The translations under genes and the position numbers were made by a program. This document shows, one piece after another, positions 1-64,000 of a stretch of 64,000 nucleotides of DNA; positions within the stretch are counted from its first letter, which is position 1; each line of letters starts with the position of its first letter. Below the pieces are notes generated by a model, which was not told the DNA's origin, did no database searches, and was given only the letters and a program-made list of their open reading frames with translations. The DNA is from a virus, in the IMG/VR virus record IMGVR_UViG_3300037193_001436, positions 1 to 64,000 of that record, one strand, 5' to 3'.

Positions 1-3
1 ACA

Positions 4-582
4 GTGGCCCAGCCACGGCGTCCCAGACTGATGGGTCCGGCGCGCTACCGCGATCTCCTCAGCCGACTGCGCCAGGGCGAGCCGCTACCGAACGAGAACG
101 CCTTCACCATCGAGAACGGCGCGAAGTGGCGGGACTACACCGAGGACCCCCGGGAGTTCAACGCCGAGGCGGCCTCAGCCCTGGACCGCGAGCTGCTGCA
201 GATCGAGGACGCCGAGGTGTGGCGTCGCCGGTTCGTCCGGCGGCTGTGGGGCAGGCCGTTCGAGATCATTCGGTCCGCCGTACCGCTGCAAATCGCGGAG
301 GGGACACTGCTCATGGACCCCGAGGCCGAGCCCACCCCGGGCGGCACGATCGAGGTCCTGTTCAACGCCGGGTACGACCCGCAGCTCGCCCGGCACACCG
401 TCGTCGGCCGGGCACCGAACGCCCGCGAGCGCGAGCTGCTGGAGCTGAAGCCAGCCGACTGGGTCTACGACCTGCTGGAGGTCTTCACGACGGCCGACGG
501 TACGCCGGTACAGGCGGCCCGGACCATCCTTCCGATGGCCGGGGCAGTCCTGGAGTTCGAGACCGACCTCAGCGCTGGCTAA
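4..582 (+). CDS. GntR/HutC-family regulator, UTRA-like domain (probably 5'-truncated by window edge)
   Basis: UTRA-like pattern 'VVGRAPNARERELLELKPADWVYDLLEVFTTADGTPVQAARTIL'; no complete HTH in the window. Confidence 0.65.
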   Translation: MAQPRRPRLMGPARYRDLLSRLRQGEPLPNENAFTIENGAKWRDYTEDPREFNAEAASALDRELLQIEDAEVWRRRFVRRLWGRPFEIIRSAVPLQIAEGTLLMDPEAEPTPGGTIEVLFNAGYDPQLARHTVVGRAPNARERELLELKPADWVYDLLEVFTTADGTPVQAARTILPMAGAVLEFETDLSAG

Positions 583-754
583 GAGCCTCGGCGATCCGGC
601 GGAGCCGGGCGGCCTCGAAGGCGCAGCCGGGCTCGGAGTGCTGGTCGTAGTCGCGAGCGCTGTCGTTGAGCCGCTCGATCTCCTGGCGGTCGAACTCCGG
701 GCACTGCGGCCGGGACCGGATCACGGTGGTAGCCATGACTCAACGGTAGGTGAC

Positions 755-790
755 CTGTCATGACAGCACAAGCACCTGGTCATGACAGGT
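755..790. promoter_or_regulatory. Tandem palindromic operator-like sites
   Basis: CTGTCATGACAG (755-766, perfect palindrome) and ACCTGGTCATGACAGGT (774-790) in intergenic DNA beside the GntR-family gene. Confidence 0.5.
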
Positions 791-797
791 TCACCAA

Positions 798-1127
798 CTA
801 CTCCCCCGACCGCCGCCGAGCTTCGTCCAGAAGGAACGGCAGCAGGCTGCGCTCCAGCGCCTCGGCTTGCTTCCGGACTGACGGCGACTTCAGGCACATT
901 GCGCAGACCGGTGGGACGTCACCGTCCTCGGCGTCCTCCGGCCCGTAGATGTCGTTGCACTCGGGGCACTGCCACCAGCCCTCGTACCCCTGTGGGGCGG
1001 GACCGCCCGCCGACAGCCGAAGGAACTCCTCGGTGTCTCGCTTGCCGTGCTCAGGGCACTGTGGGTTCCGCCTTCGCCGGTGCGGCTCGTAGTCGTCGTA
1101 CTCGCAGATGCACACCGGATCAGGCAT
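798..1127 (-). CDS. Small Cys-rich (Zn-ribbon) hypothetical protein
   Basis: CxC, CPEH, CPEC and CAMC motifs; overlaps neighbour by 8 bp. Confidence 0.6.
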   Translation of the reverse strand: MPDPVCICEYDDYEPHRRRRNPQCPEHGKRDTEEFLRLSAGGPAPQGYEGWWQCPECNDIYGPEDAEDGDVPPVCAMCLKSPSVRKQAEALERSLLPFLLDEARRRSGE

Positions 1128-1665
1128 CGGGCTGCACTTCCTCGGCCAGCTCGGCTTTCAACTCCTTGAGGCTGGTCCTCGCGGCGTCGACCGCCGTCAG
1201 CCGCAGGAACTTCTGCCACGCGTTGGTAACCGCCATCTTGTCGCCCGGCGTACTGCTGGTCACCATCAGCAGCGAACCGTCTTCACGTAACACGTGCGTG
1301 TGACCGTTGCGTAGAACCGGTTTGTACCCGGCCTTGTGCACCCAGTCCTTGAACTCCCGCAGGCCGTTCGGAGCCTTAGCGGCCGCCTTCTTCACCGGCC
1401 CGCCACTCTTCGAGCTGCCCTTGCTGTTGTCCATCGGTAGGTGCATATAGATGTAGGCCACGGCTGGCTCTTCCGGGTCCCGGAGCGACACACACGCCTC
1501 CAGGTCCCCGCGCCGGAAAGACCTGATCTCGTATCCGAACTCCCCGGACTTGGGATGTAGGCCGGTGCTCGTCGGGTGCTCAATAACGGCCTCGATCAAC
1601 TCGGGATCGACCCGATATATCTCCAGAAATTCCAGTGCCTGAGGCAACCAATGATACTTCGTCAC
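1120..1665 (-). CDS. Two-domain protein with C-terminal HicA-like domain
   Basis: GTG start overlapping upstream stop; 'REFKDWVHKAGYKPVLRNGHTHVLREDG...TSSTPGD' resembles HicA-like fold. Confidence 0.5.
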   Translation of the reverse strand: MTKYHWLPQALEFLEIYRVDPELIEAVIEHPTSTGLHPKSGEFGYEIRSFRRGDLEACVSLRDPEEPAVAYIYMHLPMDNSKGSSKSGGPVKKAAAKAPNGLREFKDWVHKAGYKPVLRNGHTHVLREDGSLLMVTSSTPGDKMAVTNAWQKFLRLTAVDAARTSLKELKAELAEEVQPDA

Positions 1666-1955
1666 TTCTCCCCCTGCTCCTTCATGTGCTGCCGAACGAC
1701 CCTGGTCAGCGTCCGCTCGGTCAGCTTGTCCCCGCTGGCCGGGATCTGCTTCGGCTTGTAGTGGAACTGGAACTCCGGCTTTCCGGCCGTAGTTTCCCCT
1801 TTGTAGACCTCGATGCGGAAGTCGGGGTCGACGACGTACTTGCCGTCGACCTTGCGGTGGATCCGTCCGAGTACGTCGACCGTCCAGGCCCGATCCTCGG
1901 TCCGGTACCAGGCCCAGTTGGCCGAGTTCCCCCCGAACTTCAGCGCGCCGATCAC
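1662..1955 (-). CDS. Hypothetical protein
   Basis: ORF with 4-bp overlaps at both ends. Confidence 0.7.
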   Translation of the reverse strand: MIGALKFGGNSANWAWYRTEDRAWTVDVLGRIHRKVDGKYVVDPDFRIEVYKGETTAGKPEFQFHYKPKQIPASGDKLTERTLTRVVRQHMKEQGEK

Positions 1956-2314
1956 GAGGACACCTGCTCGGCGTGCCAGGCGTCGTGCTCGACCATCTCG
2001 TCGCGATCGATGACCGCAAGCGTCGACCTGGTGCTGCAGTCTCCGCAGATCACCAAGTCGAGCCGGTCCTGGTAGTCACGGTAGCGGGTTTGCTCAGCCT
2101 GCTTCTTCTTGCTGGTCACCTTCGCCCGGATCGGCGACCGGCTAACCGGCTTGGCGATCGTCGAGGCGGAGTAGAAGACCGTCGCCGAGGCGGCGTGGTC
2201 CTCGACCTTTGTCGGGCCGTTCGTCCAGTTCTCCGATCCCACGATGGTTCCGTCGTCGGCGATCTCCTCGTCCGGAATCTCGATGACCATCCGGGCTACG
2301 ACCTCAATGCGCAT
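1952..2314 (-). CDS. Hypothetical protein
   Basis: GAGGAG RBS and CCACCAC box upstream of ATG 2314. Confidence 0.7.
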   Translation of the reverse strand: MRIEVVARMVIEIPDEEIADDGTIVGSENWTNGPTKVEDHAASATVFYSASTIAKPVSRSPIRAKVTSKKKQAEQTRYRDYQDRLDLVICGDCSTRSTLAVIDRDEMVEHDAWHAEQVSS

Positions 2315-2392
2315 CCTGCTCTCCTCACGTGGTGGTGATGCTCTGCCACCCATGATACCACATGCCTCGCAGGCTGTCGTTGTCGATGGCAA

Positions 2393-2728
2393 CTACTCGT
2401 CGACTCGTTTGACCCTTTTTTCAAAGGAACATGCCGTGTTGGAGCACATCACCCAGGGCCAGAGGAACCGGTGAGCTGAGACCTTGGGCTGCACCCCGGC
2501 GAGGCTGAAAGTGCCCAGATCCTTTGCCTGGTAGGTCTCCCGGGTCACCACGCGCAGTGTAGTCCGGCCGCACTCAGGGCACGGCTTGTCCGCGAGCCAG
2601 TCGGTGAGGATGGGCATGGGAGATTCCCCAGCAGTAAAGGCTCGGCACCGCCCGCAGTACCCATTGGCAAGATCCTCGGGGTGACTGCTGGCGGTGCCGC
2701 AGACCGGGCAGATGAACCGCTCGGTCAC
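2393..2728 (-). CDS. Zn-finger hypothetical protein
   Basis: CPVC, CGRC, CPEC motifs; GTG overlaps upstream stop. Confidence 0.6.
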   Translation of the reverse strand: MTERFICPVCGTASSHPEDLANGYCGRCRAFTAGESPMPILTDWLADKPCPECGRTTLRVVTRETYQAKDLGTFSLAGVQPKVSAHRFLWPWVMCSNTACSFEKRVKRVDE

Positions 2729-3441
2729 TCTGTTGCCTCCTGCAACGGCTTCCGGGTGACGATCCGAGTCGGCGGATCGGGCTCGATACCGTTGGCCGCG
2801 AGAACTTCCGCCACGGCATCGATCGAGCCGTCGAAGAGGTTGATGTTGAGGCTGGTGTACTCGCCGGTGATCGACTTCGTGTAGGCGGTACGGAAGTTGT
2901 CGACCTTGACATCGATACCGGCCATCTTCAGCAGGCCCCGGATGTAGGCCAGGGATTGCCCGTGGCGTTCCTCGGCCCCCTGCTCCGCCGCTTCCGCCAG
3001 TCTGCGGTGGACGTCCAGCGTCTTCTTCCTGAACGTGGAGGCCCGTTTGCAAGCTGCCTGCAGGTCCTTGCTCAGGACAACGAATTCACGGTCGCCTGCG
3101 TCGCCGTCCTTGCTGACGAACACGCCCATGGAGGTCAGCAGCGGCCAGTAGGACTCATCGGAGGAGTCCGCGTATCCGGCCTGGTCGAGCCGGAGGAACG
3201 TCCCGTCACCCCGCGACACGTGCCACGCGCGGCCGGACACTGTGCCCAGCAGCTCGAACTCGTGGGGCTCCTCCCGCGTCGCCGCGTCCAGCCACTCGGC
3301 CGCCTTCTTCGAGCTGGTCCGCAACTCGCGGCGAAGGGTGTTGATCGCGAAGCCGTACCCGAGAGCCTTCCCCTTGGGGATCCCTCTTGCCAGCACGGCA
3401 AGGATGTCGGCAGCAGTGGCGGCCGGTCGTGTGCTTCCCAT
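2725..3441 (-). CDS. Hypothetical protein
   Basis: 238-aa ORF in operon. Confidence 0.7.
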   Translation of the reverse strand: MGSTRPAATAADILAVLARGIPKGKALGYGFAINTLRRELRTSSKKAAEWLDAATREEPHEFELLGTVSGRAWHVSRGDGTFLRLDQAGYADSSDESYWPLLTSMGVFVSKDGDAGDREFVVLSKDLQAACKRASTFRKKTLDVHRRLAEAAEQGAEERHGQSLAYIRGLLKMAGIDVKVDNFRTAYTKSITGEYTSLNINLFDGSIDAVAEVLAANGIEPDPPTRIVTRKPLQEATE

Positions 3442-3442
3442 A

Positions 3443-4054
3443 TCAACTCTCCGATTTCACAGCGTTGAGCGGCAGCTCTGCGGACTCCACCAACCATTCC
3501 TCGACCAGCTCGGCCGGGATTTTGATGCTCTCGGCAAGCTTCTTGAACCGCTCCGGGCTCATGTAGAGCGTGATGAAGACGCGATCGCGCTCCGGCCGGA
3601 TGATGCGGTTGATGCTCATGATCCCCGGAAGGTCCTCGATCCGGCCTGCCGCCGTGGCCTTGTGCTCCTCCAGGAACGCGCGTGCGGCCTCTTCAGCAGC
3701 CGTACGCTTGTTGTCCTTCGCCGTCTGGGCTGCCGCCTTGCCCCGTTCACTCCGCGCCTTGAACCGCGCCAGAGCTTCCTCGCGCTGGGACCACAGGCTC
3801 AGCACCTGCCGGTCCGGCACGCGGTATCCGGGGTCCTCAGTGCTGTCGAGCATCAGTTGACCGACGAGGTTGGGATCGAAGACGTCCTCGCGGTCGGCAG
3901 CTTCGGCCGCCTGGTCCTGTCCGATGGTGAAGAACCGACCCTCGGAGTACTCCACATCGTGGGCGTAGACCGCCGGAAGGACACCACCGGCGATCCCGGC
4001 CTTGCCGACGGCCGCGATGGCGTACACCTTGTTGTACTCGAACGGGCCCTTCAT
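3443..4054 (-). CDS. Hypothetical protein
   Basis: ATG 4054 overlaps upstream TGA. Confidence 0.7.
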   Translation of the reverse strand: MKGPFEYNKVYAIAAVGKAGIAGGVLPAVYAHDVEYSEGRFFTIGQDQAAEAADREDVFDPNLVGQLMLDSTEDPGYRVPDRQVLSLWSQREEALARFKARSERGKAAAQTAKDNKRTAAEEAARAFLEEHKATAAGRIEDLPGIMSINRIIRPERDRVFITLYMSPERFKKLAESIKIPAELVEEWLVESAELPLNAVKSES

Positions 4055-4317
4055 GCGTTCGCCCCGGTGAAATTCGGGTCCTTCAGCGAGCCACCCTCGA
4101 ACTTCCACTGGCCGGAGTCGGGGTCGATCCACCAGGAGTCCGGGCCGTTGTGGTGGGTGTCGTGCGACTTGATGCCCATGTCGCAGAGGTAGTAGTTGCG
4201 GCCCTCCGGCCGCGAAGGCCCGACGCCGGTGGCGACGAGCACCGACTTGCAATCGGTCTTGTAGGCGGAGCGCTTGCCACTCTCGACCAGCGATTCGTCG
4301 CTAAGTTGCTTCTCCAT
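4051..4317 (-). CDS. Hypothetical protein
   Basis: GGGAG RBS and CCACCAC box upstream. Confidence 0.65.
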   Translation of the reverse strand: MEKQLSDESLVESGKRSAYKTDCKSVLVATGVGPSRPEGRNYYLCDMGIKSHDTHHNGPDSWWIDPDSGQWKFEGGSLKDPNFTGANA

Positions 4318-4490
4318 CAGGAGTCTCCCGTGTGGTGGTGGACGTGCGTGCCAGCCATGTTAGCAGGTGGCTCGCACCCACAGTCTAGTAACTGGGAGAC
4401 TAGACCGAATCGAGACCCGGAAGAAAGGACTGGGCCCCCTCGATCACGGGGGAATCCAGGGAGCCCAGCGAGACCAGTGTAGTTGCTTTT

Positions 4491-4769
4491 CTAGCCGCCG
4501 AAGCCACCACCCGAGTACACGCGGTCCTCGGTCTCCGGCGCGACATCGAAGACGATCGAGACGTCCTCCCGGCCGAGCTGCCGGTCGCGGAAGAACTGGA
4601 CGGCCGCCGCGTTGGTCACGTACATCTCGATGTTGCCGGACGGGGTCGCCTTCGACCACGCCGCGTTCTCCGGCCCGCGCACGACGGCGCTGAGCTTGAG
4701 CTTGGCGGCCTCGGGGTCGTGGGCGGAGTAGGTCAGCTCGGTGACGTAGAAACGGGCCTGTACGGCCAT
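4491..4769 (-). CDS. Phage hypothetical protein
   Basis: AGGAGG RBS; 'ENAAWSKATPSGNIEMYVTN' resembles a common small phage family. Confidence 0.75.
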   Translation of the reverse strand: MAVQARFYVTELTYSAHDPEAAKLKLSAVVRGPENAAWSKATPSGNIEMYVTNAAAVQFFRDRQLGREDVSIVFDVAPETEDRVYSGGGFGG

Positions 4770-5052
4770 GAGGGGCCTCCTGGAGAGACGAACGACCCCG
4801 CCCACGAGAGACGGGGTGGATGATGGATCGTCCGGCTGCGAGGGGGCTGCAGGTGCCCAACCCGACCTCTTCCAGGCTAGGGCGACTTCTCCTCAGGTTG
4901 TGAGGCCAGCCGACGCTCAGCCGCCTCCATCCGGGACACTGCCTCTTCGAACAGGTTCAGGTGGTCCCCACAGGGCACGCGCCACCACTCGTTGTCGTCC
5001 TCGTGGAACCGCTTCAGGAACTCGTCCAGGGGCGGGCTGACGTCCGGCACGA

Positions 5053-5376
5053 TCACTGAACTCTCCTCGGCAGCCGCCCGCCGACGGACCGGGCCCAGGC
5101 GTCGCCGACGTCGGTGCGGTCGTTGCTGTGCTGGGGCTTCCTGACGCCTTTCAGCGAGTTGGCGTGGTTCCACATCGCCGTGGCCAGGCCACGGCGCTGA
5201 TGGTCGTCATCGACGTCGATCTTGTACGTCCGGCCGGTGGTTCCCGACCAGTGCAGGTAGCCGACCTTCTCGCCCTCGTGGTACGCCGACACCAGGTGAC
5301 TCGGCTTCCGCTCGCCGGTGTCCTCAGTGCTGTACCGCAGCTCGTACTTGCCGAACTGGCCCGGCTGCAGATCCAT
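5053..5376 (-). CDS. GNAT-family acetyltransferase with N-terminal LxPxQF tag
   Basis: GGGAGG RBS; acetyl-CoA motif A 'IDVDDDHQRRGLATAMW'; begins MDLQPGQF. Confidence 0.75.
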   Translation of the reverse strand: MDLQPGQFGKYELRYSTEDTGERKPSHLVSAYHEGEKVGYLHWSGTTGRTYKIDVDDDHQRRGLATAMWNHANSLKGVRKPQHSNDRTDVGDAWARSVGGRLPRRVQ

Positions 5377-5908
5377 CACACCTCCCGAAGAATGAGGCCG
5401 GGCCCCCACCTGCGAAGAGAGGGCCCGGCTGGACGGGGCCTTGCCGCCGCGCGGCCCCGTACCGGGAGAGATTCGCTGCGCCTGGAACCACTCCCGGAGG
5501 TTGTCGCCCACGCCAGGGACACAACCAGCTCAAGTGAACTTTATCGGCTACCCCGGGTAGTCCGGTAGGAAGCGCAAGACGTCGACCATCTCCTGGGCGA
5601 ACTCGATGTCGGTTTCGTCGATCTGGGTGCAGGTCGCGGCGTCGTACATGCAGAAGCTGTCGGCGTGATACCTGCGGTGGTGGGCGATAGCTACTGCGAG
5701 CTGGTCGATGTCCACGGGCGTGTGCTTCGACCGGCGCAGGAACTGCGCAGGGGCCTTCATCGGGTCTTCCTCCCCGTTCGTGGGGCACCCGACATGCACC
5801 CCAAGCGTCGCCGGAGTGGTCCGGCCTTCACGAAGTTCTTACCCTGCCCGGCGGAGTTGCTAAACGCAAGCCGTTACGACTCGGTAACTCATCGCACAAG
5901 CGTTTGAA

Positions 5909-6211
5909 TCAGCACTTGCCCCAGGCGAATTCCCAGTCCTTCTCACCCATCAGCCGCACCAGGACCCCACCCTTCTGTAGTGCGGTGAGCGCATCGTAGA
6001 GGGCGTTGCCGGTGATGCCGTTGTGCCAGTTCCCACCGCGCTTGTCGGTGAACTCCGCGTAGGTACCGTCCGGCCACATCCCGAGCACGACGCCGAGATG
6101 CCAGGCTGCCTCATCCCACGGCACCAGGTCCGACAGCCGTTCACTCAGCCGGGCGACCATACGCACCTCGGCCTTCAGCGCATCGTTGACGTCGGCAACT
6201 TTCCTAGCCAT
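5909..6211 (-). CDS. Hypothetical protein
   Basis: ORF in operon. Confidence 0.6.
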   Translation of the reverse strand: MARKVADVNDALKAEVRMVARLSERLSDLVPWDEAAWHLGVVLGMWPDGTYAEFTDKRGGNWHNGITGNALYDALTALQKGGVLVRLMGEKDWEFAWGKC

Positions 6212-6542
6212 CGAACTGTATTCCGTTCTCTGCCAGCCAATCCTTCATCGGCTTGGGGCTCTTGTTGTGCTCGGCAAGCCACTGGTCGAGCCGGGCGTGC
6301 GCGCCGGGACCTGGCATGTCTTCGGGCCGGATCTCGACATCGAACTCCTCGTTGTAGCCCGGCCCGAAGCTACTACGTTCCAGCAGATCCCTGAAGCTCG
6401 TGATGTCGAACTCCGGGCAACGCTCGTCGCAGTCGACATCGCACCAACCGTGGCTCTTGCCTTCACACTCCCGCTCGGGACAGGTGGCGTCCGACATGAT
6501 CCTTTGGTGCTCTCGGCAACGACTTCCAAAGCAGTGGCTCAT
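6204..6542 (-). CDS. Cys-rich hypothetical protein
   Basis: ORF overlapping both neighbours. Confidence 0.55.
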   Translation of the reverse strand: MSHCFGSRCREHQRIMSDATCPERECEGKSHGWCDVDCDERCPEFDITSFRDLLERSSFGPGYNEEFDVEIRPEDMPGPGAHARLDQWLAEHNKSPKPMKDWLAENGIQFDG

Positions 6543-7081
6543 GCTGGCACTCGTCGACCTGGATCGGGATCCGGCATCTCTATGAAGCCGCCGTTACCGT
6601 CGTCCCAACCGCAGCGCTTACACCACGGGTATACGCGGCTGTGCCGCATGATGATCACGATCGAGGCGGTGGCCGGGATGAAGGTCACTACCGCGCTGAG
6701 ATCGTCGGACAGCAAGCGCCCCGTAACCACGTTGAACGCAATCCAAAGCACCAAGACAGCAGCCCAGCGCTTCAGCCCGCTGGCGAATAGCCAGTGGAAA
6801 GTCGCCAGGTAGCGCTCGTACTTCTCGGCCAGCGCCGGACCGTTCAGCGGCATCTCGGCGATGCAGGGCTCACACAGCGAGTTCTGGTGCGCGAACGTCC
6901 CGAAGCAGAACGTGAACCCTACGGTCAGGATCCCGGCGGCCAGAATGATCGACTTGGCCCGGTCCGGCAGCGGCGCGAACTGCGTGGCCAGAGCCACGAT
7001 GTTGAACCAGAAGATGATCCGCCACATGTGGTGGCCAGAGCGATGGACGAAGTGGCGAAACGATTCCCCGAAGTTCTTCAT
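6539..7081 (-). CDS. Membrane protein (about 4 TM)
   Basis: Four hydrophobic segments, two CxxC motifs. Confidence 0.65.
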   Translation of the reverse strand: MKNFGESFRHFVHRSGHHMWRIIFWFNIVALATQFAPLPDRAKSIILAAGILTVGFTFCFGTFAHQNSLCEPCIAEMPLNGPALAEKYERYLATFHWLFASGLKRWAAVLVLWIAFNVVTGRLLSDDLSAVVTFIPATASIVIIMRHSRVYPWCKRCGWDDGNGGFIEMPDPDPGRRVPA

Positions 7082-7154
7082 AGCCGATGACCGTAGAGAT
7101 CCGGTGTACCCGAAAGCAAGCGTGTCGCCTGTCCCGGACAAAGATGCACCAAAC

Positions 7155-7481
7155 TCATGGTGTAGCCTCCTCGCCGGAGCCCCCGGTCCCTGCGCCTGGG
7201 GGCTCCACCAGTTCCGGCTCCTTCGGCTCGATCCACATCCGCAGCTCGACGCCGATCGCGCGGGCGTAGCGCTGGACGGTGGTGACCTGGAAGTCGCCGC
7301 CCTCTTGTCCGAGACTCTCGAACGCCGACACCCGGTGCTGGGTCACACCCATCCGGCGAGCGACGTCGGCCTGCGTGATGCCCCGGCTCACCCGGAGGTG
7401 CACCAGGGTGGCGATCAGCCGGGCGCGGTCCGTCTCGTCCTCGAACTGCCCGACGCGGCGCAGCATCTGCTCCTCAGTCAC
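7155..7481 (-). CDS. XRE-family HTH protein
   Basis: 'LRVSRGITQADVARRMGVTQHRVSAFE...TVQRYARAIG'. Confidence 0.85.
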   Translation of the reverse strand: MTEEQMLRRVGQFEDETDRARLIATLVHLRVSRGITQADVARRMGVTQHRVSAFESLGQEGGDFQVTTVQRYARAIGVELRMWIEPKEPELVEPPGAGTGGSGEEATP

Positions 7482-7684
7482 CGCAGCGTCCTCCGTACCT
7501 GAGCGACCTGTTCAGGGGTCGTGCGGGATCTCAACGCCTTCGCACCCGGCGTACCCAACGACGAGCGTTCCAGCAGCTCAGCGAACGAGGGTTCGCGAGT
7601 GACCAGCTCCGCGCGCAGGTTCGCCAGCCGACGCCGGATGTCGTGCAACCGCAACCACGCCGCGTCCAGCTCATCCGGATTCAC
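7478..7684 (-). CDS. Hypothetical protein
   Basis: GTG start; 'FAELLERSSLGTPGAKALR'. Confidence 0.55.
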   Translation of the reverse strand: MNPDELDAAWLRLHDIRRRLANLRAELVTREPSFAELLERSSLGTPGAKALRSRTTPEQVAQVRRTLR

Positions 7685-8482
7685 GGGAGTCCTCGAACCA
7701 CTCCGGGCGCTCGCGGCGCAGCCGGTAGAACTCCTCCAGGTCAGCGTCGAGCTTGGCCTTGACCTCTTCGTAGTGCGCCCGCTTCTCCGGCGTATCCAGG
7801 TGCCGGTCACGCAGGTCGGCCCACTTGTGCCGCGTCATCCCCGTGTGCCTCTCGTGATCATCGTGTACGTGGCGAGCGCCGAGAGGATCACCAGCGCGAT
7901 CGCCGCCAGCAGGATCGCCAGCTCGCGGGCCAGGTCTATCCACCCCTTCAGCATTTCCCGCCACACAGACCCCTCACCTTTCCCGTCCAGGGAGGCCGCC
8001 CGGTTTGCGCCTAACCACGGGGTGAGTGTGATCAGCCGGGCGGCCTCGGTGCGGACCGGTCACACCTCACAACAAGTGACCGGGCTCACAGGTTCAGCAC
8101 CTTAGACCTGTTACACCGCCCGCATCTAGTCCGACACACAAAATCATCACGAGTGTGTCTGCATCCAGGCCCAGACCCGCAGCGCGTCCTCGCGGTAGTT
8201 GTCCCGGCCGGAGCAGACGTGCTCCGGCGACCAGGCCTCGCCGGTCGACACCAGGTCGAAGCAGCCCATCACGTGCTTCAACTGGCACTCGATGTGCTCC
8301 TGCACCGGGTACGCCTCGCCGTCCGCGCCGATGCCCATCATCGAGATGCCCCGATCGTGTGGCTCGATCAGCACCTCACAGAGGCTGCAGGCGTATCCCA
8401 CGGGCACCGGAACCCTCAGCGCGTCGTCCTCACAGACCGGCGCTCTCAGCGTCTCAGAGGGCCACGGAGCCCCACCACAACG

Positions 8483-8707
8483 TCATCGCTCACCCTCCCG
8501 ACGCAGGATCTCCTCGGCCCCCTGGACCGCTATCTGCTGCAGGTCGGCATGGAACTGCTTGGTCCGTATCCGGAAGTAGAACGCGAGCCCGGCCGTCAGC
8601 ACGAACACCACGATCACGATCAGCCACGTCGGCACCCCTACCCGGCCGAGCAGCATACCGACCACGAAACCGCCGGGTGCCGTCAGCAGCGGCCACCAGC
8701 GCTTCAC
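8483..8707 (-). CDS. Small membrane protein
   Basis: Two hydrophobic segments. Confidence 0.6.
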   Translation of the reverse strand: MKRWWPLLTAPGGFVVGMLLGRVGVPTWLIVIVVFVLTAGLAFYFRIRTKQFHADLQQIAVQGAEEILRREGER

Positions 8708-9003
8708 GGCGTGATCTCCGGCGCGTAGATGGTCGTCAGCGGCTCCGGCCCGTCATAGATCTGACAGTCGCACTGATAATCGCGGAACTTCTTGACGCTG
8801 AACCCAGTGTCCGGATCGGTCTCCCAGTACTCGGTGCCCTTGGCGTACATGCACTTGCCCCGGCCATCGACGTGCATCGATCGCACGTGTCCGCAGCCGC
8901 AGGTCGCGGGCTTGGATTTCTCGATCGTCGGCCGCTTCGCCTTCCGCCCGGTCAGATAGCCGATCGCCAAGGAAACAAGGGCGATCACAGCTCCCTCGAT
9001 CAC
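8704..9003 (-). CDS. Membrane-anchored Cys/His-rich protein
   Basis: N-terminal TM; CGCGH...H...C...CDC. Confidence 0.65.
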   Translation of the reverse strand: MIEGAVIALVSLAIGYLTGRKAKRPTIEKSKPATCGCGHVRSMHVDGRGKCMYAKGTEYWETDPDTGFSVKKFRDYQCDCQIYDGPEPLTTIYAPEITP

Positions 9004-9505
9004 TCGCCGTCCTCCTTGATCCGGCGGTGGATGTCGGCCAGACCGGCCTCGACGTCGTACGGCTCAGTGTCCGCCAAGTACTCGATCATCTCGTCGTACA
9101 GCTCCGGCAGCGAGATCGGCACCGGCGGGTCCGGCTCACTCATGTCACGTCCTCTCCTACGTGAAACGGGCCCCCTGCCTCAACCGGGGGCCCGTCGGGC
9201 CACAAGACCAGCTCGTGGCGGGGTAAATCAGACGCTACTCGCTTCAGCGCAGGATCGTCCACAACAGCACGGCCGCGATGATCACCGCCCATCCCTTGAT
9301 CAGCGCACCCGGGAACCCGCGCCACAGCTTGAGCCAGGTCCGGAACTCCCCGTCTTCCTTGTCCGCCATCTCGTCCCCCCGGACGTCATCCTCGAACTCG
9401 CCCTCCCACAAGGTGGCGTGGAACATCCACCACAGCGGATCGTCGGCGAGGTCTTCAATCTCCCCCATGCGAGACCTATCGGATTTCGGGCCCCGCCGTT
9501 ACACG

Positions 9506-9838
9506 TCAGTCGTCCGGCCCGCAGACGCGCTCGACGGCCTCCATGACCTTCTTCTGCCCGGCCGCAGTTCCCAGCTCCGAGCCGTCCATGTGCACGATCG
9601 CGTCGGCGACCTGGAACATCTTCTTCGGCACCGGTCGGTCGTCGATGACGATGGCGATGATCGGCTTGTCCATCATGATCGACAGGCCCAGCTCCAGGGC
9701 GTACTTGACGTCGTCGAGCGTGCTCGGGATCAGCGAGCCGGTCACGTCCGAGTCCCGGATCATCGGGATCAGGTTCGCTCGTGCGTCTTCGAGCCAGGCC
9801 TTGACGTCCGGGTCTTCCCACGGCGGCTGGTCGTTCAC
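9506..9838 (-). CDS. Hypothetical protein (possible nucleoside deoxyribosyltransferase-like fragment)
   Basis: 'ALELGLSIMMDKPII' resembles the NDT E-x-G motif. Confidence 0.5.
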   Translation of the reverse strand: MNDQPPWEDPDVKAWLEDARANLIPMIRDSDVTGSLIPSTLDDVKYALELGLSIMMDKPIIAIVIDDRPVPKKMFQVADAIVHMDGSELGTAAGQKKVMEAVERVCGPDD

Positions 9839-10092
9839 AGCTTCGTCACCGTCCCGTCCGGCCGGTAGATCTCCTGCTCGGTGCGGACCGAGAAGTGCGC
9901 CAGCGTCACATCCTTGCCGGACTGCCGGGCCAGCATCTTGGCCTTCGGCCGCAGGTCGCCGACCATCGCCAGGTCCGCACCCATCATCGGGAACGCCAGG
10001 TCCCCGGCCACGATCGCGGGCACTCCTTCGGTCCCGTCGTCGTCGACCACGATGAACGCGAACACCGACAGGATCTTCTCTTGACCGTCCAT
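9835..10092 (-). CDS. Hypothetical protein
   Basis: Overlapping start/stop in operon. Confidence 0.65.
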   Translation of the reverse strand: MDGQEKILSVFAFIVVDDDGTEGVPAIVAGDLAFPMMGADLAMVGDLRPKAKMLARQSGKDVTLAHFSVRTEQEIYRPDGTVTKL

Positions 10093-10319
10093 CAGATCCA
10101 CGTCTCCACGATCGCCGGGTCGTCGTTCTCGGCCCTGTGGATACACGTGTCGGCCTGCGCCGGTACCGCGTCGCGAGCGTCTGCGAGCGACTTCAATCCC
10201 TGGGCCAGCACCGGCCCCTTGTCGACCCGGCCTGGGCCGATCACCCACTCTCGGACGGCGTACCCGGGTTGGAGGTCGGTCGCGCCGGAGTAGATCGTGT
10301 ACTGCTTCGTATCCGCCAT
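10092..10319 (-). CDS. Hypothetical protein
   Basis: TAGGGT -10-like hexamer just upstream of ATG; ends 'DDPAIVETWI'. Confidence 0.65.
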   Translation of the reverse strand: MADTKQYTIYSGATDLQPGYAVREWVIGPGRVDKGPVLAQGLKSLADARDAVPAQADTCIHRAENDDPAIVETWI

Positions 10320-10682
10320 GCGCGGCACCCTAGCGGATTCGTCGGCTATGCTGCGCCAGGTTGTGTTGATTTGGTTGGGCGACCACATCGAGGGTCCGGC
10401 TTTGGCGAGCCGGGCCCTCACCAATTTCCGGCCGACCCTTAACTGCCGGGCCCGATCTCTGCCTCTTATAGGTATGAGCACCTCACAGCCCACGCCAGAA
10501 GAAGAGACCGGGCCCGAGACATGGGTCCCCGAAGCCATCGCCGAGCAGGAGGAGTACATCCGCCGGATCAGCTCCTGCACCGGCGTCCTCGGCCTGCCGC
10601 ACGCCTACGAGCGGTTCGCCGCCGCGTCCGGCGTGTACTACAACGCCTGCACCCGCTGCCGGGTTACGCAGACCCGCGAAGA

Positions 10683-11216
10683 TTACGAACGCAAGTCCCG
10701 CAGGTGACTCCAGCCGGGGACGACGGCCGAGACTGAGCCCTCGTCCTCGGCGACGTTCTGGTAGTAGTAGCCGCTGCGGGCCGTGCCCCGCTTCAGGTGA
10801 CCGGCCATCCGGCCGTTGGCCGCGAAGTCCTCGTGTGGGCGGTCCGGGGTGTTGGACATCCGGCCGGTGATCTCGACCGGGAAGATCGCGGGCTTGACGT
10901 GCATCGGGACCGAGGACTTCTCCGGGTCCGGGTAGTAGTCCCCACCCTTGCCGTGGTCGACGACATGTCCTGTCGGCGAGCCGCCCAACTTCGAGAGCGT
11001 GCCATAGCCAGCCAGCAGCGTCTTGCCGTACTCCTGCGTCCCGTCCCAGTCCTTGCCGTCGGCCCGGCGGCCGATCCTGGCGTTCAAGGCCTGCCGCGCA
11101 GCCTCCCGCGTCCCGATGTGGACGCCGTGCGTTCCCGGGGTGTCGGTCGGTCCGCCATACGCAGAACCGTGCCACCACTTGAACTGATCGGTGTTGAGGT
11201 GATCGGACCCGGCCAT
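10683..11216 (-). CDS. ADP-ribosyltransferase-like protein with N-terminal LxTxQF tag
   Basis: Starts MAGSDHLNTDQF; 'WWHGS...GVHIGTREAA...YYQNVAEDEGS' resembles ART-fold H-G-[ST] proteins; leaderless (GATGAT-N6-ATG). Confidence 0.5.
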   Translation of the reverse strand: MAGSDHLNTDQFKWWHGSAYGGPTDTPGTHGVHIGTREAARQALNARIGRRADGKDWDGTQEYGKTLLAGYGTLSKLGGSPTGHVVDHGKGGDYYPDPEKSSVPMHVKPAIFPVEITGRMSNTPDRPHEDFAANGRMAGHLKRGTARSGYYYQNVAEDEGSVSAVVPGWSHLRDLRS

Positions 11217-11365
11217 AGGTCCATCATCCCTTAGGCTGCTCAGGTTTCGGCAGTTCGAGAGCGCACCCGCGCTCGTGCATGATCCCGCCGTTCTCCCGCA
11301 GGAAGGCGCACGGCGGGCACTCGCAGACCTTCTCGGCGTTGTGCTCGCAGTACGTCGAGCAGTAC

Positions 11366-11623
11366 CTAGGCATTCTGGGCCTCGGCGTACAGGCGGCCGT
11401 AAGAGGACAGGACGTAGTACCGCCGTCGCGGCTGGCCGTGCTTCTCCGGCGCGGCCCAGTCCGAGAACACGATCCCCCGGACCTCCCAGTGCGCGAGCGC
11501 CACGTAGACGTCCCCGCTCTTCAGCCCGGTCGCCTTCATCAGGTCGTAGACGTAATGCTGCTTGCCATCCGGCTCCGCCACGAGGAAGTTCAGCAGCTTC
11601 GCCTCGGCGTCATGCTTGCTCAT
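11366..11623 (-). CDS. PadR-family winged-helix regulator
   Basis: 'YVYDLMKATGLKSGDVYVALAHWEVRG...PRRRYYVLS'. Confidence 0.85.
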   Translation of the reverse strand: MSKHDAEAKLLNFLVAEPDGKQHYVYDLMKATGLKSGDVYVALAHWEVRGIVFSDWAAPEKHGQPRRRYYVLSSYGRLYAEAQNA

Positions 11624-11976
11624 GGCAACTTCACAGCCTTGGCATCGACGACCTCGTGCAGGACGTCGTAGGGGTTCAGGATCGCCGAGAGGTTCAGTTT
11701 CGCGTGCGCCAGCCCGCCGACGAAGTCGACGCCCGGCACCGTGCACTCGTAGATGTAGCCGCCGTCCGACAGCGGTACGACGCGGCGGATGCCGCGCTTG
11801 GTCAAGTGCGAGTCCGCCTCGCGGTTGAGTTCGCCGTGCCGCAATTCGAAACGCAGCGTGCACCGCCACACCGGGTACCCGCGCTCGGCCTCAGCCGCCA
11901 GGCCCTCGATCTCGGCGTCGCTCATCTCCCGGCCGGTCTTGGTCACGTACGGCTCGATGCTCTCGTCCATGCCCAC
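11620..11976 (-). CDS. Hypothetical protein
   Basis: ORF with RBS, overlaps PadR gene by 4 bp. Confidence 0.6.
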   Translation of the reverse strand: MGMDESIEPYVTKTGREMSDAEIEGLAAEAERGYPVWRCTLRFELRHGELNREADSHLTKRGIRRVVPLSDGGYIYECTVPGVDFVGGLAHAKLNLSAILNPYDVLHEVVDAKAVKLP

Positions 11977-11989
11977 AACAGCCCCTCTC

Positions 11990-12757
11990 CTAGTTCCACC
12001 GCGACGGGTCGACGATCTGGGACCTCGCCACCTTGGTCCGGAACATCTGGTGCCTCGGCGTGCCCGGCTTGGCGAAGAGCTGCACGACGACCGGCAGGCT
12101 CCCCCGCATCTTCTCCTCCATCACCTGCAGGGTCGCCATGTCCATGTGCCACCGCGCCCTCTCCAGGTCGCCGTCGACCAGATCGTAGGCCCACGCCGGG
12201 ACGATCTGATCCACCGTCATCGACGCCATGGCCGCCAGCAACCCGTCGGGCACATCGCCGCTGAACTCCATATCCTTCGAGTCCCGCGCCAACGGCGTCC
12301 AAGTCACCGTCCGGCCGTCCACCTCGTACGGGCGCACGATCGTCTGGACGTCCCCGGCCCGGTTCATGACATGCGTGATCAGCGCCTCGGAGACGGTCCC
12401 ATCGAAGCCGTGCTCCTCGACGTAGGTCTGCATCGCACCCGGCCCGTCGCCGACGGCGGCCTTCCAGAACTCGCCGGTGCGAGGGTCCTTCACGGCGTCC
12501 TCCCCCCGGCCCTGAGCCAGGTAGGTGTCGTGCGAGACCGACATGACGTCCGGGCCGAAGCCCTGCGCGGCAATGCGCGCGATCCGCAGCATGGCGTCGC
12601 GGTGCGGCGGCAGCGTGATCAGCGCCACGGGGTCGTCACCCCGGTAGCAGATGATGGTCGTCTCCAGGTCGACCCGGCCCTTGTGCTTGCGGACCATCTC
12701 CTCCTTGATCCGGCGCACCATCCGTGCGGCCTCGTCGACCGCGTCGTCGAGCTTCAA
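11990..12757 (-). CDS. Hypothetical protein
   Basis: 255-aa ORF with RBS. Confidence 0.75.
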   Translation of the reverse strand: MKLDDAVDEAARMVRRIKEEMVRKHKGRVDLETTIICYRGDDPVALITLPPHRDAMLRIARIAAQGFGPDVMSVSHDTYLAQGRGEDAVKDPRTGEFWKAAVGDGPGAMQTYVEEHGFDGTVSEALITHVMNRAGDVQTIVRPYEVDGRTVTWTPLARDSKDMEFSGDVPDGLLAAMASMTVDQIVPAWAYDLVDGDLERARWHMDMATLQVMEEKMRGSLPVVVQLFAKPGTPRHQMFRTKVARSQIVDPSRWN

Positions 12758-13099
12758 CTCCCCGCTCCCTCTCCTCGATCTAGGCCCGACAGCCTAGCGC
12801 CCGAGCCGGGAAACCGATACTCTGCGTGGCAGCCGCCGCAGTCCCTCTGAGGGCTCCGCATTTGACCCGACGCACAGCCGCGAGACTATATCGGCCACAG
12901 GCCGTGAACCTCTGGCACCGCTGGTAGGCACAACCGGAGTTAACCCCGCGACGAGGGCTCGGCGGCCCTCCGTACCCAGGACAAATGGTCCACGGCCTGC
13001 ACCACGTCCTCTACCGGCATGAGCCCGGCGGAATCGAGGGTGACCTGATCCGCAAGGTCCAGCCCGGCCGCCAGGCCGTCGGCGTAGGTCGAGCGCCGA

Positions 13100-13855
13100 G
13101 CCGTACGCCAAAAGGCGTGCAGGTCACCGTATTTCCACAGGTAGCTCAGCACGACCTCTAGCCCGACCAGGCGATCTCCTAATTCCAAACCCGATATCCC
13201 AACGCGAGTAGCACGAAGACCACGAACCAGAATTCCAAAAGGTGCACCACCGCGCCGACGAAGCACCACAGCATGACGAACCCGAGCAGCGCCAGCTCCC
13301 GTGCGACCTCCCCCAGCGCCCCCGCTGCCCCCCTCGCCCCGTCGCTCACCCGGCCCTCCTCAAGGCACTGCAGACTCGACCCAGCTCGCCTGGGTGGACA
13401 CTGTCTGTACGCGTATGCCCCCTACCCTAGCGCTGAGACCAGGCCCCCAACCCTTGCCACGGGCAACTTAAGGGTACCCCCCTCGCATATATTCATGGTT
13501 TCGATTTGGCATGAGTATGCATTTCGCTGTGCTGTCAAGGGGCACAAGCTGCCAATCGAGCGCGTCAGGTTGACATAATCGTACTTACCGGCGTTATCAC
13601 GGGCCTGTTTTGCTGCATGCATGAGTTGTTACACCTGTCAACCCCCACACGGGATGAATAACTATGTGATGCATGAATAGAGGGCACTGGCTCGGTTTGG
13701 CATTTACGAGAGCGCATTTCTGTGACCTGGTTATGGATGCATTTCTGGCTATATGCAGTTAGTAATTGCGCACGCTGGCGCATTGTTGGGCCGTGTGTGC
13801 TGCATTGTGTGCGTGTGGTGCTGCATTCTCTGGTGTCATTCATGCTCGATCACGC
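13100..13855. other. Lower-GC, apparently non-coding region
   Basis: Visibly AT-richer than flanks, no credible ORF, repeated GCATT/TGCAT. Confidence 0.55.
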
Positions 13856-14245
13856 TTACAGCGATCCCCGATTTGGGTTTCCATTTAGGTGTGCGCGCAT
13901 GGCGTTGGCCTGGGCAGGTGTGAGGGTGAGGCCGAGGTGTTCGCGCGCCCACTCCTGCAGGGTGTCTGTGTCGGCGTCGGCCGGGATGAGCAGGTGCCGC
14001 ATGCGGGGCCGGTTGTGGTGGCGCACGAACGTGCCCTGACTGGTGCTGACGACCAGGCCCTCCTCACGCAGAGCTGCGACCGCGTCCAGGGCGGTCTTGG
14101 CGCTGACGTGGTAGATGCGCGCCAGCGGGATGATGGGGGTGAGCTGTTCACCGGGCCCGGGTACGCCGGACAGGATCTGGGCGCGCAGCAGCGCGGTGAG
14201 CTGATCCCGCAGCGGGGTCGGGTCATCAGGGTCCAGTGCGGCCAT
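13856..14245 (-). CDS. GntR-family HTH regulator
   Basis: 'TPLRDQLTALLRAQILSG..PGEQL...LARIYHVSAKTALDAVAALREEGLVVSTSQGTFV'. Confidence 0.85.
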   Translation of the reverse strand: MAALDPDDPTPLRDQLTALLRAQILSGVPGPGEQLTPIIPLARIYHVSAKTALDAVAALREEGLVVSTSQGTFVRHHNRPRMRHLLIPADADTDTLQEWAREHLGLTLTPAQANAMRAHLNGNPNRGSL

Positions 14246-14882
14246 CCCCGTCACCCTCATGCCGGTAGTGCTCGTGCTCGGGGTAGTCGAAGCAGTCACA
14301 CAGGTCGGTGCTCTTGCAGTCCCGGAAGGTCTCACCCGAGTGCGGGCACAGTCCCTGGGCCTCCTGGCGCACCGCGTGACACACCCACTCGTGCTGCTGC
14401 TCGGCCAGCGGCCTGGTGCTCGTGACCCACTTCCGCACCGACTCGCCGCGATAGAACACCATCGACTCGTACAGCAGTGGTCGGCCGTCGCGGGTGTAGT
14501 GAGCTGTGTCCGTCATGAAGACCGTGGAGACCCTGTAGTCGTCCCCGATTCGGGTGTCCCCGATCCTGCGCGCCTCGTAGTCGTTGGTGAGGAGCGAGGC
14601 CTGCATCATCCCGATCGGCTTGCCGTCGAGCCCGTAGTGGAGTGCGTGCATCGGGCTGGCCTCGTTGGGATCGAGCATCCACGGTGGGAGCTTCTGCACC
14701 AGGTCGAACCACAAAGGAGCGCTGAACTGCGGCCAGCTCCTGGCCAGGCTCTTGGCACGCTCCCACTCACGACGTCGCCGGTGGTTGGACCGCTGTACGC
14801 GTGAGCCATGCTTGCCCTTGGCAACATATGGCGTGCGGTCGTAGTGGATGATCACGTTCGTCGCCTCGCAGTCAGGTACCAA
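14226..14882 (-). CDS. Hypothetical protein (start uncertain)
   Basis: ORF with 'RVSTVF...LLYESMVF' phage-like motif. Confidence 0.55.
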   Translation of the reverse strand: MVPDCEATNVIIHYDRTPYVAKGKHGSRVQRSNHRRRREWERAKSLARSWPQFSAPLWFDLVQKLPPWMLDPNEASPMHALHYGLDGKPIGMMQASLLTNDYEARRIGDTRIGDDYRVSTVFMTDTAHYTRDGRPLLYESMVFYRGESVRKWVTSTRPLAEQQHEWVCHAVRQEAQGLCPHSGETFRDCKSTDLCDCFDYPEHEHYRHEGDGDGRTGP

Positions 14883-15070
14883 ATCAAATCATCAAGTGTG
14901 TCATAGCACCCGAGCGTGTGGCTGCCGACAGCCAGGTACAGCAGGGTGGCGCGTACATGGGTGCGGATCAGCTCACGGTCCCCGGCACCGCCGTACAGGA
15001 TCGTGCTCATCGCCTCGGTGCAGGACTCGATCAGGTGTTCGATATCGGCTTCAGTGGTCATGCCCGTCAT
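14852..15070 (-). CDS. Hypothetical protein
   Basis: ATG 15070 downstream of 17-bp repeat. Confidence 0.5.
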   Translation of the reverse strand: MTGMTTEADIEHLIESCTEAMSTILYGGAGDRELIRTHVRATLLYLAVGSHTLGCYDTLDDLIWYLTARRRT

Positions 15071-15107
15071 GGTGACCCCGATTTGGGTTTCCTGGGCAGG
15101 GGCCAGT

Positions 15108-15464
15108 TCAGCCGGTGTAGCGCTCATCCCTGCGGATGCGGTAGGGCAGCGGTAGTCCGGCGGCGTGGGCAGCCATGGCCCGGTGGTGGCCGTCATGGAT
15201 CGAGTAGTAGTCATCGTGGGCGTCGACCTCGATGGGCTCCTCGATCCTCCCCGATTTGCGCACCTGCTCGGTGAAGTGGTCCAGGTACGGCAGCGGCCCG
15301 CCAGCCTCACGGTGCGACGTACGCAGCGTGTCGGCGTTGTTGTAGCGCTCGAAGCGTGAGCGTGCTGCCTGGTCGCCGATGCTGCCGGGGAAGTCACCAG
15401 CGCGCAGCAGGCCGACCTCGTCAGGGCTGAACTGCTGGGGGCTCAGGTGCTCGCTGGCTGCCAT
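15108..15464 (-). CDS. ParB/Sulfiredoxin-fold protein with N-terminal LxPxQF tag
   Basis: 'GRIEEPIEV...YSIHDGHHRAMAA'; starts MAASEHLSPQQF; leaderless (GATACT-N6-ATG). Confidence 0.8.
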   Translation of the reverse strand: MAASEHLSPQQFSPDEVGLLRAGDFPGSIGDQAARSRFERYNNADTLRTSHREAGGPLPYLDHFTEQVRKSGRIEEPIEVDAHDDYYSIHDGHHRAMAAHAAGLPLPYRIRRDERYTG

Positions 15465-15763
15465 GTCTCCAGTATCACCCCCGCTCAGCCTTCTCCCGGT
15501 CGAGGACCGAGTTCACCTTTTTGAAGGCCTCGCGGGTCTCCTCCCAGGGAGCATGCACACGGACCAGGCGGGCGAACTCATCCCAGGCCGCCAGGTACTC
15601 CTCTGAGAGCTGCGGTTCATCGTTGCTCATAGTTGTCCCTTCAGCCACACCAAGAAGAGCCCGAAAACCACACCGATGCCTATGGCAACAGCTATCCGTA
15701 CCGTCCAGTCCTCGATGGTGTCCAGCCATCCCTTGCCCGGTTTGGGTTTGTGGTGATCAGGCA

Positions 15764-16084
15764 TCAGTTGTCCGCCAAGTACCTGCGAAGCCATGCCGCC
15801 TGCCAGGGCTCGATCTGCAGCCCAAGCTCCTCCCGCACCCAGTCAATCAGCGCCTCGTTCGGGTCCAGCGGCCTGAGCTGCCACTCCATACCGAGCGCCG
15901 AGGCCATGGCGACCCAGTGCCCTACGCGGCCGTCGGTCTTGCCGTTGAGCATCTGGCTCATGTGCTTGTCAGTGACCCCGATCTTGCGAGCCAGCTCGCT
16001 CTGCTTCATCTCCTGGCGCTTCAGCTCCTCGCGGATCGCCCGGCGCTGTGGTGCCCAGGCGGTGGTGGTGTCGATCGTGGTCAT
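15764..16084 (-). CDS. XRE/Cro-like HTH protein
   Basis: 'IREELKRQEMKQSELARKIGVTDKHMSQMLNGK'; divergent from + strand cluster. Confidence 0.85.
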   Translation of the reverse strand: MTTIDTTTAWAPQRRAIREELKRQEMKQSELARKIGVTDKHMSQMLNGKTDGRVGHWVAMASALGMEWQLRPLDPNEALIDWVREELGLQIEPWQAAWLRRYLADN

Positions 16085-16250
16085 GGGGGCAGGCTAGAGC
16101 CCTCTAGTGCCCGATTTCTACAGTTGGGTCACCGGCGTGTCACAACTAGTACTCGTGGCATGATGCTGCTTCCTGGGTGCGGGCTGTGGTGTCAGGGGAG
16201 ATCCCTGGCCGCCAGTCGCCGGTCCGTAGAGAACCGTCGATGCCAAGGTC

Positions 16251-16634
16251 ATGAATCACCCGCACCCAGGGCCACAGGAGAGGAGTGGGGATGTGCGTGC
16301 AAGGGTGATCGGGGCCATGATCGGCCGGTACCGGGCGGTGATCAACGGCGGCCTGATGGTGGCTGTGGTGCTGCTGATGGCCTATATCGGAGCGCAGCTC
16401 GATGACGAGTGGTGGCGGGGTGGAGTGCTGGCGCTGCTCGTGCTGCTGTCGGCCCTGCTCGGTGCCCTGACCATGCTCGGCCTGGTCCTGGAGTTCAGGC
16501 TCAACCAGGTGCGGCGCTACCGGCTGGCCTGGCTGTCAGCCCGTCGTCGAGCGCTGTACGCCGTCAAGGCGTTCCGTGCCGAGGCGAAGGCTGTACAGCA
16601 GCTAGAGGCCAAGACTCACCAGACCCTCAACTAG
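16251..16634 (+). CDS. Membrane protein (true start probably somewhat downstream)
   Basis: Two TM segments, basic C-terminus. Confidence 0.6.
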   Translation: MNHPHPGPQERSGDVRARVIGAMIGRYRAVINGGLMVAVVLLMAYIGAQLDDEWWRGGVLALLVLLSALLGALTMLGLVLEFRLNQVRRYRLAWLSARRRALYAVKAFRAEAKAVQQLEAKTHQTLN

Positions 16635-16865
16635 TGGACACCGCAACCATGCTCAGCTCGGCCGACCGTGAGTGGCGCGAGCTGGCCACGAAGCTCCTGC
16701 GAGGCTACATCCCCCGGCACAGTACGGGCTGGGTCCTCGTCGAACTGCACCGGCTCGATCGAAAGGCCAGACGCCAGGAGGCCTACCACCGGCGCATGCT
16801 CAAGCTACAGGCCGAGGCCGCCGAGCTGATCCCAAATCGAAACGACTACCACCGCTGGAGACCTG

Positions 16866-17333
16866 GTGACCCCATCACCTGAGCGATCGCACTACATCCG
16901 CATCGAGCTACCCCATGACGCCACGCCCGAGGAGATCGGCAACCTTGAACAGGCGGTCATGGAGGTGGTGGAGAAGAAGATCGAGGAGTTCGACTACGAC
17001 ATCTTCGTAACCGGCGGTGCGTGGTATCCACCAAAGGAGGAGTCCACCGAGCCGATACCTGTTGCCTTGAGCAAGCTTCGTGCCTTGGTGTATGCCCGGC
17101 CGTTGCACGACAACCCGGTAGACGCAGCGCTACTGCGTGACCAACTGCAGCACCTGCAGGACCTCGGCATGAGCCAGACCGACCTGCAGATCCACCTGGA
17201 GTGCGAGCGCTCCATCAATGAAGTTGCCCTGCGCAACATGCAGGTAGAGGACAATCTGCTGACCGCACTCGACATGGTGATGGGCCACGTTGCGCCCCTG
17301 ATGCGCGTGAAGTTCCAGGCGGGTACGCAATGA
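16866..17333 (+). CDS. Hypothetical protein
   Basis: ORF in + strand operon. Confidence 0.65.
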   Translation: MTPSPERSHYIRIELPHDATPEEIGNLEQAVMEVVEKKIEEFDYDIFVTGGAWYPPKEESTEPIPVALSKLRALVYARPLHDNPVDAALLRDQLQHLQDLGMSQTDLQIHLECERSINEVALRNMQVEDNLLTALDMVMGHVAPLMRVKFQAGTQ

Positions 17334-17560
17334 GCGCACGAGTCATCATCGACCTGTTGCCGTCTGGTCGTACCGGCCATGTCTACATCCAGGTGTCCAG
17401 CGAGGTGACCGATGGTGGCACCCTCACACAGCCGGAGATCGAGTTCACCCTGGAGCAAGTGCTGGCTGGGCTGCGGTCAGGAGACATCAAGCTGAGAGAG
17501 CCCACGACGGTCACCCGGCAGGAGTCATCCGTCGGCAAGATGCCCAAGGCAACAGAGTGA
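17330..17560 (+). CDS. Hypothetical protein
   Basis: 4-bp overlaps. Confidence 0.6.
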   Translation: MSARVIIDLLPSGRTGHVYIQVSSEVTDGGTLTQPEIEFTLEQVLAGLRSGDIKLREPTTVTRQESSVGKMPKATE

Positions 17561-17829
17561 CTGACTGGGACGAGCTGGACGACAGCGGTATGCACGTGCA
17601 CCTTCGGATGGGGCTGACCAAGGAGGGTCACGGTCCGGCTGATCCGCCGGACCCGAACTTCGATCACTGGGGTTGCTGGTGTGCTGATCCCAGGTGCCCT
17701 GGACCACCAGATGACGCTGCCTTGAAGTACTGCGGGGATATCGCGTGCCCTGGTTCAACACGATGCACCGACCCAGATTGCCGCAGTACGCGAGAATGGC
17801 TCAGCGGCGGCGGGGCTTCAACCCCGTAA
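17557..17829 (+). CDS. Cys-rich hypothetical protein
   Basis: 4-bp overlap with upstream gene. Confidence 0.55.
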   Translation: MTDWDELDDSGMHVHLRMGLTKEGHGPADPPDPNFDHWGCWCADPRCPGPPDDAALKYCGDIACPGSTRCTDPDCRSTREWLSGGGASTP

Positions 17830-18193
17830 GGTCGACGACCTCCTGGATGCCGTGCTTGTCATGGGCGATCACGGCATCGTGGCCTGCGGCAACGATCTTG
17901 TCCGAGAGATCTCTGCCAGTAGCACCGAACCGCTTGGAGAGCTGGTGCTTCCAGTTGCTCTCCTCCTGCCAGCCACCGCCGTACTCGATGTGCAGCGGGT
18001 TCTTGAAGCTGACGTCACCGGTCTCGAACAGATCCTTGTCGTAGTTGAACCCAGGGTTCGCCTGACCGAGGTAGCGCCCGTGCGGCTCGATGTGCTGGCC
18101 GTACTGCTCACCGAAGTCGGGCGCTTTGCCCTTGCGCCGGACGTAGTGCAGATTGAACTGCTGCGGCTGAAGGTTGTCGGAGGCACCCATCAT
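17801..18193 (-). CDS. ART-PolyVal-like small protein with N-terminal LxPxQF tag
   Basis: Starts MMGASDNLQPQQF; 'VSFKNPL...IVAAGHDAVI...EVV' resembles polyvalent-protein ART-like domain. Confidence 0.55.
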   Translation of the reverse strand: MMGASDNLQPQQFNLHYVRRKGKAPDFGEQYGQHIEPHGRYLGQANPGFNYDKDLFETGDVSFKNPLHIEYGGGWQEESNWKHQLSKRFGATGRDLSDKIVAAGHDAVIAHDKHGIQEVVDLTGLKPRRR

Positions 18194-18675
18194 TCCCACA
18201 CCTTCTGTGTGTCACCGCGACGAAGCCGTGCGGTTTTCATTGCAGCGGTGTTGTCCCTGACGATCGCGTCCATCGCACTCTGGTGATCGAAGTAGTGCTC
18301 GACCGGTACCAAACGACTGCCATGTTCCAGCGCTGTCACCGAGCGATGGTGTCCGTCGTAGAGAGACGCCACACCGCTCGGTAGGTGTGTCACCTTCACC
18401 GGCGTATGGATGCCACCTTCAGCTTCGACCTGCTCAGACACACGATCCAGCTTGCTCGGGCCTGGCGTGTGGCCGTGCAATGCGACCTTCTCCGCCTGGT
18501 GTGCGTACGCATTGCGCATCTGCTTGGGGACGTCACGCATGTGGCCGTCGAAGTCGGCCGCCATCATGCCCCCGATCTCGTGCGGGGTCATGAACATGGG
18601 GAGCTGCTGACCAGGCTCGATGGCAGGCTGGTACTTCGGGAACTGACGCGGGCTCAGGTGCTCGGCTGCGGTCAT
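18190..18675 (-). CDS. ParB/Sulfiredoxin-fold protein with N-terminal LxPxQF tag
   Basis: 'GGIHTPVKV...LYDGHHRSVTA...VPV'; starts MTAAEHLSPRQF; ATGA overlaps. Confidence 0.8.
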   Translation of the reverse strand: MTAAEHLSPRQFPKYQPAIEPGQQLPMFMTPHEIGGMMAADFDGHMRDVPKQMRNAYAHQAEKVALHGHTPGPSKLDRVSEQVEAEGGIHTPVKVTHLPSGVASLYDGHHRSVTALEHGSRLVPVEHYFDHQSAMDAIVRDNTAAMKTARLRRGDTQKVWE

Positions 18676-19139
18676 CGTCGGCCCTTCCACACGTGCTCTT
18701 CGGGGAAGACGTGTGACGGGTGCATGTTGGCGGGGTAGTGCTCTGCCGTGGCGGGAGGTAGATGTCCCATCTGGCCGCCCAGCCTGGCCCGGACGCCTGG
18801 CTCTATCTGGTCGAACGTCGTACGCCATACCCGGACAGGTGTGTACTCGTGTCCTTCGAGGTGTGCTGCCGTGACCCGGTGGTTGCCGTCGTCAACGACA
18901 GCCCAACTGCGCTTGGGGTCGTAGTCGACGATCGCGGGCTCGGTGTAGCCCTGGCCGGAGCGGAGCAGTTGCCGGTAGTGCTCGACGCGCTCCGGGATGG
19001 TGTCATTGCCGTGCATCGTGCGCAGAAGGCTGGTGCGTACGTAGCCGACCACCGAGTGCTCCGGCGGTACACCAGGCTGACCCCGGTCACCGTACTGGAT
19101 GATGTTGGGGTGGAACTGTGCCGGGTTGAGGTTGCTCAT
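18672..19139 (-). CDS. ParB/Sulfiredoxin-fold protein with N-terminal LxPxQF tag
   Basis: 'EPAIV...VVDDGNHRVTAAHLEG...PVRV'; starts MSNLNPAQF. Confidence 0.8.
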   Translation of the reverse strand: MSNLNPAQFHPNIIQYGDRGQPGVPPEHSVVGYVRTSLLRTMHGNDTIPERVEHYRQLLRSGQGYTEPAIVDYDPKRSWAVVDDGNHRVTAAHLEGHEYTPVRVWRTTFDQIEPGVRARLGGQMGHLPPATAEHYPANMHPSHVFPEEHVWKGRR

Positions 19140-19144
19140 GGCAA

Positions 19145-19441
19145 TCAGTACGCCTCTTTGGTGTACTGGACGTCGTAGGTGTCAAGCTCGTGGCCGTGGT
19201 GCTTGGCCAGGACGTGGCCGACGTCTGTGGCGTTCTTCGCCTTACCCGCGTAGTCACCGAACTCATTCTCGACGTGCCACCGGCTGCCCTGCCGGGTGCC
19301 GATGCCGGACCAGCCGGTCGGGTGCTCCTTGGTTGCCGGACCGGTGACCAGCACCTTGCCCTTGTCGACCTGGTCGGCGTACACCGTCGGCCGACGCGTG
19401 AACTGCTCACCCAGGTTGCTCGGAGGAGTCGGCATGTCCAT
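19145..19441 (-). CDS. Hypothetical protein with N-terminal NLGEQF tag variant
   Basis: First gene of four-gene operon; leaderless (CAAGAT-N6-ATG). Confidence 0.7.
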   Translation of the reverse strand: MDMPTPPSNLGEQFTRRPTVYADQVDKGKVLVTGPATKEHPTGWSGIGTRQGSRWHVENEFGDYAGKAKNATDVGHVLAKHHGHELDTYDVQYTKEAY

Positions 19442-19657
19442 GCCTCAATCTTGCCCCGGACCCGGCTGTCCATGGTAGGTTCACCAACTGCTGGCCCTCG
19501 GATCCTTGCTCAGCAAGTCCGATGGTTGAAGTTCAAAGCAGTACCGTGCAACACAACTGCAAGACCAAGCCAAGTACCAAGTGCATAACCTCCTTTCTGG
19601 AATCCAAATTGCTCTTGGCGGACTGCGCGTGCATATGGGCCTTGTGCAATACAGGGA

Positions 19658-19840
19658 CTACTCGCGCCGGGGGCCAGCACCCTCCTCCTTGGTCATGGTC
19701 AGGTGGAAGGTCGCCCGCCACCCGGCCTTCTCGCACTCGCTGGCCAGCTCCCACAGGTGCCGTCCAAGCACCTCGGCGACCTCCTCGTTCGGCGGGATCG
19801 GCGCGTTGATGGTGATGGTGACCGAGTTGTGTTCAGCCAT
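19658..19840 (-). CDS. Hypothetical protein
   Basis: Small ORF in operon. Confidence 0.55.
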   Translation of the reverse strand: MAEHNSVTITINAPIPPNEEVAEVLGRHLWELASECEKAGWRATFHLTMTKEEGAGPRRE

Positions 19841-20270
19841 CCTGGTTCCCCTTCAGGTTGACGTACTCCGCTACCAGGTCTCGCAGGGCGTCAGCGGCGT
19901 TCTCCCGGCCTTTGCGGCCCATGTAGGCCCTAGGGTCCACCCGGCGTCCCATGCGCTCTGAGAGCTTGCTCAGCTCTTCGAACGGGTACGGGCGGTCCTC
20001 GGCCGGACAGCCGACACAGCGGCCGTCGTCGGCCAGCGCCACGTGGCCGTCACGGGCCATACAAGGCGTCATGTGGCTCCTGGCACGTGGACAGTCGACC
20101 GACCAGCGTTCACCGCTCACAGCGGCTCCTGTGACGTCTGGTGGCACGTAGCAGCTCGGCCTTCCGCTGGCAGGCGTAGGACAGTCGCATGTAGACGAAT
20201 GCCTCGAACTCGTGCCGGGCCGGATCGTCCTCGGCCAGCCCGGCGTACCAGGCCTGCATCTCGTCCCAGG

Positions 20271-20510
20271 TCACGTGTCCCCCAGCTCAACCGTGTCGCC
20301 ACTGATCAGCCCGGCGGAGCGGAGCTGGTCGGCGATCTCGGCCTCGGTGCGCCCGGCGATGATCACGATCTGCATCGGGGGCATGTCCGGCAGCTTGCCG
20401 ACGTCGATCGAGATCGGCTCCTTGGCCATCATCCTGGTGATGTTCTCGCCGGACAGCCCGAGCAGGAGCAGGGGCCTGCCGTCCTTCATCTTGCTGGTGG
20501 CCTTGATCAT
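20271..20510 (-). CDS. Phage hypothetical protein
   Basis: 'LLLLGLSGENITRM' motif; 4-bp overlap. Confidence 0.7.
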   Translation of the reverse strand: MIKATSKMKDGRPLLLLGLSGENITRMMAKEPISIDVGKLPDMPPMQIVIIAGRTEAEIADQLRSAGLISGDTVELGDT

Positions 20511-21052
20511 CGGTGGTTCACCAGGTCAGCCACGGCGTGGTGGGCGCGGTTCTCGTCGATGCCGACGCTGCCCACGAGTGAGCGGTAGTAGGCGTTGTCG
20601 AGGTTGGCTGCCTCCACAGCATCCAAGACGCCCAGGGCGTGTTCCTTGGCCTGCTCGATCGTCCAGTAGCCACTGGGTTCGTCGTTCTTCTCCAGGCCAG
20701 TCATCACCACCGGCACCGTCTTGCCGTCCTGCAGGCCGACGGCCGGGTGGAACATCATCGGAGCGGTTGCCTTGTGGTTGAGCGGTGGGAGGTCGTCGTG
20801 CAGGCCCAGCACGGTGTCCCGCGCGTCCTCTCGCGTGAGACCCAACGTCTCGGTCATCTGACGCATGATCGCGGCCATGTGCTCGGCCCGCGCGACGGCG
20901 GTGTACAGGCCTGCTGCGTAGGCCAGCGCCCGGTCGGGGGTCAGGGTGCGCTTGTAGCCGTCACTGGTCTCCAGGACCACCACGTAGCGTGCGACGTCCC
21001 ATTCCGTCTTGACCCACACCTCGGTGACTTCGTCCTGCTGCTGTTCTGTCAT
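20507..21052 (-). CDS. Hypothetical protein
   Basis: TATGCT -10-like hexamer just upstream. Confidence 0.75.
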   Translation of the reverse strand: MTEQQQDEVTEVWVKTEWDVARYVVVLETSDGYKRTLTPDRALAYAAGLYTAVARAEHMAAIMRQMTETLGLTREDARDTVLGLHDDLPPLNHKATAPMMFHPAVGLQDGKTVPVVMTGLEKNDEPSGYWTIEQAKEHALGVLDAVEAANLDNAYYRSLVGSVGIDENRAHHAVADLVNHR

Positions 21053-21110
21053 GGGAGCACAGCATAGGGTGTTCGACCCGTCACCCCGCAGTTGTTACAC
21101 GCCGGGCATG

Positions 21111-21140
21111 ACAAAGCCCCCGACCGTCAGATCGGGGGCT
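21111..21140 (-). terminator. Intrinsic terminator
   Basis: GC-rich hairpin AGCCCCGATC...GGTCGGGGGCT followed by TTTGT on - strand, after gene ending 21154. Confidence 0.7.
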
Positions 21141-21153
21141 CTGCTGGAGACCG

Positions 21154-22542
21154 TCAGGCGCGGCCGTCGATGCGCAGGCCGAGCAGGTACAGCGGGTCGG
21201 CGTACTGGGTGTCGGTGGCGGCGTAGAGGCCCCACTGCTCGTCGATCCAGTCATCGCCCGACTTGCGGTAGTCGACCCGGCGGGTGACGGCCTCGATCAG
21301 CCCGTCGCCGTGCGTGATGTAGAGCTTGGGCAGGTGGCTGTCGTCGCCGTGCCCGTAAGCGATCTCGGTCAGGATCTTCCGCAGCTTCTCGACCCCGGTC
21401 TCGACCATGCCGTGTGGCCAGACCATGACCGGTGTGATCTCGCGGGCAGCCTCGTCCTGGATCACGGTCTCGTAGACCACCTCGGCGTGCTCGGCGGCCG
21501 TGGTCTCCTCGTCCTCATCCGGCAGGCTGTCACCGTCGAACCCGGCGACCAGGTAGAGGCAGCGGGTGCAGATCCACGGGTAGTCCTTCAGCTCCTGGTC
21601 CGTCGTCACGTCCTCGGCCGTTGTCGGGCGCAGGAGGCCGCCGCTGCAGCGCCAGTGCGTGGGCTGCTTCGGCTCCTCGCCGGGCTCGGTGACCGTGTCG
21701 GTCTTCGGAGCGGCCAGGACCTCGGCGGCCTGCTGGTCGCGGACCTGCTGGTAGCCCCGGCGGAAGGCCAGCATAATCCGGGTGTTGACCGGGTCACCGA
21801 CCACACGGCCCTCCAGGGCTGCCTGGACCTTGGCGTTGAGGGCCGGAGCGGCGGACTCGTCGGCGAGAGCGGCCTGGCGGCCGATCTCCTCGAACTCGAA
21901 GACCTGCCGGTACGCCTCGGCGGTCGCGCCGGTCAGCTCCGTGCGGTAGATGGCGGCGTAGCGGTTCGACCGCAGCCAGAACAGACCCTGCTGGTACTCC
22001 TCGTCGGTGCCCCCGAACTCCGCCGCGACGGCCTCGGAGAGGTTCGGGATGAGCGAGCCGTCCTTGTCGGGGTCGGTGGCCTGCCCGGCTTCGAGCGCCT
22101 GCTCGAAGGTGGCGAAGTGCCGGACCCGGGGGCCGTCGGTGTGGTTGGTGACCAGCTTGTAGATGGTCAGGGAGTTCAGGCTGGCCAGGTGCGCGATCGC
22201 CTCGGCCTTGTCAGTCCAGCGCTCGGACTGCTTGGTGCCGATCGGGCTCAGCACGACCCAGTAGCCCTTGGTCTCCGGGTCGCGGCCGACGCGGCGGCCC
22301 TGCGAGTCGCGCAGGCCGTTGGCCAGCTCGTAGGCCTCCAGCAGGTGCGCCGACGCCATGTAGCGCGTGCTCCCGTTCCCGCCACGCGGGCGGTCGTCCA
22401 GGTCGTAAGCGTTCCAGCCGGACGCGGTGCGAACGACCGTGCCGATAACGGTGCGGTTGGCGTCGTCCCGCAGGAGGACGTTGTACACGTCCTTGTCGTT
22501 GGTGGCGGCGAACTTGACCTCGGCGGTGATGTCGATGCTCAT
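21154..22542 (-). CDS. Multi-domain hypothetical protein (putative early gene)
   Basis: 462 aa; preceded by repeated promoter cassette. Confidence 0.8.
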   Translation of the reverse strand: MSIDITAEVKFAATNDKDVYNVLLRDDANRTVIGTVVRTASGWNAYDLDDRPRGGNGSTRYMASAHLLEAYELANGLRDSQGRRVGRDPETKGYWVVLSPIGTKQSERWTDKAEAIAHLASLNSLTIYKLVTNHTDGPRVRHFATFEQALEAGQATDPDKDGSLIPNLSEAVAAEFGGTDEEYQQGLFWLRSNRYAAIYRTELTGATAEAYRQVFEFEEIGRQAALADESAAPALNAKVQAALEGRVVGDPVNTRIMLAFRRGYQQVRDQQAAEVLAAPKTDTVTEPGEEPKQPTHWRCSGGLLRPTTAEDVTTDQELKDYPWICTRCLYLVAGFDGDSLPDEDEETTAAEHAEVVYETVIQDEAAREITPVMVWPHGMVETGVEKLRKILTEIAYGHGDDSHLPKLYITHGDGLIEAVTRRVDYRKSGDDWIDEQWGLYAATDTQYADPLYLLGLRIDGRA

Positions 22543-22555
22543 GGTGTGCTCCCGT

Positions 22556-22614
22556 GCGTGGTGGTTGAAGCACCATCATCGCACGGGAGCTAGCCATGTG
22601 TCTACTTGACTAGC
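22556..22614 (-). promoter_or_regulatory. Repeated hairpin-promoter cassette, copy 1
   Basis: - strand GCTAGTCA-AGTAGACACA-TGGCTAGC...CCACCACGC then GGGAG RBS. Confidence 0.75.
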
Positions 22615-23411
22615 GCAGGCTTCCGAAGCAGGAAGTACGCGTACCGCTCGTCCAGCTCGTTGCGGGGCACCAGGTAGACCCCCAGCGGCTCGAAGCCGAC
22701 GTCGACCATCAGCTCCCAGAACTCGTGGATCGGGTACGTCGTCATGCTGGCCGCGATCGAGCGGCGGTACCGGCGGCCCCGGCTGCGGGTGCGCCAGGAG
22801 CCGGTGTCGTACTTGATCTGGACGAAGGCCAGGCCGTCGTCGTTCAGCATCTGGTGGGCCAGCGTCATGATGTCGAGGCCGTGCTCCTGGCTCGGGACCA
22901 GCTCCAGCACGTACAGGCACAGGAACAGGTCGGCCTTGCCGATCTCCTGCCACGCCCGGCCCGGGTGTTCCATGTCCAGCACGACCGGCACGAACGGCGA
23001 GCCGGTGGACTGGGCGACCTGATAGGCGGCCTCGTCCACGATCTCCTGGGTCAGGTCGACCCCGTAGAACTTCTGCCCCAGCGGCGAGAACGCGACCGCG
23101 TTGGACCCGCCTCCGACACCCCACTCGACGATGCTCGGGTACCTCGGCTCGACGTTGACCACGCCCGGGGCCGACAGCATCTGCTTGAACAGCGCCAGGT
23201 GGTCACGGCCGACCTGCTCCCAGGCTCCGTCCCGCATGGCCGAGCCGGAGCGGGTGTGGGTCTGGTTCTGCAGGTCGTCGTCCTGCTGGCTGGTCCAGAA
23301 CCGCTTGGAGTCCCCGATCCGCTTGGACTCCGAGTCGGCGAAACCCATGCTGGTCAGGACCCGGTCAGCGGTGTCGCTGGCCCAGCCCTTCATCTCCCCC
23401 ACGATGCTCAT
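22602..23411 (-). CDS. Class I SAM-dependent methyltransferase
   Basis: 'IVEWGVGGGS...FYGVDL...DLFLCLYVLE...LNDDG'. Confidence 0.8.
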   Translation of the reverse strand: MSIVGEMKGWASDTADRVLTSMGFADSESKRIGDSKRFWTSQQDDDLQNQTHTRSGSAMRDGAWEQVGRDHLALFKQMLSAPGVVNVEPRYPSIVEWGVGGGSNAVAFSPLGQKFYGVDLTQEIVDEAAYQVAQSTGSPFVPVVLDMEHPGRAWQEIGKADLFLCLYVLELVPSQEHGLDIMTLAHQMLNDDGLAFVQIKYDTGSWRTRSRGRRYRRSIAASMTTYPIHEFWELMVDVGFEPLGVYLVPRNELDERYAYFLLRKPALVK

Positions 23412-23481
23412 TCGTTTCCTCCCCTTTGATGGTGTGCAACTTCCTACAGAGCGCCGAACAGCGCCCGGTGATACAGGTCAA

Positions 23482-24102
23482 TCAGACGTAGTACTCCAAC
23501 GCCTTGATCAGGTGCTCGTTGCGGCGGATCCAGCGCGCGGTGACGCGGTGCGCGAACAGGTCGGTCGAGTTGTCCTCCAGGGCGTCCAGGGCGCGGAGGG
23601 TGGCCTCCTCGGCGACGTACCGGATCGCGTCCAGTGGCTCGCGCTTGTTCGGGCCGGTGACCTCGGCCACCCGCAGCCACAGGAAGTGCATGACCCTGAT
23701 CTGCTTGACCAGGTTCATCGCCGCTTCCAACGAGGAGATGTCGTTGCCCTTGGCAAGGTTGCCGACCGCGTCCAGCGCCTCGCGCAGCCGCGTCTGGATG
23801 GTGGTGACGCTGTCGACGATCTCCGACTCCCGGCTCTCCAGGTGCATCAGGCGGTTGTACTCCTTGACCTCCTGGCGGTCCTCCCAGCGGTGCTTGACGG
23901 CGTCCTCGATCAGCTCAGCCTTCGAGTAGGACTCGTGGATGGCGACGTCGCCGGTCGCCATGAGCTGGGCCTTGGTCAGGACCTGCAGCAGCGCGGTCTC
24001 GGTCCGGTAGAACTCGTCCTTCGTGCCCTCGACCTCGACGCGGTAGGCCTCGAAGCGGTCGCGAGCCGGACGGTGGGTGATCGCAACGGTCTTGGTGGTC
24101 AT
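23482..24102 (-). CDS. Hypothetical protein
   Basis: CCACCACGCA box and AGGAG RBS. Confidence 0.75.
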   Translation of the reverse strand: MTTKTVAITHRPARDRFEAYRVEVEGTKDEFYRTETALLQVLTKAQLMATGDVAIHESYSKAELIEDAVKHRWEDRQEVKEYNRLMHLESRESEIVDSVTTIQTRLREALDAVGNLAKGNDISSLEAAMNLVKQIRVMHFLWLRVAEVTGPNKREPLDAIRYVAEEATLRALDALEDNSTDLFAHRVTARWIRRNEHLIKALEYYV

Positions 24103-24185
24103 GGTGTGCTCCTGATGCGTGGTGGTGGTCTGAGTAAAGCAGGGGCTGTACCGGCCGGGGCGAGCCGGTACCTCCCCCTCCCGAC

Positions 24186-25169
24186 TCAGGCGGCCTGGCG
24201 CTCCTGGTGGCTCTCTGCGGCCTCGGGAGCGTCGGTGGAGTCCTCCTGGGCCTCGACGGCCGGAGAGCGCCCCAGGATGAGGTCTGCGGCCCGCTGGGCG
24301 GCACCGGCGGCCACGACCACGGCCTTCGGGTCTTCCTTGATCTCGCGGACCCAGCCCGCCAGGTACGCGGCGCTGTTCTCCAGGGCGGTCTCGATGCCGG
24401 TCTCGGCCTGCAGGAAGGCCGAGGTCATCTCGGCGACCAGCTCCTCGCGGCCGTACTCGTGGTCACCGAAGTTCTGCCCGAACTTCCGGGCCAGCCGGGA
24501 CTCGTGGCCGGTGCTGTGGCCCATCTCGTGGAACAGGGTCGCGTAGTACTCGTCGCCGTTGGCGTACGCGGTCCGCTCGGGGACAGTGACGATGTCGGTG
24601 ACCGTGTTGTAGAACGCCCGGTCGCCGCCGTGACGCAGCTTCGGCCCGTTCTCGAAGTAGGCCGCGATGATCGCCTCGGCCGACTCGATCGGCTCGTGCT
24701 CGTGACCCTCGTCGGCCTGCCAGTCGGCAACCCGCTTGGGGAGCTTGACGTCGTCGGTCTGCTCCAGGTTGAACACGATGTAGTGCCGGAGCATAGGGAT
24801 GGTCTTCTTGACCGGCTTGCCGGTGGCCTCGTCGATCTCGGTCTTGGTGAACGTCTTCCAGAACACGACCAGCGTGCCCTTTTCGCCCTTGCGGACCGAG
24901 CCGCCGCGCTCCTTGGCCTGGTTGAAGGTCAGCCAGAACGGCGAGCTGTAGCCGCCCTCCATCGCCGCGATGGCGAGCAGCAGGACGTTGACGCCACGGT
25001 ATGGGCGGCCGTCCAGGTTCTGCGGGCGGCCGGAGCGGGAGTTCCACGGCTTGCGCCACGGCGCGGTCCCGGCCTCCAGCGCGGCCACCATCTTGTCGGT
25101 GACCTCCTGGTAGATGTCGCGCTTCGGCGCGTCGGCGGTCTTACGGGTCTTGCGGGTCGTGCGGGCCAT
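24186..25169 (-). CDS. ardC: ArdC-family antirestriction ssDNA-binding/zincin protein
   Basis: 'DIYQEVTDKMVAALEAGTAPWRKPW', 'YRGVN', 'WLTFNQAKERGGSVRKGEKG', 'YYATLFHEMGHSTGH', 'YGREELVAE'. Confidence 0.93.
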   Translation of the reverse strand: MARTTRKTRKTADAPKRDIYQEVTDKMVAALEAGTAPWRKPWNSRSGRPQNLDGRPYRGVNVLLLAIAAMEGGYSSPFWLTFNQAKERGGSVRKGEKGTLVVFWKTFTKTEIDEATGKPVKKTIPMLRHYIVFNLEQTDDVKLPKRVADWQADEGHEHEPIESAEAIIAAYFENGPKLRHGGDRAFYNTVTDIVTVPERTAYANGDEYYATLFHEMGHSTGHESRLARKFGQNFGDHEYGREELVAEMTSAFLQAETGIETALENSAAYLAGWVREIKEDPKAVVVAAGAAQRAADLILGRSPAVEAQEDSTDAPEAAESHQERQAA

Positions 25170-25185
25170 GGTGCGCTCCCTCAGT

Positions 25186-25254
25186 GCGTGGTGGTTGTGG
25201 CACAAGTAAAGCATGGGTGCGAGTCATGTGTCTACTTGACTCACACCCATGCTT
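25186..25254 (-). promoter_or_regulatory. Repeated hairpin-promoter cassette, copy 2
   Basis: 18-bp inverted repeat AAGCATGGGTGCGAGTCA/TGACTCACACCCATGCTT around TGTGTCTACT (TAGACA on - strand). Confidence 0.8.
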
Positions 25255-25267
25255 CGAGGGCGTGGAT

Positions 25268-25795
25268 TCAGCGGCCTGCCCGCATCACGATGAGGTTGTC
25301 GACGTTGGTGACTCCCGGTACACGGGCAGCGGTGTACCCACCGGCCTGCAGCGCCCGGATGTACTCGGAGATGCGCTCGTTGCCGTACTTCACGGTGGCC
25401 TGGATCTGGGTGACATCGGGGTGCCGGACGTACCTGATGTGCACGACGCCCCGGGTGGTCCCCGGCTCGGCCTTGTACCCCCAGTGACTACTCCACCCGG
25501 CCTCGGTCATCCCGGCCTCGCGCAACACCCGGCGGACCATGTTGGTCATCCCGGCGTTGCGCTGCCCCTCCTTCGCGTCCTCGATCTCCTCCAGGACCTT
25601 CGCGCCCTCCTCGGTCAGGTTCTCCTTGCGATGAGGACCCTCGACCAGACCCCGGCGGCGCAGCGCCATGACCGACTGGTACGCGCCTCCGCGCTCCGAC
25701 ATGCCGTGGAAGCCGGTCGCCGCGTGGAAGTTGTAGTCCCGGATGTTGCGCAGGCACAGGATCATGGTCGAGGTCAGCTTGGTTGCCTTAGGCAT
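25268..25795 (-). CDS. Hypothetical protein with winged-helix-like N-terminus
   Basis: 'SVMALRRRGLVE...LTEEG'. Confidence 0.65.
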   Translation of the reverse strand: MPKATKLTSTMILCLRNIRDYNFHAATGFHGMSERGGAYQSVMALRRRGLVEGPHRKENLTEEGAKVLEEIEDAKEGQRNAGMTNMVRRVLREAGMTEAGWSSHWGYKAEPGTTRGVVHIRYVRHPDVTQIQATVKYGNERISEYIRALQAGGYTAARVPGVTNVDNLIVMRAGR

Positions 25796-26299
25796 CTACT
25801 CCGCCTCCTCGTAGTTCACGACGAACTCACCGGTGCGGTACTGCGCCATGAGGTCGCGGACCGGCCAGAACACCTCCCAGCCAACCCGGAGGGTGACCCA
25901 CAGGTAGCCGTTGCGGAGGTCGTCGTCGTTGCCCAGTCGAGCGCCGTTGGTGTCGGCGACGATGGCGCGGGCGGTGCCGGAGAACACCTTGCCGTTGACC
26001 AGGCGACCGACCTTGGCGTTGGTAGTCGCGGCCTGCAGGACCCCGGCGATCGCGCTGGCGTCAGCGGCGGTCAGGAGACCGGCCAGGTCGTACTTGGTCT
26101 CGGCGACGGCGATCCGGGCTGCGATGCTGCCGTGGTAGGCACCGATGTACAGCTCCAGGTCCTTCCGGCCCTGGGTGTTCGTGCCGTCGGCCATGCTCTG
26201 GGCCAGCTCGACCAGCCCAACCAGCTCGGAACGGGCCGAGGTCAGCAGCTCGGTGATGGTCATGTCGCCGTACTTGCGGCCGGTGGTGGTGTCGGACAT
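25796..26299 (-). CDS. Hypothetical protein
   Basis: AAGGAG RBS and promoter cassette upstream. Confidence 0.75.
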   Translation of the reverse strand: MSDTTTGRKYGDMTITELLTSARSELVGLVELAQSMADGTNTQGRKDLELYIGAYHGSIAARIAVAETKYDLAGLLTAADASAIAGVLQAATTNAKVGRLVNGKVFSGTARAIVADTNGARLGNDDDLRNGYLWVTLRVGWEVFWPVRDLMAQYRTGEFVVNYEEAE

Positions 26300-26313
26300 C
26301 AGGTGCTCCTTGG

Positions 26314-26373
26314 TGCGTGGTGGTTGAAGCACCAGTAAAGCACCGCCGCCAGTCATGTGTCCACTTGGCTCGC
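26314..26373 (-). promoter_or_regulatory. Repeated promoter cassette, copy 3
   Basis: + strand GCGTGGTGGTTGAAGCACCAGTAAAGC...AGTCATGTGTCCACTTGGCTC. Confidence 0.75.
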
Positions 26374-26378
26374 AGGGG

Positions 26379-27035
26379 TCAGCTCGCGACGCAGAGCACC
26401 GCGCTTTTCGGCCCCTCGCTGGTCAGCACCATGACGGTCTGCTGGGCGGTTCCCTCGGGGCAGGTCGGCCCCGGTTCACCCTGGGGTCCCGGCGGCCCGT
26501 CCTTCCCGTCGGCACCGTCCTTCCCATCAGCTCCCGGCTGGCCGTCGACCCCGTCCTTACCGGGTGGTCCTGGCGGGCCGACAGCGCCGTCTACGCCGTC
26601 CTTTCCGTCCACCCCCGGCGTGCCGTCGGCACCCGGCTTCCCAGCGGCTCCAGCGGGCCCCTGAGCGCCCTGACAGGCTCCCGGGAGCAGGATGCAAGGC
26701 GGAGTCCTCCCGGCCAGTCCCATCGGCCCACGGGGGCCCTGAGGGCCGGGCGGACCGGGAATGCCCTGGGGGCCGATCGGGCCCTGGATCCCGGGGTCAC
26801 CCTGGGCACCCTGCGGGCCGGGGACCGGGCTCGGGATCTCGGTCGGGTTGACCACCGGCGTCTTGCCAAGGCTCTGCACCTGCCGGGCCAGCGCCTGCGC
26901 CTGCTGGCTGGCGGTCTGCTGGCTGGTGGTGATCGCGACCAGGTCCCGGCGGTTCTGGTACTGCAGCCAGAGCACGCCGCCGATGGCGAGCAGGACGAAC
27001 AGCGCCAGCAGGGGGCGGAAGAGACGTTGCCGCAT
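26379..27035 (-). CDS. Collagen-like (Gly-X-Y) membrane-anchored protein
   Basis: N-terminal TM, long GPQ/GKD/GPP triplets. Confidence 0.9.
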
Positions 27036-27037
27036 GA

Positions 27038-27478
27038 CTACCTAGTGGGTGTGACAGTGCCGGGCGGAATGGTCGGGAGGTTGTTACAGTCGCGCGGTGC
27101 GTAGACAGTGGCGATGTAGCCCCTGAAGGCCGCGATCTGTTTCTTCTGATACGCAGTCAGGTTGGGGTTCTCACTGGACAGGTCGAGCACGTACGTCCAG
27201 AGCTGGGTCTGCAGCCGTCGGCCCTCGTTGCCGGTCTCGCAGGTGATCTTGGCGGTCTCCGCGTTGCGGCGGGACTGGCTGGTTGCCTCCTTGGCCTGCA
27301 GGCTGGCGGCGACCGCGAATCCTGCCGAGGCCAGCGCGATGACAATCGCCGCGACCAGGCCCCAGATCATGTGGCGGTTGCGCTCACCATAGGTGCGCAA
27401 GGCAACGACCTCCCCAGCCAACCTGTTCATCGAGCGCTCCAGACGCTCGGCAGCCTCCAGCGGGTCGGTCTCAGTCAT
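27038..27478 (-). CDS. Membrane protein
   Basis: Single TM, Cys pair. Confidence 0.75.
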
Positions 27479-27656
27479 GGTCGGCCGACCTCTCCCGCAG
27501 CATGGTCGACATCTGCTTCACCACCACGTCCAACTCCTCCAGGATCAGGTCTGCTCTTGCTGTCAGTCGGGCGACAGTCAGATCCTCTGCAGGTGTCGAC
27601 CCGGGCTTGGCTGGCTTGCTTGCCCTGTGCAACCAGTTCATCCACCACCTCGTCAT
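27471..27656 (-). CDS. Small hypothetical protein
   Basis: Overlaps in operon. Confidence 0.55.
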   Translation of the reverse strand: MTRWWMNWLHRASKPAKPGSTPAEDLTVARLTARADLILEELDVVVKQMSTMLRERSADHD

Positions 27657-27838
27657 GGCTCGCCTCCCCCGCCCACAGATTGCAGATGCTCCGACATCTC
27701 CTTCAGAACCTCGTGTAGCTGCCCGAGCAGATCCTCGGCTCGCCGCGTCAGCCGGTCGACCTCTTCGGTCGTGAACTCAGGAGCCTCGCCGCCTGCGTCC
27801 CTGGCCTTGCGCGGGTCTTTCCGGTGGCGGGAGTTCAT
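27653..27838 (-). CDS. Small hypothetical protein
   Basis: Overlaps in operon. Confidence 0.55.
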   Translation of the reverse strand: MNSRHRKDPRKARDAGGEAPEFTTEEVDRLTRRAEDLLGQLHEVLKEMSEHLQSVGGGGEP

Positions 27839-28184
27839 TGCGTGAGCCGCCTTGCTGCTGCTGCAGGAACTGCTGCAGGATCGGGATCATCTGCTGGAGT
27901 TGCTGGAGCTGCTGCAGGATCGGGAGCAGGGATCGGGTGGTGTTGATGAAGTCGCCGACCACCGGCAGCAGCTTTTCCTGGAGGACCTGGGCCATCGCAT
28001 CGCGCTGGGCCTCGGCTTTCTCCCGCTCGGCGATCGCCCGGTCGCGCTCCTGCTCCAGCCGGTCGACCGACGGCTTGGTCCACAGCCAGCCGGTGATCAA
28101 GCTCAGCACGACCAGGCCCAGCACCCCGAAGTTGACGTACGTCGAGATGTCTCCCAGGGGGTCTGCGGCAGCAAGTGGGGTCAA
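27777..28184 (-). CDS. Membrane protein with coiled coil (holin-like)
   Basis: TM 'FGVLGLVVLSLITGWLW' then coiled coil, as in actinophage lysis-cassette membrane proteins. Confidence 0.6.
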   Translation of the reverse strand: MTPLAAADPLGDISTYVNFGVLGLVVLSLITGWLWTKPSVDRLEQERDRAIAEREKAEAQRDAMAQVLQEKLLPVVGDFINTTRSLLPILQQLQQLQQMIPILQQFLQQQQGGSRNELPPPERPAQGQGRRRRGS

Positions 28185-28372
28185 GGCATGTCACCGGGTG
28201 CTCTCCATGCCTCCAATTGTCGAAGGCTGGGCCCGGTGAGTGTGAGTTGTTGTTCGGTCAGTAGCGTTACCGAATCGAATCGGCCGCGACACGAGACATT
28301 GACGTAGTTGTTGTTCTAGTGTCCCTTGCTAAGCGTCACGGGGTCACTACGAAGTCGTAGGAGAGGGACCAC

Positions 28373-28828
28373 ATGCCAAGTAGGGGCAAGCCAGGTTTGC
28401 GAGTCGTGAGGGATGCGCAGCCGGAGGAAGTTGGTGATACCGAGAAGACCCAGGAAGCTCTCGACACGATGACCCCCGGTCAGCTCAAGTGCCGGGCCCG
28501 TCGAGGGCGTCACGTCTACGTCGGGTTTCAGGTGTTCGAGCACCGCACCTATCTCGACGTCATCCAGCAGTGCTCGATCTGCAAGAGCGTCCGGCGGCGT
28601 GCGACCTTCCGGCGAGTCACCTGGGGCAAGCGCCAAGGCCTGCGCCAGCTCACCGACTGGAAGCCGGTGTACCGCGACTCGAACGGCAAGCCGTACCTGC
28701 TTCCGAAGGGAGCAGCGCGGATCACGCGGGACTCAGAGTTCCAGGAGCAGTTGAACGCTCTGGAGATCCTGAGCGGAGGACGGATCATCCAAGTCCCGGA
28801 CGACGAGGACGACTACAGTGACGAGTAA
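28373..28828 (+). CDS. Hypothetical protein (C/H motifs)
   Basis: AGGAG RBS; 'CRARRGRH...CSIC'. Confidence 0.7.
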   Translation: MPSRGKPGLRVVRDAQPEEVGDTEKTQEALDTMTPGQLKCRARRGRHVYVGFQVFEHRTYLDVIQQCSICKSVRRRATFRRVTWGKRQGLRQLTDWKPVYRDSNGKPYLLPKGAARITRDSEFQEQLNALEILSGGRIIQVPDDEDDYSDE

Positions 28829-28852
28829 CAACTAGGAGAGGAAGCGGGGAGC

Positions 28853-29389
28853 ATGGCGAAGGATGTAGTGGTCGTCGTCTCGTGCGACAACTGCGGGGGC
28901 CAGGACAAGGAAGTGCAGGAGTTCCCTGCGATCAACTCAAAAGGCAAGCGGGTCATTCTGGACATGCACCCCAAGTGCCACGCGGAGATCTACGGGCCCG
29001 GCCTCGAACTGGCTGACAGCAAGGGTCAGCCGGTGGACAAGAGCAAGACGACGCCGAACTCCAAGCAGCCGGGCTACCGGCCGCCGTCGGAAGGTGCCGA
29101 GCGAGTCTGCCTGGTGTGTCCTGAGACTCGGACGTCGAACACCGGCATTCTGAACCACATGCAGGACGAGCACGGATTCCCGCACTCGGTGCCCGAGATC
29201 TACGGGCAGGTGTGCCCCATCGACGGCGACGAGTTTGAGGGGCTGCTGGCCCGGCACATCGGACAGGTGCACAAGGAGCACGGGCACATCTCCCGTGCCT
29301 TCGACTGGGCAAAGAGGAACGGCGACCCGCACGGCGTTGTCGCCGCACGAATCGCCGAGATGGAGAAGGTGGCCCACAAGGCCGCCTAG
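28853..29389 (+). CDS. Lsr2-like N-terminal domain fused to C2H2-like zinc fingers
   Basis: 'MAKDVVVVVSCDNCGG...ILDMHPKCHAEI' resembles Lsr2 oligomerisation domain; 'CLVC...NHMQDEH', 'CPID...RHIGQVH'. Confidence 0.55.
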   Translation: MAKDVVVVVSCDNCGGQDKEVQEFPAINSKGKRVILDMHPKCHAEIYGPGLELADSKGQPVDKSKTTPNSKQPGYRPPSEGAERVCLVCPETRTSNTGILNHMQDEHGFPHSVPEIYGQVCPIDGDEFEGLLARHIGQVHKEHGHISRAFDWAKRNGDPHGVVAARIAEMEKVAHKAA

Positions 29390-29573
29390 ACGGTCAGCTC
29401 CGGCCGGTCCGGCAGGTGAGTGGCGTAGGGAGCCATGGGGCAGTACTCGTGCTCCCCGCCCTCACTGCTGAGCCGGACGTCGACCCAGACCGGCAGGTCG
29501 GCCACCAGCGAGGTGTTCTCGATCTCCTCGCCGCAGTACCGGCAGTAGACGGGCAGGGTGGCCACGATGCTCA

Positions 29574-29870
29574 TCATGCACCCCGTACCCTCCGCCAGGC
29601 GTTGTTGCGGTCCAGCTCCCGGTAGAACACCTCACCGGGCTGGTCGGCAACGGTCTGAGTGTCCGGCCGGACGTCCTGCGCCGGGTAGCCGTAGTCCCTC
29701 ATGAACGAATCGGACACGTTGAGGCCAACCGCGTTCAGGGCACGTACGGCCCCGGCCCTGGAGGGCGCGGCCACGGCGTACTGGCACTGGGATACGTGCT
29801 CCGGCTGGTTCAGTTCCAGCCCGGCCAGCTTCGACGCGATGACCTGGTAGACCTGCGGCTTACGCGGCAT
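29574..29870 (-). CDS. Hypothetical protein
   Basis: GGAGAGG RBS, ATG 29870. Confidence 0.65.
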   Translation of the reverse strand: MPRKPQVYQVIASKLAGLELNQPEHVSQCQYAVAAPSRAGAVRALNAVGLNVSDSFMRDYGYPAQDVRPDTQTVADQPGEVFYRELDRNNAWRRVRGA

Positions 29871-29934
29871 GGCGGTGTCCTCTCCGATGGTGTGGCGGCG
29901 GGAGCCCCGTGACCCCCGCCGCCGGGTCTGTGTG

Positions 29935-31323
29935 TCAGCCCAGATCGATGTTGTGCGCGAGCTTGTAGCACCACTCGCAGTCCGGGTGGGCGTTGCCCTC
30001 GCCCTGGTGCGGGTAGACCCACTCATCGTCGATCTCGACCATCTTGTTGTGCTTGGCGGTGTGGTGGGCGCTGAAGACCTCGCCGGTCGCCGGGTTGATG
30101 TTGATGCACCGGGTGACGACCGTGGCCTTGGTGCCCTTGAACTCGTCGAGATCCTTGACCGTGCCCCGGAAGTGCACCTCGACGCCCTCCTTGTCGCCGA
30201 AGTACTCCGAGCTGGCGAACCACTTCACCAGGTTGCCCTCGGCGGTGAGGACCGTGTACAGCACGGTGGTGCCGTAGTCGCCCTCGATGTACTTGATGGC
30301 GGCCAGGGTGCCCTTGACGACGATCTTGTCCTTGGGCTTGCCCAGGAAGACGCTGGCAGCCTGGGCGGTCTCCCGGGCGGCCTTCTCGGCGGCCCACTGG
30401 GCCTCGCGGGCAGCACGCTCGGCGGCGCTCTCCAGGTGCCGCGTGTAGGCCTGCGGGGCGCTGGCGACGATACCGATCAGCTTCCAGCCGATCTCCTCGG
30501 CGGCGACGGCGACCTTGAGGTTGTCGACGTAGGTGGAGCGGCCGGAGAACTCCTCCGACAGGACCCAGGCCTTGACGATCGCGGCGCGCTCCTTGGCCTC
30601 GTCGATGTAGGCGCGGGCCGGGGCCAGGGCCTCGATGTCGCGGCGGGTCGGGCGGACCGCGCCGATCAGGAGCCGGACGACGGCGGAGGTGGGCTGGCCG
30701 TAGGCGGCCGAGCTGGGGACCCAGCCGAAGGCCCGGGTGGCGGCGTGCGCGGCGGCCAGGACGGTCTCGACGGTGTAGGTGCGCTCGCCGGTGCCGGAGA
30801 CGCCGAAGCAGTCGCGCTCGACGTCCTCCTCGGAGATGAAGGCGAAGTTGCCCGTCCAGCCCAGGAAGTCCTTGATGCAGGTGCTGCCGACGTTCTTGAT
30901 CGTGCCGTCGGTGTGCCGGACCAGGTAGGTGTTGTTGCGGTCGCGGTCGATGCCGCAGTGGTCGCAGTGCCCGGCACGGACGAGGTCGCGGTCGACGTAC
31001 TCGACGCCCGGGGCGGTGGCGATGGTGAAGCTGTCGGCGACCCGGTCGACGCGGGCCAGGAAGGTCCAGTCGTTGTACTTCGGGGTCTCGCCGGTGATCT
31101 TGGCCCGGTACAGGACCTCGGTGATGTCGAAGCCCAGCTCGTTGCGGGTGGTCCGCTCGAAGCGCTCCGCCGTGATCTCGAACCGGCCGGTGAAGCCGCG
31201 CTTCTCGGCGCGAGCGTTGATCTTCGCGATCTTCTCGCGGGTGAGCGCCAGCTCGGCCGGACTCAGGACGACGCCCGGGTGCTCGTCGAGCTGGTCGGCC
31301 GGGGTGGTGGCGGTGTCGTTCAT
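29935..31323 (-). CDS. Phage protein with Zn-binding motif and C-terminal OB-fold-like domain
   Basis: 'CDHC...VGSTCIKDFLG'; beta-rich C-terminus; promoter cassette upstream. Confidence 0.75.
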   Translation of the reverse strand: MNDTATTPADQLDEHPGVVLSPAELALTREKIAKINARAEKRGFTGRFEITAERFERTTRNELGFDITEVLYRAKITGETPKYNDWTFLARVDRVADSFTIATAPGVEYVDRDLVRAGHCDHCGIDRDRNNTYLVRHTDGTIKNVGSTCIKDFLGWTGNFAFISEEDVERDCFGVSGTGERTYTVETVLAAAHAATRAFGWVPSSAAYGQPTSAVVRLLIGAVRPTRRDIEALAPARAYIDEAKERAAIVKAWVLSEEFSGRSTYVDNLKVAVAAEEIGWKLIGIVASAPQAYTRHLESAAERAAREAQWAAEKAARETAQAASVFLGKPKDKIVVKGTLAAIKYIEGDYGTTVLYTVLTAEGNLVKWFASSEYFGDKEGVEVHFRGTVKDLDEFKGTKATVVTRCININPATGEVFSAHHTAKHNKMVEIDDEWVYPHQGEGNAHPDCEWCYKLAHNIDLG

Positions 31324-31336
31324 GGTGGCTCCTCGT

Positions 31337-31393
31337 GCGTGGTGGAGACACCAGTAAAGCATGGGAGCGAGGCATGTGTCTACATCGCTCTCA
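31337..31393 (-). promoter_or_regulatory. Repeated promoter cassette, copy 4
   Basis: + strand GCGTGGTGG...AGTAAAGCATGGGAGCGAGGCATGTGTCTACATCGCTCTC. Confidence 0.75.
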
Positions 31394-31521
31394 CCCTCTC
31401 CGGCGGCGCGTGGTTAGCCCCGGGCAGCCCCCCGTTCCTCAGTAAGCCGCCCGGGGTCTCTCTAACCCCACACACAGAACGAACAACTGCTCAGTCACGA
31501 AGAAGTTACTCGTTTGAGGGA

Positions 31522-31556
31522 AAAAAGTTGCCCCCAGCGTGAACCGGGGGCAACTC
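31522..31556 (-). terminator. Intrinsic terminator
   Basis: AGTTGCCCCC...GGGGGCAACT hairpin followed by TTTTTT on - strand. Confidence 0.85.
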
Positions 31557-31605
31557 ACTTATGGTAGGGACCCTACTGAATCCAGGGTCCCCCGCTGACG
31601 AACGC

Positions 31606-32397
31606 TCAGCGCAGCTTGACGAAGGTCGTCAGGACCTCGGCGCTGATCTGGTCGCCGCCGAAGCCGGACCGGTCCTCGTTGTAGCCGAAGCCGTAGACGG
31701 TGATGGTCTGCGGCCCGACCAGGGTGAAGGACTTCGACGCCGACTGGGTCAGCTCGACGTACCCGGCCTTGCTGACCGGCACGCCCATGATGGTCCCGGC
31801 GTCACCGGTCTTCGCGCCGGAGTCGGTGTCGAACCGGAGCGCGACCATCGGGTAGGTGTCCGTGGTCGGGGTGACGTAGTCCGGGCTGTTGGCGTCGACC
31901 CGGTCGAAGATGGCGTTGGTGTTCGCCAGGTAGGTGCCCGCCTGCAGGTTCACCGTGCCGAGCACCGTGGCGTTGGTCGCGAACGAACCGCCGATCTTGG
32001 CGATCTTGGTCGGCCCGTTGGTCATGAACGACTTGGCCAGCGGGATCGAGTTGCTCAGGGCCAGCGCCTGGTCGGCCGAGGTCTTGGCGGCGTCCGCCGT
32101 GGTCTTGGCCGTGTTGCTGGTGGCGATGGTCTTGTTGATGTTGGCCCGGAAGTCCGAGCCCATCTTCGACCACGGCAGGGTGTTGTCGAGGACGTCCCAG
32201 CCACCGATGGACTTGTCCTTGATCTTCCAGGTGTCGACCGCCCCGGTCTGGATCTGCACGTTGCCGACCGAGTTCTTCGGCAGCGGCAGCGGAGCGTACG
32301 CCGTCGGGGCGGCGACAGCGCCACCGCTGAGGCTGACCGCCGTCGCGAGCGCCGCGACCCCCAGAACGGACAGGCGTGCGATGTTCTTGACCTGCAT
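31606..32397 (-). CDS. Secreted protein
   Basis: GAGGAGG RBS, Sec-type signal peptide. Confidence 0.75.
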   Translation of the reverse strand: MQVKNIARLSVLGVAALATAVSLSGGAVAAPTAYAPLPLPKNSVGNVQIQTGAVDTWKIKDKSIGGWDVLDNTLPWSKMGSDFRANINKTIATSNTAKTTADAAKTSADQALALSNSIPLAKSFMTNGPTKIAKIGGSFATNATVLGTVNLQAGTYLANTNAIFDRVDANSPDYVTPTTDTYPMVALRFDTDSGAKTGDAGTIMGVPVSKAGYVELTQSASKSFTLVGPQTITVYGFGYNEDRSGFGGDQISAEVLTTFVKLR

Positions 32398-32440
32398 GGT
32401 GTTTCCCCTCCTCGTGTCCGGCCACCTTAGGACCGGATCG

Positions 32441-32498
32441 TGGAGCGCCGGGGATCGAACCCGGATGTTGCCCCAGGCAACCGCCTTGGCAACGCCCC
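32441..32498 (-). ncRNA. Truncated tRNA-like element (58 nt)
   Basis: GGGGCG/CGCTCC acceptor-like stem, T-arm CCGGG-TTCGATC-CCCGG, no normal anticodon loop. Confidence 0.5.
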
Positions 32499-32506
32499 TC
32501 CTGCTG

Positions 32507-33094
32507 CTAGTTCGTCCAGAGCTGCGAGCTGTACTCGAAGCCGGGCGCGAACTCGAACACGATGTCCTTGGGGTTCGCGACCCCGAACGCGACCTTGAAC
32601 TTGGTCTGCCGACCGTTGAGGACCTTCGTGTCCGGCGAACCGTTGAACCCGTTCGCCGAGTCGAAGATCTCCTCGCCCTCGACGTCACCACTCTGGACGT
32701 TGGCGGTGGTCATCGAGGGGTCGAAGGTCTTGCCGGTCTTGTTCACGATGACGACCGTGAACTGGACGGCGTACTTGAACTTGTCGCCGCCGAAGCCGCT
32801 GTCGGTGGACTTGTACGCCTTCGGTGCCGACACCGTGGCTGACAGCCCGTTCTCCCAGGTGAACGCCTTGCCGAACTTCAGCGTGACGTCCTCGGGCGTG
32901 GGCTCCTCGGTCGGCGTCTCCGTCGCGGGGTCCTCAGCGGGTGCGCTGGTGGCCGTGGTCGACGGGAGCGCGTTGGTCCCCGTCGGCTGCGAGGTGGCCG
33001 CCTCCCCGGTCATACCCGCGCCGCAGGCGGCCAGGCTGACGATGGCGGCACCGGCCGCGAGGGCCAGGGTGATCTTGCGGAACTGCTGAGACAT
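32507..33094 (-). CDS. Lipoprotein (DUF4352-like)
   Basis: Lipobox LAAC, T/P/E-rich linker, beta-rich domain. Confidence 0.8.
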   Translation of the reverse strand: MSQQFRKITLALAAGAAIVSLAACGAGMTGEAATSQPTGTNALPSTTATSAPAEDPATETPTEEPTPEDVTLKFGKAFTWENGLSATVSAPKAYKSTDSGFGGDKFKYAVQFTVVIVNKTGKTFDPSMTTANVQSGDVEGEEIFDSANGFNGSPDTKVLNGRQTKFKVAFGVANPKDIVFEFAPGFEYSSQLWTN

Positions 33095-33194
33095 GTGGTG
33101 TCTCCCCCTCCTGTGGTGGTGATGGTCCGGCCCCTCCCCGGACTAGACCGGGGAGAGGCTACCGGGTTCCCTATCGGTTTGGGAATACGGAGTG

Positions 33195-33446
33195 TTACAT
33201 CGGTGCCGAAAGCAGTTTCGTAGCCTGCTCCAGGGCCGGGTAGACCTCGGCAACCTGCCAGACGCGCTTGAGCGCGCCGTCGACCACCTTCTCGACCAGC
33301 TCCTCGACCTGGACCTTGATCCCGTCGACCAGCCAGACGCGGTAGTCATCCCCCGCGACCTTCAGCTCCATCCCGTCGTCGCCGTAGTGGAGCGTCTTGC
33401 CGTTCTCCAGCTCGTCGAGTCGCCAGACGTAGACCGGGCGTGGCAT
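33195..33446 (-). CDS. Hypothetical protein
   Basis: AAGGAGGT RBS. Confidence 0.7.
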   Translation of the reverse strand: MPRPVYVWRLDELENGKTLHYGDDGMELKVAGDDYRVWLVDGIKVQVEELVEKVVDGALKRVWQVAEVYPALEQATKLLSAPM

Positions 33447-33553
33447 GATGTTGTTACACCTCCTTCCCTTGCCCTAGGCAACGGATTGGTTGGTGGGTGG
33501 GGGCCCAGCCAGACCCTCCCAAGGTTCACCGGCTGGGTCCCCAGTCTTTGGAC

Positions 33554-33847
33554 TCAGTCCCGATCGAGCAGCCGGTTCTGGGACTCGCGGGCCGTCGTGG
33601 CCGTCGCTGCCAGCATGTGCTGGAGCCAGCCGATCTGCGCCCAGACGATCGCGGTGACGATCGCCCCGCCTAGGAGCGTGAGGATGAAGTACAGGGTGGC
33701 GCGACCATCGGTACCGTCGGCCTGTCCGGTCGCCACGGCCAGTGAGAACGCTGCGATCACGGTGCCGACGATGGTGAGCACCATCGCCAGGACCTTGACC
33801 ATGTGGAGCGCCCGGACCAGTCGCACGGCGGCGTCGTAGTTGAACAA
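33554..33847 (-). CDS. Membrane protein
   Basis: Two TM segments, AAGGAGG RBS. Confidence 0.7.
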   Translation of the reverse strand: MFNYDAAVRLVRALHMVKVLAMVLTIVGTVIAAFSLAVATGQADGTDGRATLYFILTLLGGAIVTAIVWAQIGWLQHMLAATATTARESQNRLLDRD

Positions 33848-33870
33848 GGTGTTCCCCTCCTTATCGAGTC

Positions 33871-34251
33871 GGCTGAGCTGCCGAGGTCCGGCCCACGGGC
33901 CGGGGAGACTGCTACTCAGACGCGGGCTGGATCAGGGCGAACAGGCGGCCGACCGAGGCCAGGTCGTTCTTGATCTGGGTCAGCTCGCGGCCCTTCTCGG
34001 TGGCGCTGTCGGCCGCGTTGGCGACCACGGTGGAGTACGACTCCAACCACTGCAGCAGTGACACGCCATTGTCGATGTGACGGGTGCTGTGCACCAGGCC
34101 GCTGTAGCGGAGACCTGACAGCGCGGCGCGGATCTTGGTGGCCTGGTCCTCGGTGATGTAGATGTCCATGAGGTAGTGCTCCTTCTGGGTTGTGGTGGAT
34201 TTGGCTGAGCTGCCGAGGTCCGGCCCGTGGGCCGGGGAGACTGCGGCTCAG
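33871..34251. repeat. Approximately 49-bp direct repeats (33871-33919, 34203-34251) flanking one gene
   Basis: GGCTGAGCTGCCGAGGTCCGGCCC(AC/GT)GGGCCGGGGAGACTGC..CTCAG. Confidence 0.9.
33912..34169 (-). CDS. Hypothetical protein
   Basis: AAGGAG RBS; between direct repeats. Confidence 0.7.
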   Translation of the reverse strand: MDIYITEDQATKIRAALSGLRYSGLVHSTRHIDNGVSLLQWLESYSTVVANAADSATEKGRELTQIKNDLASVGRLFALIQPASE

Positions 34252-34955
34252 GCGGCCTTGTGCTTCCGCATCCTGCCGAGCGAGCTGATGGCGATGGCCT
34301 GCTCGCAGTGGCTGCAGACCCCGTAGTTGCCGGAGGCGTAGCCGCGCCGGGCGGTCTCGCGGGGGTAGTCCATCGTGCCGGAGCCGGGACACAGGCCCTC
34401 CTCGACCGGCTTCTGGGTGCGAGCAACCGGGGCGTCGGGGAAGCAGACGGTGCACAGGATCTCGGAAGAGCCCCGCTTGTCCCAGTAGGCGATCGCCTCG
34501 GCCATCGTCATGCCGGAGACTTCCGGCATCCAGCCGTACTGGGTGCGGGGGTTGCAGGTGGAGCAGTGCATCGACGAGTGGATGTGGCCGTCGCTGCTGG
34601 TGACAAGGAAGAACCGGCTCCAGCCCCGCAGGTCGTGCTCGGCCTCCAGCGGCTCGGCGGCGCGCTTGGCCTCCAAGACCGCCTCGCGCATCTTGTCCAG
34701 GGTGTCCAGGATCCGCTGCGCTGCCCGAGCCTCGTAGGAGTCGGTCGCGGCGAACTGACGCGCCTTGATCTCGGCGTCCACGAAGTCCAGCTCATACACC
34801 CGGTGGTTCCGACTGACCTGACGGCCCGGGTCCCCGGCGTACCGGTGGATGTCACCGGCCAGCCGCTGGATGCGGTCCTCGGCGGCGAGCTGCTTGCCGT
34901 ACAGCTCGGCGAGCTTGGTGTCGATCTCGACGGGGGTGGCGGTCTTGCGATCCAT
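34248..34955 (-). CDS. Actinophage protein with Zn-binding motifs
   Basis: 'GHIHSSMHCSTC...LCTVCFPDAP...CSHC'. Confidence 0.75.
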   Translation of the reverse strand: MDRKTATPVEIDTKLAELYGKQLAAEDRIQRLAGDIHRYAGDPGRQVSRNHRVYELDFVDAEIKARQFAATDSYEARAAQRILDTLDKMREAVLEAKRAAEPLEAEHDLRGWSRFFLVTSSDGHIHSSMHCSTCNPRTQYGWMPEVSGMTMAEAIAYWDKRGSSEILCTVCFPDAPVARTQKPVEEGLCPGSGTMDYPRETARRGYASGNYGVCSHCEQAIAISSLGRMRKHKAA

Positions 34956-34970
34956 CGTGACTCCTTGGTG

Positions 34971-35039
34971 CGCGTGGTGGGTACCCAGCAAGTATGAGGG
35001 ACCTGCGAGCCATGTGTCAACATGACTGGCAGGTCCCTC
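34971..35039 (-). promoter_or_regulatory. Repeated hairpin-promoter cassette, copy 5
   Basis: GAGGGACCTGC...GCAGGTCCCTC inverted repeat enclosing TTGACA on - strand. Confidence 0.8.
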
Positions 35040-35237
35040 GAAGCAGGCGGGTTCAGTCGGGGCTGGGCTTCAGGAAATCCGCCAGCGCATTTCGATCCTC
35101 GGGACTGAAGATGACCACGGAGACTCCGGCAGGACCCTTGACCCTCATGGTCATGCCGCCACTCTCCAGCAGCAGGAACGTCGTCACACGCTTGTTGAGC
35201 GACTGGTGGACCAGCAGGTCTTTCTGGAGGTCGACGC

Positions 35238-36026
35238 TCATCGGTTCTCCTTGCGCGCCTGGAGGTCGACGCCGTAGCTCTTCAGCATCTCCTCGAACGA
35301 CTTGGCTTCGGCGATCCGCTGCTCAACGTCGAAGTCACGGACCATCGACTCGTTCTCCTCATCGATCCAGGTCGGGGGGCCGTACGGGAACGAGTTCAGG
35401 AACTCGACGAACTGGTCATCGCACCACGGCGGAACCCACGCGCCGGACCGGCACACGAAGACGAGGTCGTAGCTGATGTCGACCGGCTTGCCGTCATCGA
35501 TGCGCCGGTCGACGGGGATCACCGGCTGGGGGTCAACGGTGAGCGCTTCGGTGAACCACTGCGGGTAGTGCACGTGCAGCTCGGAGCAGCCTCGCCGGTA
35601 GTGCTCGATCATCCAGTCCTCGCAGGAGAGCGTGCCGCGCCGCTGCCACTCGCCCAGACTGCCGATGTTGTAGCCGCTGTCGTGGTGCGCGTCGTACAGG
35701 TCGACTCGCGCCCAGTGGTCCCCGTCGAGGCCGATCGTCGAGGGCTGCAGCAGCCCGGCGTATAGGTTGCTGTCGGCAACTAGCAAGGATGGCCACTCCT
35801 GAAGGTCGAAGCGCGTCCAGAAGTTCTCGAAGCCGCTCGCACGGGGCAGTGGGAGACCGTTGAGGACGAACGGCTGGACCCGGTCGCGCCAGATGTCGTT
35901 GACGTGGAACTGGGACTCACGGTGGCCCCAGTCGTACAGGAAGATGTCCTCTCGCCCGACGCCGTTGTGCATCGGGTTGGGGAAGAAGTAGTCCCAGTCC
36001 ACGACCAGGAAATTGAGTCCGGTCAT
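35238..36026 (-). CDS. UPF0489/arginase-deacetylase-fold metallohydrolase-like protein
   Basis: 'VVDWDYFF', 'DAHHD', 'CRSGAWVPPWCDDQF'. Confidence 0.7.
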   Translation of the reverse strand: MTGLNFLVVDWDYFFPNPMHNGVGREDIFLYDWGHRESQFHVNDIWRDRVQPFVLNGLPLPRASGFENFWTRFDLQEWPSLLVADSNLYAGLLQPSTIGLDGDHWARVDLYDAHHDSGYNIGSLGEWQRRGTLSCEDWMIEHYRRGCSELHVHYPQWFTEALTVDPQPVIPVDRRIDDGKPVDISYDLVFVCRSGAWVPPWCDDQFVEFLNSFPYGPPTWIDEENESMVRDFDVEQRIAEAKSFEEMLKSYGVDLQARKENR

Positions 36027-36037
36027 CGTGCCTCTCC

Positions 36038-36775
36038 TCAGGTGGTAACGAGGGCCAGCGTAGCCCCGGAGTTGTTATTCTGGGCCTGCTTGGCCTGCTC
36101 CTCGGCGATCCAGCGCTTGCGCCAGGTCCGGCCCATCTTGTCGTCAGCTCCGGCCGCACGGGCCAGCTCAGCGCCGGACGGCATCCGCCCCTCGGCCCGA
36201 GCTGCGTCCCAGCAGGCCCGCGCGTGCGGCTCCTTGACCGCAGGCCGACCCCGGCGCTTCGGCGAGTCATCGACAACGTGGACCGGCTCGGGCTCCGGCT
36301 CAACCGGCGCGGTCTCGACAACCACCGGCTCCGGCTCGGGCTCGATGCTCTCGGCAACGATGTCCTGGACGACGACCGGCTCGGGCTGCTGCAGGGTGGC
36401 CAGCGTGGCCAGGTGGCCGACAGCGCCGAGGGCGATCGGCGGGATCGAGCCGACGATGATCGCCAGCACGACCCGGATGACCGAGGCGTTGTGCATGCTC
36501 ACGATGTGGCCGACGGCGTTGCCGACCACGGACGCGACCAGCGCGGCCACAGAGACACCCCGGGCGTAGCGCCGGGCGTGCGCGTCGGCGAAGTCCGACA
36601 GCCAGACCCGGCCGGACACGATCGCCAGCACGTCGAGGCAGACCGGGAACATCCAGGCCGTCTTGCCGTGCCAGCCGACCCACACGGCCAGGCTGATCAG
36701 GGTGCTGAAGCTGGCCGCGATCGCGACCCCGCCGACGATGGCGAGGCCGACCAGGACCCACGGGTCGCGCTTCAC
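36038..36775 (-). CDS. DUF2637/SpdB-like membrane protein with C-terminal HTH
   Basis: 'AASFSTLISLA...GW...AWMFPVCLD', 4 TM, 'PSGAELARAAG'. Confidence 0.8.
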   Translation of the reverse strand: MKRDPWVLVGLAIVGGVAIAASFSTLISLAVWVGWHGKTAWMFPVCLDVLAIVSGRVWLSDFADAHARRYARGVSVAALVASVVGNAVGHIVSMHNASVIRVVLAIIVGSIPPIALGAVGHLATLATLQQPEPVVVQDIVAESIEPEPEPVVVETAPVEPEPEPVHVVDDSPKRRGRPAVKEPHARACWDAARAEGRMPSGAELARAAGADDKMGRTWRKRWIAEEQAKQAQNNNSGATLALVTT

Positions 36776-37296
36776 GACAGGACCTCCTTCAGGGCGGTCA
36801 GGATCTGGGTGCGCGTGGGGAGCACCGGCCACGGACCTTCCGGCCTGCTCGTGACCGAGTAGTCGGTGTGGCGGAGCAGGGCCTGCCACAGGGTCGTGAC
36901 GCGCGGCTCGCTGGTCAGGATGATCGAGTAGGAGCTGTCCCAGCTCGATTCGGACGGCTGGTCGACGACGGCGAAGATCCGGGCGCGGGCGTCGGAGCCG
37001 AGCTTGCCGAAGAGGCTGGACCCGTTGTCGAGGTGCATCATCAGCTCCAGCGACTCCTCGGTGCCGAGGACCGGGGACGTGATGCTCAGGATCTGCCAGT
37101 CCTCCAGGACGACGGTGATCTCGTCCTCCTCGCCCAGCATGAGGGCCTGGAGGAGATCGGCCACGATGCGGGTGTCTCCGGCCCAGACGACCTGGCGGCC
37201 GTCGTCAGTGGTGCCGGTCATCCGGACGACGCTACCGTCCTGGATCGCCGATCCGGCGTCGCCCAGGTCGACGGTGATGGTCAGGTGGTCGTCCAT
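36772..37296 (-). CDS. Hypothetical protein
   Basis: Operon overlaps. Confidence 0.7.
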   Translation of the reverse strand: MDDHLTITVDLGDAGSAIQDGSVVRMTGTTDDGRQVVWAGDTRIVADLLQALMLGEEDEITVVLEDWQILSITSPVLGTEESLELMMHLDNGSSLFGKLGSDARARIFAVVDQPSESSWDSSYSIILTSEPRVTTLWQALLRHTDYSVTSRPEGPWPVLPTRTQILTALKEVLS

Positions 37297-37601
37297 CAGG
37301 ACCTCCCCAGAATGTTGGAGATGGCTCGGGCCACGCGGCTGTCGTCGATCGGCGCGGTGTCCTCGGGCCAGAGCTTGAGGATCAGCTTGCCGGTCGACAG
37401 GTCGAACACGTAGGACAGGTACTTCGGCATCTCTCGGTGGATCCGGCGCAGCTCGGCGCTGATGACCTTGACGTCGTCGGTCCGCTTGGTGACCTGCAGC
37501 TTGCGCTTGACCGGGTTCGGAACTGCGACGGCGTACCGCTTGTTCGCGGCGCAGCGGACCTTCAGCCCGTCGGCGCTCAGCGTCTTGGCGTTGCGAGACA
37601 T
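37296..37601 (-). CDS. Basic hypothetical protein
   Basis: CCACCAC box and AGGAG RBS. Confidence 0.7.
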   Translation of the reverse strand: MSRNAKTLSADGLKVRCAANKRYAVAVPNPVKRKLQVTKRTDDVKVISAELRRIHREMPKYLSYVFDLSTGKLILKLWPEDTAPIDDSRVARAISNILGRS

Positions 37602-37626
37602 GGGTGCTCCTGTGGTGGTTTTGATT

Positions 37627-37929
37627 TCAGGGGACGATCACGGCCCGGGTCTCTTTGGGAAACCCGTCGGCGACGTAGTCCAGCCAGGAGTTGCGGTTAT
37701 TCACCGTGGCGACGTACTGCAGCGTGAGCCGCTGCTGCACCTTCGGGTCGGTGGCGTTCCGCAACAGGTCCTCCAGCACGTCGATCTCCTTGTCGCGCGT
37801 GGCGATCATCGCCTCCGCCCCGGCCGCCCGCTTGCGCGGAAGGCTCGACCGGAACGGCGAGGACTCGACCGGACCGTTGCGGTCCGCCGTCCTGCTGTCC
37901 CGGGGGAAGGTGGCGACTCGACGAGCCAT
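37627..37929 (-). CDS. Hypothetical protein
   Basis: Promoter cassette and AAGGAG RBS upstream. Confidence 0.7.
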   Translation of the reverse strand: MARRVATFPRDSRTADRNGPVESSPFRSSLPRKRAAGAEAMIATRDKEIDVLEDLLRNATDPKVQQRLTLQYVATVNNRNSWLDYVADGFPKETRAVIVP

Positions 37930-37943
37930 GATGGCGTCTCCTT

Positions 37944-38001
37944 GCGTGGTGGAGCCACCATGGAATCACAACTGTGAGTCATGTGTCTACTTGACTCGCG
38001 G
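37944..38001 (-). promoter_or_regulatory. Repeated promoter cassette, copy 6
   Basis: + strand GCGTGGTGG...CTGTGAGTCATGTGTCTACTTGACTCGCGG. Confidence 0.75.
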
Positions 38002-38052
38002 GTTAGGTTGAACAACTAACCGCCAGGCTCGATCGCCCTAGCCTGTTGGGCA

Positions 38053-38201
38053 TCGACGATTGGTGTAGTGGCCCGGCACCCCACGCCGGGAGCTGCCTGC
38101 ACATCTCTCGGCGGCGTCCGGACGCTCGGGCCGAGCGAATTACTGCACGTGGTTAGCACGCCGGGGCACCGGTGGGCGGGGTTCGATTCCCTGATCGTCG
38201 A
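38053..38201 (+). ncRNA. tRNA-like RNA with expanded, anticodon-less central region (about 149 nt)
   Basis: TCGACGAT/ATCGTCGA closing stem, D-arm GTGT-AGTGGCCCG-GCAC, T-arm CGGGG-TTCGATT-CCCTG; TAGCCT -10 at 38039-38044. Confidence 0.65.
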
Positions 38202-38215
38202 CTTACACTGCGGAC

Positions 38216-38467
38216 ATGAAGCTCATCGGGATCCCACCGCGTGCGACCCAGGCCCAGCAGGCGCTCAACCGGCTGCACCACGAGGTGATGTACGCCGTCG
38301 AGGGGGGTGAGCTGGCCGGGAACTTGACCGAGCTGGCGGAGGCACTGGCGATCGCCGTGCAGATCGGCCGCCTGATCGACAAGGCCTTGCCCGAGGGACA
38401 TCCCGAGCGAATTCAATTTGAGAACGCACTGAACTTCATGCAGGGCCTACACGAGTATCCCCGCTGA
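38216..38467 (+). CDS. Hypothetical protein
   Basis: Leaderless (TACACT-N6-ATG). Confidence 0.65.
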   Translation: MKLIGIPPRATQAQQALNRLHHEVMYAVEGGELAGNLTELAEALAIAVQIGRLIDKALPEGHPERIQFENALNFMQGLHEYPR

Positions 38468-38473
38468 AATTCG

Positions 38474-38725
38474 TCAGCGGAACTGGTCGGCGTTCAGGTA
38501 GGAATTCGCCTGGCCGATCTGGGGCCGGGTCGTCGGCCCATTCGACCCCATGCTCGGGATCGGCATCGCTGGGGACTTGACCATCCTCGCCAGCGCCGAT
38601 TCGGCTCCGCCACCGGCAGCACCTTCGGCTGCCGTTCCAGCGGCTGCCCGGCCGAGCATCGATGCTCCAACCCTCATCAGGGCAGCACGCCCTACCGCTG
38701 CGGCGACTGGTGCGAGGAAGGCCAT
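38474..38725 (-). CDS. Ala/Gly-rich small protein with C-terminal LNADQF motif
   Basis: Leaderless (GACAAT-N6-ATG); ends 'YLNADQFR'. Confidence 0.65.
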   Translation of the reverse strand: MAFLAPVAAAVGRAALMRVGASMLGRAAAGTAAEGAAGGGAESALARMVKSPAMPIPSMGSNGPTTRPQIGQANSYLNADQFR

Positions 38726-38814
38726 GCATCCATTGTCGCGCTCAGCCCGGATCGCTTGTAAGTAACAACTACCGGCCGTGGAAATCGGCCTACCGGTCTC
38801 GGCAGGCTGGATGC

Positions 38815-38970
38815 ATGACCGATGAGGAGTGGATCGAGCGGACGCTGGCCGACGCGCCAGAGCGTCTGTCTGACCGCACCCGCGAGATCATCCTGCGTTG
38901 GCGAACCACACGACCTCAAGCCGCTCCGGATTCCACCGAGCGTTCCGAGATGCAGCCTTCTGCACGATGA
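38815..38970 (+). CDS. Small protein, candidate recombination directionality factor
   Basis: CAGGCT-N6-ATG; 'WIERTLADAPERLSDRTREII'; converges on and overlaps integrase 3' end. Confidence 0.45.
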   Translation: MTDEEWIERTLADAPERLSDRTREIILRWRTTRPQAAPDSTERSEMQPSAR

Positions 38971-40372
38971 TGACCTCGATCTCGGACTGCACCAGCTCAC
39001 GCTTCTGGTCGTAGTAGTCGGGGTCGTCCCAGTGCTCCAGCACGTCCTTCATGTGATCGCGGTTGACCGCCGTCGCGTCGTTGCGGGCCCAGGCTTTCCG
39101 CTGCTTGATCAGCACCTCGGACTCCTGCTCGACCTTGCTGATTTCCGGGAAGACCACCGCAGCCGACAGGGCCCCGGACCGGTACGCGGCCATCAGCTCG
39201 GTCTTCTGCTCCTGGAGACGGGCCAGATCCGCTTCGCCCGGCCACGCGGTGGCGATGTGCTGGTCGAACTTCTCATCCGAGCGAGTGAGCCGGGTAAAGA
39301 CCAGCTCGGAGATCAGTTGATCGGTCCGCGTGAGGTGGATGTAGTTGGACCCGCAATTGAACCGCTTGCCGGACCCCGGCGGGCACTTGTAGGAGCTGGT
39401 GTCCTGGCCCTTGTAGTCCGCTCGACCGCCGGACATCTTGCAGGAGCAGACGCAGCGCATCCGGCCGGAGCACAGGTGCTTGCGGCTGAAGTCCAGGTGG
39501 GCGACGGCGGCGGCGTTCCCATCGAGGCGGGCCTGGATCCGCTCCCACTCCTGAGGGGAGCAAAGAGGCGCGTTGCTCTCGACCGGCTTCCCGTTCACCA
39601 TGATCGGGAAGTTCTTGTACCCGCGCCAGCCAGCCAGGCGCGGCATTCTCAGCCAGGCGCGGAGGGCAGCGGTTGTCCAAGGCCCCCCGCTGGTGTGGTT
39701 CACGTTCTCGGCTCGCAGCCACTTGACGATCGTGCCGCCCTTGTGGCCCGCGAGGTACTTCATGATGATCTGCCGCGCGACTGGGCCCTCGACGGGGTGC
39801 AGGTCGACCTTGTTCTTCTCCCAGCCGAACGGCCGGAAGCGACTGCCGACCGGTCTGCCCATCTCGGCCAGCTCCAGGTGCTTACGCCCCACGCGCCGAG
39901 AGGTGTCGTACGAGGACTTGTTGGCCATCGTGACCAGGAGTCGGGCGAACGTCCGGCCGTCGGCCGTGGCCAGGTTGAGGTCGTTGGTGACGGTCGCGAA
40001 TACCAGGTTCTGGTCCGCCTCGTACAGGTCGATCGCGGCCTCCAGCTCCTTCGGCTGGCGGGTGAAGCGGTCGATGTCGTACGCGACGATGCCCTGAATG
40101 ATCCCGGCCTTCAGATCGGCCAGCATCTGCCAGAACTGCTCCCGGAAGACGTTGCGCTTGTAGGCCGACAGATCGTCGTCGACATAGACCTTGTGGACGG
40201 TCCAATTCCGGGCTTTGGCCAGCGCCCGGCCATCCTTCTCCTGGCGCTTGACGCCCGCACTGAACTCGTCCGGGTTGTTCTTGGACTCGTCGTCCTTGTC
40301 CTCGGAGATCCGGGCGTAGACACCAACCAGGATCGGCGGATTCGCCAGCCGCTGCTTCTTCCCCGTGTTCAT
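38888..40372 (-). CDS. int: Large serine integrase
   Basis: 'YARIS' catalytic Ser, 'VKRQ', 'YVDDDLSA', 'DIDRFTR', recombinase domain 'PFGW', Zn ribbon, coiled coil. Confidence 0.95.
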   Translation of the reverse strand: MNTGKKQRLANPPILVGVYARISEDKDDESKNNPDEFSAGVKRQEKDGRALAKARNWTVHKVYVDDDLSAYKRNVFREQFWQMLADLKAGIIQGIVAYDIDRFTRQPKELEAAIDLYEADQNLVFATVTNDLNLATADGRTFARLLVTMANKSSYDTSRRVGRKHLELAEMGRPVGSRFRPFGWEKNKVDLHPVEGPVARQIIMKYLAGHKGGTIVKWLRAENVNHTSGGPWTTAALRAWLRMPRLAGWRGYKNFPIMVNGKPVESNAPLCSPQEWERIQARLDGNAAAVAHLDFSRKHLCSGRMRCVCSCKMSGGRADYKGQDTSSYKCPPGSGKRFNCGSNYIHLTRTDQLISELVFTRLTRSDEKFDQHIATAWPGEADLARLQEQKTELMAAYRSGALSAAVVFPEISKVEQESEVLIKQRKAWARNDATAVNRDHMKDVLEHWDDPDYYDQKRELVQSEIEVIIVQKAASRNARWNPERLEVVWFANAG

Positions 40373-40388
40373 GCCGCCATGCTCCCAG

Positions 40389-40438
40389 TCGATAGTGTTT
40401 CGAGTCAACTGGGACCAGTTGAATTAGAACGCTATCGA
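40389..40438. other. Putative attP of serine integrase
   Basis: 24-bp imperfect inverted arms (19/24 matching) around central GA at 40413-40414, immediately upstream of int. Confidence 0.75.
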
Positions 40439-40484
40439 GATTCCCAGGCTTGACCTGACGGACTGTTGTTGTACCGTACGCGCC

Positions 40485-40625
40485 ATGGACGAGGACAAGG
40501 CTGTCGACCTGCCGGAGCTGGATGCGCTCAGCAGGGAGTTCGTCGACAAGACGCGCGCAGTGCTTGAAGAGTACGAGGCGCACCACGCGCGGGAAATCGC
40601 TCGGTGCCGAGCCGGTGACAGATAG
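40485..40625 (+). CDS. Small hypothetical protein (46 aa)
   Basis: TTGACC-N16-TACCGT promoter then ATG; divergent from int. Confidence 0.5.
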   Translation: MDEDKAVDLPELDALSREFVDKTRAVLEEYEAHHAREIARCRAGDR

Positions 40626-41066
40626 CCACTAGTTGTTGTACCGTCATGCGCCTGTGAGGTGGAAGTGCGCCATCTCGGCACGCCGGACGGGGCGTGTGGC
40701 GCACAAAGGAAGGACCCCCCGGCGCGAGGGCTAGGGGGTCCTTCTTCTCGTGAGGATCGGTCTCCGGGGTTGGTAGATCCCCGGACCACCGCAGGAGCGT
40801 GGCTTTCACCACCACGCGTCCGCCAGGCTCCACCGCCTCACGCGGGTCTTCAGTTGTCGGCCGCAGCCCGCTCTTGCTCCTTGCGGCGATAGATGCGCTC
40901 TACCCAGCCCGGGTACAGCGTCTCCAACGCCGCGTGCAGGTCCTGGATTCGGCTGCGGGGCACGGTGACAGTGTAGGTGTCGCCGTTCTTGAGGTTCCGT
41001 TCGGACAGCGCGGTGACGACCCGGACGGCGGCGACCTCCAACTCCTCCTGGGGCGTGCGCTCCTTC

Positions 41067-41555
41067 TCAGCCACGGTCGGCCTCCGGCGGGTTCGGCGCG
41101 GCCACGGCACCGCTGTCGGTGTGCGCCCAGGTCATACCCTGCCCGCCCTGGACCCGCTTGATGCGCTGGCCGCAGTACTTGCAGTGCTGCTCGTCGGCGG
41201 CGGGGACGGCCACATGTACCGGCAGGTGGTTGCCGGTCCAGTGCTCGACCCAGCTCCGCAGCGCCATCAGCTCCAGGGCCGCCTGCTTGATGTCGGAATC
41301 CGGGCCTTGCGGGTCCAGATTGCTCAGCTCCCGGTCGATGTCCCGAAGAAGGTCGTCGGTCTGAAACGCAAACCCGTGGCTGAGCCGCGAGAAGTTCTGG
41401 CCGTCGGTGCCGGGGCTGTGCCACCAGGACGCGATGGTCTTGGCAGCCAGGTCAGAGATGACCCTGTTCTCGTCGTCGGCGTCGGAGATCTCTGCGTGGA
41501 CGTCTTCCGAGTCCAGCAGTTCGCCGACATCGCGGATCAGTACGTAGTAGCTCAT
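41067..41555 (-). CDS. Hypothetical protein
   Basis: AGGAG RBS and promoter cassette upstream. Confidence 0.7.
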   Translation of the reverse strand: MSYYVLIRDVGELLDSEDVHAEISDADDENRVISDLAAKTIASWWHSPGTDGQNFSRLSHGFAFQTDDLLRDIDRELSNLDPQGPDSDIKQAALELMALRSWVEHWTGNHLPVHVAVPAADEQHCKYCGQRIKRVQGGQGMTWAHTDSGAVAAPNPPEADRG

Positions 41556-41568
41556 GGTGTGACTCCTC

Positions 41569-41625
41569 TGCGTGGTGGTCCCACCATTGTCAGCGGCCTG
41601 CCAGGGATGTGTCAACTTGGCTAGC
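41569..41625 (-). promoter_or_regulatory. Repeated promoter cassette, copy 7
   Basis: - strand TTGACA-N17-GACAAT...CCACCACGCA-GAGGAG. Confidence 0.75.
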
Positions 41626-41941
41626 GGGTCAGTTCGCGGGCGAGCTGGCGCATCTCGGCCTCGACGTTGACGGCGTATCCCTGCTCGTGCTGGGCCAGAG
41701 CCTGGTCGACCAGGACTTCGAGCCGTTCGTAGACCTGCTGCTCCTGGGGACTTTGTCCGTGGCAGGGACAAATGCACGGGGCCGCACACCACTTGCAGGT
41801 CCCGGGGACTTTCTCCTCCCCCTGCAGATTGGTCCTGCACTGGCAGTGCTGGTGGTTCTCGTGCAGGCAGGCGGTGGACAGGTAGACGTGCGGAGCGCTG
41901 TACCCGGGCCCCGGGGCCTGGGTGTAGTTAGTACTGCTCAT
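41621..41941 (-). CDS. Cys/His-rich hypothetical protein
   Basis: 'HVYLSTACLH...CKWCAAPCICPCH'. Confidence 0.7.
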   Translation of the reverse strand: MSSTNYTQAPGPGYSAPHVYLSTACLHENHQHCQCRTNLQGEEKVPGTCKWCAAPCICPCHGQSPQEQQVYERLEVLVDQALAQHEQGYAVNVEAEMRQLARELTR

Positions 41942-43449
41942 CGCTCGACGACCTCGGCGTCGGGGTAGTACTGCTCGATCGCGCGGTCGGCCGGAACGGG
42001 CTCAGGAAGCGCTCTGGCGCGTTCTGAGGCCTCGTCACCGAACAGACGGGCCAGCATGCCGGGGCCGCCGCCGGAGCCCTTAGCGTCGATCCTGAGACTG
42101 AAGGTCCCCTCCTCCAGCTCGAACTTCTGCTTGATCATCTTGTTCAGCCGGTCGATCTCGCCGGACAGGTTGGGGTCGCTGTAGCCGCCCTCGGCTTCCT
42201 CGGCGAATCGCATGAATAGCACGCGTTGCGTCTGCATCTCGATCAGCGCGTCCTGCAGCGACTTGAACTGGTCACGGGTCTTGATCTGGATCGGGATGTC
42301 GTACTTGCAGGCGCTGCCCGGCTCGAAGCTCGGGCACTTGTTGGCCAGGAAGCAGGAGTCGCAGACCCGGGTCGACTCGCTGCGGATCCCGATGACCGAG
42401 ACCTCGACGTCCTCCTCGGTCCCGTCCTCGTTCTGGACCTTCGAGGTGCGCTTGCCGAGTCCCATGACCGGGATCGGGACTTTGTCCCGTTGGACAGGAG
42501 TTGATGCACGGTGCGCCGTTTCAGGACCAGGACTATCAACTACTGGAAGTCCCGATGCATCGAATGGGTCCGTGTCCTCATCCTGGGGTGTAGTGACTAC
42601 TTTGTCCTGTTCGGGAGCTGAGGGCTCGCCATGGTGCCGGTTGATGTGGTCCTCCAGTTGCCGCCAGGACCAAAGGCTGAGCCGCAGCACTTCGGTCGCG
42701 TCGCCGTCCTCGACCTTCTGCGGGTCCAGCCCGATCCGCTCGAACAGGGTGCGATGGCGCTTGCGGGCCTGCTCCTTGTAGGCCTTCGGGTACCGCTTCA
42801 GCTCGTTGTTGGCCCACACGATCGTGTCGCCGTACCGCTGGGGTGAGATCCAGCTCGTGGAGGCCACCGAGTCCCACTGGACGGTCTGCATCTCCTCGAC
42901 CTTGGTCATCGCCACGCCATGGAGCTTGACACCGTAGCGGGAGACCAGGGAGTTGAGCAGCGGGACCAGGTTCCGGCCGCCGAGCGCGGTCTGCGGGACC
43001 CCGATGCGCTTGTAGGTCCTGGCCATCTCCTGCAGGACCTCGATCCCCCAGTCGGGGTGCCAGATGACCAGCAGTTTGTCCGGGCCGAGCATGTCCAGCC
43101 ACCAGTCGCGCTCGTTCTCGATCCAATTTCTCCCGAGCGGGAGGGCGTCGAACTCCGAAGCGAACTCGATCCGGTCCAGGTTGGAGTCGACGAACGCGCG
43201 GTAGGACAAATACATGTCCTTCAGCTCCCGCTGGCTGTAGGCGTCCTCGTCCTTGGTGTTAACCGTGTAGGCCCCGGAGTCGACGAAGATCCTGGCGTCG
43301 TCGTGGAACTTGTCGGCCAGCAGCCAGGGGCGGGAGAATTTCACCCGGCGGCGCAGGCCGACGAAGGACAACGCGACGTGCGGGGCCTGGGACTCGGTCA
43401 GGATCTTGCGGTGCGAGGGGACCTCTCCCCCGGCCAGGTACAGCCTCAC
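41938..43449 (-). CDS. TGT/DpdA-like (queuine transglycosylase fold) protein with C-terminal Zn-binding domain
   Basis: 'IFVDSGAY', 'VIWH', 'KLHGVA', 'DSVASTSW'; C-terminal 'CDSC...CPSF...C'. Confidence 0.75.
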   Translation of the reverse strand: MRLYLAGGEVPSHRKILTESQAPHVALSFVGLRRRVKFSRPWLLADKFHDDARIFVDSGAYTVNTKDEDAYSQRELKDMYLSYRAFVDSNLDRIEFASEFDALPLGRNWIENERDWWLDMLGPDKLLVIWHPDWGIEVLQEMARTYKRIGVPQTALGGRNLVPLLNSLVSRYGVKLHGVAMTKVEEMQTVQWDSVASTSWISPQRYGDTIVWANNELKRYPKAYKEQARKRHRTLFERIGLDPQKVEDGDATEVLRLSLWSWRQLEDHINRHHGEPSAPEQDKVVTTPQDEDTDPFDASGLPVVDSPGPETAHRASTPVQRDKVPIPVMGLGKRTSKVQNEDGTEEDVEVSVIGIRSESTRVCDSCFLANKCPSFEPGSACKYDIPIQIKTRDQFKSLQDALIEMQTQRVLFMRFAEEAEGGYSDPNLSGEIDRLNKMIKQKFELEEGTFSLRIDAKGSGGGPGMLARLFGDEASERARALPEPVPADRAIEQYYPDAEVVER

Positions 43450-43832
43450 GGAACCATCCCCGGCGGGCTCATCCGCTGGCTGTAGGTGCGCTTGGTGAAC
43501 TTGGCCGGAGAGGGCATGGTCGGGGTTGACGTGTTGGTGGCCGGGATCGGGCCGACCGGGCCGGGGATGGACGGCCGGTAGTAATCCGACCAGCGCCGGA
43601 CGCCCTCGCCGAGCTTCTGCATGCCCTCCATGGCGGCCTGGCGGGTGTCCAGGGCCCGCAGGCCAGGGTTGCGCATGTAGGTGTAGGGGTCGGTGTGACC
43701 GTAGCGGTGGGCCAGGGCGAATGAGTGAGCCGCTGCGAACAGCGGGTGCGTCCCGGCGGCGTTGAAGCCGGTGACGCCGATTTCGGCCGTGCCCTGCAGC
43801 CGGGAGAAGTCGGCGTTGATGTCGCTGCTCAT
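43446..43832 (-). CDS. Hypothetical protein
   Basis: 4-bp overlaps with both neighbours. Confidence 0.65.
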   Translation of the reverse strand: MSSDINADFSRLQGTAEIGVTGFNAAGTHPLFAAAHSFALAHRYGHTDPYTYMRNPGLRALDTRQAAMEGMQKLGEGVRRWSDYYRPSIPGPVGPIPATNTSTPTMPSPAKFTKRTYSQRMSPPGMVP

Positions 43833-44329
43833 AGGGTTTCCCTTTCCATCGAGTCCTCCTCGGCCCGCAGGGTGTTCTGCCGGTCGGTCTCGGCGACCAG
43901 GTCGTCCCAGCGGCGTGGCGATCCGTTGTAGTCCGGCCGCCAACTCGGCACCGAGTACTGCGGGTGCAGGTAGAGCAGGGTGGGGACGCCTTCGGCCAGC
44001 AGCGCGGCGGCGATCTTGGGATCGGGCTCGATGACCAGGGAGATCGGTCCGTTGCGCCGCATCCGGAAGATCTGCGCCAGCCGCCGGTCGGCGATGGAAC
44101 CGCCGTCGGACAGCACCGAGACGTCGATGCCGACGTGGCCGGTGATCCGGTGGATCTTGAGGAAGTGCTCGATGGCGACCTGGTCGCGCACGAAGCCGTC
44201 GGCCAGGAAGGTGACGCGGCCGAACTGCTTCAGGCCCTCGAACAGCATCAGGCCGTTGGGGTTGGGCACGCTCTGGTCGGTGATCCGGCGGATGACGCCG
44301 TCCAGGGTGATCCCGATCTGACCGGTCAC
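43829..44329 (-). CDS. HAD-fold-like protein (degenerate motif I)
   Basis: 'IGITLDGVI', 'PNPNG', 'VIEPDP'. Confidence 0.55.
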   Translation of the reverse strand: MTGQIGITLDGVIRRITDQSVPNPNGLMLFEGLKQFGRVTFLADGFVRDQVAIEHFLKIHRITGHVGIDVSVLSDGGSIADRRLAQIFRMRRNGPISLVIEPDPKIAAALLAEGVPTLLYLHPQYSVPSWRPDYNGSPRRWDDLVAETDRQNTLRAEEDSMERETL

Positions 44330-45324
44330 TGCGGATACCTCCGGGCGTACAGGGCTGCGGCCCGCAGGGTCTCCTGCGCGTTCGTCAGGGGCTGGCCGTA
44401 GGTGTCGGTTTCGTAGTCGGTGCGGCCGGTGTGCCGGGCGCTCCAGACCTCGTGAAGGGCCTGGGCGGTGCCGAACTGCTTGTGGGCCTGCCAGCGGAAG
44501 TTGGCGAAGTCGCCGTACCCCTCGCCCTGTTCGCCGAAGGCACTGCGTCGGCCGAGGTGGATGTCGTCGTACAGTGCGCCGATTTGGTCTGCGACGACCT
44601 GCAGGTTGCGGCTGTTGGTCGACCAGGCGGGCGTGCCGGGGACCGACGTACGGATCGCGCCCTGGACATGGTTGTAGCGCTGGATCAGCGAATCGGCCAG
44701 CCGTCGCTCGTCCTCGACGTAGTCCCACCATCCCTTGGGATAAAGGGTTTTCGGGTCCTCGGGCAGGATCGGGGGCTTCACGGTCCAGGTGTCCGAGGTG
44801 AGGTTGTAGGCGGCGTACGGGTGGATGTCCCGGATGTCGCTGCCAGTGGCGTTGACGTAGAAGGTGACCTCGAACGGCCCCGAGAATCCCCCGGCGCTGA
44901 AGATCTGGTGGGCGGTCTTGGGCCACAGGTCGCGGTGCAGCTCCTGGTTGATCTGGTCGGCGGCTTCGGCGTCGCTCAACCCACGCATGTCGGGGTTGTG
45001 GAGGAAGAACAGCGGCCAGTTGACACCGATCAGCACATCAAGGTCGCCGTTGCCTCGATCGGCGGCCCACTGATGGGAGATCCCTGACCCGGCGATCCAG
45101 ACAGTGGACCAGCTCGACGGCCGGATGTACCTCTCGTCCCAGTAGGCATACAGGGTCCGCACGATCCAACGGCGAACCTCGGGCCGGATCCGGTCGCCGT
45201 CGAACAGCCGAGGATCGAGGGAGTTGGAGGGCCGGGAGAAGTAGCCGGACTGTCCCTCGTGAATACCAACTGGCCCGGCCGCTGCGGCTCGGGCCAGGTA
45301 GTAGTTCAGGCCGGGGACACCCAT
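44326..45324 (-). CDS. Pol-beta superfamily nucleotidyltransferase
   Basis: 'IAGSGIS...GDLDVLIGV...EVTFYV'. Confidence 0.8.
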   Translation of the reverse strand: MGVPGLNYYLARAAAAGPVGIHEGQSGYFSRPSNSLDPRLFDGDRIRPEVRRWIVRTLYAYWDERYIRPSSWSTVWIAGSGISHQWAADRGNGDLDVLIGVNWPLFFLHNPDMRGLSDAEAADQINQELHRDLWPKTAHQIFSAGGFSGPFEVTFYVNATGSDIRDIHPYAAYNLTSDTWTVKPPILPEDPKTLYPKGWWDYVEDERRLADSLIQRYNHVQGAIRTSVPGTPAWSTNSRNLQVVADQIGALYDDIHLGRRSAFGEQGEGYGDFANFRWQAHKQFGTAQALHEVWSARHTGRTDYETDTYGQPLTNAQETLRAAALYARRYPQ

Positions 45325-45407
45325 ACCTTCAGGTTAGTTGCGCAGGCACCCGAACTTGGAGCGAGCGAAGTTGTTGTACGCAAGCTTTCTATATGCGCCT
45401 TCGCCGG

Positions 45408-45644
45408 TTACCCCCCAAGTCGGCGCGAAGTTCCTGCAATCGTGACCTTGGTGACCGGGAGGCCGACCTCGTCGATCTCGACGGTGACCGCCTGCAGGCC
45501 GGGGAAGCGGTGGTTCGGGTAGTGCCGCGCGTCGTTCCAACCTGCCTGGTAGGCGGCCTGGGTCAGGTACTCGATCCAGGCCTTCATCTGACCTGACCAG
45601 GACAAGGGGAACGGCGGCGGGATCTCCTCAGGCGGCTTGCTCAT
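45408..45644 (-). CDS. Hypothetical protein
   Basis: 4-bp overlap. Confidence 0.55.
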   Translation of the reverse strand: MSKPPEEIPPPFPLSWSGQMKAWIEYLTQAAYQAGWNDARHYPNHRFPGLQAVTVEIDEVGLPVTKVTIAGTSRRLGG

Positions 45645-45970
45645 TTCAGGTTGAGGCGTGCGCGCAGCGCCTGCTCCTGGGCGTGCTGCTGCAACGCCGA
45701 GCCCATCTGAAGCAGACCGTTCGACACCAGGCCTGCGGTCTGCTGGATCTGGATGTCCTTGATGATGAGCTGGCAGGCCGACCAGATCTCGTCGTGGCTG
45801 GCCATGTGGTCAGGCACGATGTTCTCGCCGACGTCGGTGGAGACCTGAATGTTGCCGTTGGCATCGACCAGGACCAGGAACGCGGTCCGGACCTCCTGCT
45901 GCTGCGGGGCCTCGGGCTCGGGCGGCGTGCTGCCGTTCTTCAGCTTGGACAGGTCGGGGATCTCAGGCAT
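45641..45970 (-). CDS. Hypothetical protein
   Basis: GGAGG RBS. Confidence 0.7.
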   Translation of the reverse strand: MPEIPDLSKLKNGSTPPEPEAPQQQEVRTAFLVLVDANGNIQVSTDVGENIVPDHMASHDEIWSACQLIIKDIQIQQTAGLVSNGLLQMGSALQQHAQEQALRARLNLK

Positions 45971-46250
45971 CGTCGGCCTCCACGGGTTGTGCTTCGACGT
46001 ACACGGGGTTGGTCTCGGTCATGTTGGCGGGGATGACCACAACCGCCTCCGGCTCCAGGGGCAGGAACGCTCCACGCGGAGCGTGCACCGTCATCTTGAC
46101 CGTGACGCTGCCACCGACAGGCCGGGCTGGTTTGTTCTGGCTGTGCCGCACGACCTTCGCGCCGACGAGCTTGCCGTTGTACTCGTTCCACAGTGGCTCC
46201 AACTGCAGGTACACGGTCGCCGGGACGTGGGTCTCATTCAGATCAGCCAT
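45963..46250 (-). CDS. Hypothetical protein
   Basis: Operon overlaps. Confidence 0.7.
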   Translation of the reverse strand: MADLNETHVPATVYLQLEPLWNEYNGKLVGAKVVRHSQNKPARPVGGSVTVKMTVHAPRGAFLPLEPEAVVVIPANMTETNPVYVEAQPVEADDA

Positions 46251-46759
46251 CAGAGATCACCCCGTTTCATGGCGTCGTTGTAGGCCTTCTGCTCCACCAG
46301 GGAGTGCACCGGGCAGAACTCGCACAGGTACCGGTCGTCCTTGGTGTGGTACGCGGGCATCCCGGCTTCCTTGCGGGCCTGTGCGGTGCCGGGCGTGAGT
46401 CGCTTGGAGTCCGACTTGTAGTCGCTGCAGTCGGGGTTGCGGAGATGTTGCCGCCAGCAACTCATCGCGTCTTCGCGGAAGGTGTCGCGAGTGTTGTAGA
46501 AGTCGCTGCCAAGCCCGGTCTCTCCGCCGAACTCGTTGACCAGCTTCTTGGAGATCTCCTTCTGCACGCGGGGATCGTTCCAGTCGGCAGCGTCGACCCG
46601 TGCGAGCATCCCGATGTGCTCTTCGCCGTTGGTCCGGTGCGGCTTGACCAGGTAGTTGAGCAGGACGTCGTGCTCGGGGTCACCGGAGTAGTCGGGCAGC
46701 GGTTCGATGGTCTTGCAGTCCCTGCAGACCAGGAGGCGGATTTGCTCGGGTTCAGTCAC
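46250..46759 (-). CDS. Zn-binding hypothetical protein
   Basis: CRDC, C..H...C, CEFC; TAGAAT -10 upstream. Confidence 0.75.
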   Translation of the reverse strand: MTEPEQIRLLVCRDCKTIEPLPDYSGDPEHDVLLNYLVKPHRTNGEEHIGMLARVDAADWNDPRVQKEISKKLVNEFGGETGLGSDFYNTRDTFREDAMSCWRQHLRNPDCSDYKSDSKRLTPGTAQARKEAGMPAYHTKDDRYLCEFCPVHSLVEQKAYNDAMKRGDL

Positions 46760-46988
46760 GCGGATCAGTCTTCCGGCCCGGCCCGGGGCATTCTACTGTC
46801 GCGAGTTGTTACTTTGCCGACGTGCCAGGTGATGCAGCGCCTGCAGAGGTAGACATCCATGCCGGTCTGGTACTCGCCGGTGCGCAGCAACCACAGCAGC
46901 CGCCCCAAGGCTGCGGCCTTGGTGGGGAGCTGCAGCTCGTCGCATCCGTCATCGTCGACGTCGGCCCCCTACCAGCGCCGCGCAGTTG

Positions 46989-47786
46989 CTACTTCGAGTC
47001 CTGCAACCCCGAAGAGCCAGGAGCGGCGGCGAGCGTCGCCACGTTGTCGTCCAGGGTCTTCATCAGTTCCTGGGTCTTCTGGATCTGCTGGGTGTCACCC
47101 TCGATCCGGTCGAGCTGCTGCTTCATGTCCCGGATCACCTTGATCAATGCGGTGCCGGTGCCGGTGGGAGCCACCCAGAAACGCTTGGCGTACTCCTCCT
47201 CCTCGGCCTGGTAGATGCGGCGAAGTTCCGCTTCGGTCCAATCCGCCATGTTGCCCTCCGCTGAGCCGCCGGTCGGCGGCTTGGTGAGTGAAGCCAGTAG
47301 TGCCCGTGCGCGCTTGAGGTCGGCGGCGACGTCCTGCGGTCGGCCGACGTACTCGAAGTGCATGGCGTCGGGGCGGTTCTCGTACCGGCCGCCCCAGTAG
47401 AAGTGGCACGACTCCCAGGCGTGGACGACCTTCGGCGGAAGGTCGGTGATGAGCTTCGAGCCCATCGGGTTGTCCTCAGAGTTAACGTCGACCGCCAGGC
47501 CCCAGGAGTGGTTGCTCGCCGTCTTGGTTCCCCGGATCGGCCGGTTGGCGAAGCCCCAGCAGGCACCGACCTTCAGTCGGTAGCCCATCAGCACCGTCGC
47601 CGCGAGCAGGGTTTGGACCAGCGGAGCGATCTCTCGCCGGACGCGGACCTTCACCCCGCCCCCGGAGACCGTCAGCATCTTGGACTCCTGGGCGTTTGGC
47701 CACCCAGGGCCCCAGCCTCTCGCGGCAGCATTGTTGCGGGAGGCACCGGCCAGCGGATTCGGCCCGTATGCTGCGCGCGATGCCAT
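46989..47786 (-). CDS. Endolysin, M15-family peptidase
   Basis: 'R...SNHSWGLAVDVN...WGG...DAMHFE'. Confidence 0.88.
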   Translation of the reverse strand: MASRAAYGPNPLAGASRNNAAARGWGPGWPNAQESKMLTVSGGGVKVRVRREIAPLVQTLLAATVLMGYRLKVGACWGFANRPIRGTKTASNHSWGLAVDVNSEDNPMGSKLITDLPPKVVHAWESCHFYWGGRYENRPDAMHFEYVGRPQDVAADLKRARALLASLTKPPTGGSAEGNMADWTEAELRRIYQAEEEEYAKRFWVAPTGTGTALIKVIRDMKQQLDRIEGDTQQIQKTQELMKTLDDNVATLAAAPGSSGLQDSK

Positions 47787-47952
47787 GACTAGTGGTCGAC
47801 CTCCCCCGGGTCGACGTCGGCCCGGTCCTCCACGCCGACACCGGGCTGGGTGTCGACCGGCTGCACCTCTTCGTTCTCCTGGACGGCCTGCGCGGCCTCC
47901 TCTTCGGTCACACCGACCGGCTCGTTCGGGCCGGGTTCATTCGGGGTCGTGG

Positions 47953-48198
47953 TCACAGTGGTACCGCCAATCCAGGGGTGGGGGTGGGGACGAAGTTCGG
48001 GGTGGGAGCGGCGATGCCGTCCGGCGAGATCTTCACGCGCTTCTCGTGGATGCCGTACCAGGGGTCGAGCAGGTCGGCGCGGTCAGCCCAGGTGGCACCT
48101 TCGACGATGCCGCCACGGTTGTTGATGACCTTCTTGTACTTGCCGTCCGTCGCACCCTCGTGCAGGTCGGCATTCATCGATCGGCTGTACGGGTACAT
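47953..48198 (-). CDS. Hypothetical protein
   Basis: GGAGGAG RBS. Confidence 0.7.
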   Translation of the reverse strand: MYPYSRSMNADLHEGATDGKYKKVINNRGGIVEGATWADRADLLDPWYGIHEKRVKISPDGIAAPTPNFVPTPTPGLAVPL

Positions 48199-48243
48199 GC
48201 AACTCCTCCAGGAACTCGTTTCCAGGTTCCCATCTCGGAACGA

Positions 48244-48399
48244 CTACTTGATAGCGCGCTTCGCTTTGCCGTTTGGCCTGCGGCGGTCGTTGAACAAGTC
48301 GGCAGCGCGCTGGCCCGCGCCGTTGTTGTCGTCGTCATCGGGGGTCTCGACGCGGCGGATGCGCTTGTTGCGGCGGCGGTCGGTTGCTTTCAGTGGCAT
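48244..48399 (-). CDS. Small basic protein
   Basis: MPLKATDRRRNKRIRR..., read from sequence. Confidence 0.45.
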   Translation of the reverse strand: MPLKATDRRRNKRIRRVETPDDDDNNGAGQRAADLFNDRRRPNGKAKRAIK

Positions 48400-48405
48400 G
48401 GGGAA

Positions 48406-48726
48406 TCACCAGACATTCAGTGCGGGGGTGGACGTGCCTTCCATGCCGGACTTGTTCTGCGCGAAGTCCGTGCGCTGGTAGATCCGGTCGACGTTGACGA
48501 CGTCCTCGATCCCCAGCTCCTCGGTGCGGTAGCCGTACCGGGGCGGGAAGAGCTGGACCGGGACCGGCGGCCGGATGAGCCGGAGCTGGTCGGCGGTCAG
48601 GGACATGGCCGACTCCAGCGCCAGTCCGGTGAGGTACTGCTCATGGGTCTGGTTCGGCCGCTGGATCTGGACCGGCGGCGAGCCCCAGGGACGGCGGCCG
48701 TAGACGGTGTCGGCAGTGCTAGTCAT
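48406..48726 (-). CDS. Hypothetical protein
   Basis: 106-aa ORF. Confidence 0.7.
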   Translation of the reverse strand: MTSTADTVYGRRPWGSPPVQIQRPNQTHEQYLTGLALESAMSLTADQLRLIRPPVPVQLFPPRYGYRTEELGIEDVVNVDRIYQRTDFAQNKSGMEGTSTPALNVW

Positions 48727-48762
48727 GTTGACACATCGCTGTCAGGCCGGGACGATGGAGGC

Positions 48763-48939
48763 ATGACCGAGAGCCCTGGCACGACGCCTCCTGAGCCCCA
48801 CGACGGGATGACGCTGGAGGAGTACATCGCCGCGTACCCGGAGTACGAGGAGTACGGCCGGGCCGTGTTCGCTTCCCTCGCCGAGCCGGACGAGGAGGGC
48901 TGGGACGACATCTCGACCTCCTCAGATGTCGAAGACTGA
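48763..48939 (+). CDS. Small acidic protein with own promoter
   Basis: TTGACA(48728)-N17-GACGAT-N6-ATG. Confidence 0.55.
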   Translation: MTESPGTTPPEPHDGMTLEEYIAAYPEYEEYGRAVFASLAEPDEEGWDDISTSSDVED

Positions 48940-50463
48940 CTGCGTCCGGCCAGTCCTGGGGTTGTTGTGGAACTGCGGCCCGAGCTGGGTGTGAACCTGC
49001 CCGCGCTGGAGTGACTGCAGCGGCTTGTCCGGGTTGTTCGGGACGTTGACGCCTTCCCCGGCCCAGTGCCGCACCACCGGGTACTGCTCGGCCGGTGAGG
49101 TGTTCACGTCCGGCCTGCGCATCTGCTGCGAGCCCCAGGTGGCCGCCTGGAACGAGTGCACGTTGTCGGCGTAGTTCACGCCCCGGGACAGTCCCCGCGC
49201 CGCCAGAGTCCGCCTGGTGGCGTAGTCGTTGAGGGCGTGGACGATCGGGGCACCCTCGGCGAGCATCTGCTCCGGCCGGGACAGGCCCCACTCCGGCTTG
49301 ATCTTGCCGGACGCGTCGGAGACGAACTCCTGGGTCTTGCCTCGCTTGGCCGACGCGGGCTGGTCAGCGTAGACACTGCTTCGGACCCCGGCCGCGTCGC
49401 GGTACTTGTGGGACTTCGCCGTCGGCAGGTGCGGTGCCATCACGCTGGCCTCGTGCACATCGGAGACCTTGTAGGCGTCCGGCGAGTCCTTGTTGACCAG
49501 TGCGCCCCGGAACGCGACCGTCTTGGCTGCGGCGTTCGGGTCGCCGTACTGGTGGACCGAGAAGTCGCCGGTGTCCAGCGCCTCTGCGGCCCGGCTGGCC
49601 GCCTTGTCGACGTTGGCCGGGCGTCCGGCGATGAACTTGGCCGGACGCTGCTCCAGGGCGGCGTGGACGGCCTCCTCGCCCTGGTCCAGGTTCGGGTGGC
49701 TCCGCTTGGCCCCGGGCTGTGCCTTCCACATGTTGTTCGGGCTGGTGTCGGCGGCGGCGCTGGCCATCAGGTTGCGCGCGGCCTCGATCCGCTCGGGGTG
49801 GGACAGGTGGCCGGTGGCGTTGACGAAGGACGGGTGCTGGACCAGCCGGTGCACCTTGGACTCGAACATGTCGGGGGTCTCACGCAGGTGCTCCTCGTGC
49901 GTGATGGCGTGCTCGATGTTCGGGAAGTCGGTGGTGACGTGGCCGCCGTAGAACAACTGTGACGCGGACTCGTTGACCCCGGCAACGATGTGTTCGGCGG
50001 TGACCCGGTCCAGGGCCCGGGACTGGGCACGCTCCACCGAGCCGACCGGGTCCCGGGGGTCGTGGCCGAAGTGCTTGAGGACCTGGGTGCCTTTGGTGTA
50101 CTCGCGGCCGGACAGGTCCTCGGCGCGGCGCTGGACGGTGACGCCGGGCTCGTGCTTGTGCGGCTCGTTGATCGCCGGGACGCCCTTCTCGGCGGCGGTG
50201 TTGGGGAACATGTGCCGCGCGCCGGTGACGAAGGTGCGGTACCGGGGGTCGATCGGGTCCATCCGGTAGCCCATCGGGGCGTCCACGGATTCGTCGGTCT
50301 TCTTCGCCAGGTCGCGCAGGCGTCGGCGGTCGGTGACCGGTCGCTCGTAGCCATGCACGGCCTTGGGAGCCGACAGTGTGCGGCCCTGCCCGACGGCGGT
50401 GAACTGGTTCGGTCCCTTGCCGGTGATCGGGTTGGTGAGGTCGTCGGCCTTCTTCTTCGCCAT
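48922..50463 (-). CDS. Large protein with possible HhH-type DNA-glycosylase-like domain
   Basis: Ordered motifs 'TSPNNMW', 'AKTVAF', 'VSDVH', 'FQAATW'; C-terminal QLGPQF. Confidence 0.55.
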   Translation of the reverse strand: MAKKKADDLTNPITGKGPNQFTAVGQGRTLSAPKAVHGYERPVTDRRRLRDLAKKTDESVDAPMGYRMDPIDPRYRTFVTGARHMFPNTAAEKGVPAINEPHKHEPGVTVQRRAEDLSGREYTKGTQVLKHFGHDPRDPVGSVERAQSRALDRVTAEHIVAGVNESASQLFYGGHVTTDFPNIEHAITHEEHLRETPDMFESKVHRLVQHPSFVNATGHLSHPERIEAARNLMASAAADTSPNNMWKAQPGAKRSHPNLDQGEEAVHAALEQRPAKFIAGRPANVDKAASRAAEALDTGDFSVHQYGDPNAAAKTVAFRGALVNKDSPDAYKVSDVHEASVMAPHLPTAKSHKYRDAAGVRSSVYADQPASAKRGKTQEFVSDASGKIKPEWGLSRPEQMLAEGAPIVHALNDYATRRTLAARGLSRGVNYADNVHSFQAATWGSQQMRRPDVNTSPAEQYPVVRHWAGEGVNVPNNPDKPLQSLQRGQVHTQLGPQFHNNPRTGRTQSVFDI

Positions 50464-50466
50464 CTC

Positions 50467-50982
50467 CTACCTCCAGGACGGCAGCAGCCGGGCGGCCTTG
50501 GCAGTGCGGATCGGGTCCACCGGGCCGGGGTCGATGTCGACGCTGCGGGCCAACGCGCCGAGCTGGGAGGGGTTGAGCATGTGGGCCTTGCCCATGTAGT
50601 TGACCTGCTCCTCCGGCGTGCCGGTCGGCGCGAACTTCAGACCGGCGGCCTCGAACTCCAGGCCGGTCTGCGGGTTGAAGCTGTCCGGCCAGAAGTAGTC
50701 CGACGGGTCGATCCGCTCCCCCTTGTGGACGCCGCGCTGGTAGGAGCGCTGGGTGAGCCGGGACTGGATCCCCTTGAGCAGCCGGTCCTCGCGGCGGGAG
50801 TTGACGTTGCCCAGGTAGCCGTCGGGGTACTCGGCCTCCGGCGTGCGGGCAGCGGCGACCGAGCGGCGGGCGTCGAGGATGTCGCGGTACCCGATCAGGT
50901 CGGTCCGACCGCCGCCGCCGTAGGTGGGCGTGCCGGGCTGGCTGACCCCGAAGGGCGCGAGGTACTGCCAGTTGGTGGTCAC
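50467..50982 (-). CDS. Hypothetical protein
   Basis: 'PEAEYPDGYLG...QRSYQRGVHKGERID'. Confidence 0.75.
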   Translation of the reverse strand: MTTNWQYLAPFGVSQPGTPTYGGGGRTDLIGYRDILDARRSVAAARTPEAEYPDGYLGNVNSRREDRLLKGIQSRLTQRSYQRGVHKGERIDPSDYFWPDSFNPQTGLEFEAAGLKFAPTGTPEEQVNYMGKAHMLNPSQLGALARSVDIDPGPVDPIRTAKAARLLPSWR

Positions 50983-51497
50983 TTGATGCCCCGGGCCTTC
51001 TTGCCGTGCTTGGTGAGGACTTCCTCACCGGCCTCGTTGTCCCAGTACGCTTCCTCGTTGCGCTTGGTGGCGACGCTCATGGCCTGCTGGTGGGTGGTGA
51101 ACGCGCTGGAGGCGTCCAGGTCGACCCGGCCGGGAGCCACCCAGGACCCGGCGATCGCGCCGCGCCGGTTGCCGGTGGTGCTGCGGATGTTCTCGATGTG
51201 CTCCATCGCGGTGGGGGTGTCGACGTGCGGGACCTGCTTGGTCGGGATGCGCTCGCCCTTGGTGTCCGGCTCGCCGCCGACCACGTAGGCCTTGTCGACC
51301 CCGGCGTTCAGGAACCGGTTGGAGTGGGTGTTGAAGCTGGCTCCGCCCTCGGCGTGGGTGCGGATGGCGAACTGGACGCCGTTCAGCAGCGGGACGTCGC
51401 GGCGCAGCGAGGGAAGCTGGCCCTGCCGGGGCAGGCTCTCGCGGATCCCCTTCAGTCCGGGCACGTCAGCCAGCGGGGGGAACTTCCCGAGTGCCAT
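50979..51497 (-). CDS. Phage hypothetical protein
   Basis: 'GSW...VDLDAS...NEEAYWD'; AGGAGG RBS. Confidence 0.75.
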   Translation of the reverse strand: MALGKFPPLADVPGLKGIRESLPRQGQLPSLRRDVPLLNGVQFAIRTHAEGGASFNTHSNRFLNAGVDKAYVVGGEPDTKGERIPTKQVPHVDTPTAMEHIENIRSTTGNRRGAIAGSWVAPGRVDLDASSAFTTHQQAMSVATKRNEEAYWDNEAGEEVLTKHGKKARGIK

Positions 51498-51539
51498 GAC
51501 AACTTCCTCCTAGTTGTTGCTTTCCCGTAGGCTGGTGCT

Positions 51540-51758
51540 GTGACGACCCATCTGACGGCGGTGAAAATGGAGGTTCCGACACCGCCGCATGACTACTGGG
51601 CCTGGTGCGAGACCTGCGCCCGGCAGGTGGGTCCTGTGGTCGGATACTCGATCGTTGCCCAAGACATCTGTTCGGCGCACGAGGAGCACCCTGACCTGCC
51701 GGACGATGAGCTGATGACGCTCATCCCCAGTAGGGGTTTTGGCCGTACTGACGCTTGA
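51540..51758 (+). CDS. Small Zn-finger protein
   Basis: TAGGCT-N6-GTG; CETC...HEEH. Confidence 0.55.
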   Translation: MTTHLTAVKMEVPTPPHDYWAWCETCARQVGPVVGYSIVAQDICSAHEEHPDLPDDELMTLIPSRGFGRTDA

Positions 51759-52047
51759 GGTAGAAGTCGCGATTCCCAACTGCCGACGGCACGATCCGGG
51801 TGTTCCGGAGCGTCTGTGCGGCCTCGGGAGCGGTCGGGTAGCCCATCACGGTCTGCGGTGCGCCCTTGAACCCCAGGCGCTCCATGGTGCCCTGCCGGTG
51901 CGCGGCCGTGGCACCCTCCGGGCTGGCCGAGACGGTGCTCTTCTTCCTGACCGGCTTGGTGTGCTTGCTCGGGGCCCCGGAGACGTTCTTGGCCCGAGCC
52001 ATGCTCTTGCCCATCTTCGGGAAGTTGGTGGTCGTCTTGTCAGCCAT
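51721..52047 (-). CDS. Basic hypothetical protein
   Basis: K/R-rich ORF. Confidence 0.7.
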   Translation of the reverse strand: MADKTTTNFPKMGKSMARAKNVSGAPSKHTKPVRKKSTVSASPEGATAAHRQGTMERLGFKGAPQTVMGYPTAPEAAQTLRNTRIVPSAVGNRDFYLKRQYGQNPYWG

Positions 52048-52050
52048 CGC

Positions 52051-52362
52051 TCATCCAAACGCCTTGAGGTCGGGGGGACGCTCGGCCCGGAGCCATAGGC
52101 TCTTGTCGAACGTGGAGTCGGACTGCCCGATCGGCGACTTCGGCACACCGAGCTTCGCCCGCTCCCAGTCCATCGACCCAAGCGCGTTCCTGCTGGGCTG
52201 CAGGTTGTCCAGGAGCGAGGTCCGTCGGTAGGTCCGCAGGCCGCCGCCGACGGCGTTCTGGAGCGTGCGGAACTGCGGCTGCCGCACCCTGGTAGCCGCT
52301 TCCTGGAACTCCTGTGACCGTCCGGCCAGTGGTTCTTCCGGAACAGCAATCCCGTTCGCCAT
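52051..52362 (-). CDS. Hypothetical protein
   Basis: ORF in operon. Confidence 0.65.
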   Translation of the reverse strand: MANGIAVPEEPLAGRSQEFQEAATRVRQPQFRTLQNAVGGGLRTYRRTSLLDNLQPSRNALGSMDWERAKLGVPKSPIGQSDSTFDKSLWLRAERPPDLKAFG

Positions 52363-52411
52363 CGAGAAACCCTTTCCGGAAACCAGTTTAGATCGGGCGT
52401 TGCCTCCGGTA

Positions 52412-52699
52412 TCAGTCGTGGAAGACGCGGAAGGCGATGCCGGACATCTTCTTGCCGTCCGGCATGGTGACGTCGGCGAAGCCGGGGCGGCAGGTCAGGG
52501 TGATGCCGCGCGGTGCGACGTAGGCCTGGGCGATGGCGATCGCCTTCACGGCCTGGTTGACGGCTCCGGCCCCGACGGCTCGCAGGGTGACCGGCTTGTT
52601 GTCGTAGACGGCGTGTGCGATGGCGGACGCGAGGGTGCCAGGGGGCGAGGAGGCCGCGACCTTCAGGACCTCGTCCTTGGGGGTTTCCGTGGTGGCCAT
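52412..52699 (-). CDS. spoVS: SpoVS-family (Alba-like) protein
   Basis: 'EVLKV...RAVGAGAVNQAVKAIAIA..YVAPRGITL.C.PGF'. Confidence 0.9.
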   Translation of the reverse strand: MATTETPKDEVLKVAASSPPGTLASAIAHAVYDNKPVTLRAVGAGAVNQAVKAIAIAQAYVAPRGITLTCRPGFADVTMPDGKKMSGIAFRVFHD

Positions 52700-52752
52700 G
52701 TAGGTGCTCCTGCTGAGATCCGGGTCGGCTCCTCAACCGTAAGCGAGCACTG

Positions 52753-53328
52753 TCACGGGGTGGGAATTGTTGCCGGGGGCATCTCGGTATGCGGGTGTAC
52801 CGACTTCAGCGCCTCCTTCTCGTAGGCCAGCTCGGCGTTGCCGGTGTGGATGGCCATGGCGACGCGGGCCAGGGAGTAGGCGTCGGCGAGGTTGTCGTCG
52901 CTGGTTTCGAAGCCCCACTTCTTGTAGACCGCCAGCAGCATGTTGTTCTTCTTCGCCGCGCCGTTGCCGGTGACGAACTTCTTCAGGCTGCTGGGCTTGA
53001 CGATGGTCGGGTAGCGCAGGTCGCCGTGCTCGTCGTTGAACCGGTCGAAGTAGTCGTAGACGGCGAGCTTGACGATGGCTCCGAGTTCACCGGCCTGTTC
53101 CCGGCCGAACTTCGAGGCGTTGGAGTACCCCTCCATGCAGATGTGCGCGACGTCGTCGGTCTCGGAGAATAGCTTGAACAAGTGCTGGTAGATCGAGAGC
53201 AGTCGCTCGATCCCGTTCCCGGTCTTGGCGTCGAAGCTCTTGAGGTTGCCGACGATGTCGGTGCCGTCGGCATCGAGTGAGACGAAGGCGAAGCCGGTGT
53301 AGGACTGGTCGATGCCGACGTATCTCAC
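52753..53328 (-). CDS. RuvC-like Holliday junction resolvase
   Basis: 'YVGIDQS', 'CMEGY', 'PSSLKKFVTGNG.AKK', 'DNLADA'. Confidence 0.88.
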   Translation of the reverse strand: MRYVGIDQSYTGFAFVSLDADGTDIVGNLKSFDAKTGNGIERLLSIYQHLFKLFSETDDVAHICMEGYSNASKFGREQAGELGAIVKLAVYDYFDRFNDEHGDLRYPTIVKPSSLKKFVTGNGAAKKNNMLLAVYKKWGFETSDDNLADAYSLARVAMAIHTGNAELAYEKEALKSVHPHTEMPPATIPTP

Positions 53329-53621
53329 GCCTGGTCCTGCTCGTGCGCGAGCTTGATCACGGCCTCGTTGACGTACTCGCAGGCGGCACGAGGGACCTGG
53401 TTGAGCATCCGCTGCACGTCCGGGCTCTTCTCGACCTCGTCCCAGCCGAACGACCGGACTCCGAGTTCGAGGGTGATCCAGGTGCCTCGGGGGATGATCT
53501 CCTTGCCGTACTTCCCGGCGGAGTCGTAGTAGAAGTGCGGGTTGATCCGCAGCAGCGTCTCGCGCCGGGCGTTGATGAGCGCGGTGTGTTCCGGGGCCAG
53601 CTCGTCGTAGGGGATTGCCAT
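53325..53621 (-). CDS. Hypothetical protein
   Basis: AGGAG RBS. Confidence 0.7.
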   Translation of the reverse strand: MAIPYDELAPEHTALINARRETLLRINPHFYYDSAGKYGKEIIPRGTWITLELGVRSFGWDEVEKSPDVQRMLNQVPRAACEYVNEAVIKLAHEQDQA

Positions 53622-53629
53622 CTCTGCTC

Positions 53630-54139
53630 CTAGGGGTTCCAGCGCTCGACCCGGCGTTCGCGGGTGTCCCGGTTGACCCGGCGGGTCAGCTCGCGGGACA
53701 GGAGTGCTGCGGTGCGTTCTGAGTTGTCGTACACGGCGGTGATGAGCTTGCGGAACGCGTAGGCGCGCTGCTGCTCGTTCAGGGCGTCGAGGTACTGCTG
53801 GTCGGTGTAGGCGTGCGCCTTGGCGGCGGCGACGGTCTTCTCTGACTTGTTCTCAAGGCTCTTCAGGGCCTTGATCTTCTCGACGACGGCGTCGGCGTAC
53901 CGTTCGTCGACCTCGGCTGCGGCTACCTGGGCGCTCAGATACTCGCTCCATCGCGTCGTCCGGGTGAACAGCTTCATCAGCGCGGCGTCGGACTCCTCGG
54001 TGAGATCGTCCGGCGGTTCGGGGGCGGCGTGGCGTGGTCTGGTTGGCATCACGATCCCGTGCTGCTCCAGCTTCCGCTTCGCCTCCAGGCTCCGCAGCCC
54101 CATCTCCAGTGTCACGTTGCGGCTGACGGTCCGTGCCAT
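53630..54139 (-). CDS. Coiled-coil protein, possible UvsY-like recombination mediator
   Basis: AAGGAGG RBS; helical, ends 'LSRELTRR'; recombination gene context. Confidence 0.55.
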   Translation of the reverse strand: MARTVSRNVTLEMGLRSLEAKRKLEQHGIVMPTRPRHAAPEPPDDLTEESDAALMKLFTRTTRWSEYLSAQVAAAEVDERYADAVVEKIKALKSLENKSEKTVAAAKAHAYTDQQYLDALNEQQRAYAFRKLITAVYDNSERTAALLSRELTRRVNRDTRERRVERWNP

Positions 54140-55088
54140 CGCTGTCCTCCTTCCAGCACACACCGAGGAACGGGCACTTGGTGCAGGGTGCGGACTTGGG
54201 TGTGTAGTCCTTCGGCCGGTCCAGAACGGTGCCCTCGGCAACGGCGAACTTGATGTCGCGTGCGGTCTCGAACAGCTCGTGGGTGACCTCGGGGTCGTAG
54301 GTGATGGTGAACTCTTTGGGCTGCTGGTTGGCCTTGTTCTCGTACAGGAACACCATCCGGTAGAACGGCAGGCCCATCAGGTTGGCCAGTCGCAGGTAGA
54401 TCTGAGCCTGCCGCCGGTGGCTCGGGAAGGGGCGCTTGATGCCATTCCAGAGCGAGTCCAGGTCGATCACGCTCTTGCCGTCGGTGGTCTTCTTCGTGTG
54501 CTTCCTGACCAGCTCAGGCTCTTCGATGCGGATGGTGCCGGTACCGATGGTTTTGATTTCGACCAGCGACTCGATGTCGATGACTCCGCCGTCGGCGTGC
54601 CCGGCGATCAGGTAGCGGTCCTCGGCCTGTAGGGGGACCTCGCGGTAGGCCAGGGTCTCCGCCGAGCACTCCGGGCATTCCTGGGGTGCCGTGTCTTCCC
54701 AGACCCATCCGCAGGCCAGGCAGATCCACCGGCCGTAGAGGCGGCCCATGCGCCACAGCCAGGTCTGCCACTTGGTGTGTGCGGTGTTGCCGGTCTCGAA
54801 GATGCTCGCGGTGCCGTAGCCGATCGCCTCGTCGTTGTTGGGGATCTGTCCGAGGATCCGGTAGCAGGTGGCGCGTGGGCACCAGTCGGCTTTGGCCATC
54901 TCCGAGGGGTGGATGATGTCGGCGCGGCGTTCGGTCTTGTCCCGGGCGACTTCCTTGACGACGTGGGCTTGGATGTCGCCGAGAAGGACACTGCTCTGCT
55001 TGCGGACCTCGGCGCGTACCTTGAGGGCTGGTGCGAGCTTGCGTTGGGCAGGCTTCGCCTTAGCTCGCGGCTTTCTGGTGGTCGGCAT
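53853..55088 (-). CDS. Cas4-like PD-(D/E)XK exonuclease
   Basis: 'IHPSE...CPR', 'GHADG...EIKT', 'QAQIY', 'CTKCPFLGVCW'. Confidence 0.88.
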   Translation of the reverse strand: MPTTRKPRAKAKPAQRKLAPALKVRAEVRKQSSVLLGDIQAHVVKEVARDKTERRADIIHPSEMAKADWCPRATCYRILGQIPNNDEAIGYGTASIFETGNTAHTKWQTWLWRMGRLYGRWICLACGWVWEDTAPQECPECSAETLAYREVPLQAEDRYLIAGHADGGVIDIESLVEIKTIGTGTIRIEEPELVRKHTKKTTDGKSVIDLDSLWNGIKRPFPSHRRQAQIYLRLANLMGLPFYRMVFLYENKANQQPKEFTITYDPEVTHELFETARDIKFAVAEGTVLDRPKDYTPKSAPCTKCPFLGVCWKEDSDGTDRQPQRDTGDGAAEPGGEAEAGAARDRDANQTTPRRPRTAGRSHRGVRRRADEAVHPDDAMERVSERPGSRSRGRRTVRRRRRREDQGPEEP

Positions 55089-55470
55089 ACTCCTCGTCGT
55101 CCTCCTCCCCCGGCTCGTCGGAGAAGAACGCCGAGGGCGGCACCTGCTCCATCAGCCCGAATGCCATGGGGTTGGGGTAGGACCACATATGCATCGGGAA
55201 CGTCTTGCGGATCCAGCGGCGCTGCATCAGGTTGAAGCCGCCGAAGATCCCGTACTGTTCGTTGTTGATCAGGGCCCTGCCGAGGCAGGCCGCGCGCATA
55301 GGGCATTCCTGGCCGTCGTAGGTGCCGACGCAGATCTCGGCGGCTTCCTCCTCCTCGTCGAACCAGGGGTCCCGGCCTCGGGTGACCTGGAACTTGCGAC
55401 ACTTCGCCTCTGCGAACCGGTCGCCGTCGGCTGACCAGTCCGGCGCGAGGCGTCGTGACTTCAGGACCAT
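55060..55470 (-). CDS. whiB: WhiB-family transcription factor
   Basis: Four Cys, 'DPWF', 'CPMRAACL...YGIFGG'. Confidence 0.88.
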   Translation of the reverse strand: MVLKSRRLAPDWSADGDRFAEAKCRKFQVTRGRDPWFDEEEEAAEICVGTYDGQECPMRAACLGRALINNEQYGIFGGFNLMQRRWIRKTFPMHMWSYPNPMAFGLMEQVPPSAFFSDEPGEEDDEEYADHQKAAS

Positions 55471-55775
55471 CCAGCGTCCTCCCGCATCCGCTCCCAGTCA
55501 TCCTTGTTCATGACGACCCAGCTACTCCCGGCCATTTCGATGCCGAAGGCAAACTCTCTGCCGTCCAGCAGGGCGTGGTTCTCCGCAACCCGCAGGTCGG
55601 CCAGCCGCAGCGTGAACTGGCGGGACTTGGTGGTCTTCAGCTCGACAGACCAGCGCTCGGAGCGGACGTCGTTCTTCCGGGACCAGGTGTTCCCGGAGCC
55701 GGGTGTGGTCCGGCCGCCGAGGTCGTCGGCCCAGTCACGTTCCTGGCGCTGTGAGCGCTTGAGGTCGTCATTCAT
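55461..55775 (-). CDS. Hjc-like PD-(D/E)XK resolvase/endonuclease
   Basis: 'QERDWA...GSG...KNDV...VELKTT'. Confidence 0.8.
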   Translation of the reverse strand: MNDDLKRSQRQERDWADDLGGRTTPGSGNTWSRKNDVRSERWSVELKTTKSRQFTLRLADLRVAENHALLDGREFAFGIEMAGSSWVVMNKDDWERMREDAGWS

Positions 55776-55928
55776 GGCGGATCCCCAGCAGTGCTTCAGC
55801 CCGGCGGGTGCCCGCCTCGGTGAGCCGGAAGCGGAGCTGACCGTCGGGGTCGACGCCGACGATCTCGACGAGTCCCTGCTCCACCAGCTCGCTGAGGTCG
55901 TGTTCGGTGGCGGCAAGTTCGGGGTCGC

Positions 55929-56132
55929 TCATGGCTGGCCGTCCGTGGGCTTGTACTCGTATTGATTTACCAGCTCCTGGATCTCACGGATGTGCTCGCG
56001 CTCCTGCTCCTTGAACAGCTCCTCGGCGCGGTTCAGCCGGGCGGCCAACCGGATGGCGGCGGTCAGGATCCAGGAAGTCATCACCATCCAGAACACCGAC
56101 AGGCCGAGGAACAGCCAGGCCCAGCCAGTCAT
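55929..56132 (-). CDS. Small membrane protein
   Basis: N-terminal TM. Confidence 0.65.
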   Translation of the reverse strand: MTGWAWLFLGLSVFWMVMTSWILTAAIRLAARLNRAEELFKEQEREHIREIQELVNQYEYKPTDGQP

Positions 56133-57298
56133 GCGACCTCCCGGTGACGGCGGTGGATCGTTCGGACTCCGGCGTTCTCGGCACTGGTGAGGTCGGACTC
56201 GGTGACGCCCTTCTTGCGCAGGGGATCCAGAGCCACCTCACGTACCCGCTGGCCGATCTCGTTGCAGAGGGCAACGTCCTCGCGGATGCCCGCGAACATG
56301 GCGTCCTTGCCGGTCCACTTGCGGTCTCCGAAGCGGAACGTCGCGCCACCCCGGGTGATCACGTCGTACACCAAAGCCATCGCGACCAGTTCCTTGGTGA
56401 CGTCATAGTCACCACGCTCGAATCCGAGCAGCGGCGCGTCGCGGAAGTAGAAGTCGATGTAGGCGACCTGCTGGGGTGCAGCGGACTTGTTCTTGATGGT
56501 GCGGACCTTGATCTTCTGACCGACCTTGATCTTGCCCTTGCCGGGCGTGGCCTGCTCGATCCACTCGTCCCTGGCGACCTCGACTCTGCAGTAGAACGCG
56601 TAGTTCTTGGCGTTGCCACCGGGCGAGGTCTTCGGGGTGCCGTGCGGAGCGTAGGCACCGATCTTGTCGCGGTACTGGTTGATGATGAACCCCAGCATCG
56701 GGCGTTCTTCGAGGACCAGGGATCGGCGGGTTGCGGACCCGGCCTTGCGGAAAAACTTGCCCGTCAATCTGGCCCCAAGGGCCATCACCGCCTCATCCAT
56801 CGCCTTCTCCTCTTCCTCCTTGGGGATGAGGGCCGGGTAGGAGTCGAGGACCACGCAGTCGACGGCGCGGGCGGACGCGTACTTGAGCATCGTCTCGTAG
56901 GCGACTTCCATCTCCTGGGTGGGAACGACTTGGACCCGGGAGTTGTCGACGCCGAGGGCGGTGGCCTGGTCGACGTCGTAGTGCTCGGCGGCCACCCAGA
57001 GCGTGGAGAAGTCCGGGTCGAGTTGTTGGTTCGCCGCGATGGTCTTGAGGACGATGGCCGTCTTCCCGTGGCTCTCCAGGCCCAGGATCTCGGCCCACTG
57101 ATTGCCCGGCCAACCGCCTCCGAGGGCGACGTCGAGACTGAGACTGCCGGAGGTGTACCGGCGCGCGACCCGCATGTCGCTGGCGAGGACCACCGATCCC
57201 TCGCCGAGGCGCTTGTTGAGTTCTGCGGCCAACGAAACTGCCTCGACGCTGAGTCCCACGGTGATGTCCTTCCGAGTGGTGTTCGGATCGGCACTCAC
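56129..57298 (-). CDS. recA: RecA-like recombinase
   Basis: 'SGSLSLDVALGGG', Walker A 'GLESHGKT', 'VVLDS', 'INQYR', 'PGGNA'. Confidence 0.95.
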   Translation of the reverse strand: MSADPNTTRKDITVGLSVEAVSLAAELNKRLGEGSVVLASDMRVARRYTSGSLSLDVALGGGWPGNQWAEILGLESHGKTAIVLKTIAANQQLDPDFSTLWVAAEHYDVDQATALGVDNSRVQVVPTQEMEVAYETMLKYASARAVDCVVLDSYPALIPKEEEEKAMDEAVMALGARLTGKFFRKAGSATRRSLVLEERPMLGFIINQYRDKIGAYAPHGTPKTSPGGNAKNYAFYCRVEVARDEWIEQATPGKGKIKVGQKIKVRTIKNKSAAPQQVAYIDFYFRDAPLLGFERGDYDVTKELVAMALVYDVITRGGATFRFGDRKWTGKDAMFAGIREDVALCNEIGQRVREVALDPLRKKGVTESDLTSAENAGVRTIHRRHREVA

Positions 57299-57592
57299 TC
57301 TAGGGACCCGGATAGGCCTTCCGTAGTTGGTTAACCCGAATCATCAAGTGCATTCAGGTGGTCTTTCCATAACGCGATTGCCTCGGGCAAGGAGTGGACC
57401 TGGCCGAGGGTGTCGTAGCCGGTGAACCGGGACGATGGTCTAACAACTTGGCTCATGCAGGAGCAGCGCACGTTGAGGATCTTGGCGTTGCTGTTGGTGG
57501 GGGCGGTCAGCCGCAGCCGATGCGGGAGGTCCCGCAGCTCGGCGAGGTCGGCGTCGTTCAGGAAGGACCAGTTCCTGTCCACGACCGGGGCC

Positions 57593-57958
57593 TCAGCCGA
57601 CGCGCCCGATGATGTTGGTCGGCTGATAGTTGTTGGTCGTACTGACCTGGCGCGAGGCCTGCGCGGGTGCGGACTGTCCGGCAGGCAGTCCCCCGGCACC
57701 GGACTGTTGCCCGAAGCGCGGGTTGTAGCCGCAGTCGTAGCAGCGCACCATCTTGGTGGAATCGCCGGGGCTGCCGGTGTAGTTGCCGGACCCGCACTCG
57801 GGGCACGCCTTCGTCGAGCGGCTGCTCGGAGCCTTGGGATTGATCTGGTGCGTGGGGGCCACTGTGTAGGGCGCGGTGATCGTTGGCGGGTGGTACGTCG
57901 TCGCCGGTATGGCGGCCGGTTGCACGTTTCCCAGACGCTTCGTCCAGAAGTCACTCAT
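57593..57958 (-). CDS. Zn-ribbon protein
   Basis: CPECGSGNY...RCYDCGY. Confidence 0.75.
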   Translation of the reverse strand: MSDFWTKRLGNVQPAAIPATTYHPPTITAPYTVAPTHQINPKAPSSRSTKACPECGSGNYTGSPGDSTKMVRCYDCGYNPRFGQQSGAGGLPAGQSAPAQASRQVSTTNNYQPTNIIGRVG

Positions 57959-57964
57959 CGGTGG

Positions 57965-58354
57965 TCACCTACCTATGTACCCGTCGTTGACCTGTACCAC
58001 CTCTTGGCTGACCAGGTGCGCGAGCAACCCGACGCAACTGGCCCGGACGATCTCGCTGACGACCTCCTCGGTGAGGGGTGTCGGCGAGATGCATTCGGCG
58101 TCCGATTCGACCAGCATAGCGGCGCAGATGACGGCCTTGACTACCGGAAGAATCGGCCGCAGATAGGGCTCGATTTCGAGCAGCGGATCGAGCCGCCGGT
58201 GCGAGTCCTCGTGCTCCATGTCCTCGCCCTCGTCCCCGGGCGGGACCAGATCCATCCGCCGGAGTACGACCGGCGACAGGTAATGCGGGAGCATGTCCCA
58301 GGCCATGCGCCGGGTGAGCAGCGGGCGGGCGTCGATGCCTTCGATGTTGTTCAT
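57965..58354 (-). CDS. Hypothetical protein
   Basis: ATG overlaps pol stop. Confidence 0.65.
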   Translation of the reverse strand: MNNIEGIDARPLLTRRMAWDMLPHYLSPVVLRRMDLVPPGDEGEDMEHEDSHRRLDPLLEIEPYLRPILPVVKAVICAAMLVESDAECISPTPLTEEVVSEIVRASCVGLLAHLVSQEVVQVNDGYIGR

Positions 58355-60333
58355 TTGGCTTCGCTCCAGCGGTCGACGATCTTGAGGTCGGCCGACAGTG
58401 GGACCTTCACCAGGTCCTGAATGCCTGGGCCGAGCATGGCCTCGCGCATCAGTCCGGCGCACTCCTCGGCCCGGTCTTCCGGGGTGCGGACGACCAGCTC
58501 GTCGTGGACCGACAGCACCAGGTCCATCTCGTCGGGCAGCAGCTTGTCGAGGCGCACCATGGCGATCTTGATCAGGTCGGCGGCGCTGCCTTGGATCTGG
58601 GAGTTGACGGCTTGCCGTTCGGCCTTCATTCGCTCGCGGTCGCTGCGGGAGTAGATGGTGGGGAGCCTGCGACGGCGGCCGAGCAACGTGGTGACGTAGC
58701 GGTTCTTCCGGCAGGCACGGATGATGTCGGCCCGGGTCTCGTAGATTTCCGGGAAGGCACGCTCGTGCACGGCGAGGAACCGCTTGGCCTCGAAAACCGT
58801 GATGCCTGCCATGGATGCCACCTTGTCTGGTCCGGCTCCGAAGACGACAGCGAAATTGATGCCTTTGGCAACTTGTCGAAGTGCGAGTGCGCCGGGGTCC
58901 CCGGCTTCGACCCGCTTCATGAACTTGCGGGCGTCCTCGCCGATGAGGGCTGCTGCGGTGGCCGAGTGGGGGTCGACTCCCTGGTAGAAGCCGTCGAAGA
59001 GTGCACCGTGGCCGCAGAAGTGCGCCAGCACCACCAGTTCTATCTGGCCGTAGTCGGCGACGCAAAGCTTTTCGCCAGGCAGGGCGTAGAACAGGCCACG
59101 GATCTTCTTGCCGTTCTCGCTACCGGGCCGGGGGACGTTCTGCAGGTTGGGTTCGCGGCAGGAGAATCGGCCGGTGACGGTACCGTACTGCACGAGGTCG
59201 GCGTGCACCTTGCCGTCGTAGATCCTGCAGGGCTTCTTCGGGTCGGCCGGGTCGCCGAGGTAGCCGGTGACGTAGGTGCCGTGGAGCTTGTCCAGCTCCT
59301 GGTACTTGAGGATGCCGTCGACCAGCGGGTTGCCTGCGAACTGTTCGAGGTGGTCGGCCTGGGTGGTGTAGTCGACCGGCAGGATCTCCAGTCCGGCACG
59401 CTTCTTCTTCATCCCGCCGGGTGTCAGGGTGGTGCCCTTGAGGCCCTGGCCGCCTTCGGACTTCGGCCCGAACAGCATGGTGGCCTTCTGCGGGGTGGAG
59501 TCCAGGTTGAATTTGGTCCCGGCGGCGCGGTACACGTCGGACTCGGCCAGCACGATCTGTTCGCCGAGGTCCTTGTCGAGGTGGGCCAGGACGTCGGTGT
59601 CGATGTCGATGCCTGCCATCTTCATCCGGCACAGCACCGGGATGAGGGCTTCCTCCAGCCGCCGGACGCGCTTCAGTTCGGGGAACTTCTCGAACATCGG
59701 GTCGAACCGCTTGAACAGCAGCCAGGTGTAGCGGGCGTCCATGAAGGCGTAGTGCGCCACCTTGCTGAACGGGTGGATCTCGACCTTCTTGCCGACGTTC
59801 TCGTGGTCGTACTTGACCCCGTAGTACCGCTCAGTTAGTTGCTTGAGGCCCTTGTTGAGGATGTTCTCGTTGAGCAGCCACTGCAGGACGATGGTGTCGC
59901 AGTGCGGACCGGCGGCGAGCTGGTGGTCGTAGTACTTGGCGATGGCAACGAAGTCGAAGACCGCGTTGTGGGCGATCTTGGTGATGTTTTCGTTGAAGAA
60001 CAGGGGTTGCAGGGCTTCGAAGACCTGGCCCGGCCGGAGTTGTTCGGGTGGGTCGTCGTACTCCGGCGGGAACATGTCGAACTTGCCGGTGACCTTGTTC
60101 TTCTTCCGGGTCGCCTTCTTCAGCAGCCGGTCGCCGTTGGGGTGGCCGAAAGGGATGGCGACTGCCCGCCCGTAGCTTGCCAGCGAGATCCAGTTGAGCT
60201 GGTTGCGGGTCGGTTCGCCTCGGAAGTCTCCCATCGCCTCGGTGTCGAACACCACCGCGTCCTGTTTGCTGAACCAGGAGGCGACCTCGGCCAGGTGCTC
60301 GGCATCGAGGACGACGTTGGAGCTGAACCCCAT
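58351..60333 (-). CDS. polA: Family A DNA polymerase (3'-5' exo + pol)
   Basis: 'FDTE', 'HNAVFD', 'YAFMDA', 'TVTGRFS..PNLQN', 'DYGQIEL', 'R..AKGINF', 'QGSAAD', 'VHDE'. Confidence 0.97.
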   Translation of the reverse strand: MGFSSNVVLDAEHLAEVASWFSKQDAVVFDTEAMGDFRGEPTRNQLNWISLASYGRAVAIPFGHPNGDRLLKKATRKKNKVTGKFDMFPPEYDDPPEQLRPGQVFEALQPLFFNENITKIAHNAVFDFVAIAKYYDHQLAAGPHCDTIVLQWLLNENILNKGLKQLTERYYGVKYDHENVGKKVEIHPFSKVAHYAFMDARYTWLLFKRFDPMFEKFPELKRVRRLEEALIPVLCRMKMAGIDIDTDVLAHLDKDLGEQIVLAESDVYRAAGTKFNLDSTPQKATMLFGPKSEGGQGLKGTTLTPGGMKKKRAGLEILPVDYTTQADHLEQFAGNPLVDGILKYQELDKLHGTYVTGYLGDPADPKKPCRIYDGKVHADLVQYGTVTGRFSCREPNLQNVPRPGSENGKKIRGLFYALPGEKLCVADYGQIELVVLAHFCGHGALFDGFYQGVDPHSATAAALIGEDARKFMKRVEAGDPGALALRQVAKGINFAVVFGAGPDKVASMAGITVFEAKRFLAVHERAFPEIYETRADIIRACRKNRYVTTLLGRRRRLPTIYSRSDRERMKAERQAVNSQIQGSAADLIKIAMVRLDKLLPDEMDLVLSVHDELVVRTPEDRAEECAGLMREAMLGPGIQDLVKVPLSADLKIVDRWSEAK

Positions 60334-60551
60334 CAGTCGGGGACGCGCTCGATGGTGATGCGGTACGCCGACTTCAGAAACGAGAATCCCAGGTCGATCT
60401 GATTGGTCGCGAAGCCGTTCGCGTCGACCAGGGCCTCGATGCTGGTGACCTGGTTGGTCTGGGTCATCAGCAGGATCGCCAGCAGTGCTCCGGCGGCTAC
60501 AAGGTTGTTGTCATGGTCGTCATGGTCGGGGGCTACGGGCCGAGTCGCCAT
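60333..60551 (-). CDS. Hypothetical protein
   Basis: Fills operon gap. Confidence 0.6.
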   Translation of the reverse strand: MATRPVAPDHDDHDNNLVAAGALLAILLMTQTNQVTSIEALVDANGFATNQIDLGFSFLKSAYRITIERVPD

Positions 60552-60552
60552 G

Positions 60553-61566
60553 TCAGTACTCGTCGTCGAGGTTGTTGTCGGCGATCACCTTGTTCAGCTC
60601 GGCCTTGGTCTTGACGGTGTAGATCTGGTCGGCCTCGAACAGGTTCTCTTCCAGCTCGTCCAGTTCTTCCGCCGTCAGGGGCTCGGTGTCGAAGTCCTCT
60701 TCGAGGTCGCGGGCCTTCACCGGCCGGACGCTGGTGGTGTAGCGGTCGTTCTTCTTGGTCCGGGTGATGGTCCAGTAGATGTCGTCGCGGTTGAGCGGGC
60801 TGGTCTTGGGGTTCTCGGCGAACTTCTCCAGGATGTCGCCGACCTGGGTGCCTGCCGTCCAGAGCTTCACCTCCGGCGGGTTCAGGTCCATGTCGGCCAC
60901 GTTGAAGCAGACCTTCACCGACGGCCGGTCGCCGAGTTTGTTGCAGAACGGGCAGTCATCGCCCAGGCAAACGTAGGAGCGCCGCTTCTCGTCCTTGCCG
61001 TCCTTGATGGTGATCCAGTGCTCGGCATAGGACGCGACCGGCTCCTCGTCGAGGATCTTGATCAGCATGTCGGTGTTGTCGAGGATCTTCAGGTTGTCCG
61101 CGAAGTCGGACTTGACCGAGTCGGCAGCCTGCCGGTAGCCGCCCCAGCCCTTGCGTGCCGTAGAGCCACCCCGGCGCTCTGAGCGCCCGCCACGGCCTCC
61201 GCGCTCCTCCCGGTCGTCGCGGCCCCTGGAGCTGCGTCCACGGCGCTCTGAGCGCTCCTCACGGTCTTCTGTGGAGCGGCTGCGCCGGTCGCGGCGGTTG
61301 GCGAACTCGTCCAGGCCGCCGGGGTGGTCGGCGAGGTCTTCCCGGGAGCCGCGACGGCGGCGCGGGCGCTCCTCCTCGGGCTCGTCTTCCGGCTCGTCGT
61401 CTTCCTCGTCGTCGGAGAACCGGCTGCGGCGGTCGCGGCGGCGCGACTCCCCCTCGTCGGGGTCCTCGTCCCGGCGGCGTCCCCGGCGCGATCGGCCCTC
61501 GTCGGCCGCGTCCAGGTAGTCGTCGGTCTCGGTGTCCTGACTGCGTCGGCGGCTAGTGCGCGGCAC
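60553..61566 (-). CDS. gp32-like single-stranded DNA-binding protein with long charged N-terminal extension
   Basis: 'EHW...YVCLGDDCPFC', acidic C-terminal tail, next to polymerase. Confidence 0.7.
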   Translation of the reverse strand: MPRTSRRRSQDTETDDYLDAADEGRSRRGRRRDEDPDEGESRRRDRRSRFSDDEEDDEPEDEPEEERPRRRRGSREDLADHPGGLDEFANRRDRRSRSTEDREERSERRGRSSRGRDDREERGGRGGRSERRGGSTARKGWGGYRQAADSVKSDFADNLKILDNTDMLIKILDEEPVASYAEHWITIKDGKDEKRRSYVCLGDDCPFCNKLGDRPSVKVCFNVADMDLNPPEVKLWTAGTQVGDILEKFAENPKTSPLNRDDIYWTITRTKKNDRYTTSVRPVKARDLEEDFDTEPLTAEELDELEENLFEADQIYTVKTKAELNKVIADNNLDDEY

Positions 61567-61828
61567 GGGTGCTCCTCTTGTTCAGGTCGTCCAGGTACGA
61601 GTGGATGTAGCTGTCTTCTTCGTCGGTGTGGATCCGCGCGTCCTCCAGATCGGGCGCGGTGATGATGTCCAGGGCCTCGTCGAGCATGATCGTGGCCAGC
61701 TCGACGTCACCCGGCTTGCCGCCGGTGATGACCTTGACCGAGGCGAACACCTCGACCGACTCGTAGTTGCCCATATTCACGTGGTGCAGCCGGGACTTGG
61801 AGATCTCGATCTGCGAGGGGTCGCTCAT
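61553..61828 (-). CDS. Hypothetical protein
   Basis: 'VNMGNYESV' motif; ATG overlaps upstream stop. Confidence 0.7.
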   Translation of the reverse strand: MSDPSQIEISKSRLHHVNMGNYESVEVFASVKVITGGKPGDVELATIMLDEALDIITAPDLEDARIHTDEEDSYIHSYLDDLNKRSTRAAH

Positions 61829-62283
61829 GACGGCCCGTCCTTGGCCGCGAGCTGCTTGAACAGCGCGAGGACCCGGGCCTTGAAGTTGGTCGACGCGATC
61901 TCGCGCCGGTCGTTGGAGAGCAGGCCCTCCTCGTTGGCGATCTGGATCATGCCCTCGATCTGGGCGCGGGTGTACAGCCGACGGCGGCCGTGCTGGCTGC
62001 CGTTCTTCCCGGCCCGCTGGTAGGTGGACTTGGGGATGATGCCCTTGCGCTCCCACTGCCGGATCGTCAGCGGCTTGCGGTTCATCGCCATCGCCAGGTG
62101 CCCGACGGTGAAGAACTCGGTGTCGACGCCGTTGCGCTTGTAGATGCGGGGCTTGTCGTCCCACCCGTCGGTGCTGGCCTTGGCCGCCTCGGGGTCACTG
62201 CGGTCGATCTTGCGCTTGCTGCCGGGGTAGTACTCCTCGGCCAGCTCGGCGACCTCTTCGTCGTACGTCATCGGCTCACTCAC
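61825..62283 (-). CDS. MerR-like HTH DNA-binding protein
   Basis: 'FTVGHLA...TIRQWERKGIIP...RRLYT'. Confidence 0.8.
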   Translation of the reverse strand: MSEPMTYDEEVAELAEEYYPGSKRKIDRSDPEAAKASTDGWDDKPRIYKRNGVDTEFFTVGHLAMAMNRKPLTIRQWERKGIIPKSTYQRAGKNGSQHGRRRLYTRAQIEGMIQIANEEGLLSNDRREIASTNFKARVLALFKQLAAKDGPS

Positions 62284-62722
62284 TGATCGGGCGGAAGGCG
62301 AACGTCTCGCGCTCGGCGAACATGGAGTCGAGTTCGGCGTCGGTCAGCAGGCCTTCCTGGTTCAGGACGTAGACCTCGTTCTGGTCGATCTCGCGGATCA
62401 CGACCGTTGCCCGGTTCCACAGGCCCTTGTCCTTCAGGACCTTTTCGGCCACCTCGGTGTCGAACGACTGGCTCACCCGGCGCTGCTGCTGGAAGCCGAC
62501 GTACTGCTTGTCGCCGTACTCCAGGGGCTCCGGCAGGGTGAAGTTGCGGTGTCCCTTGTCGTCGGTCTCGCCGTGCTCGACGACGTGCTGGGTCAGCTCC
62601 TTCTTCAGGCCGTCGATCCGCTTGGTCGACGTGGCCACCTCGTCCTTCAGGACCAGGAACTGCAGCAGCTTGCCGACGATCGTCCCCGTCGACCGACGTC
62701 GGACGGTCCTGGTGGAAGCCAT
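62276..62722 (-). CDS. Hypothetical protein
   Basis: 148-aa ORF heading replication operon. Confidence 0.75.
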   Translation of the reverse strand: MASTRTVRRRSTGTIVGKLLQFLVLKDEVATSTKRIDGLKKELTQHVVEHGETDDKGHRNFTLPEPLEYGDKQYVGFQQQRRVSQSFDTEVAEKVLKDKGLWNRATVVIREIDQNEVYVLNQEGLLTDAELDSMFAERETFAFRPISE

Positions 62723-62805
62723 CGAAACCCCTTCTCGCTACTCGACTTCAGAGGACGTTAGCGGAACGGGTTCCGAGAACCTAGTAAACGTAGTTGTTGT
62801 ACCGG

Positions 62806-62848
62806 AACAAGAAGGACCCTCCCACAGGAGAGGTCGTGGGAGGGTCCG
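62806..62848 (-). terminator. Intrinsic terminator
   Basis: GGACCCTCCCAC...GTGGGAGGGTCC followed by TTCTTGTT on - strand. Confidence 0.75.
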
Positions 62849-62890
62849 TTCGACGGTCGGGGTTGAGACGACCCGTCGGCGGTGTCAAGT

Positions 62891-64000
62891 CTACGAGGGT
62901 GTGTCGGCCAGATAGGAGGTCAACGAACCGACCGTGTTCTCGATGACTCCCTTGCTGTCGGCACCGACTCCGTCCAGGGTGGCGCTGGCCACCTGGCGCT
63001 TCATGGCCAGCATCTCGTAGGTGCGTTCCTCGATCGATCCGCCGATCAGGTAGTTCAGGATGTAGACCTGCTGGTGCTGCGACCCTACGCGGACGTGGCG
63101 GCCGTTGCGCTGGTCCATCTTCCCGGCCGACCAGGCCAGGTCGACGTTGATCAGGTAGTTGGCCTGCGGGAGGTCGACCCCATAGCCCCCAGCGTCCGAC
63201 GAGACGAACAGCCGGACGTCGGGCTCTGTCTGGAACAGCACCCGCGCGGCGGCCTTCTGCTTGACACTCATGTCGCCGGTGTAGGTGACCGCCTGCGTGT
63301 GGGTGGAGCCGAGCCGGTCGGCCAGTTCCTGGACCATGTCCTTGTAGAACGAGAACAGGATCACCTTGGCGTCCGGCTCGGACTCCAGAATGTCGGTGAC
63401 GTCGGCAACGATCTGGTCGAGCTTGTTCGAGGGCGCATCGACCAGCAGCCCGGCCTCCATCAGCCCGGCGGCATAGGCCGACCCCTCCCCGTCGCCCTTG
63501 AGGTACTTCTCGGCGGACCTCTGCAGGAGCCGGGGATGGTCGCAGAGCATCAGCATGGCGCTGGTGCGAGCCATGATCTCCCCGGCGGCGCTGCCGAGCT
63601 GACTGGGCAAGGTCCCTGCGTAGTACTGGGTGAGGTCGAAGCTCTGGGTCATGTTGGCGTCGGCCAGCGCGGTCTGCAGATCCCCGGCGATCCGCTTGTA
63701 GAGCTTGCGGAGGCTGGGGTGCAGGGTGACCTGCCGGACGGACTCCTGGACCTGCGGCAGGTACTTGGCCACATCGGGGTCGGTCCTGGTCTTGCGGACC
63801 ATCGCCTTGCTGACCTTGCGGTGCAGGACCTGCAGGTTCTTGTACTTGACCACCCCGCCCCAGTTGTTGCGGACGATGAACGAGCGGTCGAACAAGTCGA
63901 ACCGGCCGAGCACGTGCGGGTCGACCCACTCCATGATCGAGTACAGCTCCTCCGGCCGGTTCTCCACCGGCGTACCGGTAAGGGCGTACCGGAACGGTGC
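62891..64000 (-). CDS. SNF2-family helicase (5'-truncated by window edge)
   Basis: 'LTGTPVENRPEEL', 'KVILFS', 'GGYGVDL', 'QRNGRHVRVG'. Confidence 0.93.
   Translation of the reverse strand, partial: APFRYALTGTPVENRPEELYSIMEWVDPHVLGRFDLFDRSFIVRNNWGGVVKYKNLQVLHRKVSKAMVRKTRTDPDVAKYLPQVQESVRQVTLHPSLRKLYKRIAGDLQTALADANMTQSFDLTQYYAGTLPSQLGSAAGEIMARTSAMLMLCDHPRLLQRSAEKYLKGDGEGSAYAAGLMEAGLLVDAPSNKLDQIVADVTDILESEPDAKVILFSFYKDMVQELADRLGSTHTQAVTYTGDMSVKQKAAARVLFQTEPDVRLFVSSDAGGYGVDLPQANYLINVDLAWSAGKMDQRNGRHVRVGSQHQQVYILNYLIGGSIEERTYEMLAMKRQVASATLDGVGADSKGVIENTVGSLTSYLADTPS

Follow-up and report, generated by a model that had tools for sequence, protein, structure and literature searches.

A shared N-terminal peptide on dissimilar small enzymes of a Streptomyces-type phage: a candidate virion-loading tag

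The window, that is the whole 64,000-nucleotide stretch analysed (positions 1 to 64,000 of IMG/VR record IMGVR_UViG_3300037193_001436), belongs to a 107,209-bp genome of a Streptomyces-type phage and contains, between positions 5053 and 19441, seven genes whose products carry the motif L-x(2,3)-Q-F within residues 1-14. All seven open reading frames lie on the minus strand, have good coding scores, and were found where a sequence-only reading had claimed motif-bearing N-termini. The features considered here are as follows.

5053-5376, minus strand: mini-GNAT, 107 aa; short tag at residues 1-8 (5353-5376), with M two residues before L
10683-11216, minus strand: possible ART-fold protein, 177 aa; tag at residues 1-12 (11181-11216)
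15108-15464, minus strand: stand-alone ParB/Srx protein, 118 aa, with a DGHHR motif; tag at residues 1-12 (15429-15464)
17801-18193, minus strand: 130-aa domain common in polyvalent proteins, with a putative divergent ART-like fold; tag at residues 1-13 (18155-18193)
18190-18675, minus strand: ParB/Srx paralogue, 161 aa; tag at residues 1-12 (18640-18675)
18672-19139, minus strand: ParB/Srx paralogue, 155 aa, with DGNHR; tag at residues 1-9 (19113-19139)
19145-19441, minus strand: 98-aa protein, first gene of a four-gene operon; variant L-G-E-Q-F preceded by a longer, Pro-rich stretch (19400-19441)
19442-19657, minus strand: region upstream of the four-gene tagged operon, with an operator-like site at 19465-19487
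24186-25214, minus strand: ArdC (ArdcN plus MPTase-PolyVal; Pfam 8e-44 and 6e-40), untagged

Across the whole genome (about 188 predicted proteins), the regular expression L.{2,3}QF gave 15 matches, seven of which fell within residues 1-15, whereas 2000 shuffles within proteins gave 0.44 on average and never more than 3 (binomial P = 1.4e-4 for N-terminal placement, given the 15 matches). The motif had also been claimed to recur near C-termini, and there the enrichment failed, with three matches against 0.67 expected and shuffles reaching 5; the copy in 38474-38725 has a weak coding signal, and the C-terminal LDPQF of the gene at genome positions 87991-88500 was rejected as a tag copy because four homologues do not keep it. 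The consensus in full reads M-[AST]-A-[SQA]-[DE]-[NH]-L-[SN]-P-x-Q-F, and the spacing from M to L is exactly six residues in 31 of 45 curated tagged proteins. The tag leucine is encoded by CTG, CTC, CTT or TTG in different genes, so that the conserved entity is the peptide, as had been proposed from the differing DNA; L, Q and F persist in orthologues of 17801-18193, and in a 13-member ParB/Srx alignment the tag is the best-conserved part, with L and Q invariant and F retained in at least 90%. Charge and isoelectric point showed no common trend across the tagged proteins. To our knowledge, none of the clamp-binding, SSB-tail, FtsZ-tail or proteasome-docking consensuses matches the order L...P.QF at the N-terminus. 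The shared N-terminal peptide on seven small, dissimilar enzymes is thus real, and stronger than first stated.

Functionally, the GNAT assignment of 5053-5376 was borne out by Pfam matches above the curated cut-offs (Acetyltransf_7, 27.3 bits versus 27; Acetyltransf_1, 25.2 versus 20.7), and its orthologue in a related locus (L003:328) bears the full tag. The ParB/Srx labels likewise stood, with PHROG, PDB profile, AF2 fold and alignment in agreement: 15108-15464 matched a ParB-like PHROG (1.4e-5) and, by profile against the PDB, SbnI (6.8e-5), its AF2 model shares fold similarity with sulfiredoxin, ParB, KorB and SbnI, 18190-18675 matched it in BLASTP (4.7e-9) and has an L003 orthologue of its own (L003:991), and 18672-19139 had ParB-like PHROG matches, the latter two both falling in the ParB/Srx alignment A3. 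The trio thereby resembles ParB, sulfiredoxin and SbnI in profile and fold, and has a conserved [DE]G[HN]HR motif whose first residues differ in some relatives. The ART-like label given to 10683-11216 and 17801-18193 persists as a consistent lead, although neither matched an ART family in Pfam. The former had no match in Pfam or PHROG, and its Atlas structure search gave ART-PolyVal, RES and TNT leads (TM 0.44-0.52) aligned from residue 11-12, while structural matches of the latter were weak (Foldseek E >= 0.14; VIA Z <= 4.6), with nearly all top rows being ART-fold chains. One BLAST cluster (E <= 1e-3) unites 17801-18193 with Arr-like tagged proteins, and tagged proteins of a relative (G003) match Pfam Arr-ms from residue 12. 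The product of 19145-19441 had no family match in Pfam, PHROG and further searches; its orthologue (L003:27) carries the identical variant tag.

Structurally, the tag and its cargo come apart. Remote homologues of the domain in 17801-18193 are untagged, and profile matches begin at position 10-14, just past the tag, which supports the tag being a modular unit separable from the cargo domain. The same domain has 980 representatives, mostly within proteins of up to 4861 aa, and here too the match begins after the tag. In the AF2 models of 17801-18193 and 15108-15464, the F of the tag opens strand 1 in two different folds, and the N-terminal stretch before it is a low-confidence extension (for 17801-18193, pLDDT of 46 for residues 1-10 against 88.5 overall), suggesting that the N-terminal portion is probably a flexible peptide.

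Evolutionarily, the curated set comprises 45 tagged proteins on 15 contigs (seven here and at least 38 in related phages), which are single-domain, 44-177 aa long, and fall into 20 BLAST clusters including ParB/Srx, Arr-like/ART-like and mini-GNAT proteins; outside the tag, no similarity was detectable between the GNAT, ParB/Srx and Arr-like families or several that are unassigned. Every typable tag-bearing contig shares one and the same head, tail or replication core, that of BRock-like myoviruses, with major capsid proteins 70-81% identical and GC of 0.41-0.67, so that among typable contigs the tag appears confined to one phage lineage. Searching 50,697 GenBank phages by tblastn with four tagged proteins, and GenBank phages by megablast with 5000-20000, returned no tagged homologue and at most untagged distant ones; a homologue in Gordonia phage Skog was set aside, its tag being unconvincing. 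A single-protein query for related loci in IMG/VR found none, and an alignment-based query in metagenomes led to loci L003 and L010. The cultured relatives BRock, LuckySocke and pSt2308 have the same head genes and no tagged genes, and the head therefore does not require tagged proteins. Tagged proteins number from three to nine per genome and vary also in kind, and no accessory gene was found that is present in all tag-bearing and absent from tag-free genomes, so that a phage-encoded receptor would be a core protein. ArdC was rejected as a receptor because it is absent from two tag-bearing genomes (G001 and G004).

The genomic placement of tagged genes differs among members of the lineage. 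In this genome they occupy the accessory arm instead of the structural module, with small accessory genes and regulators as neighbours, and in two relatives (G001 and G003) they are likewise mostly in the accessory arm. Several relatives have them in late operons: in L025 and L054 they are flanked by two neck-region genes, with starts and stops that overlap; L031 has one adjoining the same neck gene; G004/L098 have two in the neck-sheath interval; and L130 has one 3 nt downstream of the terminase. Tandem runs with overlapping or closely spaced starts and stops comprise seven genes in L003, four here and eight in one stretch of G001; in the run here, 17801-18193 is the last gene, and the stop codon of 18190-18675 overlaps with the start codon of the gene that follows. 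Upstream of this operon, the operator-like site shares the exact 11-mer TTGGTGAACCT with a site at 797 and resembles a related site at genome position 106778, and these related sites are close to putative regulator genes. This hints that expression is early or regulated, although what the intergenic motifs say about promoters and timing is ambiguous.

Polyvalent proteins carry two to fifteen effector domains per polypeptide, and Iyer, Burroughs, Anand, de Souza and Aravind (2017) argue that they enter with the DNA (PMC5512222). The domain repertoire is alike, with ParB/Srx, ART, GNAT, MPTase/ArdC and the 17801-18193 domain, whereas here each domain is a separate tagged protein of at most 177 aa and the fused homologues are untagged; none of the 45 tagged proteins has two to fifteen domains. 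In two proteins (P0020 and P0049), a mini-GNAT is fused directly to the 17801-18193 domain with no tag, and a 1150-aa Streptomyces plasmid protein is a further fused, untagged example of cargo domains. That the same domains occur fused and untagged in giant polyvalent proteins supports the earlier description of a polyvalent protein split into tagged parts. A 960-aa podovirus protein containing the 17801-18193 domain had no match in a PHROG scan to back a suspected ejection role. Actinobacterial polyvalent proteins have a different repeated motif ahead of their domains, which could be a cleavage site.

Taken together, the late-operon placement, the small cargo and the confinement to a single lineage favour a peptide that loads proteins into the virion, like the T4 capsid-targeting sequence, although insertion in a late operon does not necessarily make a virion protein. 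We posit that the 12-residue N-terminal peptide may be a portable address tag, a common docking handle on many small effectors, directing them to one shared core partner, most likely a head component, for packaging and delivery, a reading that we place slightly below an even chance. Weighing the other way are the accessory-arm position of the tagged genes here, the operator-like site of their operon, and the cultured relatives that do without such genes. The partner would be encoded in the conserved core of the lineage, most likely as the inner face of the major capsid protein, the scaffold or the portal, and docked enzymes would end up inside the procapsid and enter the next infected cell together with the DNA, so that tagging domains one by one would replace stringing them into a single polyvalent protein; that the enzymes bind a head protein and are packaged and ejected is what we infer from the genes.

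Known systems offer partial parallels. The T4 capsid-targeting sequence targets the scaffolding core, is removed by the prohead protease, and seems to have a consensus unlike that of the tag. It too is a short N-terminal peptide on otherwise unrelated small proteins (IPI, IPII, IPIII and Alt), but T4 packaging is demonstrated whereas here it is deduced from genes, and the protease that cuts the T4 tag has no recognisable counterpart in this lineage. Prohead protease families had no match among the head-module proteins, although a divergent protease may be present, and none is annotated in LuckySocke, and MuF had no match in the 30 head-region and accessory proteins scanned, which makes a T4-style processing step unlikely. 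MuF-toxin fusions of temperate phages, said to have been described by Jamet et al. 2017, reportedly place effector domains on a head-associated delivery module; effectors are attached to a delivery module there as proposed here, but by a whole MuF domain. Encapsulins, which are not viruses, use short, disordered, terminal cargo peptides that dock unrelated enzymes inside an HK97-fold shell, on its inner surface. Most of these peptides sit at the C-terminus and follow a different consensus, unlike the N-terminal, viral tag described here, yet by analogy this mechanism would be the most likely one if the receptor is the major capsid protein. More tentatively, and as a possibility rather than an expectation, the unprocessed 12-residue handle could be an encapsulin-like cargo-loading peptide docking small enzymes onto a core head protein of the BRock-like phages, in which case the next host would receive a freely exchangeable, 'distributed' polyvalent arsenal of ParB/Srx kinase-like proteins, Arr-like ARTs, GNATs and a dozen unknown families. 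In T4, the internal proteins are diverse, fast-changing, small anti-host proteins that include an ADP-ribosyltransferase and have only the capsid-targeting sequence in common (PMC3012670). The P1 Dar system loads internal head proteins in order via capsid-bound anchors at the inner surface and co-ejects them with the DNA (PMC12810830); it resembles the present proposal in delivering several separate head-internal proteins with the DNA, but uses dedicated anchors (DarA and Hdf) and large cargo with no common short tag described (PMC12810830), and no DarA or Hdf counterpart was found in this phage.

The tag could also act without packaging. It might be a linear motif that docks the enzymes on a single conserved host target, be it a protein or a complex (RNA polymerase, the ribosome, the replisome or a defence hub, for instance), for action in the infected cell; its probably flexible N-terminal part is as docking motifs usually are, near-identical tags over such a range of GC would suit a very conserved host target, and the tagged genes here sit amid accessory genes and regulators in an operon with an operator-like site. 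Host docking is thus a serious rival to packaging. We nonetheless regard it as unlikely, since a general motif of this kind should have reached actinophages of other lineages, whereas this one occurs in a single lineage among typable contigs without tagged homologues in GenBank phages, and placement in neck or terminase operons, as in several relatives, would be odd for early-acting enzymes. A codon-restricted DNA pattern of the tag, searched in 301 Streptomyces genomes, gave 18 matches, none N-terminal and fewer than the roughly 70 of a reversed-pattern control, and hence no sign that host proteins use the same handle. Alternatively, the tag might bind a phage non-structural adaptor, or the tagged proteins one another, to form a cytoplasmic multi-enzyme complex; the tandem runs and the one-lineage restriction would suit a phage-encoded partner of this type, but no accessory gene tracks the tag, and the freedom of tagged proteins to vary in number and kind is unlike a fixed composition, making this explanation quite improbable.

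The peptide might instead be a processing, stability or regulatory signal (a degron, or a protease site for, e.g., an ArdC-type metallopeptidase) or simply a favourable structural start. By consensus reading, L-[SN]-P-x-Q-F fits a helix capping box with a hydrophobic staple, and F opens strand 1 in both models; the phage encodes an MPTase-PolyVal peptidase, and the other pre-domain motif of actinobacterial polyvalent proteins offers a possible precedent for cleavage. Against these points, a generic structural start would not be expected to preserve 12 residues as a consensus, set at a constant spacing from Met, in five or more folds and within only one lineage, tag-bearing genomes lacking ArdC speak against its protease site, and it is hard to see what a stand-alone protein would gain from losing 12 residues; we judge explanations of this kind to be quite unlikely. 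Chance, or recent duplication of the seven proteins, has a negligible probability: three of the seven are ParB/Srx paralogues, but the 20 BLAST clusters with families alike only in the tag, an N-terminal count never reached in shuffles, and untagged distant homologues of the same domains rule out chance and simple paralogy.

If the tag is a loading signal, the principle of T4 capsid targeting would reach phages of actinobacteria, where the peptide is seemingly unrelated to that of T4 and a protease step is not evident, and it would be explained how domains can be delivered separately that in other systems depend on a giant polyvalent protein to carry them; if the partner is a host protein, a common handle on many enzymes would point to a single hub attacked by the lineage. 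Were the encapsulin-like reading true, the peptide would serve both as a flag for new injected effectors and as a tool to load foreign proteins into actinophage capsids. The 12-residue portable tag is directly usable for pull-downs and reporter fusions, and its simple N-terminal pattern now picks out candidate effectors, injected or host-directed, from at least 20 sequence clusters, the majority of which have no known function. Outside the tag set, the ArdC protein encoded at 24186-25214 is another stand-alone polyvalent-type module in this phage.

The seven small open reading frames on the minus strand between 5053 and 19441, which the sequence-only reading had described as sharing an N-terminal tag, are present with the start sites claimed for them, and the tag is enriched at N-termini among the proteins of the whole genome. 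The expression L.{2,3}QF gave 15 matches in approximately 188 predicted proteins, 7 of them within the first 15 residues, where 0.44 were expected (mean of 2000 within-protein shuffles, maximum 3; binomial P = 1.4e-4). Leucine and other codons vary between the tag copies, as had also been noticed, and selection thus acts on the peptide. A proposed recurrence of the motif near C-termini did not survive: the three matches in C-terminal regions are no more than chance by shuffling, with those named earlier at 38474-38725, where the coding signal is weak, and 48922-50463, and the third beyond the window, in a gene (genome 87991-88500) whose homologues do not keep the motif. Partial motifs open two other small proteins, M-K-A-P-A-Q-F at 5548-5760 and M-R-Q-P-Q-F at 52051-52287, the latter also carrying D-N-L-Q-P at residues 27-31; both were left out of the tagged count.

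The source record is one contig of 107,209 bp (GC 0.66), of which the window is the initial 64 kb, and a plus-strand frame open at its start suggests circular permutation. The phage is a myovirus, since PHROG and Pfam scans matched a terminase, portal, scaffold, major capsid protein (MCP) and tail sheath; the same scans found a DpdA-type transglycosylase, DNA polymerase I, a recombinase, a serine integrase and an ArdC. Almost every gene lies on the minus strand. Among cultured phages, the MCP is closest to those of the Streptomyces myoviruses BRock, LuckySocke, Alone3, GiJojo and pSt2308 (73-75% identity), and the core that this phage has in common with BRock, LuckySocke and pSt2308 extends from ~42 kb to ~102 kb of the genome; an accessory arm of 46 kb contains the tagged genes.

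5053-5376, minus strand: tagged mini-GNAT (family match)
10683-11216, minus strand: tagged, leads to ART-PolyVal, RES and TNT
15108-15464, 18190-18675 and 18672-19139, minus strand: tagged stand-alone ParB/Srx (PHROG, profile, AF2 model)
17801-18193, minus strand: tagged, possibly ART-like
19145-19441, minus strand: tagged, none assignable by family search
24186-25214: ArdC (ArdcN + MPTase-PolyVal)
38888-40372: serine integrase

The GNAT and ParB/Srx labels of the sequence-only reading were upheld by these searches, and its ART-like labels found leads and weak structural matches. The ParB/Srx family profile matches SbnI (6.8e-5) as well as free serine kinase and ParB, and the AF2 model of a tagged member matches sulfiredoxin, ParB, KorB and SbnI. 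The 17801-18193 family has 980 representatives at E <= 1e-3, mostly embedded within larger proteins of 300 to 4861 aa, such as a 1150-aa multidomain protein encoded on a Streptomyces plasmid; structural matches to its AF2 model (pLDDT 88.5) are weak and nearly all to ART-fold chains. In G003, a long related virus record, four tagged paralogues (L159:5729-6719, L160:6537-6866) have Pfam matches to the rifampin ADP-ribosyltransferase family Arr-ms that begin at residue 12, and three of the four stand in tandem; as phage cargo, such small Arr-like ARTs may have targets other than rifamycins. In podovirus MW202647.1 (L001:502-3384), a 960-aa protein whose neighbours are other very large ORFs ends in the 17801-18193 domain, and the domain's weak structural matches include a pre-ejectosome chain of cyanophage A4 (VIA Z 4.1), which hints that the domain rides on ejection proteins in podoviruses.

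Structurally, the tag behaves as a separable module. Matches to the profile of the 17801-18193 family begin at its position 10-14, right behind the tag; distant stand-alone homologues have different N-termini, and in P0137, a distant relative, six additional residues stand between tag and domain. AF2 modelled the first ten residues with low confidence (46 and 59), and strand 1 starts at the tag's F in the ART-like model as well as in the ParB/Srx one. Conservation in an alignment of 13 ParB/Srx members is restricted to the tag and the catalytic core. Two actinobacterial polyvalent proteins (P0020, P0049) join a GNAT much like 5053-5376 directly to a 17801-18193 domain, untagged, in agreement with the earlier view of the tagged proteins as polyvalent domains standing alone. 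Together, these observations establish that single polyvalent-type domains, encoded as separate proteins, carry a portable tag at the N-terminus.

IMG/VR was scanned with a codon-level pattern and the matches were filtered by reading frame, which yielded many further tags. With three long records, G001 (81 kb, GC 0.44), G003 (112 kb, GC 0.61) and G004 (103 kb, GC 0.655), the last two with terminal repeats, the catalogue holds 45 tagged proteins from 15 contigs. Their tags have the consensus M-[AST]-A-[SQA]-[DE]-[NH]-L-[SN]-P-x-Q-F, with exactly six residues from M to L in 31 of the 45 and a short variant, L-G-x-Q-[FW], in five; all 45 are 44-177 aa long. Stripped of the tag, the cargos fall into 20 BLAST clusters, 15 of them singletons, the others being ParB/Srx (13 members), Arr-like plus the 17801-18193 family (7), GNAT (5), an HRG...G.HW family (3) and the 19145-19441 family (2). 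On a 6.3-kb metagenome contig (L003), seven tagged genes stand in tandem with overlapping or close start and stop codons, orthologous to the 19145-19441 protein, GNAT, four ParB/Srx and the 17801-18193 protein. Evolutionarily, all typable tag-bearing contigs (L099 and L110 are not typable) have the same core genes, with MCP identity of 70-81% in G001, G003, G004 and L062 and homologues of terminase, portal, sheath or DNA polymerase in L053, L130, L031, L054, L127 and L067; BRock, LuckySocke and pSt2308 have the core and no tagged genes.

Several relatives place tagged genes among structural genes. In L025/L062 two are flanked by the homologues of two neck-region proteins, one of 271 aa and one of 169 aa, with 4-bp or 1-bp overlaps on each side, an arrangement repeated in L054 with two GNAT-like tagged genes; a tagged gene is near the 169-aa homologue in L031, and G004/L098 has two behind fibre-like genes, between the 169-aa homologue and the sheath. 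A gap of 3 nt separates the terminase of L130 from the tagged gene that follows it, and L053 has a small opposite-strand cassette of two, flanked by terminase on one side and portal on the other. In the present genome, G001 and G003, the majority occupy the accessory arm, in the interval from DpdA to terminase. The four-gene operon (17801-19441) has a 216-bp upstream region with a degenerate operator-like site (19465-19487), ~46 nt ahead of its start codon, that has an exact 11-mer in common with a site at 797 and resembles a related one at genome 106778; these two sites adjoin palindromic operators near putative regulator genes. Sigma-70-like promoters around the record's start overlap with operator-like sites (TAGTTGKTRAACCTGTCATGAC, with CTGTCATGACAG palindromes among them) at 755-797 and at genome 106746-106778.

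Functionally, we posit that the tag would be a signal loading small effectors into the virion, our best reading albeit a tentative one, because tagged genes are inserted into late head-neck operons, the cargo is small throughout, and T4 and P1 offer precedents (PMC3012670, PMC12810830); Iyer et al. applied the same reasoning to solo GNATs encoded beside late structural genes (PMC5512222). Against it, no MuF or prohead protease was recognisable in the head-region and accessory proteins scanned, or, for the protease, in the LuckySocke annotation. The tag occurs in a single lineage whose GC content varies widely, no accessory gene follows it among the tag-bearing and tag-free genomes compared, and no host gene has the same N-terminal pattern in a DNA-pattern scan of 301 Streptomyces genomes, all of which argue that its partner travels with the phage core. 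A motif that docks on a host protein would draw on the gene positions and operator-like site in this genome, which would also suit early, regulated expression, but is unlikely given its restriction to one phage lineage and the negative host scan. A processing or stability signal is less probable still. Slightly more doubtful again is a cytoplasmic partner encoded by the phage, against which, as an accessory protein, stands the lack of any accessory gene following the tag.

The T4 capsid-targeting sequence is functionally the nearest known system, and the polyvalent-protein class the nearest in domain content. The tagged set is neither, because its peptide is presumably dissimilar to the T4 sequence, a processing protease is not evident in this phage, and the tagged proteins, unlike polyvalent ones, are single-domain. 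A literature search found no paper describing the motif. As an observation the tag is well supported, and its mechanism is open to direct test using the 12-residue peptide.

Some resemblances are weak leads, which we did not count as evidence. The tag matches a helix capping-box and hydrophobic-staple pattern; the scaffold (genome 91447-92265) has a conserved C-terminal I-A-x-M-[SND]-x-x-[EDT]-[YF]-A-K of similar pattern; and the MCP (genome 90383-91378) has an L-x-x-x-Q-F segment, ILRFEQF, invariant in the lineage, and another, ALTASQF, seen in this MCP. The scaffold and MCP likenesses may be coincidence.

Actinobacterial polyvalent proteins (L015:5832-10930, P0015, P0017) repeat another short motif, approximately [ST]-A-T-x-F-F-[RK]-Q or (V/A)(A/S)FF(R/K)(E/Q), ahead of every domain and at the extreme N-terminus, with six copies in two adjoining ORFs of Streptomyces sp. 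cg35 plasmid pRLB1-9.1 (L015); it may mark where the MPTase domain cuts, or be another type of domain handle. The ArdC at 24186-25214 is a stand-alone phage gene combining ssDNA-binding ArdcN with an MPTase-PolyVal metallopeptidase, and in a comparison with three further tag-bearing genomes a homologue was present in G003 alone, directly downstream of two tagged genes. Upstream of ArdC and several strongly codon-adapted genes without known function is a recurrent promoter-like cassette (window 22543-41620), with TTGACA/TAGACA inside an inverted repeat, then a CCACCACGC box, then an RBS; it precedes no tagged gene in this genome. A partial, weaker look-alike without the box lies upstream of the terminase operon (genome 101057-101126).

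What the first reader, a model, noticed from the sequence alone, without database searches (positions are those of the whole stretch)
38053..38201. Anticodon-less, double-D-arm tRNA mimic with its own promoter
Seen: closing stem TCGACGAT/ATCGTCGA, a tRNA-Glu-like D-arm (38061-38079) and a canonical T-arm (38177-38193). About 95 nt replace the anticodon arm: hairpin GCCGGGAG/CTCTCGGC, hairpin CGCTCG/CGAGCG, a second D-loop-like segment TGCACGTGGTTAGCA and a CCGG-GGCA-CCGG GNRA-capped stem where an anticodon should be. CACGCCGGG occurs twice; no encoded CCA; TAGCCT -10 lies 8 nt upstream. Inference: a non-decoding structured RNA (decoy for tRNA-sensing or tRNA-cleaving defences, Y-RNA-like scaffold, or intron-containing precursor).
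Basis: partly seen in the sequence, partly recalled or inferred. Interest (0 to 1): 0.75.

Follow-up and report, generated by a model that had tools for sequence, protein, structure and literature searches.

The report
Phage tRNA look-alike with split D-arm
An uncultured actinobacterial phage that has no ordinary tRNA genes keeps one tRNA-shaped RNA gene that cannot read codons: its anticodon loop is sealed shut and an 81-base folded module sits inside its D-loop; its job is unknown.

Summary
The element is real. The window is a complete 107-kb, 65.7% GC phage, distantly related to the BRock-like Streptomyces phages. At 38053-38201 (+) it carries a perfect 7-8 bp acceptor stem, a canonical T-arm and discriminator A.

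One homologue was found, in metagenome contig L004 (integrase 73% identical, syntenic). At 76% nucleotide identity it keeps the helices, with five two-sided compensatory changes. The + strand folds 10-15 kcal/mol better than the - strand.

- The "two D-arms" are the two halves of one D-arm (UG-GUGU-AGUGG ... A-GCAC). The same arm is contiguous in tRNA-Gln, Arg and Glu genes of BRock and pSt2308.
- An 81-nt (W) or roughly 90-nt (L004) insert in the D-loop splits the arm.
- The anticodon arm is not replaced by ~95 nt. It survives as a short sealed hairpin whose 4-nt loop differs between the two phages (GGCA, AAUG).

It is not a decoding tRNA, YrlA, tmRNA or a host-tRNA attP copy. Most likely it is a non-decoding, tRNA-derived structured RNA. 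Its function and expression are untested, and only two copies are known. This scan has noted other anticodon-less tRNA look-alikes in Streptomyces phages, on other DNA.

The parts
38039..38044 (+). -10-like hexamer TAGCCT (TAGACT in L004), 8 nt before the stem
   Evidence: Conserved as TAGNCT in the W/L004 alignment. The E. coli-type promoter scan finds nothing. Its fit to the Streptomyces -10 pattern TAGNNT rests on my own knowledge.
38053..38060 (+). Acceptor stem, 5' strand: C1-U7 = 38054-60, plus an extra U(-1) at 38053 that pairs with A73
   Evidence: Perfect pairing with 38194-38201, invariant in L004.
38061..38071 (+). U8, G9, D-stem 5' strand GUGU (38063-66) and D-loop 5' part AGUGG (A14, G15, U16, G18, G19)
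   Evidence: 19/19 identical in L004. The same string UGGUGUAAUGG is the 5' half of the D-arm in BRock and pSt2308 tRNA-Gln, Arg and Glu.
38072..38152 (+). 81-nt insert inside the D-loop, flanked by the direct repeat GUGG (38068-71 and 38149-52); roughly 90 nt in L004
   Evidence: Model R1 aligns to ordinary phage tRNAs by skipping about 90 positions exactly here. Removing it leaves a 67-nt cloverleaf. It is 67% identical to L004, with indels of 6 and 1 nt.
38072..38090 (+). Hairpin H1: CCCGGC / GCCGGG with loop ACCCCAC
   Evidence: Two two-sided compensatory changes against L004 (CCCUGGG/UCCAGGG). The loop core CCCCAC is conserved.
38091..38154 (+). Long arm. H5 = AGCUGCCUGCA (38091-101) with UGCACGUGGUU (38144-54). 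H4 = CUCGGC (38107-12) with GCCGAG (38130-35). H3 = GCGU (38114-17) with ACGC (38122-25), loop CCGG. The internal loop is CAUCU / CGAAUUAC.
   Evidence: H3 has two two-sided compensatory changes (GCUC/GAGC in L004). H4 is kept, with one extra pair in L004. H5 is invariant, 11/11 pairs in L004 and 10/11 in W (C.C mismatch). H5 is inferred, not proven; an alternative pairing exists.
38155..38159 (+). A21 and D-stem 3' strand GCAC
   Evidence: Invariant. It pairs with GUGU 38063-66 in both phages. AGCAC is the 3' half of the D-arm in the related phage tRNAs. L004 has no local GCAC partner.
38160..38173 (+). Sealed anticodon-arm stub: G26, CCGG-GGCA-CCGG, U44
   Evidence: A 4-nt loop in W (GGCA). 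L004 has a longer stem with loop AAUG. No 7-nt loop and no U33, so it cannot decode.
38173..38176 (+). Variable loop UGGG (UAGG in L004), 4 nt
   Evidence: Class I length.
38177..38193 (+). T-arm CGGGG-UUCGAUU-CCCUG
   Evidence: Canonical T-loop. One two-sided compensatory change (G-C to A-U) and one G.U to G-C change in L004.
38194..38201 (+). Acceptor stem 3' strand AUCGUCG and discriminator A73 (38201); followed by CUU in W and CCA in L004

Best explanation
This is a gene for a non-decoding, tRNA-derived structured RNA, read from the + strand.

The body is a class I tRNA:
- a 7-bp acceptor stem with C1-G72 and A73;
- U8 and G9;
- the D-stem GUGU/GCAC;
- G18 and G19 in the D-loop;
- a 4-nt variable loop;
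- a canonical T-arm.

Two changes rule out decoding:
1. The anticodon loop has collapsed into a closed 4-nt hairpin, whose sequence differs between the two known copies.
2. An 81-nt module (roughly 90 nt in L004) sits inside the D-loop, just after G19. It consists of hairpin H1 plus a long three-helix arm capped by CCGG.

Shown: the tRNA frame, its homology to real phage tRNAs, conservation with compensatory changes, and the strand asymmetry.

Inferred: the tRNA body gives host-type end processing (RNase P, 3' trimming, CCA addition) and stability. The conserved insert, which projects from the elbow, would then be the working part and bind a still unknown protein or RNA partner.

The exact fold of the insert is not settled, and neither is formation of the long-range D-stem.
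For: 1. The frame is real.
- Acceptor stem, T-arm and A73 are read directly from the sequence.
- ARAGORN detects a tRNA-like gene here in both modes.
- Rfam gives only a tRNA-like mascRNA partial match, E = 0.044.

2. There is a homologue in syntenic contig L004.
- Overall identity is 76%, similar to the flanking genes at 74-78%. The 5' frame is 19/19 identical.
- 42/42 model pairs are kept, with 5 two-sided compensatory changes in H1, H3 and the T-stem. The slid-partner controls give 30-44% paired.

3. Indels of 6, 1 and 4 nt exclude a conserved reading frame.

4. The + strand MFE is 10.5 kcal/mol (W) and 14.6 kcal/mol (L004) below the - strand MFE.

5. Model R1 hits tRNA-Gln, Arg and Glu genes of pSt2308 and BRock at 30-36 bits.
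- It aligns UGGUGUA-UGG and AGCAC as one contiguous D-arm and skips about 90 positions between them.

6. With the insert removed, the sequence is a clean 67-nt (W) or 71-nt (L004) cloverleaf with a 4-nt anticodon loop.

7. The phage has no canonical tRNA, so this is not part of a decoding set.
Against: - Only two sequences are known, so covariation is thin. The 100% pairing figure is partly by construction, because I kept only the pairs that hold in both sequences.
- The long-range D-stem and H5 never vary, so they are supported by homology and not by covariation.
- In W the modelled fold is 8.6 kcal/mol above the MFE, and H5 has a C.C mismatch.
- Block 2 of the insert can pair equally well with the 5' D-half, so another fold is possible.
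- The Levitt pair would be G15.G48.
- There is no evidence of transcription. The promoter scan is empty and no terminator was found on the + strand.
- The element as a whole is no better conserved than the neighbouring genes.
- No partner protein is evident: Ro60, RtcB and a CCA-adding enzyme are absent, and the neighbouring genes match no family.
Confidence: 0.6

Rival explanations
1. It is a decaying tRNA pseudogene: the last relic of the tRNA array that BRock-like relatives still carry, hit by an insertion and a loop deletion, and now without function.
For: - The nearest cultured relatives carry tens of tRNAs and this phage has none.
- The anticodon stub varies freely between W and L004.
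- The insert is flanked by a 4-nt direct repeat, as after an insertion event.
- Overall identity is no higher than in the flanking genes.
- There is no expression evidence.
Against: - At about 24% divergence, all 11 substituted positions inside the modelled helices keep pairing, with 5 two-sided compensatory changes.
- The 5' frame is 19/19 identical, while the adjacent intergenic DNA is 55% identical.
- The insert itself carries invariant 18-nt blocks.
Confidence: 0.15
2. It is a DNA-level site rather than an RNA: the attP of the neighbouring large serine integrase, an operator, or an origin. In this reading the inverted repeats bind proteins.
For: - A large serine integrase lies about 690 bp away (38888-40408, -).
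- The centre of the insert is a perfect 12-bp palindrome in both phages: GCGTCCGGACGC in W and GCTCCCGGGAGC in L004.
- Phage attP sites often overlap tRNA sequences (my own knowledge; this holds mainly for tyrosine integrases).
Against: - The helices contain at least 7 G.U pairs, which would be A.C mismatches on the other strand. The - strand folds 10-15 kcal/mol worse.
- No tRNA gene in the 185,579 species genomes carries the element's T-loop-plus-acceptor string, so there is no host tRNA to match.
- The palindrome centre is a symmetric CG, whereas serine-integrase sites need an asymmetric central dinucleotide (my own knowledge).
- The element is absent beside more distant integrases of the same family.
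Confidence: 0.08
3. It is an intron-containing decoding tRNA, as ARAGORN's intron mode proposes: tRNA-Pro(GGG) with a 55-nt intron and a long variable arm.
For: - The ARAGORN -i call at 38054-38202 has a perfect 5-bp stem CCACG/CGUGG.
- C1-G72 and A73 are typical of bacterial tRNA-Pro (my own knowledge).
Against: - That model needs the local D-arm and a loop that are not kept in L004.
- Position 33 would be C.
- The same ARAGORN mode also gives an obvious false positive inside a gene in this genome.
- No ribozyme or any other Rfam family matches.
- Bacteria have no machinery for protein-spliced tRNA introns, and 55-81 nt is too small for a group I intron (my own knowledge).
Confidence: 0.03
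4. It is a cis-acting processing or stability signal for a + strand mRNA, that is, a tRNA-like punctuation mark upstream of ORF 38216-38467.
For: The 83-codon ORF starts 15 nt after A73 on the same strand and has no promoter of its own detected.
Against: The ORF is missing in L004 while the element is kept. The element therefore does not depend on the ORF.
Confidence: 0.05

Closest known systems
Canonical class I tRNAs of BRock-like Streptomyces phages (tRNA-Gln, Arg and Glu of BRock KX925554 and pSt2308 PV588686; Rfam RF00005)
   Same: Acceptor stem, U8, the D-arm sequence UG-GUGU-A.UGG..A-GCAC, a 4-nt variable loop, and the T-arm GGUUCGAWUCC. Model R1 scores them at 30-36 bits.
   Different: The D-loop holds an 81-nt insert (roughly 90 nt in L004). 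The anticodon loop is a sealed 4-nt loop. RF00005 gives no match even at E <= 10.
YrlA / bacterial and phage Y RNAs (Rfam RF02553; Chen et al. 2014, PMC4201824)
   Same: A non-decoding RNA with a tRNA-like D/T elbow. M. smegmatis YrlA has a 7-bp acceptor-like stem that RNase P cleaves, and it receives CCA (PMC4201824).
   Different: In YrlA the RNA ends form the Ro60-binding stem where the anticodon stem would be, and the acceptor-like stem is closed by a loop. Here the ends lie in the acceptor stem. The phage has no TROVE/Ro60 gene and no RF02553 match.
mascRNA / MALAT1-type tRNA-like small RNAs (Rfam RF01684)
   Same: A small cloverleaf with a shortened, non-decoding anticodon hairpin and a good T-arm. 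Positions 38149-38193 align to it.
   Different: The score is 22 bits against a gathering threshold of 42.5. That family is vertebrate and nuclear, and it has no D-loop insert. The likeness is of form only.
tmRNA tRNA-like domain
   Same: A tRNA-like acceptor stem and T-arm with a non-canonical D region, on an RNA that does not decode through an anticodon.
   Different: There is no G3.U70 (here A3-U70), no reading frame or tag, and no pseudoknots. ARAGORN and Rfam find no tmRNA.
Other anticodon-less tRNA look-alikes, and a D-loop-split tRNA-Asn, noted by this scan in Streptomyces-type and marine phages (e1-5679757, e1-5404565, e1-5753686, e1-5356218)
   Same: Phage genes with intact acceptor and T arms but no usable anticodon; one has a structured insert in the D-loop.
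   Different: Those are unchecked AI notes on other DNA. No sequence similarity to this element was reported. Most have the payload in the anticodon arm and lie inside tRNA arrays, whereas this one is solitary in a phage without tRNAs.

Membership tests
Decoding tRNA (RF00005) | Match to the tRNA covariance model at or near its gathering score | tested here: not met
   No RF00005 match at gathering score or at E <= 10, either locally or over the whole phage.
Decoding tRNA (RF00005) | 5-bp anticodon stem with a 7-nt loop carrying U33 and an anticodon | tested here: not met
   The loop is 4 nt (GGCA in W, AAUG in L004) and unlike in the two copies.
Decoding tRNA (RF00005) | 7-bp acceptor stem stacked on a 5-bp T-stem with a T-loop UUCRANY | tested here: met
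   38054-60 with 38194-200; T-arm 38177-93 with loop UUCGAUU; compensatory change in the T-stem.
Decoding tRNA (RF00005) | Contiguous D-arm | tested here: not met
   The D-stem halves lie 89 nt apart in W (38063-66 and 38156-59). The local alternative in W is not kept in L004.
YrlA / Y RNA (RF02553) | Match to the YrlA model | tested here: not met
   No match at E <= 10 in the whole phage or locally.
YrlA / Y RNA (RF02553) | A Ro60/Rsr (TROVE) gene in the same genome, usually adjacent | tested here: not met
   PF05731 is absent from the complete phage record. A host copy cannot be tested because the host is unknown.
YrlA / Y RNA (RF02553) | 5' and 3' ends pair to form the Ro-binding stem in the place of the anticodon stem | tested here: not met
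   The ends pair as the acceptor stem, and the anticodon position holds a closed hairpin. The architecture is as described in PMC4201824.
tmRNA | tRNA-Ala-like end (G3.U70) plus a tag reading frame | tested here: not met
   A3-U70. ARAGORN finds no tmRNA and Rfam none.
Self-splicing or enzyme-spliced tRNA intron | A ribozyme core or splicing motif, and a functional tRNA after removal | tested here: not met
   No Rfam intron or ribozyme match. Removing the insert still leaves a 4-nt anticodon loop. Splicing itself cannot be tested with these tools.
attP overlapping a host tRNA gene | A stretch identical to the 3' part of a host tRNA gene | tested here: not met
   The T-loop-plus-acceptor string conserved in both copies occurs in no tRNA gene of 185,579 species genomes; the 8 hits are chance matches outside any ARAGORN-called tRNA gene, most apparently coding. 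401 large actinomycete genomes give only 20-67 nt chance matches.
Structured ncRNA under selection (general) | Helices kept by compensatory changes in homologues | tested here: met
   5 two-sided changes in 42 pairs; 17 of 500 shuffles reach this. With only 2 sequences this is suggestive, not conclusive.
Structured ncRNA under selection (general) | Evidence of a transcript | not testable with these tools

The most novel reading that the evidence does not exclude
The element founds a new design of phage RNA. A complete tRNA body serves as a processing and stability chassis, and a conserved module is grafted onto the elbow (the D-loop after G19). The module may switch between two folds, because insert block 2 can pair with either half of the D-arm. 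It would bind or block a host factor that reads tRNA elbows or acceptor ends, for example a tRNA-directed defence or toxin, or RNase P. In that way it would act in lysogeny or early infection of an actinobacterial host.
Probability: 0.2. Interest if true: 0.75.

Novelty: new variant of a known kind. Interest (0 to 1): 0.55.

Why it matters
Phage tRNA genes are usually read as codon-usage helpers or, more recently, as replacements for tRNAs destroyed by host defences. This gene keeps every part of a tRNA needed for folding and end processing but has lost the anticodon, and it is the only tRNA-like gene of canonical size in its phage. That points to uses of the tRNA shape other than decoding.

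The site of the insert is unusual. It lies in the D-loop at the elbow rather than in the anticodon arm, where natural and engineered tRNA scaffolds usually carry their cargo.

If the RNA is made and has a partner, it would give a testable case of a viral tRNA mimic in Actinobacteria. It also shows that tRNA finders and Rfam miss or mis-call such genes: here the calls were tRNA-Cys, tRNA-Pro with an intron, or nothing.

Tried and rejected
Tools that gave nothing or were unavailable
- Rfam at gathering score over the whole window: nothing.
- Rfam at E <= 10 locally: only mascRNA (22 bits) and SNORD94 (15 bits, taken as chance).
- ARAGORN default call tRNA-Cys(GCA) 38112-38202: by my reading its acceptor pairs poorly and position 37 is C, so I rejected it.

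Homologue searches
- blastn against cultured phages with 541 nt and 156 nt at E <= 10: only T-arm matches to tRNAs and chance hits.
- Plasmids: chance hits only.
- IMG/VR protein anchors from both small neighbouring genes and from the integrase profile: none.
- Five IMG/VR DNA patterns, including a gapped split-D-arm pattern: only chance hits in coding DNA.
- Genome contigs with the T-loop-plus-acceptor pattern: 8 chance hits, none in a tRNA gene.
- Integrase search in 401 class-level actinomycete genomes: best 39% identity. R1 finds nothing beside those integrases or the other metagenome integrases.
- Element blastn in 401 family-level genomes: only 20-67 nt chance matches.
- tblastn of the upstream gene against phages: none.

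Ideas tested and dropped
- Antisense pairing of the conserved blocks to the phage's own genes or to its conserved CCACCACGC leader: only chance-level 11-13-mers and 5-6 bp to the leader by eye.
- Extra copies in the genome: none. R1 gives one 13-bit hit inside a gene.
- A 75-nt insertion bounded by the CACGCCGGG repeat: removing it gives the right length but no anticodon stem, and the repeat is not conserved.
- Two decayed tandem tRNAs: the first half has no T-loop.
- An RNA-primed prophage origin as in cluster A mycobacteriophages (PMC7157519): those phages lack an integrase and their RNA is not described as tRNA-like, so there is no support here.
- Phage partners: no Ro60, RtcB or CCA-adding enzyme. 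The neighbouring genes match no Pfam, PHROG or NCBIfam family apart from the integrase, DUF2637 and a DpdA/TGT-like protein.

Full report
**What the window is**

The window is the first 64 kb of a complete 107,209-bp virus record with direct terminal repeats and 65.7% GC. Almost all genes lie on the - strand. The DNA polymerase I is about 50% identical to those of Streptomyces phages Alone3, LuckySocke, GiJojo, pSt2308 and BRock. The host is therefore probably an actinomycete, but it is not known.

The finding lies in a small + strand island, bounded as follows:
- On one side is a - strand gene at 37627-37929, whose promoter region is conserved.
- On the other side are an 83-codon + strand ORF (38216-38467), a small - strand gene, and a large serine integrase at 38888-40408 (PF00239 + PF07508, phrog_95).

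**The observation**

- the 8-bp closing stem;
- the T-arm;
- the CCGG-GGCA-CCGG hairpin;
- the second D-loop-like string;
- the 9-mer repeat;
- the missing CCA;
- the TAGCCT hexamer 8 nt upstream.

The detectors disagree with each other:
- ARAGORN by default calls an implausible 91-nt tRNA-Cys at 38112-38202.
- In intron mode ARAGORN calls tRNA-Pro(GGG) at 38054-38202 with a 55-nt intron. The same mode also gives a clear false positive inside a gene elsewhere in this genome.
- Rfam finds nothing at gathering score. At E <= 10 it finds only a partial match to the tRNA-like mascRNA over 38149-38193, at 22 bits against a threshold of 42.5.
- The whole phage has no RF00005 match at all.

**A homologue**

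Profile search with the integrase found four closer relatives at 59-76% identity. A metagenome scan recovered one of them, L004, whose integrase is 73% identical. L004 is syntenic with window 33000-40858 and carries the element at L004:2595-2436 on its - strand.

Nucleotide identity between W and L004:

| Region | Identity |
|---|---|
| Whole element | 76% |
| 5' frame (19 nt) | 19/19 |
| Insert | 67% |
| 3' frame | 83% |
| Flanking genes | 74-78% |
| Intergenic 38000-38049 | 55% |

Further points from the comparison:
- Indels of 6, 1 and 4 nt rule out a conserved reading frame.
- ORF 38216-38467 is absent from L004.
- In L004, A73 is followed by CCA; in W it is followed by CUU.
- The -10-like hexamer is kept as TAGACT, 7 nt upstream. 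The sigma-70 scan finds no promoter.

The helices read from W alone lose 7 of their 22 pairs in L004, and 136 of 500 shuffles do as well. These helices are:
- the local D-arm 38063-66/38076-79;
- GCCGGGAG/CTCTCGGC;
- CGCTCG/CGAGCG;
- ARAGORN's CCACG/CGUGG.

Three smaller points also fail. The first CACGCCGGG copy is not present in L004. GGCA is not a GNRA loop. That loop reads AAUG on a longer stem in L004.

**The split D-arm**

A fold that holds in both sequences came from the L004 minimum-energy and near-optimal structures. I tested it as follows.

- I built covariance model R1 from the two sequences.
- I ran R1 on the BRock-like phages. It hit ordinary tRNA-Gln(CUG), tRNA-Arg(ACG) and tRNA-Glu genes at 30-36 bits.
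- In those alignments the element's 5' string AUUGGUGUAGUGG lines up with the tRNAs' AUUGGUGUAAUUG or GUGGUGUAAUGG. The element's AGCAC lines up with their AGCAC. About 90 model positions between the two are skipped.
- In the real tRNAs these two strings are the two halves of one D-arm: G10-U13 paired with G22-C25, with A14, G18, G19 and A21 in the loop.
- The "two D-arms" of the element are therefore one D-arm, split after G19 by an insert of 81 nt in W (38072-38152) and roughly 90 nt in L004. The insert is flanked by the direct repeat GUGG.
- Deleting the insert in silico leaves a 67-nt (W) or 71-nt (L004) cloverleaf. It has a 7-bp acceptor stem (C1-G72, A73), U8, G9, the D-arm GUGU-AGUGGUUA-GCAC, G26, an anticodon stem capped by only four nucleotides, a 4-nt variable loop and a canonical T-arm.

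The anticodon arm is thus not replaced by ~95 nt. It is retained as a sealed stub, and the large module sits in the D-loop.

**The insert**

In both sequences the insert can form these helices:
- H1: CCCGGC/GCCGGG in W and CCCUGGG/UCCAGGG in L004, with loop core CCCCAC.
- H5: AGCUGCCUGCA with UGCA(C/G)GUGGUU.
- H4: CUCGGC/GCCGAG in W, with one extra pair in L004.
- H3: GCGU-CCGG-ACGC in W and GCUC-CCGG-GAGC in L004.

**Support and limits**

Support for the fold:
- On the 42 pairs common to both sequences, all cells pair.
- Five pairs changed on both sides: two in H1, two in H3 and one in the T-stem. One more changed from G.U to G-C.
- 17 of 500 shuffles reach these values. Sliding the 3' partners by 1-3 columns gives 30-44% pairing and no compensatory change.
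- The + strand folds 10.5 kcal/mol (W) and 14.6 kcal/mol (L004) better than the - strand, with z-scores of -2.2 and -3.9 against -1.2 and -1.5. This fits the many G.U pairs and argues for an RNA read from the + strand rather than a DNA site.

Limits:
- There are only two sequences.
- The pairs were chosen to hold in both sequences, so the 100% figure is partly by construction.
- The acceptor stem, the long-range D-stem, H5 and the stub never vary.
- In W the model lies 8.6 kcal/mol above the minimum-energy fold, and H5 has a C.C mismatch.
- The invariant insert block AGCUGCCUGCAC can pair with the 5' D-half (-13.9 kcal/mol in both) as well as with the 3' block (-10.8 in W, -17.4 in L004). RNAalifold in fact prefers the pairing with the 5' D-half.
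- The tRNA frame is well supported. The fold of the insert is not settled, and two alternative conformers are possible.

**What it is not**

- Not a decoding tRNA. It has no 7-nt loop, the loop differs between the copies, and there is no RF00005 match.
- Not an intron-bearing tRNA. No ribozyme was found, and removing the insert does not restore an anticodon loop.
- Not YrlA. There is no RF02553 match and no TROVE/Ro60 gene. The RNA ends lie in the acceptor stem, whereas in YrlA they form the Ro-binding stem (PMC4201824).
- Not tmRNA. Position 3-70 is A-U, there is no tag frame, and ARAGORN and Rfam make no call.
- Not an attP copy of a host tRNA. The 20 specified bases of the T-loop and acceptor conserved in both copies occur in no tRNA gene of 185,579 species genomes. 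401 large actinomycete genomes give only short chance matches.

The phage encodes no CCA-adding enzyme and no RtcB. The neighbouring small genes match no family.

**Most likely mechanism**

- Shown: a tRNA-derived, structurally constrained, non-decoding element on the + strand.
- Inferred from what is known of tRNA maturation (my own knowledge, and the M. smegmatis YrlA precedent in PMC4201824): the 7-bp acceptor stem stacked on the T-stem should make it a substrate for host RNase P, 3' trimming and CCA addition. That would give a stable RNA of about 150 nt.
- Inferred: the anticodon stub varies while the insert carries invariant 18-nt blocks. The insert, projecting from the elbow next to G19, is therefore the likely working part. 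It may bind a protein or RNA partner, or block factors that read the tRNA elbow.
- A decoy for anticodon nucleases is unlikely, because the target loop is missing.
- I put 0.6 on "functional non-decoding tRNA-derived RNA", and much less on any particular partner.

**Rivals**

| Rival | Confidence |
|---|---|
| Decaying tRNA relic | 0.15 |
| DNA-level site such as attP or an operator | 0.08 |
| Processing signal for the downstream ORF | 0.05 |
| Intron-bearing tRNA-Pro | 0.03 |

**Novelty**

tRNA look-alikes are known: YrlA, mascRNA and the tmRNA tRNA-like domain. This scan has also noted several anticodon-less tRNA-shaped genes in Streptomyces phages, and one D-loop-split tRNA-Asn, on other DNA. 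Those notes are unchecked leads.

I found no paper describing a phage tRNA-like RNA with a D-loop module. That is a limited search, not proof of absence.

I rate the element a new variant of a known kind. It is of moderate interest, held back by the two-sequence basis and the lack of expression data.

Noticed in passing
window 32441-32498 (- strand): A second, miniature tRNA-like element between two - strand genes. It has a 6-bp acceptor stem GGGGCG/CGCUCC with G3.U70, discriminator A and a T-arm CCGGG-UUCGAUC-CCCGG. Rfam gives only a weak tmRNA_permuted match (11.8 bits, E = 2.4). L004 does not reach this region, so conservation is unknown.
   Followed up: partly
window 38216-38467 (+): An 83-codon ORF with no family match starts 15 nt after the element's A73. 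It is missing from the otherwise syntenic L004, so it is a recent gain or loss (moron-like).
   Followed up: partly
whole phage record (G000): The phage has no canonical tRNA gene (RF00005 at E <= 10). Its nearest cultured relatives, BRock and pSt2308, carry at least 18 and 10 tRNA genes in the 3-kb pieces I fetched.
   Followed up: partly
window 37935-37995 and L004 2650-2715: The divergent promoter and leader of the - strand gene 37627-37929 is strongly conserved in L004 (GTGGTGGAGCCACCAT ... CATGTGTCTACT). The AACAACTA octamer at 38011-18 (e1-6015709) is not conserved in L004.
   Followed up: partly
window 41938-43449 (-): A 503-aa protein matches phrog_887 (queuine tRNA-ribosyltransferase / DpdA-like, E = 1.6e-73). 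It probably belongs to a 7-deazaguanine DNA-modification system. No link to the tRNA-like RNA was found.
   Followed up: no
window 38114-38125; L004 equivalent: The tip of the insert is a perfect 12-nt palindrome in both phages: GCGTCCGGACGC in W and GCTCCCGGGAGC in L004. The CCGG centre is invariant and the flanks co-vary. As RNA it could in principle also dimerise.
   Followed up: no
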